From the NCBI GenBank assembly GCA_012729455.1, contig JAAYDC010000014.1:100692-164691 (forward strand): DNA of 64,000 bases, written 5' to 3'. This DNA comes from Chloroflexota bacterium. Lineage in GTDB: Bacteria > Chloroflexota > Anaerolineae > UBA1429. A model generated the notes under the pieces. It ran no database searches. It worked only from the letters and a program-made list of their open reading frames with translations, and was not told the DNA's origin. The translations under genes and the position numbers were made by a program. Positions 1-64,000 of this stretch are shown piece by piece (position 1 is the stretch's first letter; every line of letters begins with the position of its first letter).

Positions 1-1038
1 CTTGGCATAATAGGTCTTGAGCACAGCTCCGAACATCTGCTGAGGTGACTTGCAGGTGGATAGATTATCCAGAAAGTCCGGATAATTCATCTCGCAGTAG
101 CGGATCCATCCCGGAGAGCAAGAGGTGATCATGGGAAGAGTTCCTCCCGTGTTCAACCTGTTCAACAACTCTGTGCCTTCCTCCATGATGGTCAGGTCCG
201 CACTAAAGTTGGTATCGAATACCTTGTCAAAGCCAATTCTTCTCAGGGCTGCCATCATCTTGCCGGTGACAGGGGTTCCCACGGGAAGTCCAAACTCCTC
301 GCCCAGAGATGCTCTCACTGCCGGAGCAGTCTGCACGACGACAAACTTGTCCGGATCCTGGATGGCTTCCCAAACCTGATCGATGTATGACTTTTCTCTG
401 AGGGCGGCAACAGGGCAGGCGTGTATGCACTGACCGCAGTAAATGCAATTCACATCTCTCATGCTGTAATCAAAGGCCGGCGCCACCTCTGTATTAAAGC
501 CTCTCTTGGTAAAGTCTAAAACGCCGATTCCCTGTACATCCCTACAGGTGCTAATACATCTGCCGCAGAGGATGCATTTTGAAGAGTCCCGGATAATGGA
601 ATACGAGAGATCGTCTATGACGGCCTTTCTCGTAGCACCTTTATAGGGAACATCATCAATTCCCAGCTCTCTGCAAAGCTTTTGCAGCTCACAAGTCCCG
701 CTTCTTTTACACGTGAGGCATTCACGGTTGTGATTAGCCAGAATCAACTCAACGTTTTGGCGCACCGCCTTCCGGACTCGGGCAGTATTGGTTCTTACAT
801 TCATGCCTTCTTGAACCTGTAGCACGCAAGATGCCGGCAGGTTCCTCATAGGAACACCGTTCACATCCGCTTCCACAACGCAGACCCTGCAAGCGGCGAT
901 TTCGTTAACGCCCTTTAAATAGCAAAGGGTGGGAATATCGACGCCCGCCTCCTTTGCCGCCAACTGTACAGTATAGTTCTTGGGGACGCTGACGGCAATC
1001 CCGTTAATTGTCACATTGACTTTTTGAACACTATCCAT
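1..1038 (-). CDS. hydA: [FeFe]-hydrogenase catalytic subunit (HydA/HndD-like); N-terminal ~345 aa only, 3' end runs off the window
   Basis: Reverse-complement translation from ATG at 1036-1038 gives MDSVQKVNVTINGIAVSVPKNYTVQLAAKEAGVDIPTLCYLKG...CRVCVVE. This is a 2Fe-2S ferredoxin N-domain, followed by CxxCxxC 4Fe-4S motifs and an H-cluster motif TSCSPGW. The frame stays open to position 1. AGGATGGG Shine-Dalgarno 6 nt upstream. Not in the ORF track because it has no stop inside the window. Confidence 0.85.
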   Translation of the reverse strand, partial: MDSVQKVNVTINGIAVSVPKNYTVQLAAKEAGVDIPTLCYLKGVNEIAACRVCVVEADVNGVPMRNLPASCVLQVQEGMNVRTNTARVRKAVRQNVELILANHNRECLTCKRSGTCELQKLCRELGIDDVPYKGATRKAVIDDLSYSIIRDSSKCILCGRCISTCRDVQGIGVLDFTKRGFNTEVAPAFDYSMRDVNCIYCGQCIHACPVAALREKSYIDQVWEAIQDPDKFVVVQTAPAVRASLGEEFGLPVGTPVTGKMMAALRRIGFDKVFDTNFSADLTIMEEGTELLNRLNTGGTLPMITSCSPGWIRYCEMNYPDFLDNLSTCKSPQQMFGAVLKTYYAK

Positions 1039-1051
1039 ATTATCCCATCCT

Positions 1052-2911
1052 TTATTTCTTAATGATGGCGTTGAATCTGCAAGTATCCATACAGACACCG
1101 CATTTGATGCACTTGTCCTGATCGATGTGGTGCTGTTCTTTGACCGTGCCGGTAATGGCCTTGGCGGGACATTTTCTGGCACACGCGGTACAGCCTGTGC
1201 AGGCATCCGTAATAAAGTAGCTCAACAGAGCCTTGCATTTGCCGGTCGGGCACCTCTTGTCGACTACGTGAGCCACATACTCGTCTCTAAAGTGCTTCAT
1301 TGTGGACAGGACAGGGTTTGGTGCCGTCTGCCCCAGAGCGCAGAGAGATGTGTTTTTAATATTCTCTGCCAGGTCTTCCAGAATAGTCAGATCTTCTATG
1401 GTACCATTGCCTTGTGTGATCTTGTCCAGGATTTCCAGCATTCTCTTTGTTCCTTCGCGGCAAGGAGTACACTTTCCGCAGGATTCATCCACTGTGAAAT
1501 CCAGGAAGAACCGTGCAATGTCTACCATGCAGTTGTCTTCGTCCATGACAATCATTCCGCCGGATCCCATCATAAAACCAATGGCAACCAAATTATCGAA
1601 ATCGATGGGAGCATCCAGGTATTTCTGGGGGAGGCATCCGCCGGAAGGGCCGCCGGTCTGAACCGCCTTGAATTGCTTTCCATTGAGGCAATCCTGACCA
1701 ATGTCATAAATAACTTCCCTGAGGGTGATTCCCATAGGAACTTCTACCAGGCCCGTGTTATTGATCTTGCCGCCAAGAGCAAATACTTTGGTGCCCGGTG
1801 ATTTTTCCGTACCCATGGATTTAAACCATTCGGGGCCATTGAGAATAATTTTGGGGATATTGGCTAGGGTCTCTACGTTGTTGATGATCGTCGGCTTGCC
1901 CCAAAGCCCCTTGTTTGCCGGGAATGGAGGCTTGTTCCTGGACATGCCGCGCTTCCCTTCAATGGAAGCGATCAATGCCGTTTCTTCTCCGCATACAAAG
2001 GCACCGGCACCCAGCCTGATTTCAATATCAAAGTCAAAGCCGCTGCCAAAGATATTCTTACCAATAAAGCCCATATCTTTAGCTTGCTTGATGGCAATCT
2101 TTAGTCTTTCGACAGCGACAGGATACTCGGCTCTCACATAAATAAAGCCCTTTGAAGCACCGATGGCATATCCGCCGATAGCCATTGCTTCTAGAACGGA
2201 GTGAGGGTCACCTTCCAGAACGCTTCTATCCATAAATGCGCCCGGATCTCCCTCGTCAGCATTGCAGATAAAGTACTTTTGGTCTGCTTCGTTGGCTGCA
2301 GCAAAACTCCACTTTAATCCTGTAGGGAATCCCGCACCGCCCCTTCCTCTGAGACCGGAAGCCTTCATAAGATTGATTACATCCTGGGGAGTCATTGTGG
2401 TGACTGATTTAGCCAGGGCCTGATATCCATTAACGGCAATGTAATCGTTGATATCTTCCGGGTTGATTAAACCGCAGTTTTGGAGGACGATTCGCTTTTG
2501 CTTTTTATAGAACTGCAAATCGTTGAGGCTCTTGAGCTTGCCGTTTTCATCTTCGCCGATGGTGTATTCCACCACAGGCTTACCTTTTACCAAGTGCTCA
2601 GAAACGACTCTAGAAACCCGGTCGGGATCCATGTGGATATAGGTAACCTTTTCCTCGTCATGTTCAAAGACCTCGACAATAGGTTCGTATATACACATGC
2701 CGATGCAGCCTGTGGGCATGACCTGAACATTGTCCAGCCCCGCCGCGGCTACTTGTTTCTTTAACGTATCTAAAACCAGCTTTGCTCCGGCAGAAATTCC
2801 GCAGGTGGCCATTCCCACGACGATGCGTCTGCCCTCAGTGGCTTCAAGATTCTTTACAGCATTGGCTTTCAGTTGGTTTAATTCATTGATACTGTTGTTC
2901 ATCTGCGCCAC
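1052..2911 (-). CDS. hydB: NADH-binding flavoprotein subunit of bifurcating [FeFe]-hydrogenase (NuoF-like, HydB/HndC). Has an N-terminal thioredoxin-like 2Fe-2S domain, an FMN/NADH core and C-terminal 2x[4Fe-4S] ferredoxin domains
   Basis: 619 aa. NuoF-like motifs GRGGAGFPTG and the 51-kDa subunit 4Fe-4S motif ESCGKCTPCREG. C-terminal CTGCTACARKCP and CIKCGVCMDTC ferredoxin motifs. Confidence 0.9.
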   Translation of the reverse strand: MAQMNNSINELNQLKANAVKNLEATEGRRIVVGMATCGISAGAKLVLDTLKKQVAAAGLDNVQVMPTGCIGMCIYEPIVEVFEHDEEKVTYIHMDPDRVSRVVSEHLVKGKPVVEYTIGEDENGKLKSLNDLQFYKKQKRIVLQNCGLINPEDINDYIAVNGYQALAKSVTTMTPQDVINLMKASGLRGRGGAGFPTGLKWSFAAANEADQKYFICNADEGDPGAFMDRSVLEGDPHSVLEAMAIGGYAIGASKGFIYVRAEYPVAVERLKIAIKQAKDMGFIGKNIFGSGFDFDIEIRLGAGAFVCGEETALIASIEGKRGMSRNKPPFPANKGLWGKPTIINNVETLANIPKIILNGPEWFKSMGTEKSPGTKVFALGGKINNTGLVEVPMGITLREVIYDIGQDCLNGKQFKAVQTGGPSGGCLPQKYLDAPIDFDNLVAIGFMMGSGGMIVMDEDNCMVDIARFFLDFTVDESCGKCTPCREGTKRMLEILDKITQGNGTIEDLTILEDLAENIKNTSLCALGQTAPNPVLSTMKHFRDEYVAHVVDKRCPTGKCKALLSYFITDACTGCTACARKCPAKAITGTVKEQHHIDQDKCIKCGVCMDTCRFNAIIKK

Positions 2912-2912
2912 C

Positions 2913-3458
2913 TCACTCTCTGTACTTATTAAGAATCGCTGAAATAACGCTTACGTCATCCAGTTTCCCGTATACGGTATCGTCGATCATGATGACCGGG
3001 GCCAGGCCGCAACACCCCAGACAACGGGTGGCATCGAGAGTGAACAAACCATCTTGGGTGGTTTCACCCACACCAACCCCCAATTCCTCGACGACCTTGT
3101 CCATAACTTTTTGAGCCCCTCTTACATAGCATGCCGTACCGAGACAAACTCCGACATGATGCTTGCCCCTCGGTTTAATGGCAAACTGGCTATAGAACGT
3201 CGCGATTCCATAGAGCTCTGCGATGGGGACGCCAATGTTCTCGGAAATAAACTTCTGAACCTCAAGAGGGAGGTATCCGAATATTCTCTGTGCCTCTTGA
3301 AGCACTGTCATAGTAATACCTTCGGAACCTTTGACAGAGTCGATATACGCTTTTAATTCCGCATATCTCTCGTCATTAGCTCTGTCACAGTTGCATCCGC
3401 AGTCATTTTGCATTTTACAAATCTCCTTTATTACTTGTGACAATGCTTGGTAAATCAA
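2913..3458 (-). CDS. hydC: NuoE-like [2Fe-2S] subunit of bifurcating hydrogenase (HydC/HndA)
   Basis: 181 aa. Thioredoxin-like 2Fe-2S motif region GVCLGTACYVRGAQ ... CLGCCGLAPV. Stop abuts the hydB start by 2 nt. Confidence 0.85.
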   Translation of the reverse strand: MIYQALSQVIKEICKMQNDCGCNCDRANDERYAELKAYIDSVKGSEGITMTVLQEAQRIFGYLPLEVQKFISENIGVPIAELYGIATFYSQFAIKPRGKHHVGVCLGTACYVRGAQKVMDKVVEELGVGVGETTQDGLFTLDATRCLGCCGLAPVIMIDDTVYGKLDDVSVISAILNKYRE

Positions 3459-3622
3459 TCATGATCTTGAACAACATTGCCTCCGATAATCCCTATCATA
3501 CAGCAAAAAACGGGCAGCCAATGATTGCCTGTGTAAAAATTGGCTTACCCGTACTCGTACGCTACATACACAGGGCTCGCACCCCTATGCAATAAAACAT
3601 GAAAACGCAAGTCTCCTGACTC

Positions 3623-3660
3623 AGGATAGGGAGGTAAAACTATCTCCTGAGAACCTATCC
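3623..3660. other. Perfect 8-bp inverted repeat hairpin (aggatagg ... cctatcct) in the AT-richer leader upstream of hydC
   Basis: Read directly: aggatagggaggtaaaactatctcctgagaacctatcct. An adjacent GNRA-type hairpin (agcc gaaa ggct) lies ~40 nt away. Probably part of a structured 5' UTR or a Rho-independent terminator of an upstream gene. Confidence 0.3.
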
Positions 3661-4129
3661 TACCTTTTTATAGGCGGCTTACTCCTCAATGGAAGCCTTT
3701 CGGCTCACATCAGGTCTCCCTGATGCTTTGGCAGATCCTCACGTCTACAGCGCCGGTTACGTTGGGTTTTGCCAACTGAATGGCACACCCACCCCATCTT
3801 CGCACCTGCCTGGCCTTTCAGCAAGTACGAAAGGACCATATAGTTTTTTACACGGATAAATGTCTCTATCCGGGATTCCTGAAAAGGTAGAACCACCACC
3901 CTCCGGGTCTCGATTCTACAAGTCTCCAGCCATTTGTCAAGACTGTCAACATGATTTTAGCGCCGGAACGCTGCCCTCTTTCTGGAGAGCAAATTGTCTA
4001 AAGCCGTCCGCACAAAAGGGATAGATGAGAGGACGCGGTGTACGTTGCGCAAAGGACTCGCCAGCCGCCATGCGCGCATCCGCGCATACTGTCAGCACGG
4101 CGCCGTTGCGCGCCTTGCTCTCGCAGCGC

Positions 4130-5482
4130 TCAGTTTCCGTTGGCGACGCTGTCGGCACCGAGGATCAGGATCAGGTCGACATCCGAGGTCTCGCCGGCAA
4201 AGGTGCGCACATTTTCGGGAAAGACCCCATATTCCTGCACCAGGAATTCGAGGGTATAGGGCTTGTCGTTATAGACCACGATGGTGGTCTGAGGCTGGTC
4301 AAAATCCGAGACCGTATCATAGCGGATCACATTAAAGCCCCTTTCGCGCAGTGCCAAAGTTTGAGCCTCGCCCAGGGCATCCACTCCGCTGCCATTACGC
4401 AGCTCGATGCGGGCAGCCTCGGCAGCGATCTGGCTGCGCGTCGGGTCGGGGGTACTATCCAGAGGGGTCGAGTTGGGGAACAACTCCGTCACTAAAGCGT
4501 ACACCTTGTCCCAATCGGCCTGCTGCACCATTGCACCAGTCTGTGTGGTCACAGATCTGGTCATGGTTTCGTCGATCTGGGCGGTCCGCAGGTTGTCTTT
4601 GCTCAAGCTGCGTGCCATCTCGGCCAGTGCGATCATCTCACGCAGGTTCAGGTCGGTGACGATCGAATCGCCCGCCAGCTTGACCAGCCCCGGGATAGAC
4701 GAGAGCGGGATATTGAGCGAGAGCACCTTATCGCGGATCGCCATGATTACCTGCTGCTGACGCTCCATGCGGTTAAAATCGTTTGAATCATGCCGCGTAC
4801 GAGCATACTCGAGGGCACGTTTGCCATCCAGCTGCTGAATGCCCGGCTGGAACTCGACCGTATAGGTGCCATAGTTGTTATCAGGGTAGGCACTATCGTA
4901 AATATGGCGCGGCACATCGATCGTAATGCCGCCAATAGCATCCACCATCTTCTCAAAGCCGGTAAAGTTGATGCGCATGAAATAGTGCACTGGCACACCC
5001 AGGGCTTCCTGCACCGTCAGTTTGGCCAAAGCCGGCCCGCCGCCGGGGTAGTGGTAGAAATCGCCCAGGGAATGCGCGGCGTTGATGCGATTTTCGCCAT
5101 ACCCCGGTATCTTGACCCACAAATCGCGCGGGATCGACAAAAGCGACGCCTTGTTGGTGGAGGGGTCAATGGAAAAAAGCATCATCGTGTCCGAGCGCCA
5201 GGGACCTGCTTCGCCCTCACGCTGGTCGATGCCCAGCAGCAGTACATTGACGGGTTCTTTTTTGGCGACCACATCGGGCAGCTCGTGCGCGGGGGCGCGC
5301 CCTGGGATCGCGTTCGGGTCGTTGAGGATCGGGATAAGCGGCAGCGAGGTGTTCGCAACCACCGCCTTGACGGTCGAGAAGAACAGATAACCGCTATAGA
5401 TCGCGCCGGATAGCAAGACCACCATCATAAACGAAACCAGCGCTCGGCGCGCACTGTGCGCGAAACTGGATCTTGCTCCCAT
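4130..5482 (-). CDS. LytR-CpsA-Psr (LCP) family cell-envelope glycopolymer transferase with an N-terminal TM anchor and C-terminal LytR_C-like domain
   Basis: 450 aa. TM helix FMMVVLLSGAIYSGYLFF. LCP-core-like LLLGIDQRE...RSDTMMLFSIDP...SIPRDLWV...YARTRH. Confidence 0.85.
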   Translation of the reverse strand: MGARSSFAHSARRALVSFMMVVLLSGAIYSGYLFFSTVKAVVANTSLPLIPILNDPNAIPGRAPAHELPDVVAKKEPVNVLLLGIDQREGEAGPWRSDTMMLFSIDPSTNKASLLSIPRDLWVKIPGYGENRINAAHSLGDFYHYPGGGPALAKLTVQEALGVPVHYFMRINFTGFEKMVDAIGGITIDVPRHIYDSAYPDNNYGTYTVEFQPGIQQLDGKRALEYARTRHDSNDFNRMERQQQVIMAIRDKVLSLNIPLSSIPGLVKLAGDSIVTDLNLREMIALAEMARSLSKDNLRTAQIDETMTRSVTTQTGAMVQQADWDKVYALVTELFPNSTPLDSTPDPTRSQIAAEAARIELRNGSGVDALGEAQTLALRERGFNVIRYDTVSDFDQPQTTIVVYNDKPYTLEFLVQEYGVFPENVRTFAGETSDVDLILILGADSVANGN

Positions 5483-5615
5483 CTCTGCCCTTTATCATCC
5501 GTCTTTATCGACTAGTATAGCACACTGCCCGGCGCCTACCAACATTAGCAGTGATTGCAGAACCAGTCGCTATATTTTATACTGAAAATCTATCTGATTT
5601 GTTCCAAGGAACGCC

Positions 5616-7277
5616 GTGTTGCCTCAGGGATTGCTGCTGGCTGGCCGCTACCTGGTGATTGAGTGGGCTGGCCGTGACGGCCTAACCGAAGTCTACCGCG
5701 CCTGGGATTCGCTCCTGGGCACACCGGTGCGCCTTGAAGCACTGCCAGCGGCCCCCCAGGGGATTGCCCCCGCGCGTTGGGCGCAGCAACTAGCCTCCAT
5801 GCGCACCGAAGCCGAATTGGGCGCCCAGCTGCAGCATCGCGGGCTGGTGGAGGTTACGGGGCTCGTCCGTAGTGCCTCTGGTGATTATGTGCTAGTACGC
5901 AAAGACTATGCCGGCGCCAGCCTGGCCGACGAACTGCATTCAGGGCGTACCCTGCCGGCTATGCAGACGACCTCAGTCTTTCGCCAGGTCTGCAGCACAC
6001 TGCGGGCGATCTCAGCCACCGGCATGCTGAACGGCCGCCTGGAAGCCGGCAGCATCTGGCTGAGCGGTGAGCGTGTCCGCCTGACCAGCCTGGGCGCCAG
6101 CCTGCGGCCTGCCCCCGTACGGTCCGCCTCAGAACCATGGCCGGCGGGGCTCAACAGCGACCCAGCAGCCGAGGCCAGCCTCGTGCAGCAGATCGGCCGC
6201 CTGATGGTCGCCACGCTGACTGGCAATCCCTGCCACGGGCAACCTCTGGCGCTGCGGCCGCGCGCACTCAATAGCATCATCGAATGCGCCCTCGGGCAGC
6301 ACGGAAGGGCCTATCGCGGCTTGGCAGAGCTCGAGCATGACCTGTATGCGATGGAGAATGAGTCGCCGCGTGCCGAAGTCGCCATGCTGTGGCAGCGTGC
6401 CCCGGTTGCCGCGCGGATTGGGATCAGCGTCCTGCTGATCGTGCTCCTGCTGGGGGCTGGGCTGGTCCTCAGCCAAGGCTGGAACAGGCTGCACGCCTTG
6501 GATGCCGCGCCAGTGTCGGCCACCCCCACATATACTCTGGCCTGGCCGGTTGTGCACACCGACGCGCACGGCGATAAGGACACAGGAAGCTTGCCAGTTC
6601 GTGATGCACGCGACACCTATGAGCCCGACGAGGGACATGCGGCGCTGCTTCAGCCCGGCGTGCAGCAGGCGCATACCTTTTACCCGCAAGGGGATACCGA
6701 CTGGGTGATGTTCCCGGTCCAGCGCGGCTGGACCTATATGCTGCAGGCGATTAACCAGGGTGACGCGCAGATCCAGCTGGACGTGAACGATGGGGCGCAA
6801 AACTGGCAGGGAATCTCGCCCGCGGCGGGCCAAAACGCGCTGGTTACGCTGATACCCTCTCAGGATAGCACCGCCCTGGTAAAGGTCAGCGCTCTGGGCA
6901 CCTTTGGCGAGGGCAGTGCCTTTGTGCTTTACTTGACGGAATTTCCGCCCGATAGCGCGCCACCCGCCCCTGAGCCCACCCGTGAGATCGTTGCCCAGCC
7001 GACGCGCACCCCGCGCCCGGTGATGACTCCGCTGCCCACAGCACCGCGTGCCACTGCAGCGCCAGGGGTCACAAGCGCGCCGGCAACCACCCGTACAGCG
7101 CAGATCAGCGCAACCCCGAAGCCCTCGCTCACGCCTACCCGCACGCGCACACCGCGCCTGACGCGCAGTGCCACCCTCAGCCGCACGCCCACCATTACGC
7201 CAACCCCGACGCCCTCGCTCACGCCTACCTCTACCGATACGCCCGTGCCCAGCACGCGCGAATCGGTGGTGCCCTGA
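5616..7277 (+). CDS. Membrane pseudokinase. Has a degenerate Hanks-type Ser/Thr kinase-like N-domain, one TM helix, an extracytoplasmic domain and a Pro/Thr-rich tail
   Basis: GTG start. Kinase-like order: GRYLVIEWAGRDGLTEVYRA (degenerate Gly loop), VRLEAL where VAIK is expected (no catalytic Lys), no HRD Asp, SLG where DFG is expected. TM helix IGISVLLIVLLLGAGLVL. Tail TPTPTPSLTPTSTDTPVPSTR. Confidence 0.6.
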   Translation: MLPQGLLLAGRYLVIEWAGRDGLTEVYRAWDSLLGTPVRLEALPAAPQGIAPARWAQQLASMRTEAELGAQLQHRGLVEVTGLVRSASGDYVLVRKDYAGASLADELHSGRTLPAMQTTSVFRQVCSTLRAISATGMLNGRLEAGSIWLSGERVRLTSLGASLRPAPVRSASEPWPAGLNSDPAAEASLVQQIGRLMVATLTGNPCHGQPLALRPRALNSIIECALGQHGRAYRGLAELEHDLYAMENESPRAEVAMLWQRAPVAARIGISVLLIVLLLGAGLVLSQGWNRLHALDAAPVSATPTYTLAWPVVHTDAHGDKDTGSLPVRDARDTYEPDEGHAALLQPGVQQAHTFYPQGDTDWVMFPVQRGWTYMLQAINQGDAQIQLDVNDGAQNWQGISPAAGQNALVTLIPSQDSTALVKVSALGTFGEGSAFVLYLTEFPPDSAPPAPEPTREIVAQPTRTPRPVMTPLPTAPRATAAPGVTSAPATTRTAQISATPKPSLTPTRTRTPRLTRSATLSRTPTITPTPTPSLTPTSTDTPVPSTRESVVP

Positions 7278-7278
7278 A

Positions 7279-7488
7279 TCAGGATTCGTCAGGCGGCAGT
7301 ACCTGCAGTTGGGTAACCTTTAGTTCAGCCTTATCGAGCTCAGCCTCGCAATACTGTGAAATCCGAATGCCTTCTTCGTAGAGTGCCAGCATCTCTTCCA
7401 GAGGGTGCTGACTGCTATCCAGGGCTTGAACAATACTTTCCAGCCGGCGGTAACCCGCCTCAAAGCTCTCAATCTGCTTCTTTTTCAT
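7279..7488 (-). CDS. xseB: Exodeoxyribonuclease VII small subunit
   Basis: 69 aa MKKKQIESFEAGYRRLESIVQALDSSQHPLEEMLALYEEGIRISQYCEAELDKAELKVTQLQVLPPDES. Stop of xseA is 1 nt upstream. The rest of the 239-aa track ORF is antisense junk. Confidence 0.8.
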   Translation of the reverse strand: MKKKQIESFEAGYRRLESIVQALDSSQHPLEEMLALYEEGIRISQYCEAELDKAELKVTQLQVLPPDES

Positions 7489-7489
7489 A

Positions 7490-8698
7490 TCAGGGCTCCT
7501 TAGGCTCTGTGCGGGTAACACTCGCTTGGGCGGTGCCATCAGCCAGGCGTAAGGTGATAGCCTCCGGCGGGACCAGCTGGCTGATGCTGGTAACCAGCGC
7601 CTGCGATTCGCCTTTGTAGACCAGTGCATAGCCGCGCTCGAGGACGTGCTGTACATCCAGAGAACGCAGCTGCTGGATGCTGACCTGCAGGCGCTGGCGT
7701 TGGAGCGCCAGGTAGTTGGCCATGGAGGCCTCGGCGCGTTGGCGCAACATATCGACTTGCTGGCGCTGTTCCTGCATCCGCCGCAGCGGATTGTGCACCG
7801 CCAGGGCACGCTGCTCGCGCCTGACGAGCTCGCGCCAGCCAGCCAGGTTGCGGGTGACCATCTCGTCCAGCATGCCGCGTAATTGCTCCAGACGCCCGCT
7901 GATTTGTACCAGGTCAGGTACGGCTGCCACAGCCGCTGCGGTGGGCGTGGGGGCGCGATAGTCAGCTGCATAGTCGATGATCGTGAAATCGGTATCATGC
8001 CCGACTCCCGAAATAACCGGCGTGGGCGAGTTGGCTACAGCACGCACCACGGCTTCGTCGTTAAAAGCCCACAGGTCCTGCGGCGACCCGCCGCCACGTG
8101 CCACGATGATCACATCGCACAGGCCTGTGGCGTTCAGGGCGTTTAGTGCCGCCACGATAGCGGCTGGCGCCTCATCACCCTGCACGGCGCTGTGCGCCAG
8201 GATCACCTCGACCAGCGGGTTGCGCTGCCGCAGCACATTGAGGATATCCTGCCAGGCTGCTCCCGATTCAGAGGTTACCACCCCGATGCGCCGCGGCCAG
8301 GCGGGCAGGGCGCGCTTGCGTTCCTCGGCAAAGAGCCCTTCAGCCTCGAGGCGCTCTTTGATCGCCATGAACTGCGCCCACAACCTCCCCAGACCGCCGT
8401 GCAGTAACTGATCAACGCGCAGCTGATAGTAGCCCCCGCCGAGATAGACGGTGATGCTGCCGTGGGCTTCGGCCAGGTCGCCGGGTTGCGGCGCCCAGGT
8501 CAGACGCGCCGCCTGCTGGCGCCAGATCACGCAGCGCAGCGATGAAGCCTGGTCTTTGAGGGTAAAGTAGATGTGTCCCGCGCTGGCACGCTTAAAATCG
8601 CTGATTTCTCCGGCGACCCACAGGTCCTCAAAGACACCTGAGCCCTCAAGCGCCTCTTTGATATAGCCGTTCAGCTGCTCGACAGTGAACATTTTCAT
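7490..8698 (-). CDS. xseA: Exodeoxyribonuclease VII large subunit
   Basis: OB-fold N-terminus (IYFTLKD, RCVIWR), then the catalytic domain (GVVTSESGAA, IIVARGGGS, ISGVGHDTDFT). Start chosen at MKMFTVEQL; the track ORF extends 19 codons further. Confidence 0.85.
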   Translation of the reverse strand: MKMFTVEQLNGYIKEALEGSGVFEDLWVAGEISDFKRASAGHIYFTLKDQASSLRCVIWRQQAARLTWAPQPGDLAEAHGSITVYLGGGYYQLRVDQLLHGGLGRLWAQFMAIKERLEAEGLFAEERKRALPAWPRRIGVVTSESGAAWQDILNVLRQRNPLVEVILAHSAVQGDEAPAAIVAALNALNATGLCDVIIVARGGGSPQDLWAFNDEAVVRAVANSPTPVISGVGHDTDFTIIDYAADYRAPTPTAAAVAAVPDLVQISGRLEQLRGMLDEMVTRNLAGWRELVRREQRALAVHNPLRRMQEQRQQVDMLRQRAEASMANYLALQRQRLQVSIQQLRSLDVQHVLERGYALVYKGESQALVTSISQLVPPEAITLRLADGTAQASVTRTEPKEP

Positions 8699-8769
8699 GG
8701 CACTATTATAGCACAGCCGCACCTGGCCCAACATAGTTGACACCTCCTCGGGCACGTGTTAAGATGAGC

Positions 8770-8789
8770 TTGTACGTACAACTGTACAG
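8770..8789. promoter_or_regulatory. Candidate GntR-family operator. A perfect 12-bp palindrome ttgtacgtacaa is immediately followed by the 8-bp palindrome ctgtacag, 9 nt upstream of the GntR start codon
   Basis: Read directly in the xseA/gntR divergent intergenic region. GT-N-AC palindromes are the known operator type for GntR/HutC regulators. Its position overlaps the RBS and leader, which suggests autoregulation of the downstream operon. Confidence 0.45.
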
Positions 8790-8797
8790 GTTGGCTG

Positions 8798-9550
8798 ATG
8801 ACCTTTCTCAGTGCTTTATCCGCCATCGATAAATCCAGCGCAGTGCCCTATTACTACCAGCTGGCCGAGATCCTGCGACGGCAACTGGATAGCCGCGCTT
8901 CACGCGGCGAGGTACTGCAGTTGCCTTCTGAAAACGAACTGTCCGAGCATTTTGTCCTCTCGCGCGCCACGGTGCGCCACGCGCTGGATATCCTCGAGAC
9001 CGAGGGCTGGATCTATCGCCAAAAGGGCAAGGGCGCCTTTGCGCCTTTCCGGCGCGTGCAGCATGAGCTCACACAGCTGGTCTCGACCACCGAAGACATG
9101 CAGCGGCGCGGCTGGCCGCTCGAGACGCGGCTGTTGAGTTGCGAGCTGCTGCCCTCTCCTGCCTATGCTGCCGATGCGCTCGAGATTGGCCAAGAGACGG
9201 CCATCTACCGCTTGGAGCGCCTGCGGCTGGTGGATGGCGAGCCGCTCAGCCTGCAGATTTCGCACCTGCCGGCCAGCTTGTGCCCGGGACTCGAACAGCA
9301 TGCCGAAGCCGGCTCGCTCTACCGCCTGTTGGAAGAGCGCTATGCACTAAAGCTGTGGAATGCCCAAGAAGTGCTGCGCGCACGCCCGGTTTCTCCGTAT
9401 GAGGCTGATCTGCTCGACGTGCGCGAAGGAGCTTGCACGCTCTATATAGAACGGGTAACGTATAACACAGAAGGAATCCCGGTCGAGTACCTGGAGTCTG
9501 TCTGGCGCGGCGACCGTTACGACTTTACCGTACATCTCACCCGCAGTTGA
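8798..9550 (+). CDS. GntR/HutC-family transcriptional regulator (winged HTH plus UTRA effector domain)
   Basis: 250 aa. HTH LPSENELSEHFVLSRATVRHALDILETEGWIYRQKGKGAF. C-terminal UTRA-like domain. Confidence 0.85.
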   Translation: MTFLSALSAIDKSSAVPYYYQLAEILRRQLDSRASRGEVLQLPSENELSEHFVLSRATVRHALDILETEGWIYRQKGKGAFAPFRRVQHELTQLVSTTEDMQRRGWPLETRLLSCELLPSPAYAADALEIGQETAIYRLERLRLVDGEPLSLQISHLPASLCPGLEQHAEAGSLYRLLEERYALKLWNAQEVLRARPVSPYEADLLDVREGACTLYIERVTYNTEGIPVEYLESVWRGDRYDFTVHLTRS

Positions 9551-9568
9551 GCGCCTGAAGGAGGAAAC

Positions 9569-10546
9569 ATGAAGTTTTCGGCCAACATCAACACCTTTAA
9601 TGCCTGTGCCGACCGCTATGTGCTGAGCGGATACGGCGAACGCCTCGATTCAGACGCGCTGATCCGAGCCGCTACCCAGGTGCCCGATCTGACGGGCGTA
9701 GAGCTGGTGGGCATGTGGCACGTCAATGACAACAATGTCGAGCAACTGCGCCGCCAACTGGCCGATGTTAACCTGGCGGTTACCTGCATCACACCCGATA
9801 TCTGGGCTTCCAGCAAGTGGGGCTGGGGGTCATTTACGTCGCCTGACCCAGCCATCCGCGCGGATGCCATCCGTGAGGTGCAAAAATCGATGGGCTGGGC
9901 CAAGCAGATGAACTGCGATATCGTCGATCTGTGGTTTGGGCAGGATGGCTACGACTATCCCATGCAGGGCGACTACCAGACCGCATGGGATCGGATCATC
10001 GAGGGCACCATCGCCTGCGCCGAATATATGCCGGATATCAATCTGGTGATCGAGTACAAGCCCAAGGAACCGCGCACGCACTGTTATATCTCCACGGTCG
10101 GCAAGACGCTCTTGCTGATCGACAAGGTCAACAAGCCCAACGTGGGCGCCATGATCGACGTCGGCCACACTCTCCAAGCCTACGAGGATGCCGCCGAATC
10201 GGCCGCGCTGCTGGATTACTTTGGTAAAAAGCTGATGTACATGCACTTTAACGATAACTGGCGCCTGTGGGATGACGACATGACCGCCGGTTCGGTGCAC
10301 ACCATCGAGCTGCTGGAACTGCTCTACTGGCTCGACCACATCGGTTATGACGGCTGGTATGCGCTCGACATCTTCCCTTACCGCGAGGATGGCATCCGCG
10401 CCGCCACTGAGAGCATCAAGTGGATCCAGGGCCTCTACGGGCTGCTCGACAAGATCGGGCGCGATAATATCACCTCTGCTATTGAGCAGGGTGATGCTAT
10501 GCAGGTATCCAGCCTGGTAAGAACCGCTTTACTGGGCAATTCATAA
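9569..10546 (+). CDS. Xylose-isomerase-like TIM-barrel sugar (phosphate) isomerase/epimerase
   Basis: 325 aa. GAAGGAGG RBS. TIM-barrel sugar isomerase signatures (EYKPKEP, DVGH, HFNDN). Confidence 0.8.
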   Translation: MKFSANINTFNACADRYVLSGYGERLDSDALIRAATQVPDLTGVELVGMWHVNDNNVEQLRRQLADVNLAVTCITPDIWASSKWGWGSFTSPDPAIRADAIREVQKSMGWAKQMNCDIVDLWFGQDGYDYPMQGDYQTAWDRIIEGTIACAEYMPDINLVIEYKPKEPRTHCYISTVGKTLLLIDKVNKPNVGAMIDVGHTLQAYEDAAESAALLDYFGKKLMYMHFNDNWRLWDDDMTAGSVHTIELLELLYWLDHIGYDGWYALDIFPYREDGIRAATESIKWIQGLYGLLDKIGRDNITSAIEQGDAMQVSSLVRTALLGNS

Positions 10547-10557
10547 ACGCTGGAGGA

Positions 10558-11913
10558 ATGATGACCAAGCAACTGTACGACCCGCATATGTTTAACTATA
10601 TGTGGGAAAGCCTCGACCGCGACCGTTTTGTAGTAGGCACCTACTATATCGAAGATACCCTGGAAGGGGTCGATTTTATCGACCACCTTATGCAGGTGCA
10701 GCGCCTGGCGCTAGAGGGCTCGACTGCCAGCTGGATGGAAGTAAAGGAAGAGACCCCTGAAGTGCGTGAACGCCTCTCGAGCAAGGTTCTGAACTATTTA
10801 GAGATCCCCGCGTCCAAGGGCACAAAAAAAGCCATTGTGCAGCTGGCCTTTCCCATCGCTGCCTGGGAAGAGAACGTCAACGTGCCGATGATGCTGCTCT
10901 CGATCATGGGCAACATCCCGGCATTTACCAACAAGATGCGTATGCTCGATCTGTATGTGCCGCCGACGGTAGCCGCTAAACTGGGCGGACCCAAGTTCGG
11001 CATCCCCGATCTGCGCGAAAAGCTGGGCGTCTACGACCGCCCGCTCATACTGCAGATCATCAAACCCAAGATGGGCATGTCGCCCCAGGAGACGGCCGAC
11101 CAGGTCTACCAGACCGCTCTGGGCGGGGCTGACCTGTGCAAAGACGACGAGATGTGCTCCGAGCTCTCCAACTCGCGTTTTGAAGACCGCCTCGAGGCCG
11201 TGTTAAAGGCACTCGACAAGGCCGAAAAAGAGACCGGTCACAAGACCCTCTACATGGTGAGCATCACCGACGAGGCCGACCGAGTGGTCGAAAAGGCACG
11301 CCGTGCGGTAAAGCTGGGCGCCACAGGCCTCCTGTATGCCTACTCGGCAGGGCTTTCGTCGCTTAAGACGATCGCCAACGACCCCGAGATCAATGTGCCG
11401 ATCCTGCTGCACGTCTCGCACATGATGGCGCTCTTGCCCTCGATGAACTTTCCGGTGCTTTCAAAGCTGTGCCGTATGTGCGGCGCCGACATGATGCTCA
11501 CGCCTTCGATCTGGTCGAGCATCCCGGTGGCCTCGGCCGAAGAGTGCGGCCGTGTGGCGCAGACCCTGCAGGCACCCTTTTATAATCTAAAGCCCACCTG
11601 GCCGATGCCCGCCGCGGGCATGTATCCCGGCCTGATCGACGTGCTGATCCAGGAAAACGGCTTAGACTTTATCGTTCCGGCGGGTGGTGGTATGCTGGGG
11701 CATCCGATGGGCTACAAGGCCGGGGCCATGGCCTGGCGCCAGGCAATCGACGCCGTCACCAAGGATGGCATCAGCCTGCAGGAAGCCGCTCGCAAATACA
11801 AGGAATTTGGCGCCGCCGCCGAGCTATGGGGCATTCGCACCCGCCCGGTGACGCCGTGGGGGTATTCCGGGCCGGATTACCACCCCAAGTTCGCGCCCAA
11901 GAACCTGGGTTGA
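10558..11913 (+). CDS. RuBisCO large-subunit-like protein (RLP, form IV-like)
   Basis: 451 aa. IKPKMGMS matches the IKPKLG motif (K175/K177 equivalents). GGADLCKDDE matches GGLDFTKDDE (carbamylated-Lys/Asp/Glu metal site). PAGGGMLGHPMG matches the GG phosphate-binding loop. No small-subunit gene nearby. Confidence 0.8.
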   Translation: MMTKQLYDPHMFNYMWESLDRDRFVVGTYYIEDTLEGVDFIDHLMQVQRLALEGSTASWMEVKEETPEVRERLSSKVLNYLEIPASKGTKKAIVQLAFPIAAWEENVNVPMMLLSIMGNIPAFTNKMRMLDLYVPPTVAAKLGGPKFGIPDLREKLGVYDRPLILQIIKPKMGMSPQETADQVYQTALGGADLCKDDEMCSELSNSRFEDRLEAVLKALDKAEKETGHKTLYMVSITDEADRVVEKARRAVKLGATGLLYAYSAGLSSLKTIANDPEINVPILLHVSHMMALLPSMNFPVLSKLCRMCGADMMLTPSIWSSIPVASAEECGRVAQTLQAPFYNLKPTWPMPAAGMYPGLIDVLIQENGLDFIVPAGGGMLGHPMGYKAGAMAWRQAIDAVTKDGISLQEAARKYKEFGAAAELWGIRTRPVTPWGYSGPDYHPKFAPKNLG

Positions 11914-11979
11914 TCGCGTTTTATAACTGGTGCGCCCGCCGTATTGGGGCGCACCAGCATGTTCGTTAAGGGAGCGTGT

Positions 11980-12948
11980 ATGTCAGAGTTTTCATTGCTG
12001 GATATGTACCGCAAAATGCTGCTGATCCGCCGCTTTGAGGAGCGCTGCAACGAGCTGTATATGCAGGGGCGCATCCCATCGACGCTGCACCTCTACATCG
12101 GCCAGGAGGCTGTGGCAGTGGGCGCCTGTGCGCCATTGACGGATGCCGACTATCTTTTTAGTACCCATCGTCCGCACGGCCACGCCCTGGCCAAGGGCGT
12201 CAGCCCACGCTCGATCATGGCAGAGCTCTTTGCCAAGGTCACAGGCTGCTGCAAGGGCAAGGGCGGCTCGATGCACGTCGGTGATATGCGCGTCGGCATG
12301 TTCCCGGCTGTGGCGATCGTGGGAGCCAACATCCCGCTGGCGGCTGGCGCTGCCCTGGCGGCCAAGCGCCTGAACGACGGACGCGTGACAGCCTGCTTTT
12401 TCGGCGACGGAGCCGCCAACGAAGGCGCCTTCCATGAAGGCTTGAATATGGCGGCGATCTGGAAGCTGCCTGTAGTATATTTCTGCGAAAACAACCTCTA
12501 CGCCGCTTCCACGCCTTTCAGCACGGCGTTCAACATCAAGCAGGTGGCCGACCGCGCTGCCAGCTATGGCATCCCCGGGATCGTGGTGGATGGCTATGAC
12601 GTCGAGAGTGTGGCTGAGGTAGCTGAGGAAGCCTACAATCGCGCGCGCCGCGGCGACGGCCCCACTCTGGTGGAATGCATGACCTACCGCCTGTGCGGGC
12701 ATTCGCGCAGCGACCCGCGCACCTACCGCACCAAGGAAGAAGAGGCCGAGTGGCAAGCGCGTGACGTGATCCCAACTACCGCCTCGCGGCTGCTTGATCG
12801 CGGCCTGGCTACGCAGGAGCGCATCGACCAGTTCGAAGCGGAAGTCAAAGCCGAGATCGACGACGCGGTGCAGTTTGCCGAAGAGAGTCCTTATCCCGAA
12901 CCGCACGAACTGATGGAAGATATCTTTGCGCCGGAGGCTGCCCTATGA
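11980..12948 (+). CDS. TPP-dependent 2-oxoacid/acetoin dehydrogenase E1 alpha subunit
   Basis: TPP motif GDGAANEG...NN. High similarity to the PdhA/AcoA family. Start chosen at MSEF after the AAGGGAG RBS. Confidence 0.85.
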   Translation: MSEFSLLDMYRKMLLIRRFEERCNELYMQGRIPSTLHLYIGQEAVAVGACAPLTDADYLFSTHRPHGHALAKGVSPRSIMAELFAKVTGCCKGKGGSMHVGDMRVGMFPAVAIVGANIPLAAGAALAAKRLNDGRVTACFFGDGAANEGAFHEGLNMAAIWKLPVVYFCENNLYAASTPFSTAFNIKQVADRAASYGIPGIVVDGYDVESVAEVAEEAYNRARRGDGPTLVECMTYRLCGHSRSDPRTYRTKEEEAEWQARDVIPTTASRLLDRGLATQERIDQFEAEVKAEIDDAVQFAEESPYPEPHELMEDIFAPEAAL

Positions 12949-13958
12949 GCCAGATGAGTATTGCCCAAGCCCTGCGCCAGGCGATCCGCGAAGAGATGCT
13001 GCGCGACGAGCGCGTCTATTGCATCGGTGAGGATATCGGCGTCCCGGGCGGTTTTGGCGGCGCATTTACCGTCACGCTCGGGCTTTCGGACGAGTTCGGC
13101 CGCGAGCGCATCCTGGATACCCCCATTTCCGAGATCGGCCTGGCGGGCGTGGCGATCGGTTCGGCTTGTGCCGGCATGCGCCCGATCGCTGACGTGCAGT
13201 ATGGCGACTTTTTGTTCTGTATGATGGACCAGCTGGCCAACCAGGCGGCCAAGATGCGCTACATGTCGGGCGGCACGATCAAGGTACCGATGGTGATGCG
13301 CGCACCGGTGGGCTCGACAAGCCGCGGCGCTCAGCACGCCCAGAGCCTAGAGGCGTTTTTCACGCACATCCCTGGGTTAAAGGTCGTGGCGCCCGCCACC
13401 GCCTACGACGCCAAGGGACTGCTCAAGGCTGCCGTGCGCGATGATAACCCCGTGATCGTCTTTGAGCACAAGCTGCTGTATGGCAGCAAGGGTCCGCGTT
13501 CCGAGCGCGGCGCGCTCAGCCCGATCGGCGAGGTGCCGGATGACGACTATATCGTGCCGATTGGCAAGGGCATCATCCGCCGCAAGGGCAAAGATGTCAC
13601 CATCGTCGGCAAGCTGTTGACGCTTTACCGCGCCCTGGGAGCCGCCGATGAGCTTGCCAAAGAAGGCATCGAGGCCGAGGTGATCGACCCGCGCACCCTT
13701 GTTCCGCTGGATAAAGACCTGATCCTCGAATCGGTGCGCAAGACCGGCCGGCTGGTGATCGTCGAGGAAGATAACCTCACCGGCGGATGGGCCGGCGATA
13801 TTGCCGCCATCGTGGCCGAAGAGGCTTTCTACTGGCTGGACACGCCCATCAAACGCCTCTCGGCACCAGATGCGCCCGCGCCCTTTGCGCCAGTGCTCGA
13901 ACAGCTGTATGTTCCCAGCGTCGCAAACGTCGTGCAGGCCGTCAAGAGCCTCTTTTAG
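12945..13958 (+). CDS. 2-oxoacid/acetoin dehydrogenase E1 beta subunit (transketolase-like)
   Basis: 337 aa. PdhB/AcoB-like throughout. ATGA overlap with E1 alpha. Confidence 0.9.
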   Translation: MSQMSIAQALRQAIREEMLRDERVYCIGEDIGVPGGFGGAFTVTLGLSDEFGRERILDTPISEIGLAGVAIGSACAGMRPIADVQYGDFLFCMMDQLANQAAKMRYMSGGTIKVPMVMRAPVGSTSRGAQHAQSLEAFFTHIPGLKVVAPATAYDAKGLLKAAVRDDNPVIVFEHKLLYGSKGPRSERGALSPIGEVPDDDYIVPIGKGIIRRKGKDVTIVGKLLTLYRALGAADELAKEGIEAEVIDPRTLVPLDKDLILESVRKTGRLVIVEEDNLTGGWAGDIAAIVAEEAFYWLDTPIKRLSAPDAPAPFAPVLEQLYVPSVANVVQAVKSLF

Positions 13959-13969
13959 GGAGTGGTGAA

Positions 13970-15019
13970 ATGCCCAAGCAAGTGTTGGTGCCACCCCTCG
14001 GGACGACTGTCGATACCATCACGCTGGTCGAGTGGCTCAAACAGCCCGGCGAAGCCGTAACGCACGGCGAGCCGTTATTTGTGATCGAGACCGACAAGGC
14101 TAACCTGGATGTCGAGGCGCCCGCCACGGGCATTCTCACCCAGGTGAGCGCACAACCCGGTGACGAGTTGACCGCCCTGACGGTGATCGCGCTGATCGCC
14201 GAAGAGGGCGAGGCGCCGAAGACTCCTGCTCCTGCTACGGCATCCGCGCCCGCAGCCGAACCCGCGGAGGTTCAAGCCCCCGTTGCCAAGCCCGAACCGG
14301 CTGCCGCGGTATCTTCCAGTGCCCCAATCTGCCGTGAAAGGGTGTTCATTTCGCCGCGCGCCAGACGCCTGGCTGAGGCGCATAATGTGCCGATCGCAGG
14401 GCTGGTGGCAACCGGACCCGAGGGCGCCATCATCGAGCGGGATGTGCGCGCCTGGCTGGAGGCACATCCTGCGAGCATGCCGGCTGCGCCCGCTCAGACC
14501 GCTGTGTCAGCGCGTTATACGCTGCAGGCTGAGTTCGACCCGGCCGAATTGCTGGATTGGCAAGACGCCTTGCGTACCTCCAAGCGTCAACCCAGTATCC
14601 TGCAGGTGGTGTTGCTGACCGCCCTGAGAATGCTGGCGGCCGAACCGCTTAACGCGCCGGATGGCAGCGAACTGGGCCTGGCTATGGCTGAACTGAGCGA
14701 CACAGGCCTGCGCTACCGGCCGCTGCCGCTCGCGAGCGCCCTGAATATGGCAAGGCTGCAAAAAGTTTTAGAGACCGAGCCTCAGGAGGCATTTTCGCAG
14801 GGGATCGCCCTGCTGGATGCCGGCGCACTGGGGCTGGATGTGCTGACGCCGAGCGATGCGAGCGTGCCCATGATCAGCATCGGCCGCGTGCGGCGTGGGC
14901 GCCCCGCCTGGCTGAGCGTGAGTGCTGATCCGAGCGCGTTGAGTGCACTGCAGGCAGCCAGCTGGTTGGCACGGCTTGTCAACCTGCTGGATGATCCGCA
15001 GCAGGTATTAGCAATCTAA
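13970..15019 (+). CDS. E2-like lipoyl protein. Has a lipoyl domain, a peripheral-subunit-binding domain and a degenerate acyltransferase domain lacking the catalytic His
   Basis: Lipoyl motif IETDKANLDVEAP. PSBD RARRLAEAHNVPIAGLVATGPEGAIIERDV. Where E2 enzymes have ...SxDHRxxDGA the sequence reads LSVSADPSALSALQAAS, so His, Arg and Asp-Gly are lost. Start at ATG 13970 after the AGGGAGTGG RBS; the track ORF start at 13787 overlaps E1 beta and is rejected. Confidence 0.7.
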   Translation: MPKQVLVPPLGTTVDTITLVEWLKQPGEAVTHGEPLFVIETDKANLDVEAPATGILTQVSAQPGDELTALTVIALIAEEGEAPKTPAPATASAPAAEPAEVQAPVAKPEPAAAVSSSAPICRERVFISPRARRLAEAHNVPIAGLVATGPEGAIIERDVRAWLEAHPASMPAAPAQTAVSARYTLQAEFDPAELLDWQDALRTSKRQPSILQVVLLTALRMLAAEPLNAPDGSELGLAMAELSDTGLRYRPLPLASALNMARLQKVLETEPQEAFSQGIALLDAGALGLDVLTPSDASVPMISIGRVRRGRPAWLSVSADPSALSALQAASWLARLVNLLDDPQQVLAI

Positions 15020-15034
15020 CAAGGAGAAGGAATC

Positions 15035-16522
15035 ATGGCAGATTCACTGGCGATGCTGGCATTTGACCTGGGGGCCGAAAGCGGACGTGCAATCATTGGT
15101 ACGCTTGCCGACGACAAGCTTAACCTGCAGGAAGTGCACCGTTTTGCCAACCGGCCGATCTGCCTGCCGGATGGCCTGCACTGGGATAGCCTGCACCTTT
15201 TTGCCGAAATCCTGACGGGGTTGAGTAAAGCCGCCGCGGTCGAGGGAGTCGAGATTGCCTCGATCGGCCTGGATACCTGGGGGGTCGATTTTGCCCTGCT
15301 GGATAGCGCCGGCTCGCTTCTGGGGCTGCCCTTTCACTATCGGGATTCCCGAACCGACGGCATGCTCGAGGCTGCCTTTGCCAGGGTGCCGCGCGAAGAG
15401 ATCTTTGCCGTCACGGGCATCCAGTTCATGCAGATCAGCACGCTCTACCAGCTGCTGGCGATGGCCATAGCCGATTCGCCCGCGCTGCGCGTCGCCAGCC
15501 ATCTGCTGACGATCCCCGACCTGCTCAATTACTGGCTCTCGGGGGTGATGGTCAACGAGTTCACCAACGCCACCACCACGCAGTGCTATAACCCGATCAC
15601 CGGCACCTGGGCTAAAGAGATGCTCGAGCGCATGGGGATCCCCTCGCACATCTTTGGCAAGGTAGTGCAGCCAGGCACAGTCATTGGCAGCCTGCGTGCC
15701 GACCTGGCCGAAGCCGCCGGACTGGCACCCATGCCGATCATCGCGCCGGCCTGCCACGACACCGGTTCGGCCGTCGCCGCGGTACCCAGCGCCGAACAGA
15801 ACTTTGCCTGGATCAGTTCGGGCACCTGGTCGATCATGGGCGTGGAATGGCCGGAGGCGCTCGTCAACGAGCAAAGCCTAGCATTCAACATCACCAACGA
15901 GGGCGGCATCGACGGCACCTGGCGCGTCTCCAAGAACATCATGGGGCTGTGGCTGGTGCAGGAAGCTCGCCGCACCTGGGGCCAGGAAGACGGCGTCACT
16001 GCCAGCTATGACGAGCTGGCCAAACTGGCCGCCGCGGCCGAGCCCTTTACCTCTGTAATCGACGTAGACGACGACACCTTCCTGCCGCCCGGCGACATGC
16101 CCGCGCGCGTGCGTGCCTATTGCAAGCGCACCGGCCAGCATGTACCAGAAGATAAGAGCCAGGTGATGCGTTGCATCTATGAAGGATTGGCATTAAAGTA
16201 CCGCTGGGTGCTCGAGCACATCGAAAAGATGCTCGGAACCCGCTTTGATGCGATCAACATCGTAGGCGGCGGTACCCAAGCCGAGATCCTTTCACAGTTT
16301 ACCGCCGATTGCACCGGCCGCACGGTGGTAACAGGCCCCGTCGAGGCCACTGCCATAGGCAACCTGCTGATGCAGGCACGCGCCCTTGGCAGGCTTTCAT
16401 CCAAAGAAGAGATGCGCGCGATCGTGCGCAACTCGACCGAACTGAACACCTACCAGCCGCGCTCGGACGCGCGCTGGGATGCGGCTCTGGCCAAACTGAA
16501 TGAACTGATCGCCAAATGTTAA
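15035..16522 (+). CDS. FGGY-family sugar kinase, rhamnulokinase-like
   Basis: 495 aa. RhaB-like blocks DLGAESGR, GLDTWGVDFALLD, YRDSRT, NATTTQ, ITNEGG, KNIMGLWL, VEATAIGN. Confidence 0.85.
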   Translation: MADSLAMLAFDLGAESGRAIIGTLADDKLNLQEVHRFANRPICLPDGLHWDSLHLFAEILTGLSKAAAVEGVEIASIGLDTWGVDFALLDSAGSLLGLPFHYRDSRTDGMLEAAFARVPREEIFAVTGIQFMQISTLYQLLAMAIADSPALRVASHLLTIPDLLNYWLSGVMVNEFTNATTTQCYNPITGTWAKEMLERMGIPSHIFGKVVQPGTVIGSLRADLAEAAGLAPMPIIAPACHDTGSAVAAVPSAEQNFAWISSGTWSIMGVEWPEALVNEQSLAFNITNEGGIDGTWRVSKNIMGLWLVQEARRTWGQEDGVTASYDELAKLAAAAEPFTSVIDVDDDTFLPPGDMPARVRAYCKRTGQHVPEDKSQVMRCIYEGLALKYRWVLEHIEKMLGTRFDAINIVGGGTQAEILSQFTADCTGRTVVTGPVEATAIGNLLMQARALGRLSSKEEMRAIVRNSTELNTYQPRSDARWDAALAKLNELIAKC

Positions 16523-17155
16523 CACCTGCAGGAGGCTACCTAGCAGTTAATCTGCGCAATTACGTGTTTCCGGATCATCTGCAGCCAAAGCATTCGGCCT
16601 TTTTAGGCTCTGTGGCACGCTGCTTTATGCCGCTGCCCGGTGGTGATGCCCCGCTGTGAACCGAGATTTTACCGGGGATCGAGATCACACGCATCACCGA
16701 TATAGCGCTGAAATCGACGTGTGTGCAGCCTAAAGAAATTCAGCAGCTTTAAAAATCGGACGCATGATCGGTACTTTGGTCGCCGTCATACAGGTGACCG
16801 TCTGGAGGGTATGCACTTTAGCGGTGCAAGAGCTCACCCGTACAACTGCCACGGCTGGGCTCCCAACGTGTGGCGGAGCGAGTGTGACGTACAACGGCGT
16901 GTAACCGGAACCGTGGTTGGCACGATGTATCATCCAAGCTTTGATGACCGCAAACTGCTTGTAGCGGCCAGGTGCAGCTTGCAGGGCGCGCTCCGGGGCT
17001 GATCATGCCATCGCCGTCGACCCGGTACAGCCCAGCGTGGGCGATGTGGTGCTGGGGCTCGATGAGAACGGCAGTGCCTGCACACTCACGGATATCGAAC
17101 CCGGCGGGGCGGTGCGCCCCGTTATAATTGGAATTGCGGACGAGGTGCAACTGAC

Positions 17156-17899
17156 ATGAGCTACATCTGTTCGGAGAAAGAGACTGCCCTGCGTGAGCAG
17201 ATCGTGCGCGTGGGCAAGCTGATGTATGGCCACGGCCTGATCGTGGGTGTCGACGGCAACATCTCGGCACGCCTCAGCAAAGACCGCATCCTGGTCACGC
17301 CCTCGGGCTTGTGCAAGGGGTTGATGAGTGTCGAACAGGTAATCGTGGTGGACCTAGAGGGCCGCAAAGTTGACAGCACCTCAGAAGCTAACCCCAATCT
17401 GCGCCCCACCAGCGAGACGCGCATGCACCTGGAAGTCTACCGCCAGCGCGACGATGTGGGCGGGGTGGTGCACGCCCATCCGGCTACCGCCATCGCGCTG
17501 AGTATCGCCGGTATTCCTCTGGCCGACCGCATGGTCCCCGAGGCGATTGTCAACCTCGGCCTGGTGCCCACCACCGAATATGCCACCCCCGCCAGCGAAG
17601 AAAACGTATACGCCATCCGCGGGCTGATCTCGGGACACGACGGCATCATCCTGCGCCGTCACGGCACACTCACAGTGGGCAAGGATCCCTGGCAGGCCTT
17701 TGTGCGCACCGAATTCCTCGCGCAGGTGGCGCGCATCACCCTGATACTGCACCAGCTTGGCGCGGGCGAACCGATCCCGGCCGAAGAGGTGCGCAAGCTG
17801 CTGGCACAGCGCAAGGCTTTTGGCTTTATGCGTCCTGGCGAGCTGAAAGAGTTCGCCGATATCTATGGCACCAGCTTTGACGATCAGGCTGGCAAGTAA
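17156..17899 (+). CDS. Class II aldolase/adducin-family protein (fuculose/rhamnulose-1-phosphate aldolase or related epimerase/decarboxylase)
   Basis: 247 aa. GNISAR, TPSG, HLEVY, VVHAHP motifs typical of the FucA/AraD/MtnB class II family. Confidence 0.85.
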   Translation: MSYICSEKETALREQIVRVGKLMYGHGLIVGVDGNISARLSKDRILVTPSGLCKGLMSVEQVIVVDLEGRKVDSTSEANPNLRPTSETRMHLEVYRQRDDVGGVVHAHPATAIALSIAGIPLADRMVPEAIVNLGLVPTTEYATPASEENVYAIRGLISGHDGIILRRHGTLTVGKDPWQAFVRTEFLAQVARITLILHQLGAGEPIPAEEVRKLLAQRKAFGFMRPGELKEFADIYGTSFDDQAGK

Positions 17900-17994
17900 C
17901 AGCCGGCTGAGCCCGAAACATTCGATGAGCAAGCCCCAGTGACCGCCATCACCGAGCAGATGATGTAACAGTCAAGTGGCGATAGGAGGATAAC

Positions 17995-18759
17995 ATGATC
18001 CTTGATATGTTCAGCTTGCAGGATAAAGTAGCCCTCGTGACGGGCGCCAGCCGCGGCTTGGGGCAGGGCATCGCTCTGGGTTTGGCGGAGGCCGGCGCCG
18101 ATATCGCCGGCGTGTCGCGCGGCAGCACCGCCGAGACCAAAGTGCAGGTCACTGCCCTGGGGCGGCGCTACCTGGCGCTAAAGTGCGACCTCAGCCAGGC
18201 CAGTGTGGCAGAGCTGTATGACCTGGTCGAGCAGACGGTTTCCGCGTTGGGGCATATCGATATCCTAGTGAATGCCGCCGGCATTAACCATCGCACCGCC
18301 TCGCTCGAGTTCGCCGAAGAGGATTGGGACCGCGTTTTACAGGTCAACTTGAAGAGCGCCATGTACCTCTCGCAAGCAGCCGCGCGCCGTTTTGCCGAAC
18401 AGGGCAAGGGCAAGATCATCAGTGTAGCATCGGCGATGAGCTTTCAGGGCGGGTACATCATCCCGGCCTACACAGCGGCCAAGCACGGCATTCTGGGAAT
18501 GACAAAGGCACTCGGTAACGAGTTTGCATCGCTGGGGATCAATGTCAACGCTATCGCCCCGGGTTATATGGACACCGACATGACCGCTGCGCTGATTGCC
18601 GACCCCAACCGCGGCCCTGCCATCAGCCAGCGCATCCCCGCTGGCCGCTGGGGCACCCCGCAAGACCTGCAGGGCGCGGCCGTGTTTCTAGCGTCAGCTG
18701 CCTCGGATTATTGCCACGGGAGCGTGGTGGTGGTGGATGGCGGTTGGCTGAACCGCTAG
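17995..18759 (+). CDS. SDR-family oxidoreductase (KduD / 2-deoxy-D-gluconate 3-dehydrogenase-like)
   Basis: 254 aa. TGASRGLG cofactor loop. YTAAK catalytic motif. AGGAGG RBS. Confidence 0.85.
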   Translation: MILDMFSLQDKVALVTGASRGLGQGIALGLAEAGADIAGVSRGSTAETKVQVTALGRRYLALKCDLSQASVAELYDLVEQTVSALGHIDILVNAAGINHRTASLEFAEEDWDRVLQVNLKSAMYLSQAAARRFAEQGKGKIISVASAMSFQGGYIIPAYTAAKHGILGMTKALGNEFASLGINVNAIAPGYMDTDMTAALIADPNRGPAISQRIPAGRWGTPQDLQGAAVFLASAASDYCHGSVVVVDGGWLNR

Positions 18760-20777
18760 CGAACGCGTGAACGCTTAACGATAGCGCTCCAGGGTACCAC
18801 CAACGCCGTCAGCGCCAGCACCACCATCGCGATGCTGATGCCTGCCAGCCACCTCAGGGCGGGCTCGTTGTAGGCGGTGTGTTCTGCGCGCAACTCGCGC
18901 ACTTGGTTCCACGCCAGCAGCCAGCGTTGCGTCGGCTCGGTTTGGTCGTCTATATAGACACTATACGACCACGTGCAGCACGATGGGATCTGCCGCCAGG
19001 CCTGTTGCTGGCGGCGCAATAAAAACACCATCAGACGCTGTTCTAACTCGGCAGTCTGTTCACCCTGGTTGGTCAACTCGAGCTGCCGCCACTGCGCCAA
19101 CTCGCTTTCGGCAGCCCAGGCAGTGGCCAGGGCACTCGCATTGAACTGCTCGCGATAAATGACATAGCTGCGCAAACCGGCTCGGTCGGTGGTATCCAGC
19201 TGCGGCGCGTTTTGCCACGGCACCATCAGCATCTTTTTAAACAGGCTGCTCTCATCGCCGATCAGCGCTCTGATCTCACTCACCTGCCTTGTCAGTTCGG
19301 CTTGATCGTGATAACGCAGCGTCATAGTCAGTACGCGCTTCTCGGCATCCAGCGCGGTATCCAGCGCCGCCAGCGGTTCCAGGCGTACCGTCAGCGCGCG
19401 CAGCTCGGTATCGAGGCGTTCCTGGGTGACCGGAAAAGGCTGAAAATCATAGACCACCTGGCGCTGGTTTTCGGTAAGCCGCACAGTGGTCGAGATACCC
19501 GCAAAGGGCGGATTGTATTCGTTGAGCAGCCCCAGGATCTTGGACGGCAGCAGGCGCGGTGCCTGGGCATATGCCACTTCGGTCTCGCCCTTATCCGCCA
19601 ACTCGACCACCCAGCGCAGCTCGAGATCGTGGATCTCGGCATCGCTGGCAGGCATTGGCAACTTGGCCTCGCGCAAACGGGCCAAGTATTCGAGCGCCGA
19701 AGCCTGGTCGCCCTGGCCAGCAGAGGCCTTGGCTACCAAAAAGTACGCCTGGCTGAGCTGGGCATCGATCTGGGCGTTATGCGGATCAAGCGCCCGAGCC
19801 TGTTCGAGTTCCTGGGCAGCCAGCAGGCTATAGTTGTGGCTGGCGTCGGGCACAAGCTCGCCGCGTTCGAGATAGATGGCGGCCATCTCCAGGTGTAACA
19901 CTGCGTTGTTCGGGTCGACTGCGATGGCCTGGTTCTGTGCGGCGATCGCCTGACCGTAATATCCGCGGTCACCCATGCCCATGGCACGGATGGCTTCATC
20001 GATCTGCAGATACAGTACAGCCTGCTGGCGCCAATCGCCGGCCGTGGTCGCCTCGTTGAGTGCGCGCCAGATATCCGGGCGGATCCACACCACCTGGTGC
20101 GGGATCAGGTTGGTGGGTACCTCGTAATCCCAAGTGTATTGCTGGCCGTCAAAACGGCTGATGTAGGGCAGCACCCACACCACAGCACTATCACCGACCG
20201 ACTCGTTCAGGCGCAATCTCACGCGCACGCCTTCCGGCAAGCCCCAGGTGTCCGAGAGCGTCCCCAGGTCGATGCCATAGCCCAGCACGGCGGCATTCCC
20301 AAGCGGCTGGCGGTAGCGCAGGACGAGTGAAATATGTTGGTCGCGACCGAGCGAGATTGGATAGAATACCGCAAAGGTCTCGCTCGAGCCCGCACTGGCG
20401 ATGCCGCGGTCGGATTGGGTCACACTCAAGTCGGCCAAAGCCTCTGGCAGAGGCGCGCGTATCCCCAGGTTGGCGCTGACAGCGTCGCTCTTGGACGTGT
20501 TATGGATCCAATAGGTCTGCTCAACCACCACGCTGCAGCCTTCGGGGGTACACTCGACCTGCCCGATGGCGGATAACGCCGAGAGCTTGATAGCGGGCTG
20601 GTCGTCGGTCAGCTCGAGGTATGGTCCCAGCGGGATCTGCCCGCCCTGCGCAACGACCGGCTGAGCCAACGCGCCCCAGGAGCACAGCACCGCCATCACG
20701 ACAAGCACAACCAGGACCAGTTTGAGAGGGATTCTACGCATATGCCGCATGATAGCGAGACGCATGTGCTTCGTCAA
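18756..20777 (-). CDS. Hypothetical TPR-repeat protein with an N-terminal signal/TM segment and a C-terminal TM helix
   Basis: 673 aa. Hydrophobic N-terminus LKLVLVVLVVMAVLCSWGALA. TPR-like helical repeats in the middle. C-terminal ISIAMVVLALTALVV. Exact start uncertain. Confidence 0.5.
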   Translation of the reverse strand: MTKHMRLAIMRHMRRIPLKLVLVVLVVMAVLCSWGALAQPVVAQGGQIPLGPYLELTDDQPAIKLSALSAIGQVECTPEGCSVVVEQTYWIHNTSKSDAVSANLGIRAPLPEALADLSVTQSDRGIASAGSSETFAVFYPISLGRDQHISLVLRYRQPLGNAAVLGYGIDLGTLSDTWGLPEGVRVRLRLNESVGDSAVVWVLPYISRFDGQQYTWDYEVPTNLIPHQVVWIRPDIWRALNEATTAGDWRQQAVLYLQIDEAIRAMGMGDRGYYGQAIAAQNQAIAVDPNNAVLHLEMAAIYLERGELVPDASHNYSLLAAQELEQARALDPHNAQIDAQLSQAYFLVAKASAGQGDQASALEYLARLREAKLPMPASDAEIHDLELRWVVELADKGETEVAYAQAPRLLPSKILGLLNEYNPPFAGISTTVRLTENQRQVVYDFQPFPVTQERLDTELRALTVRLEPLAALDTALDAEKRVLTMTLRYHDQAELTRQVSEIRALIGDESSLFKKMLMVPWQNAPQLDTTDRAGLRSYVIYREQFNASALATAWAAESELAQWRQLELTNQGEQTAELEQRLMVFLLRRQQQAWRQIPSCCTWSYSVYIDDQTEPTQRWLLAWNQVRELRAEHTAYNEPALRWLAGISIAMVVLALTALVVPWSAIVKRSRVR

Positions 20778-20985
20778 AGCGTGAAAAGGGGCTTGTCATA
20801 TTAGAACATACGTTCCATAAGAGGATTACTATAGCACTCTTTGCAGGTATCTTGGCCGCCATTGCCTTCGCCGCCTGGGCTGATCGCCGCGCCTGGCCCA
20901 AACCGCGCGATACCCGCCCGCTCGTGCGCGTCCCGCAAGCCGCTGTCATCCTGCTGCTGAACGCGCCGCGGCGCCCTGGCCGGCG

Positions 20986-21378
20986 TTAGGATAGCACTTC
21001 TGCGGCGATGTCGCGGCTGGCGATGATATCCACGCCGCTGCCGAGGATATCCGCCACCACCACCTGGCCCTGCGCGACGGGCGCCTGCAGCGTCACGCTG
21101 CGCAACACCTCGGCGGCACGCAGCAGCATCGCCTTGGGCAACGGCCTTTCTGAGCGCACCGGTGAACGCCTGAGCACACCCCCCTTGAGCGCGACGGTGG
21201 CGGTGAGCATGCGGCGCGGATCCAGCAGCTCTTCACGGGCAAAGGCGACGCCGCGCTTGCAGGCTTGTCCGCGCGCATCACAGACCTCGCCGTTTTCTAC
21301 AGTCGCCTGCACAGTGCAGCCCATCGGGCAAGTGACACATATAATCTCGCGTGTTTCCGCCATGCTCAACTCTCCCAC
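20986..21378 (-). CDS. DUF1667 family CxxC protein
   Basis: 130 aa with CVTCPMGC. Position and size match the conserved third gene of GlpA-like/oxidoreductase/DUF1667 trios. Confidence 0.75.
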   Translation of the reverse strand: MGELSMAETREIICVTCPMGCTVQATVENGEVCDARGQACKRGVAFAREELLDPRRMLTATVALKGGVLRRSPVRSERPLPKAMLLRAAEVLRSVTLQAPVAQGQVVVADILGSGVDIIASRDIAAEVLS

Positions 21379-22643
21379 GGCCGGCAGTTCACACTCAGGT
21401 GCTCAGCGCGCTGCAGGCAGGCAATTTCATCCGGTTTCAGGGTCAGTACGATCATCTCTGAAGGACGCGCATATCGCAGCCGCTGGCTGACGACGCGCTC
21501 GCCATCCGCCAGAAATTCGACGCGCACCGGCTGCTCAATCGGTGAGCGCACGCGCAGCTCTATCACCAGCTCATCCAGCTCCGGAGTGAGGTGCAGCACC
21601 TGCGGTACGACGTGGTGGATATTCACCCCCAGTTCAATCGTCTGCGGGGTAACTGCCGTAGTGAGGCGGTTGCCGAGGACATAGCGGGCGGCCTGACGTC
21701 CAGCGCGCAGGGCGCTCTCGGTAACGGCATCTACCAGGTCATAGACGTGCACCATGTTGCCGGCCGCAAACACACCCGGCACACTGGTCTGCAGGCTTTC
21801 ATCCACCCGAGCTCCGCCGGTGAGCGGGTCGAGGCCGACATGCGCCATGCGTGCCAGCTCAATCTCGGGCAAGAGGCCCACCGATAACAACAGCGTATCG
21901 CACGCGATGGTGCGCGCCGTCTCGCACAGCGGCTGCCAGTGCTGGTCGACGGCGCACAGCTCGACGGCCTCCAGGCGCTCACGCCCGATGGTGCGCGTGA
22001 CGGTGGTGCTGGTGTGGAGCGGAATATCGAAATCGTGCACGCACTGCACCAAATTACGCCGCAGACCGCTGACATACGGCAGCACTTCTGCCATCGCCAG
22101 CACCTGCGCGCCCGCCAGGGTCAGACGGCGCGCCATGATCATGCCAATATCGCCCGAACCGAGGATCACGTAGCGCTTGCCGGGCATATAGCCCTCGATG
22201 TTAACCAGCCGCTGAGCGGTGCCAGCCGTCAGGATACCGGCCGGCCGCGATCCTGCGATGTTCAATGCCCCGCGCGGGCGTTCGCGGCAGCCGGTTGCCA
22301 GCACCAGGGCACCAGCGCTCAGCTCGTGCAGCTTACCGGCTCCGCTCACCAGTACGCGGCGGTCAGCATTAATCTCGAGCACCATGCTTTGCAGCATAAA
22401 CTCGACCTGGGCCATCTCGGCACGCCGCAGCCATCTTGAGGCGTATTCGGGGCCCGTCAGGTCGCTTCCAAACACTCTTAGCCCAAAGCCATTGTGCACG
22501 CACTGCGGCAGGATACCACCAGCCTCGGTATTGCGCTCGATCACCAGCACGCGTTCGGCACCCTCCGCGCGCGCCTCGCTGGCAGCTGCCATGCCAGCTG
22601 GTCCGCCGCCGATTACCACCACATCCCAATGCGGCAGGCTCAT
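21366..22643 (-). CDS. NAD(P)/FAD-dependent pyridine nucleotide-disulfide-type oxidoreductase
   Basis: 425 aa. VVVIGGGPAGMAAA FAD fold. Second Rossmann YVILGSGDIG. Confidence 0.8.
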   Translation of the reverse strand: MSLPHWDVVVIGGGPAGMAAASEARAEGAERVLVIERNTEAGGILPQCVHNGFGLRVFGSDLTGPEYASRWLRRAEMAQVEFMLQSMVLEINADRRVLVSGAGKLHELSAGALVLATGCRERPRGALNIAGSRPAGILTAGTAQRLVNIEGYMPGKRYVILGSGDIGMIMARRLTLAGAQVLAMAEVLPYVSGLRRNLVQCVHDFDIPLHTSTTVTRTIGRERLEAVELCAVDQHWQPLCETARTIACDTLLLSVGLLPEIELARMAHVGLDPLTGGARVDESLQTSVPGVFAAGNMVHVYDLVDAVTESALRAGRQAARYVLGNRLTTAVTPQTIELGVNIHHVVPQVLHLTPELDELVIELRVRSPIEQPVRVEFLADGERVVSQRLRYARPSEMIVLTLKPDEIACLQRAEHLSVNCRPWES

Positions 22644-24091
22644 CCCCCGGCCTCCTCAGGGTTTACCAGATAGCGCGAAGCGCCGCCTTTGGCAGTGAAT
22701 TCCAGCGGAGAGATACCCAACTCACGCGCCATGATATCGATCACCAGCGGCAGGTCAAAGGCACCCTGGCAGCGCCCCGATCCAAGGCGCGTGCGCCGCT
22801 TGAGTCCGTCGTAGGTGCGTGCCGGGATGGGTCCATGGCAGGCCGCCGCCACCTGTCCTTCAGAGACGCCCTCACAGCGACACACGATGTGGCCGTAGCG
22901 CGGATCCTGCTCGATCAGCACGCGCCGCTCTGCCAGGCTTAGCTGTGCCAGGCGCGGCACTGCCCGCCGCAGCGGGTTAAAGCCGGGCTTTTCATCCAGC
23001 CTTAGGCCAGCCTCTCGCAGCATCTCGCACACCTGCAGCGCGATGGCAGGCGCCGCCGTCAAGCCTGGCGACTCGATGCCCGCCAGCACCACCAGGCCCT
23101 GCGGCTCGTCGGGGATGCTGATCACAAAGTCATCGGTCGAGCCGGAAGCACGCAGCCCAGCAAAGGAGCGGATCACATCGCGCCGATCCAGCCCCGGCAC
23201 CAGTTTTAAAGCTCCCTGCCAGACTTCGTCCACGCCCTCAGCGGTCACGTCGAGGTCGTTTTTGTCATCCACATGCACGGCGTTGGGGCCCAGCAGCACG
23301 TTATCGTGGATAGTGCGCGTAACCATAATGCCCTTGCTGACGGGAGTCGGGCACGGGAAGAGCACGCTGCGCATTACCTCGGCAGTGCGACGGTCGAGCA
23401 CATAGTACTCGCCCTTGCGCGGGCGGATGTTGAATCCAGTGAGCCCCGCCTTCCGCATGAGGTCGTCAGCCCATAACCCCGCCGCGATGATCACCCAGCG
23501 CGTGTAAAACGTGCCGCGATCTGTCACTACGCCCTGCAGGCGCTTGCACTGGCGCTCAAAGCCAGTCACGAGGGTCTCGAGCGCCAGCTCGACACCGTTC
23601 ATCACCGCGTTTTCAGCCGCGCCGAGGGCCATCTGAAAGGGATCAACCAGCCCGCCAGTCGGCGCCCACAACGCGCCGCGGACTGCGGGGTTGAGCGCGG
23701 GGGCATGTGCCAGGGTGGCGGCGGCGTCGAGGATCTCGAGCCCCGGTACGCCATTGGCAATGCCGCGCTCGCGCAGTGCCTCGAGGGTGCGCAGGTCGTC
23801 AGCATCCATGGCGGCAACCAGCGTACCGCAGCGGTCGAACTCGATATCCAGCTCACCGCACAGGATTTCGAACATGCGGTTGCCGGCAACGTTCAGACGC
23901 GCCTTGGCGCTGCCTGGTTTGGCATCATATCCGGCGTGCACGATGGCGGTATTTGCTTTTGTAGTGCCCTCGCCGACATCGCTGTTTTTATCGATCAGCA
24001 GGATGCTCAGCTGGTAACGAGCAAGCTCGCGCGCGATGAGGCTCCCGACCGCCCCAGCCCCGATAATGACGACGTCATAGGTCGCATTCAT
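22640..24091 (-). CDS. FAD-dependent glycerol-3-phosphate dehydrogenase-like oxidoreductase with a C-terminal BFD-like [2Fe-2S] domain
   Basis: Start at MNATYDVVIIGAGAVGS (DAO fold). C-terminal CRCEGVSEGQV...C...GSGRCQG. 4-nt overlaps with glpK and the downstream oxidoreductase. Confidence 0.8.
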   Translation of the reverse strand: MNATYDVVIIGAGAVGSLIARELARYQLSILLIDKNSDVGEGTTKANTAIVHAGYDAKPGSAKARLNVAGNRMFEILCGELDIEFDRCGTLVAAMDADDLRTLEALRERGIANGVPGLEILDAAATLAHAPALNPAVRGALWAPTGGLVDPFQMALGAAENAVMNGVELALETLVTGFERQCKRLQGVVTDRGTFYTRWVIIAAGLWADDLMRKAGLTGFNIRPRKGEYYVLDRRTAEVMRSVLFPCPTPVSKGIMVTRTIHDNVLLGPNAVHVDDKNDLDVTAEGVDEVWQGALKLVPGLDRRDVIRSFAGLRASGSTDDFVISIPDEPQGLVVLAGIESPGLTAAPAIALQVCEMLREAGLRLDEKPGFNPLRRAVPRLAQLSLAERRVLIEQDPRYGHIVCRCEGVSEGQVAAACHGPIPARTYDGLKRRTRLGSGRCQGAFDLPLVIDIMARELGISPLEFTAKGGASRYLVNPEEAGG

Positions 24092-25575
24092 GCGAGCGGC
24101 TCCGCCCACCCCTGGGCACGATCGGCGGCGCGCTGCCACATACGCCAGCCGCGCTCGCGCTCCGCAGCGCTCCACTGCGCCTGATAGATGCGGTCCGAGC
24201 GCCAAAGGGCGCGCAGGGCTTCCAGGTTGAGCCAGATACCGGCTGCCATACCGGCCAGGTAAGCGGCACCCAGCGAGGTGGTCTCGCGGTTGACGGGCCG
24301 GATAACCGGCTTGCCCAGGATATCAGCCTGGATCTGCATCAGCAGGTTGTTGGCCGAGGCCCCACCATCGACACGCAGCGAACTCAGGGGAATGCCGGTG
24401 GCCTGCCCCATGGCCTGCAGCACCTCCTGGGTCTGGTGGGCGATCGCCTCCAGCGTGGCGCGCGCCAGATGGGCTTTGGTGGCATAACGCGTCAGCCCGA
24501 TGATCAGCCCACGCGCGTCCATATCCCAACGCGGGGCATACATGCCGGCAAAGGCCGGTACAAAGTAAACCCCGCCATTATCGGGTACCTCGGCAGCCAG
24601 CGCCTCGATGTCTGCTGCCTGATGGATGAGCCCCAGGTTATCGCGCAGCCATTGCACAGCCGCGCCGGTCACGGCGATCGAGCCCTCCAACGCATAGCGG
24701 CAGAGGCCGGGTTCCAGCCCATAGGCGACGGTAGTAAGCAGGCCTTGCTCGGAAATCACCGGCGAGCTGCCGATATTCATCAGCATGAACGAGCCCGTGC
24801 CATAGGTATTCTTGGCCTCGCCGACCTCAAAACAGGTCTGTCCCACCAGGGCGGCCTGCTGGTCGCCCAAGATGGACCGCAGCGGGATACCATCCGCGGT
24901 CATGCCCATGGTCGGCTGCCCGAGCGAGGGCACGATGCGCGGCAGCATCTGCATGGGGATGCCAAACAGCTCGCACAGTTCGGCATCCCAGGCGAGGGTC
25001 TCGAGGTTCATCAGCATGGTGCGCGAGGCATTGGTAACGTCGGTGATATGCTCGCCGGTCAGGTTCCAAGCCAGCCAGCTGTCGATAGTGCCGGCCAGGG
25101 CATCGCCGCTTTGAGCATCGCGCGCCAACTCGGGGAGCTCGCGCAGCAGCCAGGCCAGCTTGGAGGCCGAGAAATAGGTGGCGATCACCAGCCCGGTGCG
25201 GCGGCGGATGAGATCAGCCTTACCGTCGCGCTCCAGCTGGGCACAGATATCGCGGCTGCGCACACACTGCCATACTACGGCGTTGGCATAGGGTTGGCCG
25301 GTATGCCGGTTCCACACCACCACCGTCTCACGCTGGTTGGCGATGCCGATGCCGGCCAGATCGGCTGGCTGCAAGCCAGCCATATGCAGTGACTCGTTGA
25401 GTACCAGGTAAACGTTGGCAAGGATTTCGAGCGGGTCGTGCTCGACCCATCCAGGCTGCGGATAGATCTGGCGGTGTTCGCGGTAGGCCGAGGCGATTGT
25501 GTACCCCTGTCCATCCAGGATGACACAGCGGCTGCCAGTCGTACCCTGGTCAAGGGCTGCAATATAGTGTGTCAT
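24088..25575 (-). CDS. glpK: Glycerol kinase
   Basis: MTHYIAALDQGTTGSR start after a GGAG RBS. FGGY glycerol-kinase blocks throughout, ~495 aa. Confidence 0.9.
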   Translation of the reverse strand: MTHYIAALDQGTTGSRCVILDGQGYTIASAYREHRQIYPQPGWVEHDPLEILANVYLVLNESLHMAGLQPADLAGIGIANQRETVVVWNRHTGQPYANAVVWQCVRSRDICAQLERDGKADLIRRRTGLVIATYFSASKLAWLLRELPELARDAQSGDALAGTIDSWLAWNLTGEHITDVTNASRTMLMNLETLAWDAELCELFGIPMQMLPRIVPSLGQPTMGMTADGIPLRSILGDQQAALVGQTCFEVGEAKNTYGTGSFMLMNIGSSPVISEQGLLTTVAYGLEPGLCRYALEGSIAVTGAAVQWLRDNLGLIHQAADIEALAAEVPDNGGVYFVPAFAGMYAPRWDMDARGLIIGLTRYATKAHLARATLEAIAHQTQEVLQAMGQATGIPLSSLRVDGGASANNLLMQIQADILGKPVIRPVNRETTSLGAAYLAGMAAGIWLNLEALRALWRSDRIYQAQWSAAERERGWRMWQRAADRAQGWAEPLA

Positions 25576-25634
25576 CGCATACTCCGCCATTGGAATAGGT
25601 ATTATAACCGGCATCCCGGCTTCGAACAATGCGT

Positions 25635-26393
25635 CTAGTGCAGGATCTTGCCTAAAAAGTCGCGCGTGCGCTGCTCTTTTGGGTCGTTAAAGAGCTGCTG
25701 CGGTGATGAATCCTCGATAATCTGTCCGTCATCCATAAAGATGATACGGCTGGCGGCGTTGCGCGCAAAACCCATCTCGTGCGAGACCACCACCATGGTC
25801 ATGCCGTCGCGCGCCAGGTCGAGCATCACGTCCACCACTTCTTTGATCATCTCGGGGTCAAGCGCCGAGGTGGGCTCGTCAAAAAGCATGATCTTGGGCT
25901 GCATCGCCAGGGCGCGCGCGATGGCGACGCGCTGCTGCTGCCCGCCCGAGATCTGGTTGGGGTAGGCATCCGCCTTTTCGGGGATGCCAACCTTGTTGAG
26001 CAGGTCGAGGGCGATCTCGGAGGATTCGGCCAAGGTGCGCTTGCGCACCACCCGCTGTGCCAAGCAAATGTTTTCCATCACCGTGAGGTGCGGGAAGAGG
26101 TTGAACTGCTGAAAGACCATGCCCACTTCCATGCGCACCTTGTTGATGTTGGCAGCATCGGTCATCAGCACCCCGTCGACCTCGATCGTGCCGGCATCCG
26201 GTGTCTCCAGGTGATTGATACAGCGCAGCAGCGTCGACTTGCCAGAGCCGCTCGGTCCGATGATCACCACCACCTCGCTCGGGTAGATGTCGGTCGAGAC
26301 GTTATCCAGCGCCACCACTCGGCCATGCTCGAACGACTTGCTGATGTTGCGGATGGCGATGATGGGTCGCTTATCACTTGCGGGGCTCTCCAT
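25635..26393 (-). CDS. Polar amino-acid ABC transporter ATP-binding protein
   Basis: Walker [25 protein letters not shown] signature. Start at MESPASDK; the track ORF overlaps the permease gene. Confidence 0.85.
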   Translation of the reverse strand: MESPASDKRPIIAIRNISKSFEHGRVVALDNVSTDIYPSEVVVIIGPSGSGKSTLLRCINHLETPDAGTIEVDGVLMTDAANINKVRMEVGMVFQQFNLFPHLTVMENICLAQRVVRKRTLAESSEIALDLLNKVGIPEKADAYPNQISGGQQQRVAIARALAMQPKIMLFDEPTSALDPEMIKEVVDVMLDLARDGMTMVVVSHEMGFARNAASRIIFMDDGQIIEDSSPQQLFNDPKEQRTRDFLGKILH

Positions 26394-26403
26394 GCTATCT
26401 CCG

Positions 26404-27849
26404 TCAGCTCTCAAAGGTAGTGCGTGCTTCGATGTACTCGACCACGCGCGAGGCAAAGAGGGTCAGCACCAGGTAGCAGAGCGCCACCAGAATCCAGGTC
26501 TCAAAGCTGAGAAAAGTGCGCGCCATATATTCGCGTCCGCGGCGGGTGAGGTCAGAGACGGCCAACACCGAGACCAGCGACGAATCCTTCAGGAGCATCA
26601 CAAACTCGTTGCCCACCGGCGGCAAGATCACGCGCACCGCCTGCGGCAGGATGATATAACGCATCGCCTGCATATAGGTCATCCCGAGGGATCGCGCAGC
26701 CTCCATCTGGCCGCGATGGATCGACGATATGCCGGCGCGAAAGATCTCGGATACATACGCGCCGTAACAGATCGTCAGGCCTGTGACAGCCGCGGTAAAG
26801 GGGCTCAGGCGCAGTTCCTGCAGTTTGACACCGGCGCTGGAGAGGAACTCCCAGTCGACCAAACCGTACAGCCGAAGCACTAGGCCTCCCAGGGCGTCAA
26901 AGAGCTGCGGCAGGGCAAACCAGATAAACAACAGCTGCACCATCAGCGGGATGCCGCGCAGCAGCTCAACATACAGCGAGGCGATACCATAGATCACCGG
27001 CGACTTGCTGACGCGCCCTAGACCGCCGAGCAGCGAGACGATCAGGATAAAGATAAACGAGATCACCACAATGCGCAGCGTCACCCAGATCCCGTCTTCA
27101 ATGTACTGCCAGATCTCCAGATACGGTTGCGGCTTGGTCTTGACCAGCAGCCAAGCGACGATCGCCACCGCCGCCACCAGCGCCCACCAGGTAAAGGCCT
27201 GGCACTCCAGCTCGCGATGTAACCCATAAAGGGCTACCACCAGTAGGATACTGCCGGCCAGCGCCACCCAAAAGCCGAGGCTGGGCAGCAGATAAGGACG
27301 GTTGAGGGCGAGCAGCAGGCCCGAGAAATCGATCTGGTGCAGCCAACTGCACAGCATAGCTGCCGGCGCGAAAAAGGCCACGCTAAAGGCGGCCGAGATA
27401 GAGCGCGCGCACAGGCCGTTTGGGCTGGCCCAGGCACGACCAAGCACCCAGGCGGCCGGAATGAGTGCCAGGAGCGGGATAAGCAGGCAGGTCACAAAAC
27501 TGGCAACCTGCTCGAGGTTGTTGGTGTTCAGAGCCTGAAACAGCCAGCCGAAACCCGAGCCCCACAGATAACGCGCCGGCCCCACCTGGATGCTTACCGC
27601 GGTTGTTTCGGCATCTTTTGGGGGTGTGGTTTGGGTATAGAGCTGGCGGTTAATCAGGGTTGGGAAGCTGAGCGAAACGGTAGAGTTGTCGCTATAGGTG
27701 GTCTGGGCGCCAGTGATATAGTTGGGATACATGGGTAACAGGTAGCCCAATAACACCAGCGCGACGCCGACGGCCAGCACGACCAGGCGCCAGTCGCGTT
27801 TTTGAGCGTTCGAAAGCTGGGTCCCGATCATTCCAGCCTGGTAACCCAT
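26404..27849 (-). CDS. Polar amino-acid ABC transporter permease (HisM/GlnP-type C-terminal domain) with a ~250-aa N-terminal polytopic extension
   Basis: 481 aa. C-terminal EAA-loop region EAARSLGMTYMQAMRYIILPQA. The N-terminal half has several additional hydrophobic helices. Confidence 0.75.
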   Translation of the reverse strand: MGYQAGMIGTQLSNAQKRDWRLVVLAVGVALVLLGYLLPMYPNYITGAQTTYSDNSTVSLSFPTLINRQLYTQTTPPKDAETTAVSIQVGPARYLWGSGFGWLFQALNTNNLEQVASFVTCLLIPLLALIPAAWVLGRAWASPNGLCARSISAAFSVAFFAPAAMLCSWLHQIDFSGLLLALNRPYLLPSLGFWVALAGSILLVVALYGLHRELECQAFTWWALVAAVAIVAWLLVKTKPQPYLEIWQYIEDGIWVTLRIVVISFIFILIVSLLGGLGRVSKSPVIYGIASLYVELLRGIPLMVQLLFIWFALPQLFDALGGLVLRLYGLVDWEFLSSAGVKLQELRLSPFTAAVTGLTICYGAYVSEIFRAGISSIHRGQMEAARSLGMTYMQAMRYIILPQAVRVILPPVGNEFVMLLKDSSLVSVLAVSDLTRRGREYMARTFLSFETWILVALCYLVLTLFASRVVEYIEARTTFES

Positions 27850-27870
27850 ACAGAGCGGCCCTCCGTTCCC

Positions 27871-28584
27871 TTATCCTTCGCCTAAATAGGCTTCTTGTAC
27901 CTGAGGATTAGCCAACAGCGCCGACGCATCGCCCTGCAGTGCGACCTTGCCGGTCTCTAGCACATAGCCGCGATGTGCCACAGAAAGCGCCATGGCAGCA
28001 TTTTGCTCAACCAGCAGGATGCTGACGCCCTCGCTGTTGATCTGGCTGATGATCGAAAAGATCTCTTCCACCAGGATGGGGGCCAGCCCCATAGAGGGCT
28101 CGTCCAGCAGCAGGAGCGTCGGGCGCGACATCAGCCCGCGCCCTATAGCGAGCATCTGCTGCTCGCCGCCCGAGAGGGTGCCGCCCAGCTGATGCAGGCG
28201 CTCCTTCAAGCGCGGAAAGCTGCTGAATACGCGCTCCATACTGTCGTTGATCTCGTTGCGATCGCGGCGCGTAAAGGCGCCCATCTCGAGGTTTTCGCGC
28301 ACCGTCAGCTTGGGGAATATCTGGCGGCCTTCGGGCACCTGCGAGATGCCCAGCTTGACGATCTTATCGACCGACATGCGCGTCAGATCCACACCGCGGA
28401 AGCACACCGAACCCTGCACAGGCCGTAACAAGCCCGAGATGGTGCGCAGGCTCGTGCTCTTGCCGGCACCATTGGCACCGATCAGGGTCACGATCTCGCC
28501 CTCGCCAATTGTAAAGGTGATGCCCTGCAGGGCTTTGATGGCGCCATAGGCGACGTGCAGGTCGGAAACGTCCAGCAATGCCAT
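27871..28584 (-). CDS. livF: Branched-chain amino-acid ABC transporter ATP-binding protein LivF-like
   Basis: 237 aa. GANGAGKST. LSGGEQQMLAIGRGL. Confidence 0.85.
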   Translation of the reverse strand: MALLDVSDLHVAYGAIKALQGITFTIGEGEIVTLIGANGAGKSTSLRTISGLLRPVQGSVCFRGVDLTRMSVDKIVKLGISQVPEGRQIFPKLTVRENLEMGAFTRRDRNEINDSMERVFSSFPRLKERLHQLGGTLSGGEQQMLAIGRGLMSRPTLLLLDEPSMGLAPILVEEIFSIISQINSEGVSILLVEQNAAMALSVAHRGYVLETGKVALQGDASALLANPQVQEAYLGEG

Positions 28585-28585
28585 C

Positions 28586-29376
28586 TTATAACCCTCTCAC
28601 GCGGCGTTTGCCCAGATAAGCTTCGATAACGCGCTGGTTGGATTGGATCTCTTTGGGGGTGCCGCGCGCGATCACCTGGCCGAAATCCATCACTGTGATC
28701 CACTCGCAGATGCCCATCACCACGCGCATCTGGTGCTCGATCAACAAAATAGTGAGCTTGAACTGGCCGCGAATGAAATGGATCAGCTCCATCAGATTGT
28801 CGGTCTCGACGGGGTTCATGCCGGCAGCCGGCTCATCCAATAAGAGCAGCCGCGGTTTCGTTGCCAGAGCGCGGGCGATCTCGAGCCGGCGCTGCTCGCC
28901 ATAGGGCAGGTTGCGGGCCAACTCGTCGCGGCGGTTGGTGAGGTTGAACACCGCCAGGAATTCCTGCGCGCGGTCGCTCTGCAGCCGTTCCTGACGGCGA
29001 AATCGTCCCAGGTGCAGGATGGCATCCGCCAGGTTGTAGCCGGCATGCATATGGTAAGCCACGCGCACATTATCCAGCACAGACATATCCTGGAAGAGGC
29101 GGATGTTCTGAAAGGTGCGCGCCACACCGGTACGCGTGATCAGGTGCGGTTCCATCCCCACTAGCGAGGTGCCGTCAAAACGGATATCGCCTTCGGTGGG
29201 CACATAGATGCCCGTTATCATGTTGAATACCGTGGTCTTGCCCGCGCCGTTGGGGCCGATCAAGCCATGCAGAGCGCCTTCAGGCAGGCCGGCACTGAAA
29301 TCCGACACCGCGCGCAGACCGCCAAACAACTTGGTCAGACCGTCGATCTGCAGGAGGGACACGCTTTGGTCGCTCA
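28586..29376 (-). CDS. livG: Branched-chain amino-acid ABC transporter ATP-binding protein LivG-like
   Basis: GTG start (VSDQSVSLLQIDGLTKLFGG) after GGAGGTG and overlapping the livM stop (GTGA). GPNGAGKTT. LPYGEQRRLEIARAL. Confidence 0.85.
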
Positions 29377-30696
29377 CGGTATCACCTCCGGGGGCTGCGG
29401 GTTGCCGCCAGTCACTGCGACCTCGCGCAGCAGCACATGGGGCGGCTGCAGCCAACCCCATTCGTGGGTGCCCAACAGGCCTTTTTGGCGCAACAGGATG
29501 ATCGCCAGGAGCAGAATCGGGTAGATCACAAACCGCCAGTCTTCAAAGCCCTGCGGCAGCACCACGCGCAAGCCTTCGATGATCAGCGAAAACAAGCCCG
29601 AAGCCACCAGAGTGCCCGTCATGCTGCCCAGGCCTCCAAAGACGATGATGATCAACGGGTCAAAGCCGCGCACGAAATCAAAGGTGGATGGGTGCAAAAA
29701 GCCGATCAGATGGGCGTACAAGCCACCTGCCATGCCGGCATAAAAGCCGCCGATGGCAAAGGCTATTACCTTGGCATTGGGCACGTTGATGCCCATCTGG
29801 CGTGCGGCAACCTCGTCTTCGCGCACCGAGATGATCGCGCGGCCATGGCTGGAATAGACCAGGTTACGCATCACGACCACTAGCACAAAGAGGATGCCAA
29901 ACACCCACGGCCAGCTGGTCCACATCGGGATCTCGACCATCCCGCGCGCGCCCTTCATCGTGGCGATCACCATATCCGAGTTCTGCAGGATGGTATAGAT
30001 CACGATCGCAAACCCGAGTGTGGCGATACCAAAATAATCCGAGTGCAGCCTCAGAAGCGGTTTGCCGACCAGGTAAGCCACCAGTGCCGCAAATGCAGCC
30101 GAGGTCACCAGCGCCAGGAAAAACAATACGCTTTGCGCGGCTGCTGCCGGTAGGGCCGGGATCAGCGCAGTCAGCAGCGCACTAATGCCGAGCTGCAACA
30201 CCCAAGTCAGCGCCGCACCGACTGCCACCAGCACCAGAGTGATCAGCACAACCACCACAGCCACCAGGATGGTGCGCTCCATGCGCCTGAGCTCTGCTAG
30301 GGCTTTGTTGAGCCGGCTAAACAGCTGCCTCAGGTGCAGGCGGTTGGCAGCCCACAGGATCACCACCACGCCGATCATACCGGCTTGCAGCCAGCTCAGT
30401 GTGCTGAACTGGGCACCGCTCCAATAGGTAGTGAACTCTTTGGTGATGAGCGCCGAGCTGTAGGCACCGATGGCATAAAAGCCGATCTGCCCCAGCGAAA
30501 ACTGGCCATTAAAACCATACACCAGGTTGAGCCCCAGCGCCGAAATAGCCGCAATGCAAGCAAGCTGGAGCACATTATAGACATACGAGGTCATGATGCC
30601 GCGCGCATACAGCATAGTGACGATCACAAACACCGCCACCGCAACAACCAGAGTGGTAAGCCAAGTGGGAAGGCATCGTGCTTGAGGCATACTCAT
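29374..30696 (-). CDS. livM: Branched-chain amino-acid ABC permease LivM-like
   Basis: 440 aa polytopic. LivM-family. Confidence 0.8.
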   Translation of the reverse strand: MSMPQARCLPTWLTTLVVAVAVFVIVTMLYARGIMTSYVYNVLQLACIAAISALGLNLVYGFNGQFSLGQIGFYAIGAYSSALITKEFTTYWSGAQFSTLSWLQAGMIGVVVILWAANRLHLRQLFSRLNKALAELRRMERTILVAVVVVLITLVLVAVGAALTWVLQLGISALLTALIPALPAAAAQSVLFFLALVTSAAFAALVAYLVGKPLLRLHSDYFGIATLGFAIVIYTILQNSDMVIATMKGARGMVEIPMWTSWPWVFGILFVLVVVMRNLVYSSHGRAIISVREDEVAARQMGINVPNAKVIAFAIGGFYAGMAGGLYAHLIGFLHPSTFDFVRGFDPLIIIVFGGLGSMTGTLVASGLFSLIIEGLRVVLPQGFEDWRFVIYPILLLAIILLRQKGLLGTHEWGWLQPPHVLLREVAVTGGNPQPPEVIP

Positions 30697-31698
30697 CTAG
30701 ACCTTTTCTACCTGGGGTTCACCGAGGATGCCGGTGGGTTTGACCAAAAACACAATGATCAGCACCAAAAAGGCCACCAGGTCGCGGATGCGCGAACCAA
30801 AGGGCACAAAGCTGACGGTGAGCACTTCGATCTCACCCATCAGGAGCGATCCCAGCACCGCGCCGGCAATGTTGCCGATTCCGCCAAGCACCGCGGCAAT
30901 AAAGGCCTTTAGGCCAGGCATAATCCCCATAAAAGTCCAGATCTGCGGAAAGGCAATCGCATACAGCACCCCGGCTGCGCCAGCCAGGGCAGCGCCAATG
31001 CCAAAGGTGAGAGTGATGATGCGGTCGATGTCGATGCCCATCAGACGCGCCGCGGTGGCATCCTGCGAGGTGGCACGCATTGCTTTGCCCACCTTGGTTC
31101 TGTTGATGATGTAGAGCAAGAGTGCCAGCAGCGCCAGCGTTACGGCCACGATAATCACAGTAATATTACTGATCGAGAGTCCCAGGACATTCCAAACTAC
31201 GACATCAAAGGGACGTTTATAGGTTAAAAAATCTGCGCCAAAAACAAATCGCAGGGCGGTAAAGTATTCCAAAAAGAAGGATACACCGATCGCCGAGATC
31301 AGCGCGGTGATGCGCGGGGCGTTGCGCAGCGGCTTGTAGGCCATGCGCTCAATGGCGATGTTTAACACGATGCAAACCACCATCGCCAGGATGATGGCCG
31401 GCACAATCCCCCAGCCATAACTGGTGATGGCATAGTAGCTGCTGAACGCGCCCACCATAAAGACGTCACAATGGGCAAAGTTGATCAACCTGACGATGCC
31501 ATACACCATGGTATAGCCGAGTGCGATCAGGGCATAGACGAACCCGAGGCGCAAGCCATCTAAAAGAGCCTGAAAGAAATAGGTGGCACCTTTGAACTGG
31601 ATGAGGCGATAGACACCATAGACGATCACCAGGGACAGGGCTGCATAAACCATCCAGGCGATGATTCGCAGAGGGGTCCTGAGCCAGGTGAGACGCAT
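30697..31698 (-). CDS. livH: Branched-chain amino-acid ABC permease LivH-like
   Basis: 333 aa polytopic. LivH-family. Confidence 0.85.
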   Translation of the reverse strand: MRLTWLRTPLRIIAWMVYAALSLVIVYGVYRLIQFKGATYFFQALLDGLRLGFVYALIALGYTMVYGIVRLINFAHCDVFMVGAFSSYYAITSYGWGIVPAIILAMVVCIVLNIAIERMAYKPLRNAPRITALISAIGVSFFLEYFTALRFVFGADFLTYKRPFDVVVWNVLGLSISNITVIIVAVTLALLALLLYIINRTKVGKAMRATSQDATAARLMGIDIDRIITLTFGIGAALAGAAGVLYAIAFPQIWTFMGIMPGLKAFIAAVLGGIGNIAGAVLGSLLMGEIEVLTVSFVPFGSRIRDLVAFLVLIIVFLVKPTGILGEPQVEKV

Positions 31699-31766
31699 CG
31701 AGCCTCCAGTAGGCGATATTCAGCAAGAGAGAGGGGAATACTCCCCTCTCTCTATTAACCAAACGA

Positions 31767-32948
31767 TCAAGGCGCGACGAACTTGAAAAACTCGGTCTGG
31801 CCGCCAGAGATTTTGATGATCGCGGCCTTTTTGATCGGGTTGTGCTGCTCGTCAAAGCTGATGTCACCCGTCACACCCGAGTATTGGATGGCAGCCATCT
31901 TCTGAGCCACCAGGGTGGTGTCATCCGTACCAGCCTCTTGAATGGCCTGGATCAGGATTTTAGCTGCGTCGTAACCGAGGGTCGCGAACGAATCGGGCAT
32001 GGAGTTGTACTTGGTCTGATAGTTCTTGACAAAGTTCTGCACCACGTCGCGCGGGTCCTGCGGCGAGTAGTGGTTGGAAAAGTAGCCGCCCTCCATCAGG
32101 TCCAGTTCGAGATCGGACGAATCCCAGCCATCACCGCCGATCATGGTCGCTGTGATGCCCTTTTCCTTGATCTGCTGGGCGATCAGGTTGACCTTGTTAT
32201 AGTAATCCGGCAGAAAGATCACGTCGACATTGGCATCCGCCACTTTGGAGAGGATCGCCGAAAAGTCGGTGTCGTTCTTGGTATAGGCCTCGAACACCGC
32301 CACTTCACCGCCGCCCTGTTCAAACGACTCTTTGGCGTATTCGGCCAGGCCCTTTACATAGTCATTGCTCACATCGTAGAGGATGGCAGCCTTCGTTGCG
32401 CCCAGCTCTTTGGCCAGGGCAGCCATCACCACGCCCTGGAACGGGTCCAGGAAGCAGGCGCGGAAGACATATTGCTTGACGGTGCCATCTTCGTTCACCG
32501 TGACGGCAGGGTTGGTCGAGGGCGGGGTGATCTGCACGACCTTGTTCTGCTCAGCCAGCACCGAAACGGGCAGCGATTCGCTGGAGCAAACCGCCCCAAT
32601 GATATAGTGCACCTTGTCCTGCGTGATCAGCTTGGTGGCGGCGTTGGTGCCTTCCTGTGCGTCGCACTTGCCATCTTCAACCAAGATGTCGATGTTAAAC
32701 CCTTCGGCCTTGGCCTCTTCGACAGCCATCATCACGCCGTTCATGGTAGAGATGCCAAAGGTCTTGGCATCACCCGAAAGCGGCACAATCAGACCAACTT
32801 TGTAGACCGTGCCGTCACCAGCCGGGGCTTCACCCCCGGGAGCTTTGGTGGCGTCACCAGCGGTCGGGGCAACTGCTGGCCCACAGGCGCTCAACAGCAT
32901 TGCCACTACCATCAGAATACTCAAAACCATAAATCGCTTCTTGCTCAT
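31767..32948 (-). CDS. Branched-chain amino-acid ABC substrate-binding lipoprotein (LivJ/LivK-like)
   Basis: Start at MSKKRFMVLSILMVVAMLLSACGP (lipobox LSAC) after GGAGGAG. Type I periplasmic binding fold. Confidence 0.8.
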   Translation of the reverse strand: MSKKRFMVLSILMVVAMLLSACGPAVAPTAGDATKAPGGEAPAGDGTVYKVGLIVPLSGDAKTFGISTMNGVMMAVEEAKAEGFNIDILVEDGKCDAQEGTNAATKLITQDKVHYIIGAVCSSESLPVSVLAEQNKVVQITPPSTNPAVTVNEDGTVKQYVFRACFLDPFQGVVMAALAKELGATKAAILYDVSNDYVKGLAEYAKESFEQGGGEVAVFEAYTKNDTDFSAILSKVADANVDVIFLPDYYNKVNLIAQQIKEKGITATMIGGDGWDSSDLELDLMEGGYFSNHYSPQDPRDVVQNFVKNYQTKYNSMPDSFATLGYDAAKILIQAIQEAGTDDTTLVAQKMAAIQYSGVTGDISFDEQHNPIKKAAIIKISGGQTEFFKFVAP

Positions 32949-32997
32949 CCTGTTCTCCTCCGTAAGAAACGTTCTGGATACCATCAGCGGATGCGGG

Positions 32998-33828
32998 CTA
33001 TTCGCCCTGGATCCACTTGGCATAGATTGCGTCATAGGTGCCGTCGGCCTTGATCTTGGCCAGTCCGTCGTTAAAAAGCTTCAAGAACTCGGCGTTATCG
33101 CCCTTGCGTACAAGCACGCCATAGTATTCCTCGGTAAAGGCCTCGCCCACAATCTTGAACTTGCCTTTAAAGGTCGCCGAGGTGAGTACGTACTGGGCTG
33201 CAACGGGGGTATCCACCACCACCGCGTCGATAGCGCCCATCAGCAGGTCCTGGAAGGCGAGATCGATGGTATCATATTCCTTGAGCACGACCCCTTCCAT
33301 CTTGTCGATTGCCAGGGCACCTGTAGTGCCGATCTGCGCGCCAGCCGTCTTGCCGGGCAGATCCTTTTCACTGGTGATGGCGGTATCTTCGACCCTTACG
33401 ACTACAACCTGGCCGGCATTGATGTAAGGCTCGGTAAAGTCGTACTTGGCCTGGCGCTCATCGGTGATCGAAACCGACGAGATGATGGCATCATAGTCGC
33501 CAGATTCGAGGCCGGCAAAAATGCCGTCCCAGGCGGTGTTTTTGATCTCAACCTCAAAGCCAGACGCCTTGGCAATGGCGTTGATAAGGTCGATATCAAA
33601 ACCGACGATCTGCTTGTTCTCATCGACCATTTCCATGGGCGGAAAGGTCGCGTCGCTGGCAATCACAAACTTTAGCACAGCAGCGGTAGTCGGCTCAGCC
33701 GCAGTGTCGTCGGAAGCCGCGGCAGAAGCCTCACCCTGCGGGGTTTGTGGCGCGGCCACAGGGGTACAGCCCACTAGGAGGGCAAAAACGAGCATCACAG
33801 CAAACAATGCAGCCAGTCTGGTCTTCAT
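32998..33828 (-). CDS. Polar amino-acid ABC substrate-binding lipoprotein (periplasmic binding protein family 3)
   Basis: 276 aa. Lipobox LLVGCT. GFDIDL...ISSVSITDER motifs of Gln/His/Arg-binding proteins. Confidence 0.8.
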   Translation of the reverse strand: MKTRLAALFAVMLVFALLVGCTPVAAPQTPQGEASAAASDDTAAEPTTAAVLKFVIASDATFPPMEMVDENKQIVGFDIDLINAIAKASGFEVEIKNTAWDGIFAGLESGDYDAIISSVSITDERQAKYDFTEPYINAGQVVVVRVEDTAITSEKDLPGKTAGAQIGTTGALAIDKMEGVVLKEYDTIDLAFQDLLMGAIDAVVVDTPVAAQYVLTSATFKGKFKIVGEAFTEEYYGVLVRKGDNAEFLKLFNDGLAKIKADGTYDAIYAKWIQGE

Positions 33829-34068
33829 CGCGATCTCCTTGCATCACACATTAGCAGCGACAAGCTGCCGACATACCTTTCATACCTATGATCTCACGGA
33901 GGGCCAGCCAGACCCTGCAACTCCGACGGTGGAGTGCAGCTTCATTGCCTACTATGAATAATCGTTGGCTAGATTCCTCCATGGCTGCGCATCAGCCGAC
34001 GAAAAATGTGCCGGTTATTATAACACATCTCGGTGAATACAAAAACGCGCCAATTTAACAGAAAAAGC

Positions 34069-35280
34069 TCAGCTCTGGTCGGCTGGCAGCTCGTTGTTCT
34101 GAATCAGCGCACGCGTGCCAGCCTCGTTGATGATGCGCACGCCATGTGCGCCGTTGTTTTCGCTGACGATGCCATGCACCAATCCAGGCTTTAAGTGGAT
34201 GCTCGGTTCGGGCGTGGCAAACGAGCAGCTGCGCATCTGCAGGCGGCCGCCATCCACTTCCACTAGAGCACGAGTCTGGGCAGGGTTTTTGCCGCTCGAG
34301 AAAAAGCAATCTGAGAGCGAGAGATACCCACTCCCGCGCGAAACTACGCACTGGTTGGCAGGCCCCCAAAAAGCACAGTTCACCAAGCGCGCTGAGCCCT
34401 CACAGGTCGAATTAATCACCACCTCGATCGGGTCATCACCGGTAAAGGCCACAAACTGGCCGTTTGTGATCAGGAGCCCCATATACTGGATCTCATCCAC
34501 CACCACACAGCGCTGCGCGGCGTCCGCGCCCACTCCGCTCAGCTGGGCGTTGGTGGAACCATGTTCGGTGCCGATAAAATGGTAGCCGATCGCCGTCGGG
34601 AAGACAAAGGTATTGGTAATGTATTCCCAGTCGCTGCGCCCCAGCACAAAAGCCTCGCAATGGCGCCACATATACTCGAACACGGCGTCCCAGTTGCCGC
34701 CCACCTCGGGTGATGACCACCAATGGCAGTGAAACTGGATGTTATCCAGCCGGCCGATATCGCTGCAGGAATCCAGCCAGACGCCGCGGCGCAGCACGCA
34801 GCCATACACCGAACGGATGCGATGGCGCACGTTGGACTGCGGGCCGATTTGGATGCCGTTGTACGAGTTGATCAGCGTGACGTTCTCGACAGTGTTGTCG
34901 CCGCCCACCAGATGAAAGGTATAGCTGTAGGGGCGAATATCGTGGACTTGCTGCTCTGGGTAAAACACTGTCAAGGCGCTCACTGAGCAGGCGTCACCCA
35001 GCTCGAAGAGGGCGGGCGCTGATTCGTCGTCGCGGCCGTGGTACGCCAGGATGACAGTGCCGATCAGCGGCTTGATGTACTGCGGGGCAGGTGAGGCGCC
35101 CTGCAGATGCACTCCAACGGGGATGCGCAACGACCTGGTGATGCGATATTGGCCTGGCGGCAAGGCCACAATCCCGCCCAGCGCCGAGGCGGCGTCGAGC
35201 GCGCCCTGTAATGCCAAAGAGTCGTCGGTGACGCCGTCACCGCGAACGCCGAATTGGCGGGCATCGAGCGGATGCTGCAT
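34069..35280 (-). CDS. Pectate-lyase-superfamily right-handed beta-helix protein (Pectate_lyase_3 / GH28- or GH55-like)
   Basis: Start at MQHPLDARQFGVRGDGVTDDSLALQGAL after an AGGAGA RBS. The N-terminal GDGxTDD motif and repetitive beta-helix pattern are typical of this family. Confidence 0.65.
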   Translation of the reverse strand: MQHPLDARQFGVRGDGVTDDSLALQGALDAASALGGIVALPPGQYRITRSLRIPVGVHLQGASPAPQYIKPLIGTVILAYHGRDDESAPALFELGDACSVSALTVFYPEQQVHDIRPYSYTFHLVGGDNTVENVTLINSYNGIQIGPQSNVRHRIRSVYGCVLRRGVWLDSCSDIGRLDNIQFHCHWWSSPEVGGNWDAVFEYMWRHCEAFVLGRSDWEYITNTFVFPTAIGYHFIGTEHGSTNAQLSGVGADAAQRCVVVDEIQYMGLLITNGQFVAFTGDDPIEVVINSTCEGSARLVNCAFWGPANQCVVSRGSGYLSLSDCFFSSGKNPAQTRALVEVDGGRLQMRSCSFATPEPSIHLKPGLVHGIVSENNGAHGVRIINEAGTRALIQNNELPADQS

Positions 35281-35423
35281 GGTATTTCTCCTGAATGTTT
35301 GGTCGCCACTTATGCTAGCGGTGAGGAATGATCCTGTCAACGCTAATCAACTGCTCCAAGTGGATATCATTTGACAACCTGTCCTCTCTCGTATATTATC
35401 ATTGTTCGTTCACTAGCGAGACC

Positions 35424-36021
35424 GGCATCCCGGATGCCCACCCAAACCACAGAGGTCACCATCAGTAAGAGAGAACATCGCCTGAACGACGAAATCCGAG
35501 TGCGCGAGGTCCGCCTGATCGACGAGACCGGCAAGCAGTTGGGGATCTACCCGACCCGCGAGGCCCTGCGCATGGCCGAAGAGCGCAGCTTGGATTTGGT
35601 GGAGGTAGCTCCAGCAGCCAACCCACCCGTTTGCCGCCTGCTCGATTACAGCAAGTTCCTGTACGAGAAGGCCCGCCGCGAACGCGACGCCCGCAAAGCG
35701 CAAAAGCAAACCGAGGTTAAAGAGATTCGTCTCAAACCCAAGATTGCTGAGCACGATGTGCAGGTCAAAGTCAGGCAAGCGCGCAAGTTTCTGGCCGAAG
35801 GTGACAAGGTGCGTTTACGCGTGCGCTTCCGTGGGCGGGAGATCACCCATCAGGAGATCGCTCGTGAGCTGCTCGACCGCATCGTTGTGCAGATAACCGA
35901 CATCGCCACGGTCGAGTCGATGCCCGAGATGGAAGGGACGACGATGCTGATGGTGCTGGCACCGATTGCCAAGCCTACAGCGATTCCCAGTTCTGCGGAG
36001 GTAGAAAGTGCCCAAAATTAA
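35424..36021 (+). CDS. infC: Translation initiation factor IF-3
   Basis: RLNDEIRVREVRLIDETGKQLGI...PPVCRLLDYSKFLYEK...VRFRGREITHQEIA matches IF-3 across the N and C domains. Start codon ambiguous: ATG 35424 has no Shine-Dalgarno, and an in-frame ATC at 35461 follows AGAGG. Confidence 0.8.
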
Positions 36022-36214
36022 AACCCACAAGGCCACCGCTAAGCGCTTCAAGCTAACCGGTAAGGGTAAAGTGCTCCGCACCAAAGGTGAAAAACGCCAC
36101 CTGCGGCGCAACAAGAGCAAGCGCGCCAAGCGCGCATCTTACCGCGGTATTGAAGTGGTTACGCCAGGTGAAATCAAACGCGTCAAACGTTTGGCGCCCT
36201 ATCTGGGCAAGTAA
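36008..36214 (+). CDS. rpmI: 50S ribosomal protein L35
   Basis: MPKIKTHKATAKRFKLTGKGKVLR... 68 aa. Confidence 0.9.
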   Translation: MPKIKTHKATAKRFKLTGKGKVLRTKGEKRHLRRNKSKRAKRASYRGIEVVTPGEIKRVKRLAPYLGK

Positions 36215-36265
36215 AGATAAGGCTGACCTGTCGGAAACCACTACAAGCTTGAGAGGTAAGAACCC

Positions 36266-36622
36266 GTGGCAAGAGTAAAACACAGTGTGCCATCTCGCGC
36301 ACGTCATAAAAAAGTACTAAAGATCACCAAGGGCCAGCGCGGTACCAAGAGCACGCTCTTTCGGCGTGCCAACGAAGCCATGCTGGCTTCGCTCCGCTAT
36401 GCGACGTACGATCGCCGCGACCGCAAACGGGAGATGCGCAAGCTCTGGATCATCCGCATTAATGCTGGCGCCCATGAAAACGGCATCTCTTACAGCCGGC
36501 TGATCAACGGCCTGCGTACTGCGGGCGTCGAAGTCAACCGCAAGCAGCTCGCCGAGATGGCTGTCACCGATCCGGCCGCCTTTACCGCACTGGTTGAGGT
36601 TGCCAAGTCGGCGGTGGCGTAA
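36266..36622 (+). CDS. rplT: 50S ribosomal protein L20
   Basis: [23 protein letters not shown]... 118 aa. Confidence 0.9.
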
Positions 36623-36656
36623 CCCCTCGGTTCACGCTCCAACCGTACCACATAAC

Positions 36657-36688
36657 GGGGCCAGGCTTTTAGCCTGCCCCCTTTTTCG
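36657..36688 (+). terminator. Rho-independent terminator after rplT
   Basis: ggggccaggc tttt agcctgcccc followed by cttttt. Confidence 0.6.
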
Positions 36689-36703
36689 TGCAGTGATATA
36701 GAC

Positions 36704-37498
36704 ATGGATAAACCATCTCGCCCGACCAACCTGAACGATCTCGCCTTGCGCATACGCTCGCTGAAGGGCCAGGCGCGCCGCAGTAGTGGCCGCTACCTTG
36801 CAGAGGGCTTGCGGCTGGTTGAGACGGCCATGCAGTCCGGTGCAGAGATCGAGGAGCTGATCCTTTCCCAGGGTTTTGAGCGTGCCCACCCCGGCAAAGC
36901 ACAAGCCTGGCGTAAACACTATATCGTAAGCGTGGTGCCGGATAAGTTGTTTACCAAACTGGCAGATACCGTTACGCCGCAGGGCGTGATGTCCGTACTG
37001 CCGCAGCCGGCACCCGACCGCGAACGTTTCACGAACGCCCGCACACTGGTGATCCTCGATAACCTGCGTGACCCTGGCAACCTCGGCACAATCCTGCGCA
37101 GCGCCCAGGCCACCGCGGTGGATGGTGTGGTGCTCTCGTCGGGATGCGTGGATGCCTACTCCCCCAAGGTGGTGCGTTCGGCCATGGGCGCTCATTTCTA
37201 CGTGCCGCTCTGGCAGGATGCCAGCTGGGAGCAGATTAAGGAGCTGTGCCAACTTGTGCCCGCGACGCTAGCTGATATGCACTCCGGCGAGCTCTACTGG
37301 CAGGCCGACTGGAGTGCTCCGACGGCGTTAATCATCAGCAACGAGGCCTTTGGCGCCAGCCCTGAGGCGGCTGCTCTGGCCAGCCGCACGGTGCACCTGC
37401 CGATGCTCGGCAATACCGAGTCGCTCAACGCCGCCATGGCAGCGACTGTACTGTTGTATGAGATCCTGCGCCAGCGCTCCCAGGCGACCGCCCAATGA
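36704..37498 (+). CDS. TrmH/SpoU-family RNA 2'-O-methyltransferase (RlmB-like)
   Basis: 264 aa. SPOUT motifs LVILDNLRDPGNLGTILRSA and LGNTESLNAAMA. Confidence 0.8.
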   Translation: MDKPSRPTNLNDLALRIRSLKGQARRSSGRYLAEGLRLVETAMQSGAEIEELILSQGFERAHPGKAQAWRKHYIVSVVPDKLFTKLADTVTPQGVMSVLPQPAPDRERFTNARTLVILDNLRDPGNLGTILRSAQATAVDGVVLSSGCVDAYSPKVVRSAMGAHFYVPLWQDASWEQIKELCQLVPATLADMHSGELYWQADWSAPTALIISNEAFGASPEAAALASRTVHLPMLGNTESLNAAMAATVLLYEILRQRSQATAQ

Positions 37499-38160
37499 CA
37501 TTACCGCCACTGGTCCTGGCTTCCGCCTCACCGCGCCGCCGTGAGCTGCTGGCGTACCTGGGCGCTCCTTTTACAGTGCACAGCGCCGAGGTAGAGGAAT
37601 CCGCCGCGAATGCTAAAGAGCCTGGGCGTTTGGCCGTGCGCCTGGCAGAGAACAAGGCCGCCGCCATCGATGCCCCTGGGGCGATGGTATTGGCCGCCGA
37701 TACCATCGTGGTGCTGGATGACGAGATACTCGGCAAACCGACCGATGGCGCCGATGCGGAGTGCATGCTGGTGCGCCTGGGAGGCCGCAGCCATCTGGTG
37801 ATGACCGGACTCGTGCTGGATGATCGTTCGAGCAATCGCCAGGTGCGCACGCTGGCCAGCACCCTGGTGAAAATGCGCGCCTACACGCTTCAAGAGATTG
37901 CCGCCTATGTGGCGACGGGCGACCCGCTCGATAAAGCCGGCGCCTATGCCATCCAGGATTCCAGTTTTCACCCGGCAGAGAGCCTGCAGGGCTGTTATAC
38001 CAACGTGGTGGGGCTGCCGTTGTGCCACCTGTATCGCCTGTCGGCTGCGCTGGGCTATGAGCTGCCAGTACATCCTACAGCCGGCTGCCCGTGGATGCGC
38101 GCTCATGGCTGTGTCTGGGTCGAAGAGATCCTGCAGTACGACCCTATGCTTGATTTTTAA
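37495..38160 (+). CDS. maf: Maf-like nucleoside triphosphate pyrophosphatase
   Basis: LVLASASPRRRELL start. Maf family over the full length. ATGA overlap with the upstream gene. Confidence 0.85.
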   Translation: MTLPPLVLASASPRRRELLAYLGAPFTVHSAEVEESAANAKEPGRLAVRLAENKAAAIDAPGAMVLAADTIVVLDDEILGKPTDGADAECMLVRLGGRSHLVMTGLVLDDRSSNRQVRTLASTLVKMRAYTLQEIAAYVATGDPLDKAGAYAIQDSSFHPAESLQGCYTNVVGLPLCHLYRLSAALGYELPVHPTAGCPWMRAHGCVWVEEILQYDPMLDF

Positions 38161-38183
38161 CGCTGTAACCTGACGAAAGAACC

Positions 38184-40043
38184 ATGTTGACACAACGAAC
38201 TGATCTGCGCAATATCGCTATCATCGCTCATGTCGACCACGGCAAAACCACCCTGGTCGATGGGATGCTGCGTCAGGCACAGGTCTTTCGCGAAAACCAG
38301 GCGGTGGTTGAACGCGTGATGGATTCCAGCGACCTCGAGCGCGAACGCGGCATCACCATTCTGGCCAAGAACACTGCCATCAGCGTGTTCGACCGCACCG
38401 CCAACCAGACTGTCAAGATCAATATTGTCGATACCCCCGGCCATGCCGATTTTGGCGGCGAGGTCGAACGGGTGATGAACATGGTGGATGGTGTGCTGCT
38501 GCTGGTGGATGCCGCCGAAGGGCCCATGCCGCAGACGCGCTTTGTGCTCAAAAAAGCACTCGAGATGGGGCATCCTGCAGTGGTGGTGATCAACAAGGTG
38601 GACCGCACCAAAGCTGACCCTACCCGCACGCTCAACGCCACCTTTGACCTCTTTCTCGAGCTGGGTGCCAGCGAAGAACAAGCCGATTTCCCGGTGGTGT
38701 ATGCCAATGCCCTCACCGGCCAGGCCGGCCTGACGCCTGCCCTCAGCCCCAACCTGGCTCCCTTGCTTGAGACGATCCTGCGCCATGTGCCGGCCCCCAC
38801 CGTCGATCTGGAAGCGCCCTTTCGCATGCTGGTGACCAACCAGGGGCTTGACCCGTACCGCGGCGTCACTGCTATCGGGCGCATCTATGCGGGTACCCTA
38901 CAGGCCGGGCAAACGGTAGCGCGCATCTCGAGCAACGGCACCGTTGCGCGCGAACAGGTACGCTACCTGGGGGTTTACCAGGGGCTGGCGCTGCAGGATG
39001 CTCACTCGGCTCAAGCCGGTGAGATCATTAGCATCTCAGGATTGACGAGCATCGCCATTGGCGAGACCCTGGCGGATGCCGAAAACCCGCGGGCCTTGCC
39101 GGCCATCCACGTCGAAGAACCGACCGTCAGAATGACCTTTGGCGTCAACACCTCGCCGTTCAGCGGGCGTGAGGGCCGCTGGGGCACCTCGCGGAGGCTG
39201 CGCGAGCGCCTGTTTGAGGAGCTGCGCCACAATGTGGCGCTCAGGGTGCAGGATTCAGAGACTCCCGACACCTTTATCGTCTCGGGGCGCGGCGAGCTGC
39301 ACCTGGCGATCCTGATCGAGACCATGCGGCGCGAGGGTTATGAGTTCCAGGTATCGCGCCCGGAAGTAATTCTGCAGCATGGATCGGATGGCGAGCTGCT
39401 TGAGCCGTTCGAGAATGTCTATATCAAGACGCGCAGCGACACGGTGGGCACTGTGGTAGAGATGCTTGGATCCAGGCGCGGGCGCATGCTCAACATGCTG
39501 GATGGCGGTGACAACAGCGTGCACTGCGAGTTTCTGGTGCCGACACGCGGTATGATCGGCTTTCGCCACCAGTTCCTTTCGGCCACCCGCGGGCTCGGAA
39601 CCATGCACAGCATGTTTTACGCCTATGAACCCATGGCCGGGCCGATCGCAGCGCGCAGCAATGGGTCGCTGGTGGCCTGGGAGCCAGGGGTTACCACTAC
39701 CTATGGGCTCAAGAACGCCGAAGATCGAGGCGTGCTTTTTCTGGGGCCAGGGATCGAGGTTTACGAGGGCATGGTCGTCGGTGAACACCACAAGAGCACT
39801 GATCTGGCCGTCAATATCTGCAAGAAAAAGCACCTCACCAACATGCGCTCATCTACGCAGGATATTGAAGTGAGGCTAGTGACACCGCGGAGCATGAGCC
39901 TGGACGAGGCGATCGAGTACCTCGCCAACGATGAGTTGCTCGAGGTGACCCCGCAGAGCCTGCGCATCCGAAAGCGCGTGCTGGATACACACGAACGCGG
40001 CAAACAGGATAAAGTGGCGCGTCTGGCGGCAGGCAACGACTAG
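38184..40043 (+). CDS. typA: Translational GTPase TypA/BipA
   Basis: 619 aa. [23 protein letters not shown]-motifs. EF-G-like domains. Confidence 0.9.
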
Positions 40044-40303
40044 TCGCGATGGCGGCGGGTTGCAATGCCGGTGACGGCTAAAAAGAGGATCGCGCCCAAT
40101 ACCGCCACGATAAAGCTCTTGAAATCCCAGCTGATGCTAAAGCTGCTGCCGGAAAGATAGCGAGCCAGGAACCCGCCGATCAGTGCGCCGGCGATGCCCA
40201 CCAGGATATTGACCAGGCAACCCGTGCGGCGCGAACGCCCTGTCAACAGGCTGGCGACCCACCCCGCCAATCCACCGAAAAGGATATAACTGAATAAACC
40301 CAT
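40040..40303 (-). CDS. GlsB/YeaQ/YmgE-family stress-response membrane protein
   Basis: 87 aa. GxxxG-rich transglycosylase-associated-protein family fold. Confidence 0.75.
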
Positions 40304-40361
40304 TGTGCTCCCCAGGGGTCCAATCTGCTACCTTTTAATACGTTCAGGCAGCACCTGAGTA

Positions 40362-40404
40362 GCAAAAACAGGCTGCATAGCACAGTTGCTTGCGCAGCCT
40401 GTTA
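40362..40404 (-). terminator. Rho-independent terminator for the upstream (minus-strand) GlsB paralog
   Basis: 10-bp stem aacaggctgc / gcagcctgtt. The minus-strand reading is followed by TTTTTG. Confidence 0.55.
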
Positions 40405-40429
40405 GATACCAGTCGGGAGTATGTTCTGG

Positions 40430-40729
40430 TCAGCGCTGACGGGCCAGATACGCACGCCGGAAGATGGTGACGATCACCACCACTATGAGCGCTCCCACCA
40501 TTGACCAGAGCACGCGCTGCGGTGACCACTCGATGAGGCCCAGGAAGCCACCGAGGCCTTCTTCCGAGCGGCTCTTGATAATGACAGTGCTAACGATGCC
40601 GCCCAGAATACCACCGATGATGCCTAGTCCAATGTTGAAAAAGCAACCATACTCTTCATCAAGCCCGGCGACCAAAGTTGCGATCCAACCAATCAAGACT
40701 CCGAACACGATCCAACTGACTAGGCCCAT
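40430..40729 (-). CDS. GlsB/YeaQ/YmgE-family stress-response membrane protein (paralog)
   Basis: 99 aa. Same family as 40040..40303. Confidence 0.75.
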   Translation of the reverse strand: MGLVSWIVFGVLIGWIATLVAGLDEEYGCFFNIGLGIIGGILGGIVSTVIIKSRSEEGLGGFLGLIEWSPQRVLWSMVGALIVVVIVTIFRRAYLARQR

Positions 40730-40798
40730 GCTTTCCTCCTGCGTATAGATTGTTACACGTCAGCGTATCGGTGAATACCCACAGCATAGCTGAAACTG

Positions 40799-43700
40799 TT
40801 ATTTTCGTAAAGTCACGCGCACCTGGGCACCGCTATCCACCCGCGGCACACGGATAAACAGGATCCCCTGGCTGAACTGCCAAGCTCCGCTCGGATCCAT
40901 CCAGCCACCTGTGGTCAGGATTTCCTGGCCATTGATTAGCACGCTATCAGGACGGGCATCGAGCGGAGAAACCATCACCGTCGTGAACTCGCCCGGGATC
41001 TGCCCCAGAGCCAGATTGAGCACCTGACCTTCCATGCGAGCCGTCATGCCCGGCAACACCGAGCTGATGTGCAGCTTGCCCGCACCCAACGGCAGTATCT
41101 GGGTGAGCGCCTGCGCATGCGGGTGATCCTGTACCAACAACAGGCTCTGGTGCAAATAGGCTGGGATCAACCACCAGCTATATGCTTCTTCGCCGGTGAC
41201 GACGTCCCAGGCATCCGGATACATGCCCTCGAACTGCCCCTCGGTAGCCTGCATCTGGTAAGTGGCAATTGTAATGCCCTCTGCAAGTTTGCGCCAATCT
41301 ACAACTTTCGGCAAGCCCGCATTCTGTAGTTCGGTATCCAGGCTTTGCAGGCCGATGGCATAGTCGAGGCCGTTCCACATCACCGGTTTGCCGATCCACG
41401 GGTAACTATAGTTAGTGGCGCCAAACACGGGGATGGTGCCATAACTCATCAACTCTCTGTCGGGGGCGCTCCACATATAGATAAATGGTAACCCGGCGAG
41501 CGCCCAACGCTCGGCTGCCACCAGGTATTTGGTGTCCCCCGTCAGGCGGTAGCCCTCGACAAAGACCTGCGAGACCCAGGCGGAGGCCAGCAGGTCCGGC
41601 ACGTGCAACGGCAGCTCCCAGGTCTGCGCACCTTCGGGCCGCAGCGGCAGCGACATGAGGAAATCCAGCGCCTTGATGCTGGCATCTACCAGGTTTTTGT
41701 TGCCAGTGATGCGTGCCGAATAGATCACCTGCAGCGCATGGGTGGCCGTCCAGCCGCTCGAGGTATCGCCCAGCTCGCCAAAAGGCCTGCCAGTGCGATT
41801 TGATGGCGTAAAACTCCATGAGCCGTTATTCTGCTGAGCCTGCAAAAGCACCAGAGCGTTGATATAAGGTTTGGTCAAATCGGCGGTCGTATCGCCTCGC
41901 AGCATGGCCAGGGCATACTGATAGTACCACGGGGTCGGGCCGCCATTCGTGCCGATGGCATTGGTCGAGGCGCGTGCGACATCGCGCATCGCCTGGCCTT
42001 CAGCCGTTTCCGCCTGGTCGAGGCCAGCCAGCTCAAGGTGCAGCGCTACGGCGGCATTGGCGCCCGGCCCCCACGGATCCTGCAGGGCATAATGCCAGCC
42101 CTTGGACGGGGCATCATAGGTGCTCTTGAGGTAACCGACCAGGTCGTGCTGGTTCGCCGCCTCATAACCGCCGGCCAGCTCGGGTAGATCGGGCAGGGTG
42201 TGCTGTCGCAGCCAGACATCGAGAGGCGCCAACGGATCGGCAGCCGTGTCGGCAAACAGTTGGGCGTGCAACTGCAGCGTTTCGTCAGCCTTGAGCTCCA
42301 ACCCACCCGCCAGAATATCGCGGTTTTCGGGCAGGCCGGCGGTGGCGCCCGGTACGAACAGGCGCATCAGATGGTTTTCCTGCCCCTGCCAGCTGTTGGG
42401 TGAGGCAAACAGCACGGCCGGACGGTCATGCTCGGCATCCCACTTTTCGAGCGGATCCCAGATCAGGCCGGTGGTCATGCCGTCGACCGTCACCGCCATA
42501 AAGGGGATCGTGACCTTGTTGGGGTGCGGTACATAGCGCTGGGCAACGGAGGTGTCAAAGTAGTCGTCGCCCGAACTCTGCTCGGTGCCCAGCAGGTATT
42601 CCAACCCTGGGAAGAGGGCGCTGTCGCGGGTCGTGCCAAATGAGCCCTCGCCCGCCAAGTATTCAGGCCCCACCCAAGCCAGCAGCCTGGTTGTCTGCGA
42701 AGCCTTGAGCCGATAGCGCATATCGATCAGGTTCGAGTTGGGCTTGATGCTGAACGACGTCTCCGCCTGCCAAAGGGTGCCGTCGCTATCGGTAAAGGTA
42801 CTGGTAAAGGTGAGGTCGTTGCCGTTCACGGTGCCTTCGGCGGCATACAGCAGGATGCGCCGCTCGGCCTGTTCTTTGTCGAGGTAGGCGATCTGCCCCA
42901 GCGAGCTCATGCGCCCGGCGATGCGCCAGTTCGTGCCGTCGAACCACTCTACAGTGCCGACGCCATAGCCAAAGCTGTTCTTGGGAAAGCTGATGCGCAG
43001 GGTTTCGTTACCAATTGTCAGCGCAGTGCCGTTAGCGCTTTTTTCCAGCACCACCGCGGCTTGCTTGATAATCGTCTCGGCGGATTTCAGGTAATACTGA
43101 AAGACGCCTTCCGGACCCTGCAGCATCCAGGTGAGGGTCATGCTCTCGCCAGCCTGCAGAGCGTTGAGCGCGACCGAGGGGGTGCCTTCGGTGAGCTTTA
43201 ATTCCTGGTCAGCTGCCAGCGCGAGGCTCTCACCCTCCAGCACCTGATCGCCGACGTTGCGCACCACCGCGCGCACCTGGAAAGGTCGGTTCTCGGGCAA
43301 GATGGCTGCCTGAGTACTGAGCCATTCCACAGCCAGCTTGGCCGGTGCCGGGCCCATCAGTCGGATGTATTCGATGGCCAGTTCAGCGCCCTCATTGTTG
43401 GAAGGATCCAGTCGCACGCGCGTGATCTTGCCCGTCCAGTTGGCACTGTTCTTGACAGCCACCACATAGGTGTGCCAGGCGTTGTCAGCCTCGACAGCAA
43501 AGTGCATCGAACTGCCCTCGTTAAAGGCCTCGCCGTCGACTTCCCAAAAGATCTGCGCATCGGCACCCTTGCTGGAACGCATGCGCACCACAATATAGGG
43601 CGCAGTTTCGGCCTCGATGGCGATAGCCGGGCCGACCATGTACGGGTCGCCACCGGTCGAGCCGGTGACAATGCCCTCCTGGTTGGTCTCGAAAAGGCGC

Positions 43701-43939
43701 AAGTCGTGCGTGGCTACCCAGCCGAGTGCCTGGGCAGACTTGGCAAACTCCCAGCCATGGACGACCTCGGCCGAGAGCACCGGATCGTCATCGGGAAGCG
43801 GTTGGATTGCCTCACTGGTGTTAGCCACTTGGGGCGAGGGCGTATCAGGGCTCGCCGGGGCGGGGTTGGTGCAGCTCGCCAGGAGCATGCTCAGCGCCAG
43901 GACTATAAGCCAGAGTTTATCACTGATTTTAGTCTTCAT
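40799..43939 (-). CDS. Large secreted lipoprotein with an alpha/alpha-toroid-like C-terminal region; putative polysaccharide-active enzyme, function unknown
   Basis: Start at MKTKISDKLWLIVLALSMLLASCT (lipobox). 1046 aa. Helix-hairpin-rich region WYYQYALAMLRGD...NGSWSF. Confidence 0.55.
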   Translation of the reverse strand: MKTKISDKLWLIVLALSMLLASCTNPAPASPDTPSPQVANTSEAIQPLPDDDPVLSAEVVHGWEFAKSAQALGWVATHDLRLFETNQEGIVTGSTGGDPYMVGPAIAIEAETAPYIVVRMRSSKGADAQIFWEVDGEAFNEGSSMHFAVEADNAWHTYVVAVKNSANWTGKITRVRLDPSNNEGAELAIEYIRLMGPAPAKLAVEWLSTQAAILPENRPFQVRAVVRNVGDQVLEGESLALAADQELKLTEGTPSVALNALQAGESMTLTWMLQGPEGVFQYYLKSAETIIKQAAVVLEKSANGTALTIGNETLRISFPKNSFGYGVGTVEWFDGTNWRIAGRMSSLGQIAYLDKEQAERRILLYAAEGTVNGNDLTFTSTFTDSDGTLWQAETSFSIKPNSNLIDMRYRLKASQTTRLLAWVGPEYLAGEGSFGTTRDSALFPGLEYLLGTEQSSGDDYFDTSVAQRYVPHPNKVTIPFMAVTVDGMTTGLIWDPLEKWDAEHDRPAVLFASPNSWQGQENHLMRLFVPGATAGLPENRDILAGGLELKADETLQLHAQLFADTAADPLAPLDVWLRQHTLPDLPELAGGYEAANQHDLVGYLKSTYDAPSKGWHYALQDPWGPGANAAVALHLELAGLDQAETAEGQAMRDVARASTNAIGTNGGPTPWYYQYALAMLRGDTTADLTKPYINALVLLQAQQNNGSWSFTPSNRTGRPFGELGDTSSGWTATHALQVIYSARITGNKNLVDASIKALDFLMSLPLRPEGAQTWELPLHVPDLLASAWVSQVFVEGYRLTGDTKYLVAAERWALAGLPFIYMWSAPDRELMSYGTIPVFGATNYSYPWIGKPVMWNGLDYAIGLQSLDTELQNAGLPKVVDWRKLAEGITIATYQMQATEGQFEGMYPDAWDVVTGEEAYSWWLIPAYLHQSLLLVQDHPHAQALTQILPLGAGKLHISSVLPGMTARMEGQVLNLALGQIPGEFTTVMVSPLDARPDSVLINGQEILTTGGWMDPSGAWQFSQGILFIRVPRVDSGAQVRVTLRK

Positions 43940-43941
43940 TA

Positions 43942-45429
43942 TCACCGCCAAAGGAAATGGTAGGCAACACTTGGCGGACTGATCTCCACCGGCATGTTGC
44001 TGCCAGGTTTTATTTCGACGACTTGCACTTGCCAGCGACCAGAGAGGGGCGCGCGTTCGGCCTTGTAGAAACCGAGCGGCGGCCTCCAACTGGTAGCTTT
44101 GCTGTAAAAGACCTCGGGGGCTTGCTGGCTGGTCGAGCTCCACACACTCACGCGGTACCAGTGATCCTTCTGGAGTATCCCGACCGACATCCAGTTGAAC
44201 AGTACATCGGCATTCTCGCCCTCAAAAGCCGAACGGTTGACCGGCGCCAGCAGGACCGGGCGCCCATACACATAATCGGCTGACTTGGTCGCAGTCGGCC
44301 AGGGTGTGATCGTGGGGCGCGCCGGCTCGGGCGTGCTTTCTGCGGTGGGCTCGGGGGTGTCCTCAGCCGTCGGTGCGGGCATCTGCCCGGGAATTATCAG
44401 TTCCTGGCCAAGCTTCAGCTCGGCACCCACCGTCAGGTTGTTAGCGGCTGCCAACTCTTCGATGCTGATGCCAAATTTGTCGGCGATCAACTGCAGATAG
44501 TCGCCCGCCTGGGCGGTATAGATGATCTCACCGAGGATAGGCGTGGCAGCGGGTGTAGCAGATTGCTCGCCCTCGGGTACCGCCGTCGCAGTGGAGGCGA
44601 CTGTCACGTTGGGGATCGTCAGTTTCTGGCCTATCGACAATATCGAGTTCTTGGTGATGCCGTTGGCCTCGGCGATCGCCTCCCAGGTCACACCATATTG
44701 CGCGGCGATCGTATCGATGTTATCTCCGCTCACCACGATATGCTGGATATCAGCCAGCACAGTGGCTGCAGTCGGCTCTGGTGTGTCGTTCGGCGCTGCG
44801 GTCGGCTCAGGCGGCGGAGTCGGGATGATCAACACCTGGTCGGGTTTGAGCACGACATCGGCCGTCAGATCGTTAACCGCCAAGAGCTCCTTGACCGAAA
44901 TGCCAAACGATTCGGCGATCAGCTCAGGGTAGTCACCCGCCTGCACGGTATAACGGCGCGGTTCGGGCGCCGCGGTACTTGAGGTCGCCGTCGGGGTATT
45001 CTCAGCGGTAGGTTCGGGAACGGGGTCATCACGCGGGATGATCAGTTCCTGCCCGGGCGTTATCACGGCATCTTCGGTCAGGTTGTTGGCCGCCAACAGC
45101 TTTTCAAGCGAGATATCGAGCTTTTCAGAGATCAACCCCAAATAGTCGCCCGCCACCACGGTATAGGTAGCCGGCAGTGGTGTGGGTGGGATAGGTGTCT
45201 CGGTGGAGGTCGGTGTAGGGGCAGGGGTAGCCGTGGGAACACTCGTATTGGTGGGGCTGGGCGTAGCTGTCGCGGTGGACGCCTGTGTGGCTGTAGCAGC
45301 AGCCGGCGGCATCGCAGTTGGCGGTGTACTCTGGCAACCGACCAGCACGAGCAATGTCAGCCCCAGGCAGATCACCCGCCAGCGGCTAGGCCGGACGAGC
45401 CCCGCAACATATACAAGAACAGTGCTCAT
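43942..45429 (-). CDS. Secreted lipoprotein with four LysM peptidoglycan-binding repeats separated by Pro/Thr-rich linkers
   Basis: Start MSTVLVYVAG...LVGCQS. Four YTVxAGDYLxLIAxKFGIS...LLAANNL repeats. C-terminal unknown domain. Confidence 0.75.
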   Translation of the reverse strand: MSTVLVYVAGLVRPSRWRVICLGLTLLVLVGCQSTPPTAMPPAAATATQASTATATPSPTNTSVPTATPAPTPTSTETPIPPTPLPATYTVVAGDYLGLISEKLDISLEKLLAANNLTEDAVITPGQELIIPRDDPVPEPTAENTPTATSSTAAPEPRRYTVQAGDYPELIAESFGISVKELLAVNDLTADVVLKPDQVLIIPTPPPEPTAAPNDTPEPTAATVLADIQHIVVSGDNIDTIAAQYGVTWEAIAEANGITKNSILSIGQKLTIPNVTVASTATAVPEGEQSATPAATPILGEIIYTAQAGDYLQLIADKFGISIEELAAANNLTVGAELKLGQELIIPGQMPAPTAEDTPEPTAESTPEPARPTITPWPTATKSADYVYGRPVLLAPVNRSAFEGENADVLFNWMSVGILQKDHWYRVSVWSSTSQQAPEVFYSKATSWRPPLGFYKAERAPLSGRWQVQVVEIKPGSNMPVEISPPSVAYHFLWR

Positions 45430-45448
45430 ATCATCATCGTATAAGCAG

Positions 45449-46009
45449 TCAGTTAAGGTCAAGGTCAGCAGCAATACTCCGCAGCGCGATAATCACATGG
45501 GCAATATGGTCTTGCAGATCGATCCCCAGATCCTGAGCTCCCTGCTCGATATCCTGGCGATTGACCCCACGCGCAAAAGCCTTGTCTTTCCACTTTTTCT
45601 TGACGGACGATACCTCCAGCGCGTTGATGCTTTTATCGGGACGCACCATCGCGCAGGCGATCAAAAGGCCGGTCAGTTCGTCGACGGCGTAGAGGGCTTT
45701 ATCCATCAGGTGCAAGCGCGGCGCCGATTCATCGGTACCGTGGCTCTGCACCGCATAGATGATATCTTCCGGCCAACCGAGCTCCCTCAGCAGCGCCACA
45801 CCAGCCATCGGGTGTTCGTCGAGAGTCGGGTGCTCTTCAAAATCCACATCGTGGATCAGCCCGGTGATGCCCCAGCGCTCGACGGGTTCGTTAAAGTGGG
45901 CAGCGTAATGGCGCATGGCCGCTTCAACAGCCAGGGCATGTTTGAGCAGGCTAGGATTCTTGGTGTGCTGGGTCAACAGCTCCCAGGCGTCTGAACGCGT
46001 TGGTTCCAT
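45449..46009 (-). CDS. HD-domain metal-dependent phosphohydrolase
   Basis: 186 aa. H...HD motif GLIHDVD. Additional His/Asp ligands. Confidence 0.7.
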   Translation of the reverse strand: MEPTRSDAWELLTQHTKNPSLLKHALAVEAAMRHYAAHFNEPVERWGITGLIHDVDFEEHPTLDEHPMAGVALLRELGWPEDIIYAVQSHGTDESAPRLHLMDKALYAVDELTGLLIACAMVRPDKSINALEVSSVKKKWKDKAFARGVNRQDIEQGAQDLGIDLQDHIAHVIIALRSIAADLDLN

Positions 46010-46016
46010 ATGGCTC

Positions 46017-46721
46017 CTAAAGTGCCTCGCGCTGCAGCTGCATCAGTTGCGTGATGCCGCGCTGTGCGAGAACGAGTAATTCGTCGAGGCGTTGCCGGCT
46101 AAATGGCTCGCGCTCGGCAGTGCCCTGCAGTTCGATCAATTCACCGCTGCCGGTCATTACGACGTTCATGTCGGTCTCGGCATGCGAGTCTTCAGTATAG
46201 CACAAATCGAGCAGGGCGTCTCCGGCAACGATGCCCACACTCACCGCCGCCACCTGCTGACGCAGTACCTGCGCGGGCAGTTCGCCTTGCGCCACCAGCT
46301 TGCCGAGTGCCAGCGCCAGGGCAACATAGCCGCCGGTGATGGCCGCCGTGCGCGTGCCGCCATCGGCCTGCAGCACGTCGCAATCCACGATCACCGACCG
46401 CTCACCCAGGGCTGCCAGGTCGACGGCCATGCGCAGGCTGCGCCCCACCAGGCGCTGGATCTCCTGGCTGCGCCCAGAGATGCCCTTGGTCTCGCGCAGC
46501 GTGCGCGTCTGGGTGGATCGCGGCAGCATGGCGTATTCGCCCGTCACCCAGCCCGTGCCGCGGCCAGCCATCCAGGGCAGCACGCTGGTCTCGACGGTTG
46601 CGGCACACAGCACAGCTGTCTTGCCAAAACGGATCAGCGCCGAGCCCTCGGCGTATTCCAGATAGCCCGTCTCGATCGAAACCGGACGCAAGGCATCATT
46701 AGCACGCCCATCAATGCGCAT
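46017..46721 (-). CDS. rph: Ribonuclease PH
   Basis: [35 protein letters not shown]... 234 aa. Confidence 0.9.
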
Positions 46722-47316
46722 CCTGACCTCGCTCTTGGTAATAGGCGCGTCCCGCTTGTAAGGCGCGCAAGTTCGCCTCCAGGAAGCGTTCCGGCACGCT
46801 CAGCTCGAGCGCCTGGCGTATGAGGGCATCATTCAAGCCATATTGGGCAGCCAGAACCCCCAACATGACCACATTGTTGGTGCGGCTCTCACCAGCCTGG
46901 ATAGCCAGCTGCATGGCTGGCACGCTGATGGAATGCACGTCTGCCAGATATCCACTCACCGCGTCGTTTGAAGGGTATTGGGCGCGACCCATCGTAACGG
47001 CTACCGGATTGATGCGATAGTCGCTTATCAGGGCAATGCCGCCCGGCTTGAGCCAATGCAGGCTGCGCAGCGCCTCGAGCTGCTCGAGGGCGATCACACA
47101 GTCGGCCTCGCCCGCCACAAACACCGGCGAAAAAACCTGGCTGCCCCAGCGCACCTGGCTGGAGACGCTGCCACCGCGCTGTGCCATCCCGTGGATCTCG
47201 GACTTTTTCACATCCAGCCCCTGCAGCATGCCGAGGGTGGCAATCACATCGGCCGCCAAGAGCGTCCCCTGGCCGCCTACACCTACAACGTAAAAGTTGC
47301 GCGTCAGGTCACCCAT
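46711..47316 (-). CDS. iorB: Indolepyruvate ferredoxin oxidoreductase beta subunit
   Basis: Start [24 protein letters not shown] (gamma-domain fold). ATGA overlap with iorA. Confidence 0.8.
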
Positions 47317-49115
47317 CACAGCCCTCCCTGTTCGTCGAGCTGGCGGCGGAAGAGAATGGCATGCGTGGGACACACCTGTGCACAGATTTCGCAGCCGGCA
47401 CACAAAAGCGGGTCGATACGCGTCTTGGCGCGTCCCGTCTTAGGGTAGAGCTCGCTGGAAAGCGCCAGCGCCGGGCAGCTGATGCGTCGGCAGATACCGC
47501 ACGCGATGCATTTTTCGGCGTCGACCTTTAGAGGGCGATAGTTGCGGCGGTTTTCGGGCAGCAGCGCGCAACCATGTCGGGCGATCACCACGGAGGGCTC
47601 GTCGAGTGCCAGGCAGTGCCGCAGGATCGATTCGGTCTCTTCAAGCTTGTACGGGTCGATGGTATAGACCTCGTCAATCCCCATAGCCCGCACCAGCGAC
47701 TTGAAGTCGAGTTCGTGCGCCGGCAGACCCTGCAGGGTCTTGCCGCTGCCGGGGTTGTCTTGATGCCCCGTCATAGCGGTGGTGCGGTTATCCAGGATAA
47801 TGGTCAGGAGGGGTGTACGATTATACACCACGTTCAGGAGCGCCGGCATGCCGGAATGCATAAAGGTCGAATCACCGATCACCGCCACATTTTGTTCGGC
47901 GACGCCGGCCTTGAGCACCCCATGCGCCACACCAATGCTGGCACCCATACAACCCATCGTATGGAGCGCGGCCAGCGGCTCGGTATATCCCAGGGTATAG
48001 CAGCCAATATCGCCGTTGACGATGACTTTGAGCTTGTGCAGGATTGTAAAGATGCCTCTGTGCGGGCAGCCCGGGCAGAGCACTGGCGGGCGCTGCGGCA
48101 GATCCGGGATAGCTTGCATTGCTGGCTGGGGTTTAGCCGGCAACAGCCCGGCCCGCACGAGACCCGCTCGCACCAGCTCTGGGCTGAGCTCGCCTACCAG
48201 CGGAAAAAGGCTTTTGCCCTCACAGGCAATGCCGGCTTGCTGGAGCGCTTCTTCAAGCACTGGATCGAGCTCTTCCACCACGACCAGCCGTTCGACACTG
48301 GCCGCAAACCGGCGCAGCGCCTCCATCGGCAGCGGATAGCACATGCCGACTTTGAAGTATGAAGCATCAGGCAGTACTTCGCGGACATACTGGTAGGCCA
48401 CCCCACTGGTGACAATACCCACCCTGCACGAGCCCGCTATATGCTGGTTGACCTCCAACTGGTTAGCGGCAGCCTCCAGCCTGGACACGGTAGCTTCAAG
48501 AACCGGGTGGCGGTGGCGCGCGTTGGCGGGTACCATCACATACTTGCTGGTATTGATCGGAAAGGGAGGCGGTTCGCTGCCCTGCTCGAGGCGGTCGGGC
48601 ACAGCCACCGCCACCGAGTGCGAATGCGAGATACGCGTCACCAACCGTACCATTACTGGCACGTCGTAGTCTTCAGAGAGCTGAAAGGCCAGTTGCATCA
48701 TATCCAGGCATTCCTGGCTGTCGCTGGGTTCCAGGCAGGGCACACGCGCGAATTTGGCGTAACGGCGGCTATCCTGCTCGCCCTGCGAAGAGTACATGCC
48801 GGGATCATCCGCTACCACGACCACCAGACCGGCCTGCATGCCCGTTAGTGCGGCATAAAAGAACGAGTCAGCCGCCACATTCAGCCCTACATGCTTCATC
48901 ACGGCCATGGCACGCTGGCCGGCATAAGCCGCCCCGATGGCCACATCTAATGCTATCTTTTCATTGGGAGACCACTCGGTATATACCCCAGGCATGCCGG
49001 CAAGGTGCTCAAGGATCTCGGTCGACGGCGTACCGGGGTAGCCGGCCGCCACACGCACTCCGGCTGCCCAGGCGCCATGCGCCACAGCCTGGTTACCCTG
49101 CATCAAGCGCTTCAA
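47316..49115 (-). CDS. iorA: Indolepyruvate ferredoxin oxidoreductase alpha subunit (TPP and 2x[4Fe-4S])
   Basis: 599 aa. C-terminal CIACGICRRISCP and CAGCEICAQVCP. Confidence 0.85.
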   Translation of the reverse strand: MKRLMQGNQAVAHGAWAAGVRVAAGYPGTPSTEILEHLAGMPGVYTEWSPNEKIALDVAIGAAYAGQRAMAVMKHVGLNVAADSFFYAALTGMQAGLVVVVADDPGMYSSQGEQDSRRYAKFARVPCLEPSDSQECLDMMQLAFQLSEDYDVPVMVRLVTRISHSHSVAVAVPDRLEQGSEPPPFPINTSKYVMVPANARHRHPVLEATVSRLEAAANQLEVNQHIAGSCRVGIVTSGVAYQYVREVLPDASYFKVGMCYPLPMEALRRFAASVERLVVVEELDPVLEEALQQAGIACEGKSLFPLVGELSPELVRAGLVRAGLLPAKPQPAMQAIPDLPQRPPVLCPGCPHRGIFTILHKLKVIVNGDIGCYTLGYTEPLAALHTMGCMGASIGVAHGVLKAGVAEQNVAVIGDSTFMHSGMPALLNVVYNRTPLLTIILDNRTTAMTGHQDNPGSGKTLQGLPAHELDFKSLVRAMGIDEVYTIDPYKLEETESILRHCLALDEPSVVIARHGCALLPENRRNYRPLKVDAEKCIACGICRRISCPALALSSELYPKTGRAKTRIDPLLCAGCEICAQVCPTHAILFRRQLDEQGGL

Positions 49116-49579
49116 CGGTTCTCCCCCAATTCTTCAAGCAGTTGATCTTGCCAGCGCCACATTTCGGCGCGCTTGTTATCCTCGTTATGGTCATGACCCA
49201 ACAGATGCAGGCAACCATGCACCGTCAACAGAGCCAGCTCCCGCTCCAGCGAATGCCCAGCCTCGGCGGCTTGGCGCATCGCGGTGGGGACCGAAATCAG
49301 GATATCCCCCAGATAAGGGGCCTGCTCCTCGGGTGTGACAAACTCGCATTCATCGTCGCTTCGAAAAGAGAGTACGTCGGTGGGCTCGTCGATGCCGCGG
49401 TATTGCGCGTTCAGGGCACGCAGTTGCTCATCATCCGTCAGGATGCAGGTCAGCTCGCAATCCGGCGCCACCTGGTGGCTGGCCAGCACAGCGCTCAGCC
49501 AGGTGCGCACCAGCTCAGGCGTGATCGGCGGGTTCACCTCAACCACCAGCTCGACCTCGATGCCCTTGTACTGCGTCAC
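49112..49579 (-). CDS. ybeY: rRNA maturation RNase YbeY
   Basis: 155 aa. HGCLHLLGHDH zinc motif. Confidence 0.85.
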   Translation of the reverse strand: MTQYKGIEVELVVEVNPPITPELVRTWLSAVLASHQVAPDCELTCILTDDEQLRALNAQYRGIDEPTDVLSFRSDDECEFVTPEEQAPYLGDILISVPTAMRQAAEAGHSLERELALLTVHGCLHLLGHDHNEDNKRAEMWRWQDQLLEELGENR

Positions 49580-50328
49580 ACATCCTCCACCAGTTCGGCC
49601 AACTCGTCGCTCTGGCCAGCTTCGACAGCAGCGATACGCTCGGCGTACACCCCGCGATAGCGTTCAGGCAGCATCAGCCCCACGCGGATCATCACCAGAT
49701 CCGCCAGGCGCTGCAGATCGTCGACTGACATGCCGGCGCGCCACTCGGGCAGGCGAAAGGGCTTGCCGATGACCACCCGGCACAACGGCCGCTTAAAGGG
49801 CCGCCACTGACGGATGTTCTCGATGCCCCAGTGGGCGATCGGCAGGATGGGGGTGCGGGTACGCGCGGCAATCAGCGCAATGCCGGGTTTGGCCGGATGC
49901 ATTGCGGCATCCTTGCTGCGCTTGCCCTCCGGAGCGATCGCGAGGCATCCGCCGCGCTCGAGTATCTGATAGCTTGCGCGCAGGGCGTTGCGATCGGCCT
50001 CACCGCGATGTACAAACACTGCTCCAGTGACCTTGAGCAGGGCTCCAAAAAATGGGTGGCTGCGGTATTCATCAGCTGCCATGGGGATGATCTGGCGAGG
50101 CACCGGCGGCACGATCGCGCCCGAATCAAACAGGTGCAGGTGATTGAATGCCAGCAACAAGCGGTTCCGCATCGGGACGTTCTCGCTCCCCTCGAAGCGG
50201 TACCGATAAAAGATGTTCATCAAGCCCGTTACCCCGGTGCGCAGTATATAGTATATCGTCGCGCTGGGGATGCGTTCGGGCGTACGTTTTGTCTTGATTG
50301 CGGTAGTAACCGCCATACAGCTCACCAA
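49576..50328 (-). CDS. plsC: 1-acyl-sn-glycerol-3-phosphate acyltransferase
   Basis: NHLHLFD (HX4D) motif. Start may be ~35 codons internal. Confidence 0.75.
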   Translation of the reverse strand: MVSCMAVTTAIKTKRTPERIPSATIYYILRTGVTGLMNIFYRYRFEGSENVPMRNRLLLAFNHLHLFDSGAIVPPVPRQIIPMAADEYRSHPFFGALLKVTGAVFVHRGEADRNALRASYQILERGGCLAIAPEGKRSKDAAMHPAKPGIALIAARTRTPILPIAHWGIENIRQWRPFKRPLCRVVIGKPFRLPEWRAGMSVDDLQRLADLVMIRVGLMLPERYRGVYAERIAAVEAGQSDELAELVEDV

Positions 50329-50449
50329 ACGAAAGCGTATTGTCTATTGTATGAGTTCAGAGCCCTTCTGGCAAGTCATCAGAGGGCTACCCGCGAGTCT
50401 GCGTCTGCTTGTGGTATAATGTCGCCATTACGTGCCCGAGGTTGACCGC

Positions 50450-51469
50450 ATGCGCCTCTACCGTTACGACGACTCACAACCTGCTTCCGGGTGGGATAGG
50501 CTGGTATCCCTTGACCCGAACGGCCACCTGCTGCAGACCAGCGGCTGGGCGCGGTTAAAAGCCACCTCTGGTTGGCGTGCCGAACGCTGGTATGTGGAAG
50601 ACCAAATCGGCGTGATCTGCGGCGCACAGGTTCTGTTCTGCCGCCGCGGGCTGCTGAGCTATGCCTACATCCCCAAAGGACCGTTTATGACGTCCTATCA
50701 GCCGGTGGCGCTCAGCATGCTGTGGCACAAGATCGAGCACAGGTGCCGGATGCAACTGGCGATCAACTGCCAGGTCGAGCCGGACCTGCCGCCGGATGAC
50801 CCGCAGCTGGGCTGGCTGGCTGAGCATGGTTTCAAGCCATCCGCCATCAACGTGCAGCCGCTGCGCAGTGTGATTGTCGACCTGCTGGTCCCCGAAGAAG
50901 AGCTGCTGGCGCGCATGAAGCAAAAGTGGCGCTACAACATCCGCCTCTCGGAGCGCAAAGGTGTGGTAGTGCGTGAAGCCGGCGAAGAGGGTATGGACGC
51001 CTTTTACGAGCTCCTCAAAATTACCAGCGAGCGCGACTATTTTGCTATCCACGAGCGCGCCTACTACCAGGCCGCCTTTTCGTGCTTCAAGCCCGGCCGT
51101 GAAGTCGAACTTCTTTTAGCCGAATACAATGGCCAACCCCTGGCGGGTTTAATAGTTTTTTGTTTCAACGGCGTAGCGTACTACCTGTATGGGGCTTCGT
51201 CCAACGAACGTCGCGAGCTGATGGTCAATCACCTGACGCAGTGGCGCGCGATGCAGTGGGCCAAGGAGCGCGACTGCCACAGCTATGACCTGTGGGGAGT
51301 AGCCAACAAAGAATCCGACGCATCGGACCAGTTAGCCAGTGTCGGACAGTTCAAATCAGGCTTTGGCGGGCGCACCGTAAGGTATGCCGGCGCCTATGAC
51401 AAGGTGCTGTTCCGGCCAGCCTATCAGCTTTGGCAGCGGATGTGGCAGGCGCGCCGGCAGAGAGGTTAA
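50450..51469 (+). CDS. FemAB-family peptidoglycan interpeptide bridge peptidyltransferase (aminoacyl-tRNA dependent)
   Basis: FemAB/MurM-like fold over ~340 aa. Confidence 0.7.
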   Translation: MRLYRYDDSQPASGWDRLVSLDPNGHLLQTSGWARLKATSGWRAERWYVEDQIGVICGAQVLFCRRGLLSYAYIPKGPFMTSYQPVALSMLWHKIEHRCRMQLAINCQVEPDLPPDDPQLGWLAEHGFKPSAINVQPLRSVIVDLLVPEEELLARMKQKWRYNIRLSERKGVVVREAGEEGMDAFYELLKITSERDYFAIHERAYYQAAFSCFKPGREVELLLAEYNGQPLAGLIVFCFNGVAYYLYGASSNERRELMVNHLTQWRAMQWAKERDCHSYDLWGVANKESDASDQLASVGQFKSGFGGRTVRYAGAYDKVLFRPAYQLWQRMWQARRQRG

Positions 51470-51529
51470 CCGCCAGCGGTGAGGTACGCACGCTCAGGAG
51501 CAGGATTCGTTCGGAATTGTTCTCTTGAA

Positions 51530-51562
51530 CAACAAGAGGGATGAAAGTAACTTTCATCCCTC
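51530..51562. terminator. Perfect 13-bp hairpin between convergent genes (FemAB-like / gap)
   Basis: agagggatgaaag taac tttcatccctct. Weak flanking U-tracts, so function as a terminator is tentative. Confidence 0.45.
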
Positions 51563-51589
51563 TTGGATAGCGCTGGACGAGATTGATCT

Positions 51590-52603
51590 TTACAGGCCCT
51601 TTTTGCCGACATAGGTGATAAGATCGGCGATGCGATTCGAGTAACCCCACTCGTTATCGTACCAGGCAACCACTTTGATCATATCGCCGCCGTTAACCAT
51701 GCAGGAGTCGGCGTCGATAATGCAGGAACGCGTGTCGCCCTTGAAATCCACCGAGACGAGTGGCTCATGGCTAACGCCCAGGATACCCTTGAGCGGACCA
51801 GCAGCGGCCTCGTCAAAGGCAGCGATGAGCTCTTCGATCTTGACCGGCTTCTCGACAGTCGCCACAAAGTCAACGATCGAGACGGTGGGCGTGGGAACGC
51901 GCAGCGAAAAGCCGTCAAACTTGCCCTTGAGCGACGGGATCACCAGCGCCACGGCCTTGGCAGCGCCCGTGGTGGTAGGAATGATGCTCATCGTGGCAGC
52001 ACGTGAACGCCGCGGGTCGCGGTGCGGCGAATCGTGCAGGCGCTGATCCTGGGTGTAGGCATGGCAGGTGGTCATGAGGCCTTTAATAATGCCCCAGCGA
52101 TCGTTCACCACTTTGGCAGCGGGCGCCAGGCAGTTGGTGGTGCAGGAAGCATTCGACATGATGTTGTGCTTGGCTGGATCGTACTGATCTTCGTTGACGC
52201 CCAGCACGATGGTGAGGTCTTCGCCCTTGGCGGGGGCCGAGATGATCACTTTTTTGGCGCCAGCCTGGATGTGCCCGGCAGCCTTTTCGCCGTCGGTGAA
52301 CACACCCGAGGCCTCGACCACCACGTCGACACCGTGCTTTTTCCACGGGATATCGGCGGGCGTCTTGGACATATAAAACGCGATCTTTTTACCATTGATG
52401 ATCAAGCTATCCTGGTCAGCCTCAACAGTGCCCTTGAAATGGCCATAGATCGAGTCATATTTCAGCAGCAAAAGAAAGCTTTCGGCCGGGAAGATGTCGT
52501 TGATGGCGACAACTTCGATCTCATTGCTATAGTTCTCTACAATGGCTTTAAAAGCCTGGCGACCAATGCGACCGAACCCATTAATACCGACTTTGATGGT
52601 CAT
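51590..52603 (-). CDS. gap: Type I glyceraldehyde-3-phosphate dehydrogenase
   Basis: [15 protein letters not shown]...SCTTNCLAP. 337 aa. Confidence 0.9.
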
Positions 52604-52697
52604 AGCTTACCCCTTTCCTACTTGCGAGGTACCCTCACAAGGCTACCTGAAATTTGGTTACGGCCCATTATAAATCAAGGCTCAGCGCGCGTCAAAG

Positions 52698-54527
52698 CTA
52701 AAAGAGCATCGATTCCGCGAACTGATCCTGGAAATCCGGACGGCCGGAGAGCTCGATGTATTCGACATGGCTGGTCAGGCATGCGGCCTCCTTTCTGGCT
52801 GAGGCGGAACATAGCGCCATCTTGGCGCCTGACCCGGCCGCGTTGCCCACCGGCAGCAAATCGGCATTAGGAAAGCTCGGGATCAGGCCGATCGCCACGG
52901 CGTTTTCAGGGTTGATATAGTTGCCGAATGCCCCCGCTAGGTAGACACGACGCACCGCGTCGGCGGTGATGCCCAACTCGCGCATCATAATCTCGACGCC
53001 AGCCCGGATGGCGCCCTTGGCCAGCTGTAGCTCGCGGATATCGCGCTGAGTGATCAGCAGCTCGCGCCCGCCGGCCCCCTCAGCAGCACCTGCCACCATA
53101 AAGGCGCGCTGCCGGCCTTCGCCGCGTGTGCGCGTCACCAGTGCTTCGGGCAAGCCCAAAGCCCGCTGTTCGTCGGCGCTGTTGAGCATACCGCTCTTGG
53201 AAACCACCCCTACGCGCAGCAACTCTGCTGACAGATCAACCAGGCCCGAGCCGCAGATACCGCGCGGGGGCGCCTCGCCGATGGTGTGCCAGATGAGATC
53301 ATCGCCGATACGCACCGCGTCAACCGCTCCATCGGCGGCACGCATGCCGCAGCTCAGATGGGCGCCCTCAAAGGCCGGGCCAGCTGCCGTAGAGCAGGCG
53401 ATCAAGCGCTCGGCTGACCCGAGGGCCATTTCGCCGTTGGTGCCGATATCGACTGCCAGGGCCAGCTCGGATTGGTTCTGCAGGTCGGTGGCTAAAATGA
53501 CGGCGGTGGTATCCGCCCCCACCCAACCGGCGATATTGGGCAAGATCCACGCGGGCGCCTCGGGATGCGCGCGGATACCCAAGTCGGCCGCGCATAACGA
53601 ACGCATCTCAGCAAAGGCCGGCACATACGGCGTTTGCGCCATAGCTGTAGGACTGACCCCCAGTAAAAGATGGGTCATGGTGGTGTTGCCCACCAGGGTT
53701 ATGCCGTAGACGCTCTCGCGCGCTACACCAGCCTGGGTGGTGGTATCGTTAATGATGGCGTTGATCGCCTCGACCACCTGGCGCTGCAGCACGACCAGGC
53801 CGTCGCCGCGCTCCGAAAACTCGATGCGCGAGATCACGTCATCGCCCTGTTGGGTCTGCGGGTTGAGGCGTGAAGCGACCGCCAGCTGGGTGCACGTAGC
53901 CAGGTCGATCAGGTAGCCGGCAATGGTGGTGGTACCGATATCAAAGGCCATTCCGAGCAACCTGGGAGGCTCTGTGCCCGGCAGAACCTCGAGCACAACT
54001 TGGTCGGCCATCACCAGCTGCAGCACGCCGCCTACCTGCCGCACCGCCTGCGGCAGCTGGCGCAGGGCGTAGAGCGTCATGCTGATGGGCTCGAGACCTG
54101 CATTGGCACGAACCTGTTCGAGCCGCTCCAGGTCACCGATTTGGTGCTCGAGACTGGGCTCAGGCACCTGCACCGCCTCAACCCGCAGCCAGGGATCCTG
54201 CGGCAGCTCAGATTGCAGGCCATCCACCAGGATGCTGACACGCGAGCGGCGCGATTCCTCCGGCACGACAGCCTCGACATCGCCCGTAACAGTCGCCTGG
54301 CAAGCCAGGCGGTAGCCCTGGGCGAGTTCTACCTCACTCAGCGCACGCGCCTCGAGAGCGGTCAGCGGTGAAACGCCATGCGGGGCGATGATGCGGCACT
54401 TACCGCAGGTACCCTTGCCGTTGCAAACGCTTTCGATCTCGACGCCGGCCTGTTGCGCGGCCTGCAAGAGTGTTATACCGGGCTCTACCTGAGTGGCGAC
54501 GCCATAGGGTTGAAAACGGATCTTCAT
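52698..54527 (-). CDS. ASKHA/DUF4445 protein with an N-terminal plant-type [2Fe-2S] ferredoxin domain (RACo-like reductive activase family, COG3894)
   Basis: N-terminal CNGKGTCGKCR...C. C-terminal actin-like ATPase region DIGTNGE. Confidence 0.65.
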   Translation of the reverse strand: MKIRFQPYGVATQVEPGITLLQAAQQAGVEIESVCNGKGTCGKCRIIAPHGVSPLTALEARALSEVELAQGYRLACQATVTGDVEAVVPEESRRSRVSILVDGLQSELPQDPWLRVEAVQVPEPSLEHQIGDLERLEQVRANAGLEPISMTLYALRQLPQAVRQVGGVLQLVMADQVVLEVLPGTEPPRLLGMAFDIGTTTIAGYLIDLATCTQLAVASRLNPQTQQGDDVISRIEFSERGDGLVVLQRQVVEAINAIINDTTTQAGVARESVYGITLVGNTTMTHLLLGVSPTAMAQTPYVPAFAEMRSLCAADLGIRAHPEAPAWILPNIAGWVGADTTAVILATDLQNQSELALAVDIGTNGEMALGSAERLIACSTAAGPAFEGAHLSCGMRAADGAVDAVRIGDDLIWHTIGEAPPRGICGSGLVDLSAELLRVGVVSKSGMLNSADEQRALGLPEALVTRTRGEGRQRAFMVAGAAEGAGGRELLITQRDIRELQLAKGAIRAGVEIMMRELGITADAVRRVYLAGAFGNYINPENAVAIGLIPSFPNADLLPVGNAAGSGAKMALCSASARKEAACLTSHVEYIELSGRPDFQDQFAESMLF

Positions 54528-55261
54528 GCGCCCTTCTGATACACAAGAAAGTGGGAGAGCCCCAACACCTGCAGCGGGGTGCGCTCCAAGGCATATGTCA
54601 GGCTACGCAGCGCTCGCCCCAGCCTGGGATGACGTTTAATGAGGTTGTCGTATCCGGCAAAGATGCGCTTGTGCGCCACAAAATGGCCGGGATGGCCGTC
54701 AAACAGGCGTTTGAGCTCATGTCCGGTGTAGGCACGCACATGCGGCGCCAGCTTGTTGCGCCACACGTTGGGCAAATAGTTGATGAAGAACTTGTTGCCA
54801 AAGTGGTATTGGCCGCGCCACATCACGCCGTGTGTTTCAAAGGGATACCAGCGATTGGGCACAAACACCACCAGACGCCCGCCAGGCTTGAGCACCCGCA
54901 CCGCCTCACTGACGGCGGCACGGTCGTCGCCGACATGTTCCAGCACCTCGTGCGAGAGCACCACATCAAACATGTTATCGGGATAAGGGAGCTGTTCGGC
55001 ACTGGCTACCCTGATATTGGGCAGCAGCTGGCTGGCTTCAGCCACGCGCTCTGGATCGATATCTACGCCGTGCACATTATCGGAGTAAGCGCGAAAGTGC
55101 GCCACATACACGCCAATGCCGCAGCCGGCATCCAGGATGACAGCATCTTGCAGGTCGGTATAGCGCTGAATCATCGCCATGCGGCGTTCCTGTCCGGCGC
55201 GCCAAACATAGCTGGGGTTACCCAAGGCGATGGTTTTATTCTGGTGCACGTCGCTCCTCAA
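54524..55261 (-). CDS. Class I SAM-dependent methyltransferase
   Basis: ILDAGCGIGVY motif I. ATGA overlap with the upstream ASKHA gene. Confidence 0.75.
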   Translation of the reverse strand: MRSDVHQNKTIALGNPSYVWRAGQERRMAMIQRYTDLQDAVILDAGCGIGVYVAHFRAYSDNVHGVDIDPERVAEASQLLPNIRVASAEQLPYPDNMFDVVLSHEVLEHVGDDRAAVSEAVRVLKPGGRLVVFVPNRWYPFETHGVMWRGQYHFGNKFFINYLPNVWRNKLAPHVRAYTGHELKRLFDGHPGHFVAHKRIFAGYDNLIKRHPRLGRALRSLTYALERTPLQVLGLSHFLVYQKGA

Positions 55262-55375
55262 ACGCAGAGTGTACTACCGCTATAGACTGGCTGCAAACAT
55301 CACGCCGATTTGCATATTCTTGAGTACCGTGCTATATTATTGGCTACGAGTTTGCGCACACGTTAAGGGGAGAAC

Positions 55376-55600
55376 ATGTCAGTCATTACCAAAGATATGA
55401 CCATCGGTGAGATCGTCAGTACTTATCCGGCTACGGTCAAGACCTTTTTTGCTCACGGCCTGATGTGCGTCGGCTGTGCGGCTGCCAGGTTCGAGAACCT
55501 CGAGCAGGGTGCCATGGCGCATGGCATCGATGTCGAAGCGCTTTTAAAGGATCTCAACCAAGTCGTGGCCAACGCGGCCACCGAGACGGTTACCAACTAG
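55376..55600 (+). CDS. DUF1858-type small redox protein (hybrid-cluster-protein-associated disulfide family)
   Basis: 74 aa. MTIGEIVSTYP...GLMCVGCAAA. Confidence 0.55.
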   Translation: MSVITKDMTIGEIVSTYPATVKTFFAHGLMCVGCAAARFENLEQGAMAHGIDVEALLKDLNQVVANAATETVTN

Positions 55601-55670
55601 CTTTTGGTATGGGGGGAGAACAGATAGCCACCTGGGAACCCGTGGCTATCTTTTTTTATGAGGCAAGCAC

Positions 55671-56348
55671 GTGAACGATAACAGCGATCGGGCGGCTCTG
55701 CTGAACTGGGTAGATGCCACTCTAACTGGTGCGTATGGCGAACCGCAGCTTAAGCCGCAGCAGGAACCGCTTGGCGAGCTGGTACAGACGATCCTCTCGC
55801 AAAACACTGCCGATATCAACACCGCACGCGCCTATGCCGAACTGCGCCGGCGCTTCCCGAGCTGGTATGACATGATGCACGCAAGTGTGGATGAGATTGC
55901 CGATGCTATCCGCATCGGCGGGCTGGCGCACATCAAGGCACCGCGCATCAAGGCCATCCTCGAGCAGCTCTATGCCGAGCGGGGCTCGCTCGACCTGTCT
56001 TACCTGGCTGATATGCCCGTCGACGAGGTGCGCAGGCACCTCACTCGTTTTCACGGAGTAGGCAACAAGACAGCTGCCTGCGTGCTGCTCTTTGCGCTGC
56101 ATATGCCCGCGTTGCCGGTCGATACACACGTGCTGCGAGTCAGCCAGCGTCTGGGGTTGGTAGCTCCCAAAGCCACTGCCGACCAGACCCAAGCCTGGCT
56201 GGAGGCAAAGCTGGACCCGGCGCGCTACTACCCCTTTCACCTCAACATGATCCACCACGGGCGGGTATGCTGCCTGGCGCGAAATCCGCGCTGCAGCAGC
56301 TGCCCTCTGGCGGCCCGCTGCCGATTCTTGTTTACATCCGGCACTTGA
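55671..56348 (+). CDS. nth: Endonuclease III-like HhH-GPD DNA glycosylase with [4Fe-4S] cluster
   Basis: HhH-GPD block. C-terminal CLARNPRCSSCPLAARC. Confidence 0.8.
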   Translation: MNDNSDRAALLNWVDATLTGAYGEPQLKPQQEPLGELVQTILSQNTADINTARAYAELRRRFPSWYDMMHASVDEIADAIRIGGLAHIKAPRIKAILEQLYAERGSLDLSYLADMPVDEVRRHLTRFHGVGNKTAACVLLFALHMPALPVDTHVLRVSQRLGLVAPKATADQTQAWLEAKLDPARYYPFHLNMIHHGRVCCLARNPRCSSCPLAARCRFLFTSGT

Positions 56349-56401
56349 TTCTTTATAATGCAGATGGAACGTTGCATCTATTTTCACGTATAGATTCGTG
56401 A

Positions 56402-56956
56402 GTGAGCAATAGCGCGCACCAAAGGAGGCACGACGCGATGAGCGGAGATCTGAACGAACGTATCGAGGAATCGCAGGGTAAAATCGAACGCCTGATTTCG
56501 GGGATCCCAGGCTACAAGGGTTACAAGCAAAAGGAGCAGCGCCGCGAAGCTGACAAGCTGCTGCGGTTGCACATTGCCCGCCAGTTTGATGAGCAACTGC
56601 TGCGCATGAACGCTATCACCCGCAAGCTCTCGTACCGCGGCAAGCTCTCGGATATCACCATGGCCGACCGTGCTGCCAACAAGCTGCAGCTCCTGATCGA
56701 CCGCATCAAGAACGCCTCGATGGGCTATTCTGGCCTGTTTGATGCCATCAAGGTGCGCGAAGAAGAGCTCGACAAGCTCTATAACTTTGACCTTGCTATG
56801 CTGGATGGCGTAAGCCGTGTTGCAGAGCTGATCGACCAGATCGAGCAGCACTATGCCAGCGAGCTGCCGATTGCCGAGCCGGTCGATCTCCTGATCGCCG
56901 AGCTCGAGGCGCAGAACGCTACCTTTAGCACCCGCCAAGACGTTATTCTGGCATAG
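56402..56956 (+). CDS. Hypothetical helical protein, partner of the downstream SPFH protein
   Basis: 184 aa. Predicted coiled-coil. No recognisable motif. 29-nt gap to the next gene. Confidence 0.45.
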   Translation: MSNSAHQRRHDAMSGDLNERIEESQGKIERLISGIPGYKGYKQKEQRREADKLLRLHIARQFDEQLLRMNAITRKLSYRGKLSDITMADRAANKLQLLIDRIKNASMGYSGLFDAIKVREEELDKLYNFDLAMLDGVSRVAELIDQIEQHYASELPIAEPVDLLIAELEAQNATFSTRQDVILA

Positions 56957-56985
56957 TTCGCATATCCCATTCACTGGAGGATCAC

Positions 56986-58074
56986 ATGGCTAGAATCTTT
57001 GATGTAATCGAAAGCCCCGACATCGCCGCAAACGAGCTGGTGAGGCGCTTCCCGGAATCCGGCTCGGGCGATTTCAGGCTTGGCTCGCAGCTGATCGTGC
57101 GCGAAGGCCAGGCAGCAGTATTCTTTCGCGATGGCAAGGCGTTGGATACCTTTGGCCCAGGCCGCCACACCATCACCACAGCCAACATCCCGCTCCTGAC
57201 GGGCCTGTTAAGCCTGGCATTTGGCGGCAACACGCCATTCACCGCCGAGGTTTACTTTGTCTCGGTACGCGACATGATCGACCAGCGCTGGGGCACGACT
57301 GAACCCATCACCCTGCCCGATTCGGTGCTGGGAATGGTGCGCATCCGCTCGTACGGCACCTATAGCTTTGCCGTTACCGAACCGCAGCGTTTTGTTTCGC
57401 AAGTGGTAGGCGCCCGCGGCTATTATTCCACTAAGGACGTTACTAACTACCTGCGCAGCATGATCATCAGCCGCCTCTCGAGCGTGCTGGGCGCCAACTT
57501 CTCTACCTTGCTGGATATGCCCAGCATGTTTGACGGCGTCTCGGCCGCCGGGCGTACCCGCATGCAGGAGGATTTCACCGCTATCGGCCTGACGCTCAAG
57601 CAGTTCTATATCGAATCCGTCAGCCCGACCGAAGAGACCAGCAAGGCGATCGACGAGCGCGCCGCGATGGGCGCCATCGGCGATATCGACAAGTATGTCA
57701 AGTTCAAGACCGCGCGCGGCATCGAAATAGCCGCCGGCACCGATACGGGCGCCTCGGGTGCCCAGATCGGCATGAGCCTGGCTGCCGGTATGACGGCCGG
57801 CCGCGCTGTGGCCGATTCGTTCGCCCAGGGCACAGCTGGCCAACCCGCACAGGGCGCTCCTGGGGTTGCCGGTGCAGCCGCAGCCGGTGCCGTTGCTGCC
57901 GGCGCAGCCGCCGCGGCAATCAAGTGCCCCAACTGCAATGCCGATAACCCGGCCGCGGCCAAGTTCTGCAACAGTTGCGGACAGCAGATCGGCGGAGCGC
58001 TGAAATGCTCAAACTGCGGGGTCGAAAACCCGGTAGGAAGCAAGTTCTGCAATAACTGCGGCAACAAATTCTGA
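56986..58074 (+). CDS. SPFH/band-7-domain protein (YdjI/COG4260-like) with a Gly/Ala-rich linker and two C-terminal zinc ribbons
   Basis: 362 aa. SPFH N-domain. CPNCNA..CNSCG and CSNCG..CNNCG. Confidence 0.7.
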
Positions 58075-58193
58075 GCGTACCTCAACACTCGGCAGGTCAG
58101 CCCTTGAACCTGCCGAGTTTGCTTTTCCCGCTTGTTTGCAGATCTCGTTTTCTAATGTATGATAGGGGAATAATCCATCCGAGTGAGAATGCT

Positions 58194-58646
58194 ATGGAAG
58201 TCATCCTGCTTAAAGAAGTCAAGCGTCTGGGGCAAGCCGGCGAAATCAAAAAGGTCGCGGATGGATTCGCGCGCAACTATTTAATTCCCCGTGGGCTGGC
58301 TGTACCTGCCAAGCAGGGCGCCCGCCAGGTCCTGGCAGACCAGACCAGGAGCGAACAACGCCAGGCTGATAATGAGTTGGCTGCCGCTAACGCCCTGGCA
58401 AAAAAACTCCAGGATGTGGTAGTGACCCTCAAAGCCAAAGTCGGTGAATCTGGCCGTTTGTACGGCTCTATCACCAGTGCAAATATCGCCACCGAACTGG
58501 CCGCCATCACCGGCGAGGAAATCGACAAGCGCAAAGTGCAGCTAGACGAGCCGATCAAAGAAGTCGGCAAGAGCGAGGTTACGATCAGGTTGCACAGCGA
58601 TGTCAAAGTCACGGTGCCAGTCGTCGTCGAGGGCGAGGTTGTCTGA
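58194..58646 (+). CDS. rplI: 50S ribosomal protein L9
   Basis: [36 protein letters not shown]... 150 aa. Confidence 0.85.
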
Positions 58647-58741
58647 CCAACGCAGCGCCCTGGATTGCCGTCCAACTACGAGAGCCAAAATCAAATAACC
58701 GAAAATATCGCAAAGCAGCCATTCCAAGGGAGAATGTATTT

Positions 58742-60145
58742 ATGAAGCTACGATATCGGAGTTTGTTAGCACTCGTACTGGTCATCGTCCTGATCTTGAT
58801 GAGCAGTTGTACGGGAACCGGCGTGGAAATGACCGGCGGTGACGATGGCGCCAATCCGGAAGACCCCACCCCCATCCCGCCGATGCCCGCCGCGGAAAAG
58901 CCGACTTATACGGTGCAAAAGGGCTCGATTATCGACAGCCTCGAATTCACCGGCCGGGTTTCTCCAGCTCAGGAGCAATCCTACTATTTTAAGGCATCGG
59001 GACGCGTATTGCGCGTGATGGTTGAGCGTGGCGACGAGGTCGTCTCGGGCACGGTTTTGGCCGAACTCGAAAACGATGACCTGGTGCGTCAGCTTGACCA
59101 GGCCAAACTCGATCTACAAGCTGCCGAGATGCAGCTCGCTTCGGCACGTGCCGCGCGCGATTACAACATTGCGCGGGCTGCCATCAACCTGCGCATCAAC
59201 AAGCTGCAGCTTTCCAAACTGACCAGCGGCGCCAACGACATTGACGTGCAGCTGGCTACCGTTGGCGTACAGCGCGCCGAGGCCGCCTTGCGGCGTGCTC
59301 AGGCAGCCTATGACTTGCGTGCTCAGAAGCCTGGTGTCGAAGCCAGTTACGAGGCTCTGGCACTCGAACAGGCCACACTGGATGTGCAGACTGCCCAAAC
59401 CGCCCTGGATCGTGCCAAGAAAGCGCGTGATACCGCAGGTTATGATGTGGCCATCCTCGAGCAGCAGATCAAGGCAGCCGAACTCGAGTTGAGCCATTTA
59501 TCAAATAGCGACGATGTCACGCTGCAGGGTGCCGTCTCGCGGGCTTCGCTGGCTGTCGAACGCCTGCAGGCCTTTGTGGACGATACCCGGATCGTCAGCA
59601 CCATGGATGGCACGGTTACCTCCGTCAGCGCCGAAGCCGGCAAGGCGGTCGAGGCCTATACGGTAATGTTTGTCGTCTCCAACGCCTCTCAGATGGAGAT
59701 TCGCGCAGAGCCGTTGGCTACTCAGATGGAAAAGATGCAGGAGGGGCAGGAGGTCAAGATCACCCTCTCGCAGTACCCCGGCAAGGAGCTTACCGGCACG
59801 GTCGTCAAGTTGCCGTATCCATACGGCACCGGCGGCGGTGCTCCTTCTGAGACGGGCACCAGGACTGCTGAGCAGATCGACAAATCGACCCATATCGAGT
59901 TCATCCCCGGAGAACTGGAGCTAAAGCCGGGTGACCTCGTCAAGATCGTAGTTACCCTCGAAGAAAAAGACGATGTCCTGTGGCTGCCGCCGATCGCCAT
60001 CCGCACCTTCTCGGGGCGCAAGTTTGTGGTGATCAGTGAGGATGGCAACCAGCGCCGTGTCGATATCGTCACCGGTATCGAGACCACTGAACGCGTCGAG
60101 ATCAAAGAAGGCCTGCAAGAGGGTCAGGTTGTCATCGGGCAATAA
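58742..60145 (+). CDS. HlyD/MacA-family periplasmic adaptor (membrane fusion) protein
   Basis: Lipobox LILMSSCTG. Barrel-sandwich, coiled-coil and beta-barrel layout. Confidence 0.75.
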   Translation: MKLRYRSLLALVLVIVLILMSSCTGTGVEMTGGDDGANPEDPTPIPPMPAAEKPTYTVQKGSIIDSLEFTGRVSPAQEQSYYFKASGRVLRVMVERGDEVVSGTVLAELENDDLVRQLDQAKLDLQAAEMQLASARAARDYNIARAAINLRINKLQLSKLTSGANDIDVQLATVGVQRAEAALRRAQAAYDLRAQKPGVEASYEALALEQATLDVQTAQTALDRAKKARDTAGYDVAILEQQIKAAELELSHLSNSDDVTLQGAVSRASLAVERLQAFVDDTRIVSTMDGTVTSVSAEAGKAVEAYTVMFVVSNASQMEIRAEPLATQMEKMQEGQEVKITLSQYPGKELTGTVVKLPYPYGTGGGAPSETGTRTAEQIDKSTHIEFIPGELELKPGDLVKIVVTLEEKDDVLWLPPIAIRTFSGRKFVVISEDGNQRRVDIVTGIETTERVEIKEGLQEGQVVIGQ

Positions 60146-60193
60146 CGCGCACCGGATGCGCGGCCCGCATCCGGTTGATGGAGATACAGCGTA

Positions 60194-61456
60194 ATGGCAT
60201 CCAACGGACCGATGATCCTGTGTGATAACCTGGTCAAGATCTACAAAGTCCAGGATCTGGAAGTGGTCGCCCTGCAGGGGCTTGACCTGGTGATCGAACG
60301 CGGCGAGTTTATGGCCATCGTCGGGCCGAGCGGCAGCGGTAAATCGAGCCTGTTGAACATCTTGGGTGGGCTCGACCGCCCCTCGGCTGGCAAAGCTCTA
60401 GTCGATAACGTCGACCTGCTCAAGGCTTCTTCGATGGCGCTGACTGTTTACCGGCGCGAAAAGGTCGGCTTTGTGTGGCAGCAGCCTTCGCGTAACCTGA
60501 TCCCTTATCTTTCAGTGCGCGAAAACGTCGAGCTGCCCATGATCATTGCCGGCACGAGCTCCAAGGAGCGCCATGCCTGGAGCCAGGAGCTGCTGGAGAC
60601 CGTCGGCCTGTGGGAGCGCCGCAGCCACAACCTGCATCAGCTCTCGGGTGGTGAGCAGCAGCGCACCGCCATCGCGGTGGGGCTGGCAAACAAGCCAGTC
60701 CTGCTACTGGCGGATGAGCCCACCGGTGAAGTCGATAGCCTCACCGCGCAATCGATTATGGATACCTTTCGCCGGCTGAACTCGGCGTACAACCTCACCA
60801 TTGTGGTCGTCACCCACAACACCCAGGTCTCGGATCAGGTCGACCGCGTGGTGGCGATCCGTGACGGGCGCACCAGTACCGAGCGCGTGCGCCGCGTGCA
60901 AGACGTAACACCGGTGGCTGCCGTCGACGAAAACGGCGAGATCGACCCAGAGGCTGTCGCCGAACAGGTGGTGACCTATCACGAATATGTGGTGGTTGAC
61001 CAAGCCGGCCGCCTACAGGTGCCGCGCGACATGCTCGAACGCATGGGCATCACCGGGCGCGCCGAGCTGAGTATCGAAGAAGACCACATCCGCATCAAGC
61101 CTGCCCAGGCTCTGACAACCACCACGGCCCAGGCTGCGCATACGAGCGAGGCCACCGACGAATGGGGCAGCGAACCGCGTTCGCTCGACTGGAAGCTGCG
61201 CATCAGCGTTGCCAGCCGCGGCTTGCGCGGCCTGTTCAACAGCGGCAGAAAAAAGGATGACGCCACGGCCGACGAGATTCCTCAAGAAGAGGCGCTCGCC
61301 AGCGAGCTTGTCGACGAGGAGCCGAGCGCCAGCGACCCTGCTGCCGAAGGGGTGGTAACCGCAGAGAGTGCTGCGAAAGAGGCCGCAGCTGAAGAGACAA
61401 TTGAAGACTGGTCCAGGCCAAGCGACGAACAAGAGGACGGTCAGGAATCGTCATGA
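60194..61456 (+). CDS. ABC transporter ATP-binding protein (MacB/LolD-type NBD) with a ~190-aa C-terminal extension (AbrB/MazE-like segment plus acidic tail)
   Basis: GPSGSGKSS, LSGGEQQRTAIAVGL. Extension contains YVVVDQAGRLQVPRDMLERMGITGRAELSIEEDHIRIKP (swapped-hairpin-like) and then a D/E-rich tail. Confidence 0.8.
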   Translation: MASNGPMILCDNLVKIYKVQDLEVVALQGLDLVIERGEFMAIVGPSGSGKSSLLNILGGLDRPSAGKALVDNVDLLKASSMALTVYRREKVGFVWQQPSRNLIPYLSVRENVELPMIIAGTSSKERHAWSQELLETVGLWERRSHNLHQLSGGEQQRTAIAVGLANKPVLLLADEPTGEVDSLTAQSIMDTFRRLNSAYNLTIVVVTHNTQVSDQVDRVVAIRDGRTSTERVRRVQDVTPVAAVDENGEIDPEAVAEQVVTYHEYVVVDQAGRLQVPRDMLERMGITGRAELSIEEDHIRIKPAQALTTTTAQAAHTSEATDEWGSEPRSLDWKLRISVASRGLRGLFNSGRKKDDATADEIPQEEALASELVDEEPSASDPAAEGVVTAESAAKEAAAEETIEDWSRPSDEQEDGQESS

Positions 61457-62151
61457 CAAACAACACCGAAACCGTCATTAATGCGATCGATATCGTGCGC
61501 ACCTACAAGGTCGATAACCTCGAGGTGCACGCGCTGCGGGGCGTCAGTTTTTGCGTCAACACCGGCGAATTCATCGGCCTGATCGGCCGTTCCGGCTCTG
61601 GCAAAACCACTCTGTTAAACATCATCGGCGGGCTAGACCGCCCCACCTCGGGCGAAGTGTGGGTCTATGATAATGACATCACTCGCCTTTCGGATCGCCA
61701 CCTCACGGATTTTCGCCGTAATAAGGTGGGCTTTATCTTTCAGTCGTTTGCGCTCCTGCCGACTATGTCGGCCTTTGAAAACGTCGAGCTGCCCATGCGC
61801 ATGGTGGGTAAATCGCTCCGCGAACGGCGCCAGCGCGTGATGGAATGCCTCGATATGGTAGGCCTGACCAAGTGGGCCAAGCATCGCCCGCAGGAAATGT
61901 CCGGCGGCCAGCAGCAGCGCGTGGCAATCGCGCGCGCCCTGGTCAACCGCCCGGGGCTGATCCTGGCGGATGAGCCCACCGGTGAGCTGGATACCGCCAC
62001 GTCGCAGACTATCTTTGAGCTCTTCAAGAACATCACGCACCACGAGAACGTGGCCATCGTGATGACCTCGCACGACCCTGCGGCTGAGCAGTATATGACC
62101 TATACCTACCGCATGGCTGACGGGCGCATTACCAACGAGCGCACTGCCTAG
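61453..62151 (+). CDS. ABC transporter ATP-binding protein (LolD/MacB-type NBD)
   Basis: 232 aa. [28 protein letters not shown] overlap with the upstream NBD gene. Confidence 0.85.
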
Positions 62152-62169
62152 CTTGACAAGCACGCGGGG

Positions 62170-62470
62170 CTTGCCTATACTCGCGTCAATGGCTACGAAC
62201 GAGAGGGCTGACGGGTAAAACCTGCCAGGGAGAAAAGGCCGCAGACTGCAAGCCTTTTCAAGGGATAACCGTAAGCGTTCACTCGGGAGCCGACCGCTGA
62301 ACGAAACCTAGTAGGCGCGCCCGCCAGTCCGGCGTTAACGGACGTTCAGTCACCCGGCAACGCCGGACGCCGAATTGAGTGAGCCCGGATGGGCTAATGT
62401 GGGTGGTACCACGGAGACCGCACGTCGCATCTTCGTCCCAACGAGGATGCGGCGTTTTTATTTTCTCTCT
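62170..62470 (+). promoter_or_regulatory. T-box riboswitch leader of the pheST operon (Phe specifier)
   Basis: T-box sequence aatgtgggtggtaccacgg at 62396..62414. Terminator stem 62427..62451 (cgcatcttcg / cgaggatgcg) plus gcgtttttatttt. Candidate UUC specifier codon in gcgTTCActc at about 62278..62280. Confidence 0.7.
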
Positions 62471-62480
62471 CGGAGGCAAA

Positions 62481-63509
62481 ATGCTCGCACAACTGCAAGA
62501 ACTGCTGGATCAGGGCCGTGCCTCGGCCGCCGCGTTGACCACGGCTGCCCAGCTGGACGAGTGGTACAGCACTTATCTGGGCAAAAAGGGCGCCCTTACC
62601 ACCGTGCTGCGCGGCATCGGCAGCCTGCCGGCCGAAGACCGCCCGCAGGCCGGTAAAGACGCCAACACCGTCAAGGTAGCTCTCGAGGAATTGTACCGCG
62701 CGCGCAGCGAAGCCATCGAGCGCGAGGCGCTGCAGGCCGAGCTGGCCAGCGGTGCGCTGGACGTCTTTTTGCCCGGCCGCCCGGCCAGCTTGGGGATGAT
62801 GCACCTTTCCAGCCAAACCCTGCGCGAGATCACGGCTGTATTCAGCCGTATGGGCTTTGGCGTGCTGCGCTCGCCGGAAGTCGAAGACGACAATACCAAC
62901 TTTCAGCTGCTCAACATCCCGCCGCATCACCCGGCGCGCGATATGTGGAGCACCTTTTATACCGACCAGCCCGGCCTGCTGCTGCGGCCGCACACCTCGC
63001 CGGGGCAGATCTATGCCATGAAAAAGTTCGCCCCAGAACCCTTTCGAGTTATCCTGCCGGGCAAGTGCTACCGTTACGAGCAGGTGACCTCGCGCAGCGA
63101 GATGATGTTCCACCAGGTGGAAGCCATAGCGGTGGGCGAAAACATCACCATGGGCGACCTGAAGGGCGTGCTGACCTATTTCGCGCGCGCCATGTTTGGC
63201 TCCGAGCGCAAGGTACGTCTGCGCCCGAGCTACTTTCCGTTTACCGAGCCCAGCGCAGAGGTGGACATTGAGTGCTACCTGTGCGAGGGTAAAGGCTGCC
63301 CGATGTGCAAGCACTCTGGTTGGCTCGAGATCCTCGGCTCGGGGATGATCCATCCGCAGGTACTGCGTAACGGCGGCTATGATCCGGAGCGCTACTCGGG
63401 CTTTGCCCTGGGTATGGGACCGGAGCGCATCGCCATTCTGCGTCACAATATCACCGACATCCGATACTTTTTCGGCAACGACCTGCGCTTTCTGGAGCAG
63501 TTCGCCTGA
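62481..63509 (+). CDS. pheS: Phenylalanine--tRNA ligase alpha subunit
   Basis: GGAGG RBS. Class II aaRS motifs (FQLLNIPPHHPARDMWSTF, RPSYFPFTEPS, GMGPERIAIL). Confidence 0.9.
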   Translation: MLAQLQELLDQGRASAAALTTAAQLDEWYSTYLGKKGALTTVLRGIGSLPAEDRPQAGKDANTVKVALEELYRARSEAIEREALQAELASGALDVFLPGRPASLGMMHLSSQTLREITAVFSRMGFGVLRSPEVEDDNTNFQLLNIPPHHPARDMWSTFYTDQPGLLLRPHTSPGQIYAMKKFAPEPFRVILPGKCYRYEQVTSRSEMMFHQVEAIAVGENITMGDLKGVLTYFARAMFGSERKVRLRPSYFPFTEPSAEVDIECYLCEGKGCPMCKHSGWLEILGSGMIHPQVLRNGGYDPERYSGFALGMGPERIAILRHNITDIRYFFGNDLRFLEQFA

Positions 63510-63539
63510 GCAACCACCCTATATCAAGGAGCATCACAC

Positions 63540-64000
63540 ATGCTTGTACCAATAAGCTGGCTCAAAGAGTATGTCGATATTGACCTGACCCCCGAGGCGT
63601 TGGCCGAAACCCTCACCTTGGGCGGTCTGGAAGTAGAGGGCATCACCCACATCGGCGAGGGATGGGCGCGCGATAAAGTCATGGTCGGGCAGGTGCTGGG
63701 CGTGCGCCAGCATCCGCAGGCTGACCGCCTGGTGCTAGCCAATGTGGAATATGGCGCCGACGAACCGCTCGAGGTAGTGACGGGCGCTCCCAACCTGCAC
63801 GTGGGCGATCGCGGCCAAAAGGTGGTGCTGGCATTGGTCGGCGCGCGCCTGATCGACGGCCACGCAGAAGGCACCCACTATACCGTGCTAAAGCGCGGCA
63901 AGATTCGCGGCATCGAGTCCGCCGGCATGGTCTGCTCCGAAAAGGAGTTGGGTGTTTCGGATGAACACACCGGCATCGTGATCCTGCCCGACGATGCGCC
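63540..64000 (+). CDS. pheT: Phenylalanine--tRNA ligase beta subunit (5' part; continues beyond window)
   Basis: AAGGAG RBS. MLVPISWLKEYVDIDLTPEALAETLTLGGLEVEG is the canonical PheT N-terminus. Confidence 0.85.
   Translation, partial: MLVPISWLKEYVDIDLTPEALAETLTLGGLEVEGITHIGEGWARDKVMVGQVLGVRQHPQADRLVLANVEYGADEPLEVVTGAPNLHVGDRGQKVVLALVGARLIDGHAEGTHYTVLKRGKIRGIESAGMVCSEKELGVSDEHTGIVILPDDA

Follow-up and report, generated by a model that had tools for sequence, protein, structure and literature searches.

A distinct clade of RuBisCO-like proteins encoded beside an E1/E2-type TPP-lipoyl system in a putative sugar-catabolic operon of a Chloroflexota bacterium

To our knowledge, only a few RuBisCO-like proteins (RLPs) have an assigned reaction, namely MtnW (an enolase), the isomerase of R. 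rubrum, OiaC/OiaX and an oxygenase that reportedly acts in the hamamelose pathway, and each of these assignments changed views on the evolution of RuBisCO chemistry. A gene for a further RLP lies in a 64,000-nucleotide stretch of a Chloroflexota bacterium contig (JAAYDC010000014.1), referred to here as the window, and it raises the question of which reaction this protein catalyses and which pathway it serves.

Family placement of the RuBisCO-like protein

The RLP open reading frame is uninterrupted and encodes a product of 451 aa, which from its second Met (450 aa) is 100% identical to a deposited protein from a Chloroflexi MAG. The protein scored above the gathering scores of PF02788 and PF00016 (RuBisCO_large, 7e-45; RuBisCO_large_N, 1e-12), which places it in the RuBisCO large-chain superfamily, and its AF2 model (pTM 0.81) matched RLP and RuBisCO structures in Foldseek with a TM of about 0.8. 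It fell below every NCBIfam cut-off, including those for form III RuBisCO (TIGR03326, 217 versus 497; NF003252, 218 versus 438), MtnW (NF007095, 274.5 versus 409; TIGR03332, 229.9 versus 513.6) and OiaX (NF042437, 132.9 versus 700). In the tree it formed a clade of its own, and in the PDB comparison given for clade placement the closest solved structure was at most 32% identical to it, so that the protein does not lie inside a clade of known function, an outcome named beforehand as one that would refute the prediction. Conserved N- and C-terminal extensions are present, and the clade, with more than 360 metagenome matches, spans at least four phyla. Judged by sequence, the protein is a form IV RLP of a distinct clade. 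No description of this clade, or of the pairing of an RLP with E1/E2 genes, was found in a full-text literature search, the coverage of which was incomplete, so that a published assignment could exist.

Residues of the active site

Active-site positions were mapped from a 112-sequence MAFFT alignment with spinach RbcL (100% identical to PDB 1ir1/8ruc) as the reference. IIKPKMGMS (residues 167-175) and GGADLCKDDE (residues 189-198) aligned with spinach RbcL without offset, such that K169, K171, K195, D197 and E198 correspond to K175, K177, K201, D203 and E204, and G376/G377(/G378) occupy the true columns of G403/G404(/405), with G354 equivalent to G381. The original prediction had read the two motifs and a GGG phosphate-binding loop in just this way, and the alignment, in which the motifs could have proved displaced from the active-site columns, bears out that reading. 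E53, W59, N119 and H285 (spinach E60, W66, N123 and H294) are also kept, with S58 in place of T65. The residue differs from that of RuBisCO at seven of the 20 canonical positions (T173I, R295V, H298M, H327L, K334S, S379A and G380A); the losses of loop-6 K334, R295, H298 and H327 had escaped the original prediction, whose picture of the triad, the KPK lysines and the GGG loop was otherwise right, and they leave the full catalytic and RuBP-binding set of RuBisCO incomplete. Relative to form III and form I RuBisCO, the RLP thus shares the fold and retains E60, N123, K175, K177, K201, D203, E204, H294 and the P1 site, whereas K334, H327, R295, H298 and T173 are missing and no PRK, AMP phosphorylase or small-subunit gene lies nearby. 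E60, N123, K175, K177, KDDE and H294, combined with Ser, Leu and Ala at K334, H327 and G380, respectively, form a signature of the clade.

Of the 20 mapped positions, 16 do not vary in any of 121 family members, the most distant of which is 69% identical; these 16 comprise all of the retained catalytic residues and, among them, the carbamylatable-Lys/Asp/Glu site K195/D197/E198. The family-specific residues S287, H288, W319 and E17 are likewise invariant, and the C-terminal tail is nearly so. This invariance, far above chance, argues for purifying selection on what is probably a working active site. It also makes it extremely improbable that the protein has decayed into a non-catalytic relic or is purely structural, as the seven altered positions, K334 among them, might otherwise have suggested; the tight operon coupling described below speaks against that reading as well. 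The loss of the second-phosphate site together with K334 implies that the substrate would be a monophosphate and would be processed without carboxylation. The strict conservation of the site therefore fits the predicted, catalytically competent enolising enzyme acting on a phosphorylated ketose, which would be monophosphorylated.

Many family members carry the JGI automatic name of the methionine-salvage DK-MTP-1-P enolase, MtnW, which enolises 2,3-diketo-5-methylthiopentyl-1-phosphate. MtnW/YkrW (B. subtilis 2zvi, G. kaustophilus 2oek and A. acidocaldarius 4nas) is indeed the closest characterised relative and the best match in both NCBIfam and PDB sequence comparisons (2.4e-62, 31-36% identity, TM about 0.8). 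Common to the two proteins are the triad of carbamyl-Lys, Asp and Glu, K175, H294 and the P1 glycines. Both lack R295, H298, H327 and K334, from which each would be expected to take a monophosphate as ligand and to enolise it without carboxylation. At the N123 position, however, B. subtilis, G. kaustophilus and all other MtnW-clade representatives have Lys, whereas Asn is found in the RLP and in 121 of 121 family members; likewise, K177 is V or M and E60 is G in MtnW, whereas the RLP has K and E, as in true RuBisCO. We take the Lys at the N123 position to be the catalytic base of MtnW (Lys98 in G. kaustophilus). The role of this residue was reportedly worked out by Imker and colleagues in 2007. 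MtnW also has an mtn gene context (mtnK/A/B/X/D), in place of which the RLP has E1/E2, kinase and isomerase genes, and the conserved terminal extensions set the RLP apart further. Scores far under the equivalog cut-offs, signature residues, a separate position in the tree and the absence of mtn genes nearby effectively refute orthology with MtnW, and the automatic name is very improbable as a statement of function.

The operon and its conservation among relatives

In the window, seven genes follow one another on the forward strand with spacings of 12-31 nt or with overlaps (Table 1). The regulator, isomerase, RLP, E1α, E1β, lipoyl E2 and kinase genes are predicted to form one catabolic operon with the RLP at its centre.

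Table 1. Predicted features of the RLP locus, with positions counted from the first nucleotide of the window
Feature	Position	Strand	Basis
Promoter-like site, TTGACA-17-TAAGAT with TG extension	8737..8765	+	10/12 match; just 5' of the GntR gene
GntR/HutC-type regulator with UTRA effector domain	8798..9550	+	Pfam GntR and UTRA; ends 19 nt 5' of the isomerase gene
Short xylose-isomerase-like TIM-barrel sugar isomerase/epimerase, 325 aa	9569..10546	+	Pfam AP_endonuc_2
RuBisCO-like protein (RLP), form IV, uncharacterised clade	10558..11913	+	Pfam, alignment, tree, fold
E1α, PDH/acetoin-dehydrogenase-type TPP enzyme	11944..12948	+	Pfam E1_dh, 1e-93
E1β	12945..13958	+	Pfam Transket_pyr and Transketolase_C; start overlaps the E1α stop
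Lipoyl-carrier/E2-like protein	13970..15019	+	Pfam Biotin_lipoyl and E3_binding
FGGY kinase, L-rhamnulose/L-fuculose 1-kinase type	15035..16522	+	TIGR02627, PDB matches

The promoter-like site is the best match between positions 8500 and 19000, a region in which the count of such sites is not above shuffled expectation, and it is a suggestive candidate for the start of the operon. GntR homologues adjoin the RLP gene in 30 of 80 metagenome loci and in nine of the ten with long flanks. The isomerase gave only weak XylA and RhaI matches in NCBIfam; in the PDB it was closest to 3ktc, a short, uncharacterised 'xylose isomerase' (209 bits), and next to class I xylose isomerases and the L-rhamnose isomerase of P. 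stutzeri, and it is conserved beside the RLP in related loci (330-615 bits). The kinase scored 492 bits against the rhamnulokinase model TIGR02627 (cut-off, 528), with E. coli RhaB (340 bits) and S. pneumoniae FucK (322 bits) as its best PDB matches; its counterparts in related modules match it at 320-660 bits.

The E1α reading frame opens at TTG 11944, ATG 11959 or 11980 being likelier starts. E1α reached 389 bits against TIGR03182 (cut-off, 394), and its best PDB match was human PDH E1α (227 bits); GDG..NN, the TPP motif, and the YRLCGHS loop occur in the window protein and in 51 of 51 orthologues. E1β scored 355 bits against NF006667 (cut-off, 321) and co-occurs with the RLP in the same pattern as E1α. 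The E2-like protein of the window combines a lipoyl domain (..IETDKA..) with an E3-binding domain and an acyltransferase-like core that is shortened and lacks the catalytic DHR..DG motif, and it gave no 2-oxoacid_dh Pfam match even at E<=10. In an alignment with the E2s of related loci, ADPSALSA replaces DHRxxDG and deletions are present; among the E2s of relatives, the DHR motif is kept in 21 of 28 and the lipoyl-Lys motif in 25 of 28. The cluster contains no E3 gene.

The immediate neighbours of the RLP gene are the isomerase and E1α genes, with no RbcS gene in these flanks, consistent with the earlier statement that there is no small subunit, and the absence of Calvin-cycle and methionine-salvage genes among the neighbours had also been correctly anticipated. 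The E1α/E1β(/E2) TPP-lipoyl system directly downstream, in contrast, had been overlooked in favour of a 'sugar-kinase/aldolase context'. The kinase half of that description stands, since the gene is conserved, whereas a class II aldolase was present in none of the 17 other core loci (genome scan plus contig look-ups) and in one of the 80 metagenome loci. In the window, the class II aldolase gene (17156-17899) sits beyond a 634-nt gap from the operon, next to an SDR gene that scores as KduD. We rejected the idea that this aldolase supplies the RLP with substrate by acting as a dehydratase of the MtnB kind, given its MtnB score of 77.8 (cut-off, 137), the gap and the lack of conservation; the aldolase and SDR as a split RhaEW were rejected for the same gap and lack of conservation, with the aldolase under all cut-offs and the SDR scoring as KduD.

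E1α and E1β genes lie immediately 3' of the RLP gene in 40 of the 42 metagenome loci with at least 3 kb of downstream sequence, and a lipoyl E2 gene is present in 19 of the 25 with at least 5 kb, several loci having no E2 in the cluster. E1α starts about 30-70 nt after the RLP stop, and this adjacency spans four phyla while other genes shuffle. Exceptions are locus L140, where an IS21-type element follows the RLP gene and may have disrupted the locus, and locus L137, where the gene arrangement differs. In all 14 genome and look-up loci with an RLP at least 50% identical and usable flanks, from Chloroflexi, Omnitrophota, Planctomycetota and Victivallales, partner genes were present, the very short contigs L011 and L012 showing a kinase or an E2 alone. 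By comparison, none of the 68 loci with an RLP at most 40% identical had E1α/E1β, the isomerase or a kinase with a strong score; all that these loci yielded were weak FGGY or lipoyl-domain matches under 65 bits and a single E1 match of 36 bits. Sister RLPs at 37-43% identity occurred in heterogeneous contexts that gave no functional lead. All-against-all clustering of the core loci, in search of further genes conserved throughout, brought out the seven module genes alone, apart from antisense shadow ORFs of the sort common in DNA of high GC content.

Given that E1α and E1β score at or near curated PDH cut-offs and most resemble human PDH E1, the E1/E2 genes might encode an ordinary pyruvate dehydrogenase that merely shares the operon, for instance if pyruvate is the end product of the pathway, with the RLP acting independently as a sugar-phosphate isomerase or epimerase; the cluster without E3 and the loci without E2 would suit this reading too. 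However, the RLP-E1α adjacency in 40 of 42 loci across four phyla, the position of the E1 genes between the isomerase and kinase genes of the same operon, and a degenerate E2 core in the window, odd for a housekeeping PDH, make it quite unlikely.

A candidate pathway and its alternatives

We propose that the RLP, a competent enzyme at the centre of the operon, enolises or isomerises a 6-deoxy-ketohexose 1-phosphate to an acyloin, which the E1/E2 system would then cleave oxidatively, a proposal that we consider plausible while giving it somewhat less than an even chance. A 6-deoxy sugar is suggested as the substrate class because the kinase is nearest to RhaB and FucK and because RhaA, rhaM, α-L-fucosidase and sugar ABC transporter genes lie beside the module in several loci. 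RhaA adjoins the module in four loci and rhaM in a handful, a minority, so the identity of the sugar rests mainly on the kinase family. As substrate markers, URO-D, Meth_synt_2, DeoC, PfkB plus FBP aldolase, PTE, RpiR, RhaA, rhaM and fucosidase were each too sporadic and were rejected.

In the proposed route, a 6-deoxy-L-hexose of the L-rhamnose or L-fucose type would be isomerised to the 2-ketose, which the kinase would phosphorylate at C1. The ketose monophosphate would be held in the retained P1 site (G354, G376-378) and converted to a cis-enediolate stabilised by the metal (carbamylated K195, with Mg2+ on D197/E198), together with K169, K171, H285, N119 and E53. Re-protonation, without addition of CO2, would move the carbonyl along the chain as in the chemistry of the R. 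rubrum RLP, to give a product with an acyloin or methyl-ketone motif beside the deoxy end. The PDH/acetoin-dehydrogenase-type E1 would cleave this product with TPP and pass the acyl fragment to the lipoyl group, the end products being an acyl-CoA (acetyl-CoA or lactoyl-CoA) and an aldose phosphate (tetrose 4-phosphate or glyceraldehyde 3-phosphate). Such a route would replace the rhamnulose- or fuculose-1-phosphate aldolase step and avoid free lactaldehyde. A methyl ketone, giving hydroxyethyl-TPP, would suit a PDH-like E1 best, and this would take a three-position carbonyl walk from C2 of the 6-deoxyhexulose or help from the xylose-isomerase-like protein; the two-position walk, for which a precedent is known, would lead to a lactoyl unit or a C4 acyl unit. 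The absence of E2 from several loci and the degenerate catalytic core of the window E2 count against the route.

The reaction type is suggested by MtnW, the nearest characterised relative at 31-36% identity, and by the R. rubrum RLP, which enolise or isomerise the 1-phosphates of ketoses or diketones. That a TPP/lipoyl system can cleave an acyloin in place of a 2-oxo acid is known from acetoin dehydrogenase. Like acetoin and pyruvate dehydrogenases, the partner of the RLP has a heterotetramer-type E1α/β with the TPP motif and YR..GHS loop and a lipoyl-E2; unlike them, it is coupled to an RLP in a sugar operon, with an optional E2 and no E3. OiaC/OiaX, of D-apionate catabolism, are RLPs in sugar-catabolic operons with a dedicated kinase, as here, and illustrate that RLPs can serve carbohydrate breakdown, but they act on a 3-oxo acid phosphate, by decarboxylation or transcarboxylation, and their kinase partners belong to DUF1537, whereas the present RLP pairs with an FGGY kinase and E1. 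The best functional analogy is the R. rubrum RLP, a 5-methylthio-D-ribulose-1-phosphate 1,3-isomerase of the 'DeepYkr' group, the product of which is a DXP analogue and an acyloin of the kind that TPP enzymes handle. Compared by description alone, it turns a ketose 1-phosphate whose far end is non-polar, by way of enediolates, into an isomer with the carbonyl beside the deoxy or methylthio end; its partner is a cupin methylsulfurylase, in contrast to the E1/E2 found here.

That analogy also admits a different substrate. The RLP could carry out the R. rubrum-type 1,3-isomerisation itself, converting a 5-deoxy- or 5-methylthio-pentulose 1-phosphate derived from S-adenosylmethionine by-products to 1-deoxy- or 1-methylthio-xylulose 5-phosphate, which E1/E2 would split by the reverse of the DXP-synthase half-reaction to acetyl-CoA and glyceraldehyde 3-phosphate. 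The two-position walk has its enzymological precedent in the R. rubrum RLP and yields a CH3-CO-CHOH- group suited to a PDH-like E1, and URO-D/Meth_synt_2-type genes of the methyltransferase fold, which recur beside the module, could process the methylthio group. The kinase, however, is of the RhaB/FucK (6-deoxyhexulose kinase) type, the module looks nutrient-catabolic (isomerase and GntR, with RhaA, rhaM, fucosidase and ABC transporters in relatives), no MtnK/MtnA/MtnP-type genes lie nearby, and URO-D is absent from the window and most loci; we therefore regard this substrate as unlikely.

The enediolate might instead undergo elimination: the RLP would enolise a ketose 1-phosphate and expel the C1 phosphate or the C4 hydroxyl to form a 2,3-diketone, and E1 would cleave the α-diketone hydrolytically or oxidatively. 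Phosphate elimination is a side reaction of RuBisCO that is favoured when K334 and loop-6 closure are lost, MtnW handles a 2,3-diketone 1-phosphate, the diketone would resemble the MtnB product, and a TPP enzyme can cleave α-diketones. Against this, the ATP used by the kinase would be lost along with the phosphate, retention of the P1 site points to a phosphate that stays bound, and a dideoxy-diulose, dihydroxybutyrate or phosphoglycolate has no obvious onward route among the neighbouring genes, so elimination seems improbable.

The wider form of the preferred proposal is an aldolase-free 'deoxy-sugar shunt' in anaerobic glycan degraders, in which the RLP would walk the carbonyl of L-rhamnulose- or L-fuculose-1-phosphate towards the methyl end and the PDH-derived TPP/lipoyl system would split the product oxidatively to give an acyl-CoA and an aldose phosphate of central metabolism; in this specific form, the proposal is possible but rather doubtful. 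The small gene set and the obtainable candidate substrates make the hypothesis directly testable in vitro. The clade concerned is abundant and has retained a larger part of the RuBisCO catalytic set than MtnW has, and a widespread automatic mis-annotation as 'DK-MTP-1-P enolase' would be corrected if the proposal were true. A RuBisCO homologue would then, for the first time as far as is known, be functionally paired with a complex of the 2-oxoacid-dehydrogenase type, and such an E1 would gain its first known sugar-phosphate substrate, widening the substrate range of these enzymes. For anaerobic polysaccharide degraders, it would mean a new route for sugars of the rhamnose/fucose type in which a thioester is conserved and toxic lactaldehyde is not released.

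The active site of the RuBisCO-like protein

The open ORF encodes a RuBisCO-like protein (RLP) of 451 aa that matched both RuBisCO large-chain domains in a Pfam search, and a 'hypothetical protein' of a Chloroflexi MAG is 100% identical to its 450-aa form. In an alignment with spinach RbcL (100% identical to PDB 1ir1/8ruc), two MtnW sequences and 108 homologues, the KPK lysines (K169/K171; RuBisCO K175/K177), the metal triad (K195/D197/E198; K201/D203/E204) and the phosphate-loop glycines (G376/G377; G403/G404) fell into register with no offset, confirming the original prediction that the KPK and KDDE motifs occupy true active-site columns. RuBisCO residues E60 (E53 in the query), W66 (W59), N123 (N119), H294 (H285) and G381 (G354) were also kept, Ser replaced T65, and seven positions were altered (T173I, R295V, H298M, H327L, K334S, S379A and G380A). 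By these kept and altered residues, the query has an intact metal/carbamate site, proton-shuttling lysines and P1 phosphate site, and has lost the second phosphate site as well as the loop-6 lysine on which CO2 addition depends.

Among 121 family members, collected down to 69% identity by a word-based search with no motif selection, all retained catalytic residues were invariant (121/121), as were the family-specific S287, H288, W319 and E17; W434, H442 and K448 in the C-terminal tail were nearly invariant. This invariance sustains the earlier claim that the protein is not a relic, and a non-catalytic relic is almost inconceivable. The residue pattern indicates a conserved working active site, predicted to be active, under selection and of a monophosphate type without the carboxylation lysine.

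The clade also conserves an N-terminal extension (residues 1-20, with D8, P9, M11, F12, W16, E17 and S18) and a C-terminal one (residues 427-451, with W434, H442, P443 and K448), both absent from MtnW. Model confidence was low in both extensions, which may serve active-site closure or contact with E1.

Placement among known RLPs

The top curated matches were MtnW enolase models, far under their cut-offs (274.5 vs 409 and 229.9 vs 513.6); the form III RuBisCO model scored 217 (cut-off 497) and the OiaX model 133 (cut-off 700). At the N123 position MtnW carries a Lys, reportedly its catalytic base, whereas the query has the Asn of true RuBisCO; K177 and E60, absent from MtnW, are likewise present. 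Neighbour-joining of 112 sequences nested the query family (E-N-K-K-K-H-V-L-S at positions 60/123/175/177/201/294/295/327/334) in a larger, uncharacterised group whose sister is the MtnW/YkrW clade (G-K-K-V-K-H-P-L-S). On these scores, residues and placement we rejected an MtnW identity, which is highly improbable, and the JGI automatic name of the family, 'DK-MTP-1-P enolase', is very probably wrong. The AlphaFold model (pTM 0.81, pLDDT 77.5) lay at much the same distance from form III RuBisCOs, MtnW enolases and the C. tepidum RLP, with TM about 0.8 and 29-32% identity, and none of the solved structures compared belongs to the query clade.

Sister RLPs with 37-43% identity to the query (P0123, P0124, P0126-P0129 and relatives, for example at loci L016-L023) keep the loop-6 K334 together with E60, N123, K175, K177, KDDE and H294; P0126 also retains R295, giving 17/20 canonical RuBisCO positions. 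They are closer to RuBisCO in residues than the query and occur in heterogeneous contexts without E1. We know of no function assigned to them.

Gene neighbourhood and partner enzymes

Seven genes on the + strand, the RLP among them, are closely packed. We scored homologues of the genes in 80 loci from species-representative genomes, 6 loci from contig look-ups and 80 loci from metagenomes. Where the RLP was at least 50% identical and flanks were usable (Chloroflexi, Omnitrophota, Planctomycetota and Victivallales), E1alpha/E1beta were present in every locus, with E2, a RhaB-like kinase and the isomerase as usual companions. Neither E1alpha/E1beta nor the isomerase nor a strongly matching kinase occurred in any of the 68 loci at 40% identity or less, where only weak FGGY or lipoyl-domain matches below 65 bits and a single E1 match of 36 bits were seen. 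E1alpha and E1beta lay directly 3' of the RLP in 40/42 metagenome loci with at least 3 kb downstream, and E2 was found in 19 of the 25 with at least 5 kb. This adjacency and the locus comparison therefore identify RLP-E1alpha-E1beta as a near-invariant core around which the remaining genes shuffle, coupling the RLP to a lipoyl-dependent TPP E1. The only E1-less exceptions among long-flank metagenome loci were L140, which an IS21-type element may have disrupted, and L137, with a different glycan-degradation arrangement.

The nearest match of E1alpha is the E1alpha of mitochondrial-type PDH (TIGR03182 score 389, cut-off 394), and E1beta exceeds the cut-off of a PDH E1beta subfamily; given the near-invariant coupling, a housekeeping PDH merely co-located with the RLP is nonetheless improbable. 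The TPP motif and YR..GHS active-site loop were present in 51/51 E1alpha orthologues, the lipoyl-lysine motif in 25/28 E2s and DHR..(D/N)G, the catalytic motif, in 21/28. The window's E2-like protein has intact lipoyl and E3-binding domains and a shortened acyltransferase core with deletions, ADPSALSA in place of DHRxxDG and no Pfam 2-oxoacid_dh match; in relatives E2 is mostly intact, and some clusters have none. The FGGY kinase matched E. coli L-rhamnulose kinase best (340 bits) and S. pneumoniae L-fuculose kinase almost as well (322 bits), pointing to a 6-deoxy-ketohexose-type 1-kinase as partner of the RLP. The isomerase is closest to the uncharacterised short 'xylose isomerase' 3ktc, with class I xylose isomerases and the L-rhamnose isomerase of P. 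stutzeri next.

The aldolase context originally ascribed to the RLP did not hold: the class II aldolase lies beyond a 634-nt gap after the operon, is under every curated (NCBIfam) cut-off and was found in 1/80 metagenome loci. Its best matches are L-ribulose-5-P 4-epimerase, OtnC and FucA, and with the adjoining SDR, which scores as KduD, it probably forms a separate sugar-acid metabolism unit.

Variable accessory genes in relatives included RhaA (4 loci), rhaM, alpha-L-fucosidase, sugar ABC transporters, DeoC, PfkB with FBP aldolase, and recurrent URO-D-family genes. URO-D/MetE-like (methyltransferase-fold) genes occurred beside the module in 12/80 metagenome loci, sometimes in several copies, and none in the window; they may, for instance, serve to demethylate O-methyl or methylthio sugars. 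The fragmented second module copy of L001 is a duplicate in decay, or else reflects frameshift errors in a long-read assembly. Elsewhere in the window, the RACo-type activator and oxidoreductase-like protein fit an anaerobic lifestyle with an alternative route of pyruvate oxidation.

Features of the window and of homologous loci
Feature	Sequence	Position	Strand	Remark
GntR/UTRA regulator	window	8798-9550	+	
Short xylose-isomerase-like TIM barrel	window	9569-10546	+	
RLP	window	10558-11913	+	
RLP N-terminal extension	window	10558-10620	+	
RLP C-terminal extension	window	11836-11910	+	
E1alpha	window	11944-12948	+	
E1beta	window	12945-13958	+	
Lipoyl/E3-binding E2-like protein	window	13970-15019	+	
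FGGY kinase	window	15035-16522	+	
Class II aldolase	window	17156-17899	+	
Aldolase and KduD-type SDR unit	window	17156-18759	+	
Glycerol-utilisation cluster	window	21366-25629	-	FGGY kinase with strong glycerol-kinase-like domains; GlpA-like FAD dehydrogenase with BFD [2Fe-2S] domain; pyridine-nucleotide-disulphide oxidoreductase
Large ORF, 1114 aa	window	40799-44143	-	essentially no family assignment; no Pfam match
Large ORF, 553 aa	window	5616-7277	+	essentially no family assignment; in NCBIfam only a weak Ser/Thr-kinase-like match at the N-terminus
RACo-type reductive activator of corrinoid proteins	window	52698-54527	-	
2-oxoacid:ferredoxin oxidoreductase-like TPP/4Fe-4S protein	window	47316-49115	-	
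IS21-type IstA/IstB genes	L140	7804-9880		after RLP
URO-D, GH140 apiosidase-like enzyme, amidohydrolase, enolase-superfamily dehydratase	L137	11701-17876		
Fragmented second module copy	L001	3326-8019	-	upstream of intact RLP; isomerase, lipoyl, E2 and E1 pieces, 54-aa RuBisCO_large fragment
Extra upstream XI-like isomerase, split transketolase, E1alpha-beta	L084	regions 3294-8208 and 14806-21344		RhaA (L-rhamnose isomerase) and sugar ABC transporter downstream of module
URO-D/MetE-like genes	L010	6698-7801, 15928-17031		
URO-D/MetE-like genes	L015	1348-2844, 2857-3942, 6903-8198		
URO-D/MetE-like gene	L001	2106-3314		
URO-D/MetE-like gene	L137	11701-12831		
Meth_synt_2 gene	L003	11399-12460		

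A possible deoxy-sugar route

We tentatively propose, as a real possibility somewhat short of probable, that the RLP isomerises a 6-deoxy-ketohexose 1-phosphate whose product is cleaved by E1/E2. A 6-deoxy-L-hexose would be isomerised and then phosphorylated at C1, and the RLP would form a Mg2+-stabilised enediolate and shift the carbonyl along the chain, the same chemistry as that of the R. rubrum RLP. E1 would cleave the resulting acyloin or methyl ketone, passing the acyl unit through lipoyl-E2 to acyl-CoA and releasing a smaller aldose phosphate. The products could be acetyl-CoA and tetrose 4-phosphate, for which the carbonyl would have to move by three positions or the XI-like isomerase would have to contribute, or lactoyl-CoA and glyceraldehyde 3-phosphate, for which a move by two positions would be needed. 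As E1 is PDH-like, the acetyl unit is favoured. A 5-deoxy- or 5-methylthio-pentulose substrate, giving a DXP-type product, is unlikely, and elimination by the RLP to a 2,3-diketone is slightly more doubtful still.

Most RLPs have yet to be given a function (PMC7325909). In our full-text literature search and targeted reading, which covered subscription journals thinly so that a published assignment is possible, neither E1/E2 systems nor rhamnose/fucose genes were described as partners of an RLP. The query represents an uncharacterised clade of RLPs whose partner system is new and strongly conserved and whose reaction is probably new.

Follow-up and report, generated by a model that had tools for sequence, protein, structure and literature searches.

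In a stretch of 64,000 nucleotides from a Chloroflexota bacterium (the whole stretch is called the window in the following) a gene for a membrane-fusion adaptor is followed by two genes for ABC ATPases, and no permease gene accompanies them. This raises the question where the transmembrane component of such a machine might be encoded, and whether the two ATPases serve transport at all. A preliminary description of the locus had taken the missing permease, together with a C-terminal extension on the first ATPase, as a sign that the system serves regulation or the binding of a partner and not transport per se.

Gene order and sequence features of the locus

Adaptor, stem-loop, both ATPases, promoter and T-box leader all lie on the plus strand. 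The adaptor (membrane-fusion or periplasmic adaptor protein, 58742–60145, 467 aa) is of the HlyD/YknX type: It matches Pfam HlyD_D23 (8.6e-13), HlyD_3 (1.6e-10) and also Biotin_lipoyl, scores 96.7 bits against the NCBIfam model TIGR01730 (RND_mfp), which is above the cut-off of 94.9, and carries BSH_YknX and YknX_C matches in the precomputed annotation. Its N-terminus is a hydrophobic signal or anchor segment with a lipobox-like ...LILMSSC. The protein combines the features of MacA, YknX and HlyD, namely lipoyl/barrel-sandwich and beta-barrel domains and an N-terminal membrane anchor. Directly 3’ of the adaptor stop codon a stem-loop is located (60152–60176, ACCGGATGCG-cggcc-CGCATCCGGT; RNA fold −20.7 kcal/mol, z −2.0), which is followed by a GGAG ribosome-binding site and has no T-run.

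The first ATPase, A1, occupies 60194–61456 (420 aa). Its nucleotide-binding domain (NBD, 60194–60889, aa 1–232) matches Pfam ABC_tran at residues 27–177 and contains canonical motifs throughout (Walker A GPSGSGKS, Q-loop, signature LSGGEQQR, Walker B and H-loop). The second ATPase, A2 (61453–62151, 232 aa), consists of an NBD only, also with canonical motifs, and matches ABC_tran at 2.1e-37. Its start overlaps the A1 stop by ATGA (’...tcgtcATGAcaaac’). The order of an adaptor and two different NBD-only genes is exactly as previously described, and the ATGA coupling is visible in the sequence itself. A1 and A2 are about 39–45% identical to each other. The top NCBIfam models for both are LolD, MacB, DarD, YbbA, FtsE and DevA (E 1e-44 to 1e-67). 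These matches place the NBDs in the MacB/LolD/FtsE subfamily, and since both proteins score below all equivalog cut-offs the membership applies at the subfamily level only.

Downstream of A2 a sigma-70-like promoter of the pheST leader (62153–62181, TTGACA-17-TATACT, 11/12 consensus positions matched) marks, as judged from its sequence, the end of the pump operon. The T-box leader that follows (62186–62465) is context and separate from the pump. Its GAA-NNN-A position holds a UUC (Phe) specifier, the conserved GGGUGGUACC and a terminator hairpin with T-run (62422–62455 plus TTTTTATTTT) are present as well, and the RF00230 model matches over its full length at 62186–62443 with 67 bits (E 2.1e-14; Rfam gathering score 93). 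We consider this predicted T-box very likely to be genuine. The pheS gene starts with the ATG at 62482; both T-box and pheS had been noted before.

Related loci and the missing permease

Orthologous loci were compared using the 80 permease loci listed in a genome scan of species-representative genomes with a permease profile. The permease is located directly upstream of A1 in 75 of these 80 loci, and the full order adaptor-permease-A1-A2 is found in 66 of them. The loci L007 and L008 share the upstream synteny of the window (HhH-GPD, 172-aa ORF, SPFH, rplI) and have a 941–960-aa FtsX gene between adaptor and A1. Adaptor, A1 and A2 of the window are 42%, 63% and 67% identical, respectively, to their counterparts in the canonical locus L007. 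The family permease has ~960 aa with two FtsX stretches, 10 predicted TM segments and large loops between TM1–2 and TM7–8 (P0121, P0142 and P0413 examined). The permeases of the orthologous loci thereby match the published topology of YbbP, which has 10 TM segments and extracytoplasmic domains between TM1–2 and TM7–8 (PMC12646458). The window holds what is left, three genes out of four, of a membrane pump common among Chloroflexi: The family occurs in at least hundreds of Anaerolineae and Caldilineae genome stretches among the matches listed, and adjoins rplI in many Anaerolineae.

As had been claimed for the locus, no FtsX-type permease was found, and this holds for the whole 64-kb window. 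Its multi-TM ORFs are all importer permeases (BPD_transp_1/2) and were rejected as cryptic permeases; tblastn of three family permeases against the window gave no match at E≤0.01. A 1114-aa ORF on the minus strand (40799–44143) was likewise rejected: It has no Pfam match, one hydrophobic segment and no similarity to family permeases. The stem-loop behind the adaptor sits where the relatives have the permease gene, and hairpins of other sequence are found at the matching position in L013, L176 and L009 (z −2.9 to −3.7).

The preliminary description had pointed to the possibility of a permease gene immediately downstream in orthologues that was lost here by an assembly error. Orthologues do have a permease, but between adaptor and A1 and not downstream, and an assembly error is rejected because the junction is reproduced exactly in six independent assemblies: Six contigs, each from a different sample, are identical at the adaptor-A1 junction and across the DNA of A1. 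The occurrence of the permease-less order in six other lineages (L013, L176, L012, L009/L010, L174 and L175, all Anaerolineae) also counts against it. Overall, the arrangement is kept in at least seven lineages. Permease-less loci branch at no fewer than two distinct points of the A1 tree, and the change is therefore recurrent. Complementary splits exist as well, with orphan permeases in L083 and L085 and an adaptor and permease without ATPases in L035. In five loci (L011, L123, L146, L150, L135) A1 and A2 are paired with two large FtsX proteins (~1100 and ~930 aa) and no adaptor, and one MAG contains two paralogous systems (L043 and L078).

For the permease-less genomes an unlinked permease was sought by comparing NCBI accessions of the homologue lists and by a homologue search seeded with an orphan permease; neither revealed one among the matches listed. 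Two candidates (P0126 and P0232) turned out to be canonical loci, and the permease-less assemblies JBMNFP, CAYOUT, JAJFUJ and JBTSJB are not represented among the 80 permease loci listed. A metagenome scan with a profile of the A1 extension gave no close relatives among the matches listed.

The remaining three genes show the marks of a functional unit. Among permease-less loci dN/dS is 0.08–0.13 for A1, 0.05–0.10 for A2 and ≤0.23 for the adaptor, at saturated synonymous divergence, which indicates purifying selection on all three. The Q-loop and coupling-groove residues of A1 (F93, W95, Q96, Q97, R100, N101, L102, P104, Y105, L106) are unchanged in the window protein and invariant in permease-less and permease-linked loci alike, and this speaks for a partner of the same type. 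Natural fusions point to a heterodimeric motor: At least seven proteins join A1 to A2 (P0051, P0098, P0100, P0102, P0106, P0107, P0114), and L135 has a further fused A1-A2 ORF. A homodimeric NBD of a single kind was not seen: The two diverged NBD genes are always paired.

The C-terminal extension of A1

The extension, given as ~190 aa in the preliminary description, covers residues ~233–420 (~188 aa) and comprises four parts. A variable acidic linker (60890–60967, aa 233–258) is poorly conserved, differs in length and has a net charge of −5; pN is 0.34 in the linker vs 0.07 in the NBD. It is followed by a segment resembling the AbrB/MazE/MraZ half-barrel (60968–61111, aa 259–306), which contains RLQVPRDMLERMGITGRAELSIEEDHIRIKP at aa 273–303 (61010–61102). 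A second conserved segment (61112–61258, aa 307–355) has the motif AQAA..E..EWG....DWKLR...A.RGLRGLF, which is conserved in unfused homologues; it is predicted to be mostly disordered (pLDDT <50), with helices at 314–317 and 332–341. The last part (61259–61456 including the stop codon, aa 356–420) is an acidic tail, with 22 D/E and 2 K/R in the last 65 residues. The long D/E-rich tail reported earlier is thus present here, and in six of six independent assemblies of the organism, but it is not a feature of the family: None of the 112 unfused homologues listed has it, and their length is 346–377 aa vs 420 aa here. The tail is a disordered, lineage-specific appendage.

For the half-barrel, the AF2 fold, Foldseek matches to the PDB and Pfam matches in homologues agree with the proposed AbrB/MazE-like character. 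The AF2 model predicts a beta-beta-alpha-beta-beta arrangement (strands ~267–268 and 274–275, helix 278–283, strands 289–294 and 299–303) with pLDDT 81–86 when the segment is modelled alone. The top Foldseek PDB matches are all AbrB, SpoVT, MazE or VapB proteins (E 0.25–1, target-normalised TM about 0.46–0.50), and a PDB profile match to 7d2n (AbrB/MazE/SpoVT) is weak at E 0.25. Among the homologues, matches to Pfam MraZ were obtained for 14 of 19 (best E 2.5e-4) and to MazE_antitoxin for 10 of 19 (best E 2.3e-5), and a Pfam search with the A1 extension of the window gave no match even at E≤10. The family motif is YHEYVVxDxAGRLQxPRExLExLGIxxRAxVxLxExxIxIxP, in which D269, A271, G272, R273, Q275, P277 and R289 are invariant in the alignment. 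Weak but consistent, these results suggest that the extension contains a family-wide AbrB/MazE/MraZ-like half-barrel. Two other assignments were rejected. A C-terminal domain of the TOBE/ModC type was considered because the TIGR02142 alignment reached residue 320; there is no TOBE Pfam match and the model is AbrB-like. In the case of SRP54/FtsY GTPases, PDB and Pfam matches cover the short DxAGRLQ/DTAGRL motif only.

The half-barrel is located C-terminal to the ABC NBD in every full-length representative checked and is present in 72 of the 80 permease-linked loci listed. The extension is therefore not the cause of the missing permease. A role in DNA binding is judged unlikely, since the domain is acidic and the contacting arginines are not conserved: The 44-aa core has a mean net charge of −4 over 119 homologues and −2 in the window protein, and the positions which we take to match the DNA-contacting RR of AbrB are E-R in the window protein and E-E in the family consensus. 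The half-barrel fold normally needs a second copy. When we searched the ORFs of the window and the family permeases for one, none was found, and the count is one half-barrel per A1/A2 pair. Most likely the domain would contact other proteins, in regulation or oligomerisation, and not DNA. A search of the open-access literature gave nothing relevant on AbrB-like domains on ABC ATPases or on heterodimeric Type VII NBDs.

The suggestion of regulation or partner binding instead of transport is not supported by the related loci: In 75 of the 80 listed, A1 with its extension and A2 directly follow the double-FtsX permease, and the coupling-groove signature is invariant in the window protein. The extension is therefore a normal part of a permease-coupled machine.

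Interpretation and comparison with known systems

We consider it probable that the operon of a Type VII (MacB/YbbP-like) ABC machine has been split here and that its permease is encoded elsewhere in the genome. The three genes would then encode the adaptor and both motor subunits of a MacB/FtsX-type machine conserved across Anaerolineae and Caldilineae. The canonical permease is one chain of ~960 aa; it is predicted to have ten TM helices and comprises two FtsX repeats as well as two extracytoplasmic domains. A1 and A2 would pair as heterodimeric NBDs, and the two coupling helices of this pseudo-symmetric permease, which are not identical, would presumably each receive one of them. By analogy, mechanotransmission to the extracytoplasmic domains and the surrounding adaptor would be powered by the binding and hydrolysis of ATP. 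The permease gene would have been removed from the locus next to rplI, here as in several other lineages; since adaptor, A1 and A2 are intact and under purifying selection, it most likely resides at an unlinked site.

Alternatively the permease may truly be lost, and adaptor, A1 and A2 may serve another membrane partner, non-orthologous or paralogous. The repeated appearance of permease-less loci on the A1 tree and the lack of an orphan canonical permease for these genomes among the matches listed favor this reading, as do the loci without an adaptor in which A1/A2 go with another set of permeases, namely two large FtsX proteins, and the existence of two paralogous systems in some genomes. However, the permease searches covered the matches listed or the best 120 of each list, the coupling groove of A1 is the same as in permease-linked orthologues, and the adaptor is orthologous to those accompanying the canonical permease. 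We regard a true loss as unlikely, though it deserves consideration. A still bolder arrangement, which we think quite improbable, is that the A1 half-barrel completes a swapped-hairpin barrel in trans with the A1 of a second pump or with an AbrB-type protein, and that in permease-less lineages adaptor, A1 and A2 form a detachable power module for one or more unlinked permeases. If true, this would be the first Type VII ABC machine with an asymmetric, heterodimeric motor that is oligomerised or gated through a domain derived from transcription factors.

That A1 and A2 form a mainly soluble regulatory or DNA-binding ATPase, acting via the AbrB-like domain and with no TM partner, is very unlikely. 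AbrB/MazE/MraZ domains are classically DNA-binding, the locus has no permease, and IMG labels the homologue P0113 as an ATPase and ’bifunctional DNA-binding transcriptional regulator’. Against this stand the frequent presence of the domain in permease-linked loci, its acidic charge and altered RR positions, the intact Q-loop of NBDs of the MacB/LolD/FtsE subfamily, and the co-transcribed adaptor with its signal or anchor, a protein that would make no sense without a membrane partner. Decay of a pseudo-operon after deletion of the permease is strongly disfavoured and has next to no probability in our view. The locus does lack an essential component, but all three ORFs are intact, dN/dS is 0.05–0.23 across saturated synonymous divergence, and both the ATGA translational coupling and the catalytic motifs are kept, in an arrangement shared by so many lineages.

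For annotation this calls for caution: A ’permease-less’ ABC operon of this kind is most probably the product of a recurrent operon split and not a soluble ABC protein. The structurally characterised Type VII systems MacB, LolCDE, FtsEX and YbbAP use two copies of one ATPase, and BceAB does so as well. In the Chloroflexi-wide family described here, a pseudo-symmetric permease made of one chain would be served by two dedicated ATPases that have diverged from each other; one of them bears a half-domain like that of transcription factors. Should this be confirmed, the family offers a natural system to ask whether the two ATP sites, and the two halves of an FtsX-type permease, have different tasks in mechanotransmission. 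The rplI neighborhood and the abundance of the family hint at a role central to the envelope of these bacteria, whose phylum has been little studied.

Among known systems, MalK, MetN (C2/NIL) and ModC (TOBE) also have a small beta-rich domain after the NBD that could contribute to contacts within the dimer or to regulation. The analogy is confined to function: The folds differ, A1 has no TOBE or NIL Pfam match, the known domains are on both subunits of a homodimer instead of on one of two different subunits, and those systems are importers. AbrB, SpoVT, MazE and MraZ share with A1 the predicted beta-beta-alpha-beta-beta half-barrel and the D-x-x-G-R-h-x-h-P...G-I motif. The domain of A1, in contrast, follows an ABC ATPase as a C-terminal fusion, occurs in one copy per heterodimer, is acidic and not basic, and does not conserve the DNA-contacting arginines.

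With MacAB, YknXYZ and DevBCA the locus shares an HlyD/YknX-type adaptor gene beside MacB/DevA-like NBDs and, probably, mechanotransmission; relatives of the window locus are ordered adaptor-permease-ATPase. MacB, YknZ and DevC differ in being homodimerising 4-TM FtsX units with one kind of NBD. None of the DevB, DevA, MacA and MacB models reaches its cut-off here (TIGR02971 DevB: 69.5 vs 129 for the adaptor; TIGR02982 DevA: 150.6 for A1 and 185.6 for A2 vs 295.8), and no outer-membrane partner is evident; the host belongs to a Chloroflexi lineage and is probably a monoderm. LolD is the best NCBIfam match of both NBDs (TIGR02211: 206 bits for A1, 225 for A2), with scores under the equivalog cut-off of 307.75. 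LolC and LolF are the best PDB sequence matches of the family permease, and LolCDE likewise has an asymmetric TMD pair, as LolC differs from LolE. Unlike here, LolD is a homodimer, LolC and LolE are separate 4-TM proteins and there is no adaptor.

Escherichia coli YbbAP(-TesA) (PMC12646458) differs in that YbbA is a single gene forming a homodimer, whereas here two diverged NBD genes are found, sometimes fused, with an AbrB-like C-terminal domain on one NBD, a membrane-fusion adaptor and, in this window, no permease gene in the operon. The likenesses are a permease of the same predicted topology (10 TM, two FtsX repeats), NBDs that share one MacB/LolD-like subfamily (171–186 bits with the YbbA model) and the placement of two NBDs on one pseudo-symmetric permease.

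Genes and limits of the operon in the window

The locus comprises an adaptor (58742–60145, 467 aa), which is an HlyD/YknX-type membrane-fusion protein by Pfam and NCBIfam and lies above the TIGR01730 cut-off of the latter, followed by the two ABC ATPases A1 (60194–61456, 420 aa), a nucleotide-binding domain (NBD) with a C-terminal extension, and A2 (61453–62151, 232 aa), an NBD. All three are encoded on the plus strand. The start of A2 overlaps the stop of A1 by ATGA, as read directly from the DNA, and the ORF map agrees with the adaptor, the two ATPases and the overlap of the preliminary description. Both ATPases belong to the MacB/LolD/FtsE subfamily and reach no equivalog cut-off in NCBIfam; their Walker A, Q-loop, signature, Walker B and H-loop motifs are all canonical. 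The permease reported as missing at the locus is missing throughout the 64-kb window: neither an ORF/Pfam survey nor tblastn with three permeases of the family detected an FtsX-type permease, and the sole multi-TM ORFs are binding-protein-dependent importer permeases. A 1114-aa ORF on the minus strand (40799–44143), which has a single N-terminal hydrophobic segment and no Pfam family, is unrelated to FtsX permeases. It adjoins a 510-aa protein with four LysM domains (43942–45474, minus strand), and the two may be an uncharacterised cell-wall-associated pair.

Directly after the A2 stop codon follow a promoter-like site, a T-box leader, its terminator and pheS, and therefore the pump operon ends at 62151. 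The promoter-like site is strong and near-consensus (TTGACA-17-TATACT, 62153–62181) and belongs to pheS. The leader described previously in front of pheS (62186–62443) is very probably genuine: it matches the full-length T-box model with 67 bits (E 2e-14), contains the conserved GGGUGGUACC box and a UUC (Phe) specifier, and has a 15-bp terminator (62422–62455). It is missed by a default Rfam scan because the gathering score is 93. The longest ORF would place the pheS start at GTG 62379, within the leader; the true start is ATG 62482, giving the 342 aa also called at locus L001.

Related loci carrying the permease

A1 is a member of a large and tightly conserved Chloroflexi family, with listed homologues of 346–377 aa that are 64–79% identical. 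Upstream of the pump locus a gene string is kept across Anaerolineae (55376–58646 in the window, 2124–5372 in locus L007, 4302–7972 in L012), in the order DUF1858, HhH-GPD glycosylase, an ORF of 172–184 aa, SPFH/Band-7 and rplI. The short ORF (56402–56956) matches no Pfam family and is in every case accompanied by the SPFH gene, whose product (56986–58074) carries C-terminal double zinc ribbons. A related locus, L007/L008, has the same upstream synteny as the window up to and including the adaptor, with a 172-aa ORF, and its proteins are 42% (adaptor), 63% (A1) and 67% (A2) identical to those of the window. Between adaptor and A1 it encodes an FtsX protein of 941–960 aa.

A permease profile search with one genome per species gave at least 525 related stretches. 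The 80 loci that were retained belong to Anaerolineae and Caldilineae and include the cultured Anaerolinea thermolimosa. The order adaptor-permease-A1-A2 is found in 66 of these 80, A1 lies directly 3’ of the permease in 75, and the A1 extension is recognisable in 72; in the A1 of L046 and L047 tblastn did not detect it. Among the kept loci with adequate flanks only three lack the ATPases. One (L035, 1832–6236) consists of adaptor and permease, with 10 kb downstream free of any ATPase, and the others (L083, 9989–12886; L085, 8720–11629) are orphan permeases of ~965 aa with conserved, non-transporter neighbours. The permease has two FtsX repeats, ten predicted TM segments and loops of ~260–280 aa at TM1-2 and TM7-8. 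This matches the published topology of E. coli YbbP, one pseudo-symmetric chain to which two YbbA bind via the TM2-3 and TM8-9 coupling helices (PMC12646458). In addition, the MAG DATKTN01 has two complete paralogous adaptor-permease-A1-A2 loci (L043, L078), so the system can be present more than once in a genome.

A1 and A2 are ~39–45% identical to each other and are found together at practically all loci, and at least seven proteins (558–614 aa) are natural fusions of the two in a single chain. On structural grounds it makes sense that a single-chain permease which is itself asymmetric should have a heterodimeric motor; the literature within reach names no characterised Type VII system with such a motor. 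A second architecture combines A1 (AbrB-like) and A2, separate or fused in one protein of 560–615 aa, with two consecutive giant FtsX permeases (~1100 and ~900–950 aa, each with ~10 or more predicted hydrophobic segments) and has no adaptor. It occurs in L011 (3806–11695), where an ECF sigma/anti-sigma pair precedes it, and is frequent among soil metagenome contigs of high GC such as L123 (1859–9600), L146 (2300–10100), L150 (302–8240) and L135 (2868–11014).

Loci without the permease

An assembly artefact was considered as the cause of the missing permease. The A1 protein is identical on ten public contigs, and six contigs from six different samples share both the adaptor-A1 junction and the A1 DNA with the window, five of them with zero mismatches over 2.8–5.8 kb. 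The identity of the junction in six samples rules out an artefact. One of these contigs reaches 5 kb beyond the window end, where it has pheT, a radical-SAM gene and an EamA gene, and the permease is absent there too. The arrangement rplI-adaptor-A1-A2 without permease recurs in L013 (GCA_021372475.1), L176 (GCA_054641895.1), L012 (GCA_964407215.1), L009/L010 (GCA_050949385.1), L174 and L175, with varying 3’ neighbours (pheST, FGGY kinase, glycosyltransferases or YceD/L32). In a rough NJ tree of A1 without support values these loci occupy at least two separate positions: the window falls within basal permease-less clades, and another such clade is nested among permease-linked sequences. Directly 3’ of the adaptor stop codon lies a stem-loop of 10–13 bp, seen in the window (60152–60176), L013 (~2640–2668), L176 (~2539–2567) and L009 (~9891–9923) with differing sequences, equal position, z of -2 to -3.7 and no T-run. 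The element may set the adaptor:ATPase expression ratio within the operon, or it may be a scar of permease excision.

Decay of the remaining genes does not fit the data. Among permease-less loci dN/dS is 0.08–0.13 for A1, 0.05–0.10 for A2 and at most 0.23 for the adaptor, with synonymous sites saturated, and the Q-loop/groove signature specific to A1, FVWQQPSRNLIPYL, shows no variation in permease-less or permease-linked loci. The genes are thus not decaying and still look built for coupling-helix docking. These intact docking features, together with the complementary splits in L035, L083 and L085, make an unlinked permease the most economical reading. We therefore regard a split operon as the probable cause of the absence and as the best explanation, in which the permease would sit at an unlinked site while adaptor, A1 and A2 stay at the rplI locus. 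NCBI accession matching, a further homologue search and two locus look-ups returned canonical loci alone among the matches listed, and no unlinked permease of a permease-less genome; the matches listed by the genome and metagenome scans gave none either. For this reason we retain, as an unlikely alternative, that permease-less lineages rely on another membrane protein as partner.

The A1 extension and comparison with known systems

The extension of A1 consists of a variable acidic linker (aa 233–258), a highly conserved core of ~45 residues (aa 259–306; invariant D269, A271, G272, R273, Q275, P277 and R289), a conserved segment predicted to be disordered (aa 307–355) and a 65-residue D/E-rich tail, which among the homologues listed is present only in the protein of this organism. 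Modelled alone with 19 homologues the core adopts a beta-beta-alpha-beta-beta fold (pLDDT 81–86). Its top Foldseek hits in the PDB are without exception AbrB, SpoVT, MazE, VapB or an AbrB-like archaeal protein; the statistics are weak (E 0.25–1, TM ~0.46–0.50 of target), which a half-domain of 45 residues leads one to expect. Of the 19 homologues, 14 match Pfam MraZ (best E 2.5e-4) and 10 match MazE_antitoxin (best E 2.3e-5); the window core itself has no Pfam match. The few PDB profile matches include an AbrB/MazE/SpoVT chain and MraZ. The AbrB/MazE-like domain proposed earlier is therefore backed by weak, consistent evidence from the model, Foldseek and the homologues, and not by a Pfam match of the window sequence. 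Higher-ranked SRP54/FtsY matches cover the DxAGRLQ motif alone and are coincidental. At aa 265–285 (~60986–61048) the stretch VV(L/V)DxAGRLQ(I/V)P is so similar to the G3 box of SRP54/FtsY (D-T-A-G-R-L) that it gives spurious SRP54 matches in PDB and Pfam searches, which makes the motif a possible source of misannotation.

The core is acidic (mean net charge -4) and has E-R or E-E at the positions which we take to be the DNA-contacting Arg-Arg of AbrB. Judged from its charge and these residues, DNA binding is unlikely. A half-barrel requires a partner, and no second copy was found in the window or the permeases, leaving one per A1/A2 pair. Our best guess, held with low confidence, is a protein-protein module that trans-dimerises two complexes or binds another partner. 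Permease-linked loci have the core just as well, so the core does not account for the missing permease.

In its workings the system resembles a mechanotransmission ABC machine of Type VII (MacB/YbbP-type) that has an adaptor similar to YknX/MacA. It differs in that the operon of the window lacks the permease and that its NBDs are not of one homodimeric kind, and the window proteins score below the equivalog cut-offs for DevB/DevA, MacA/MacB and LolD. Less expected is the family itself, in which the NBDs are heterodimeric and in some members fused, and one of the two bears an AbrB-like half-barrel.
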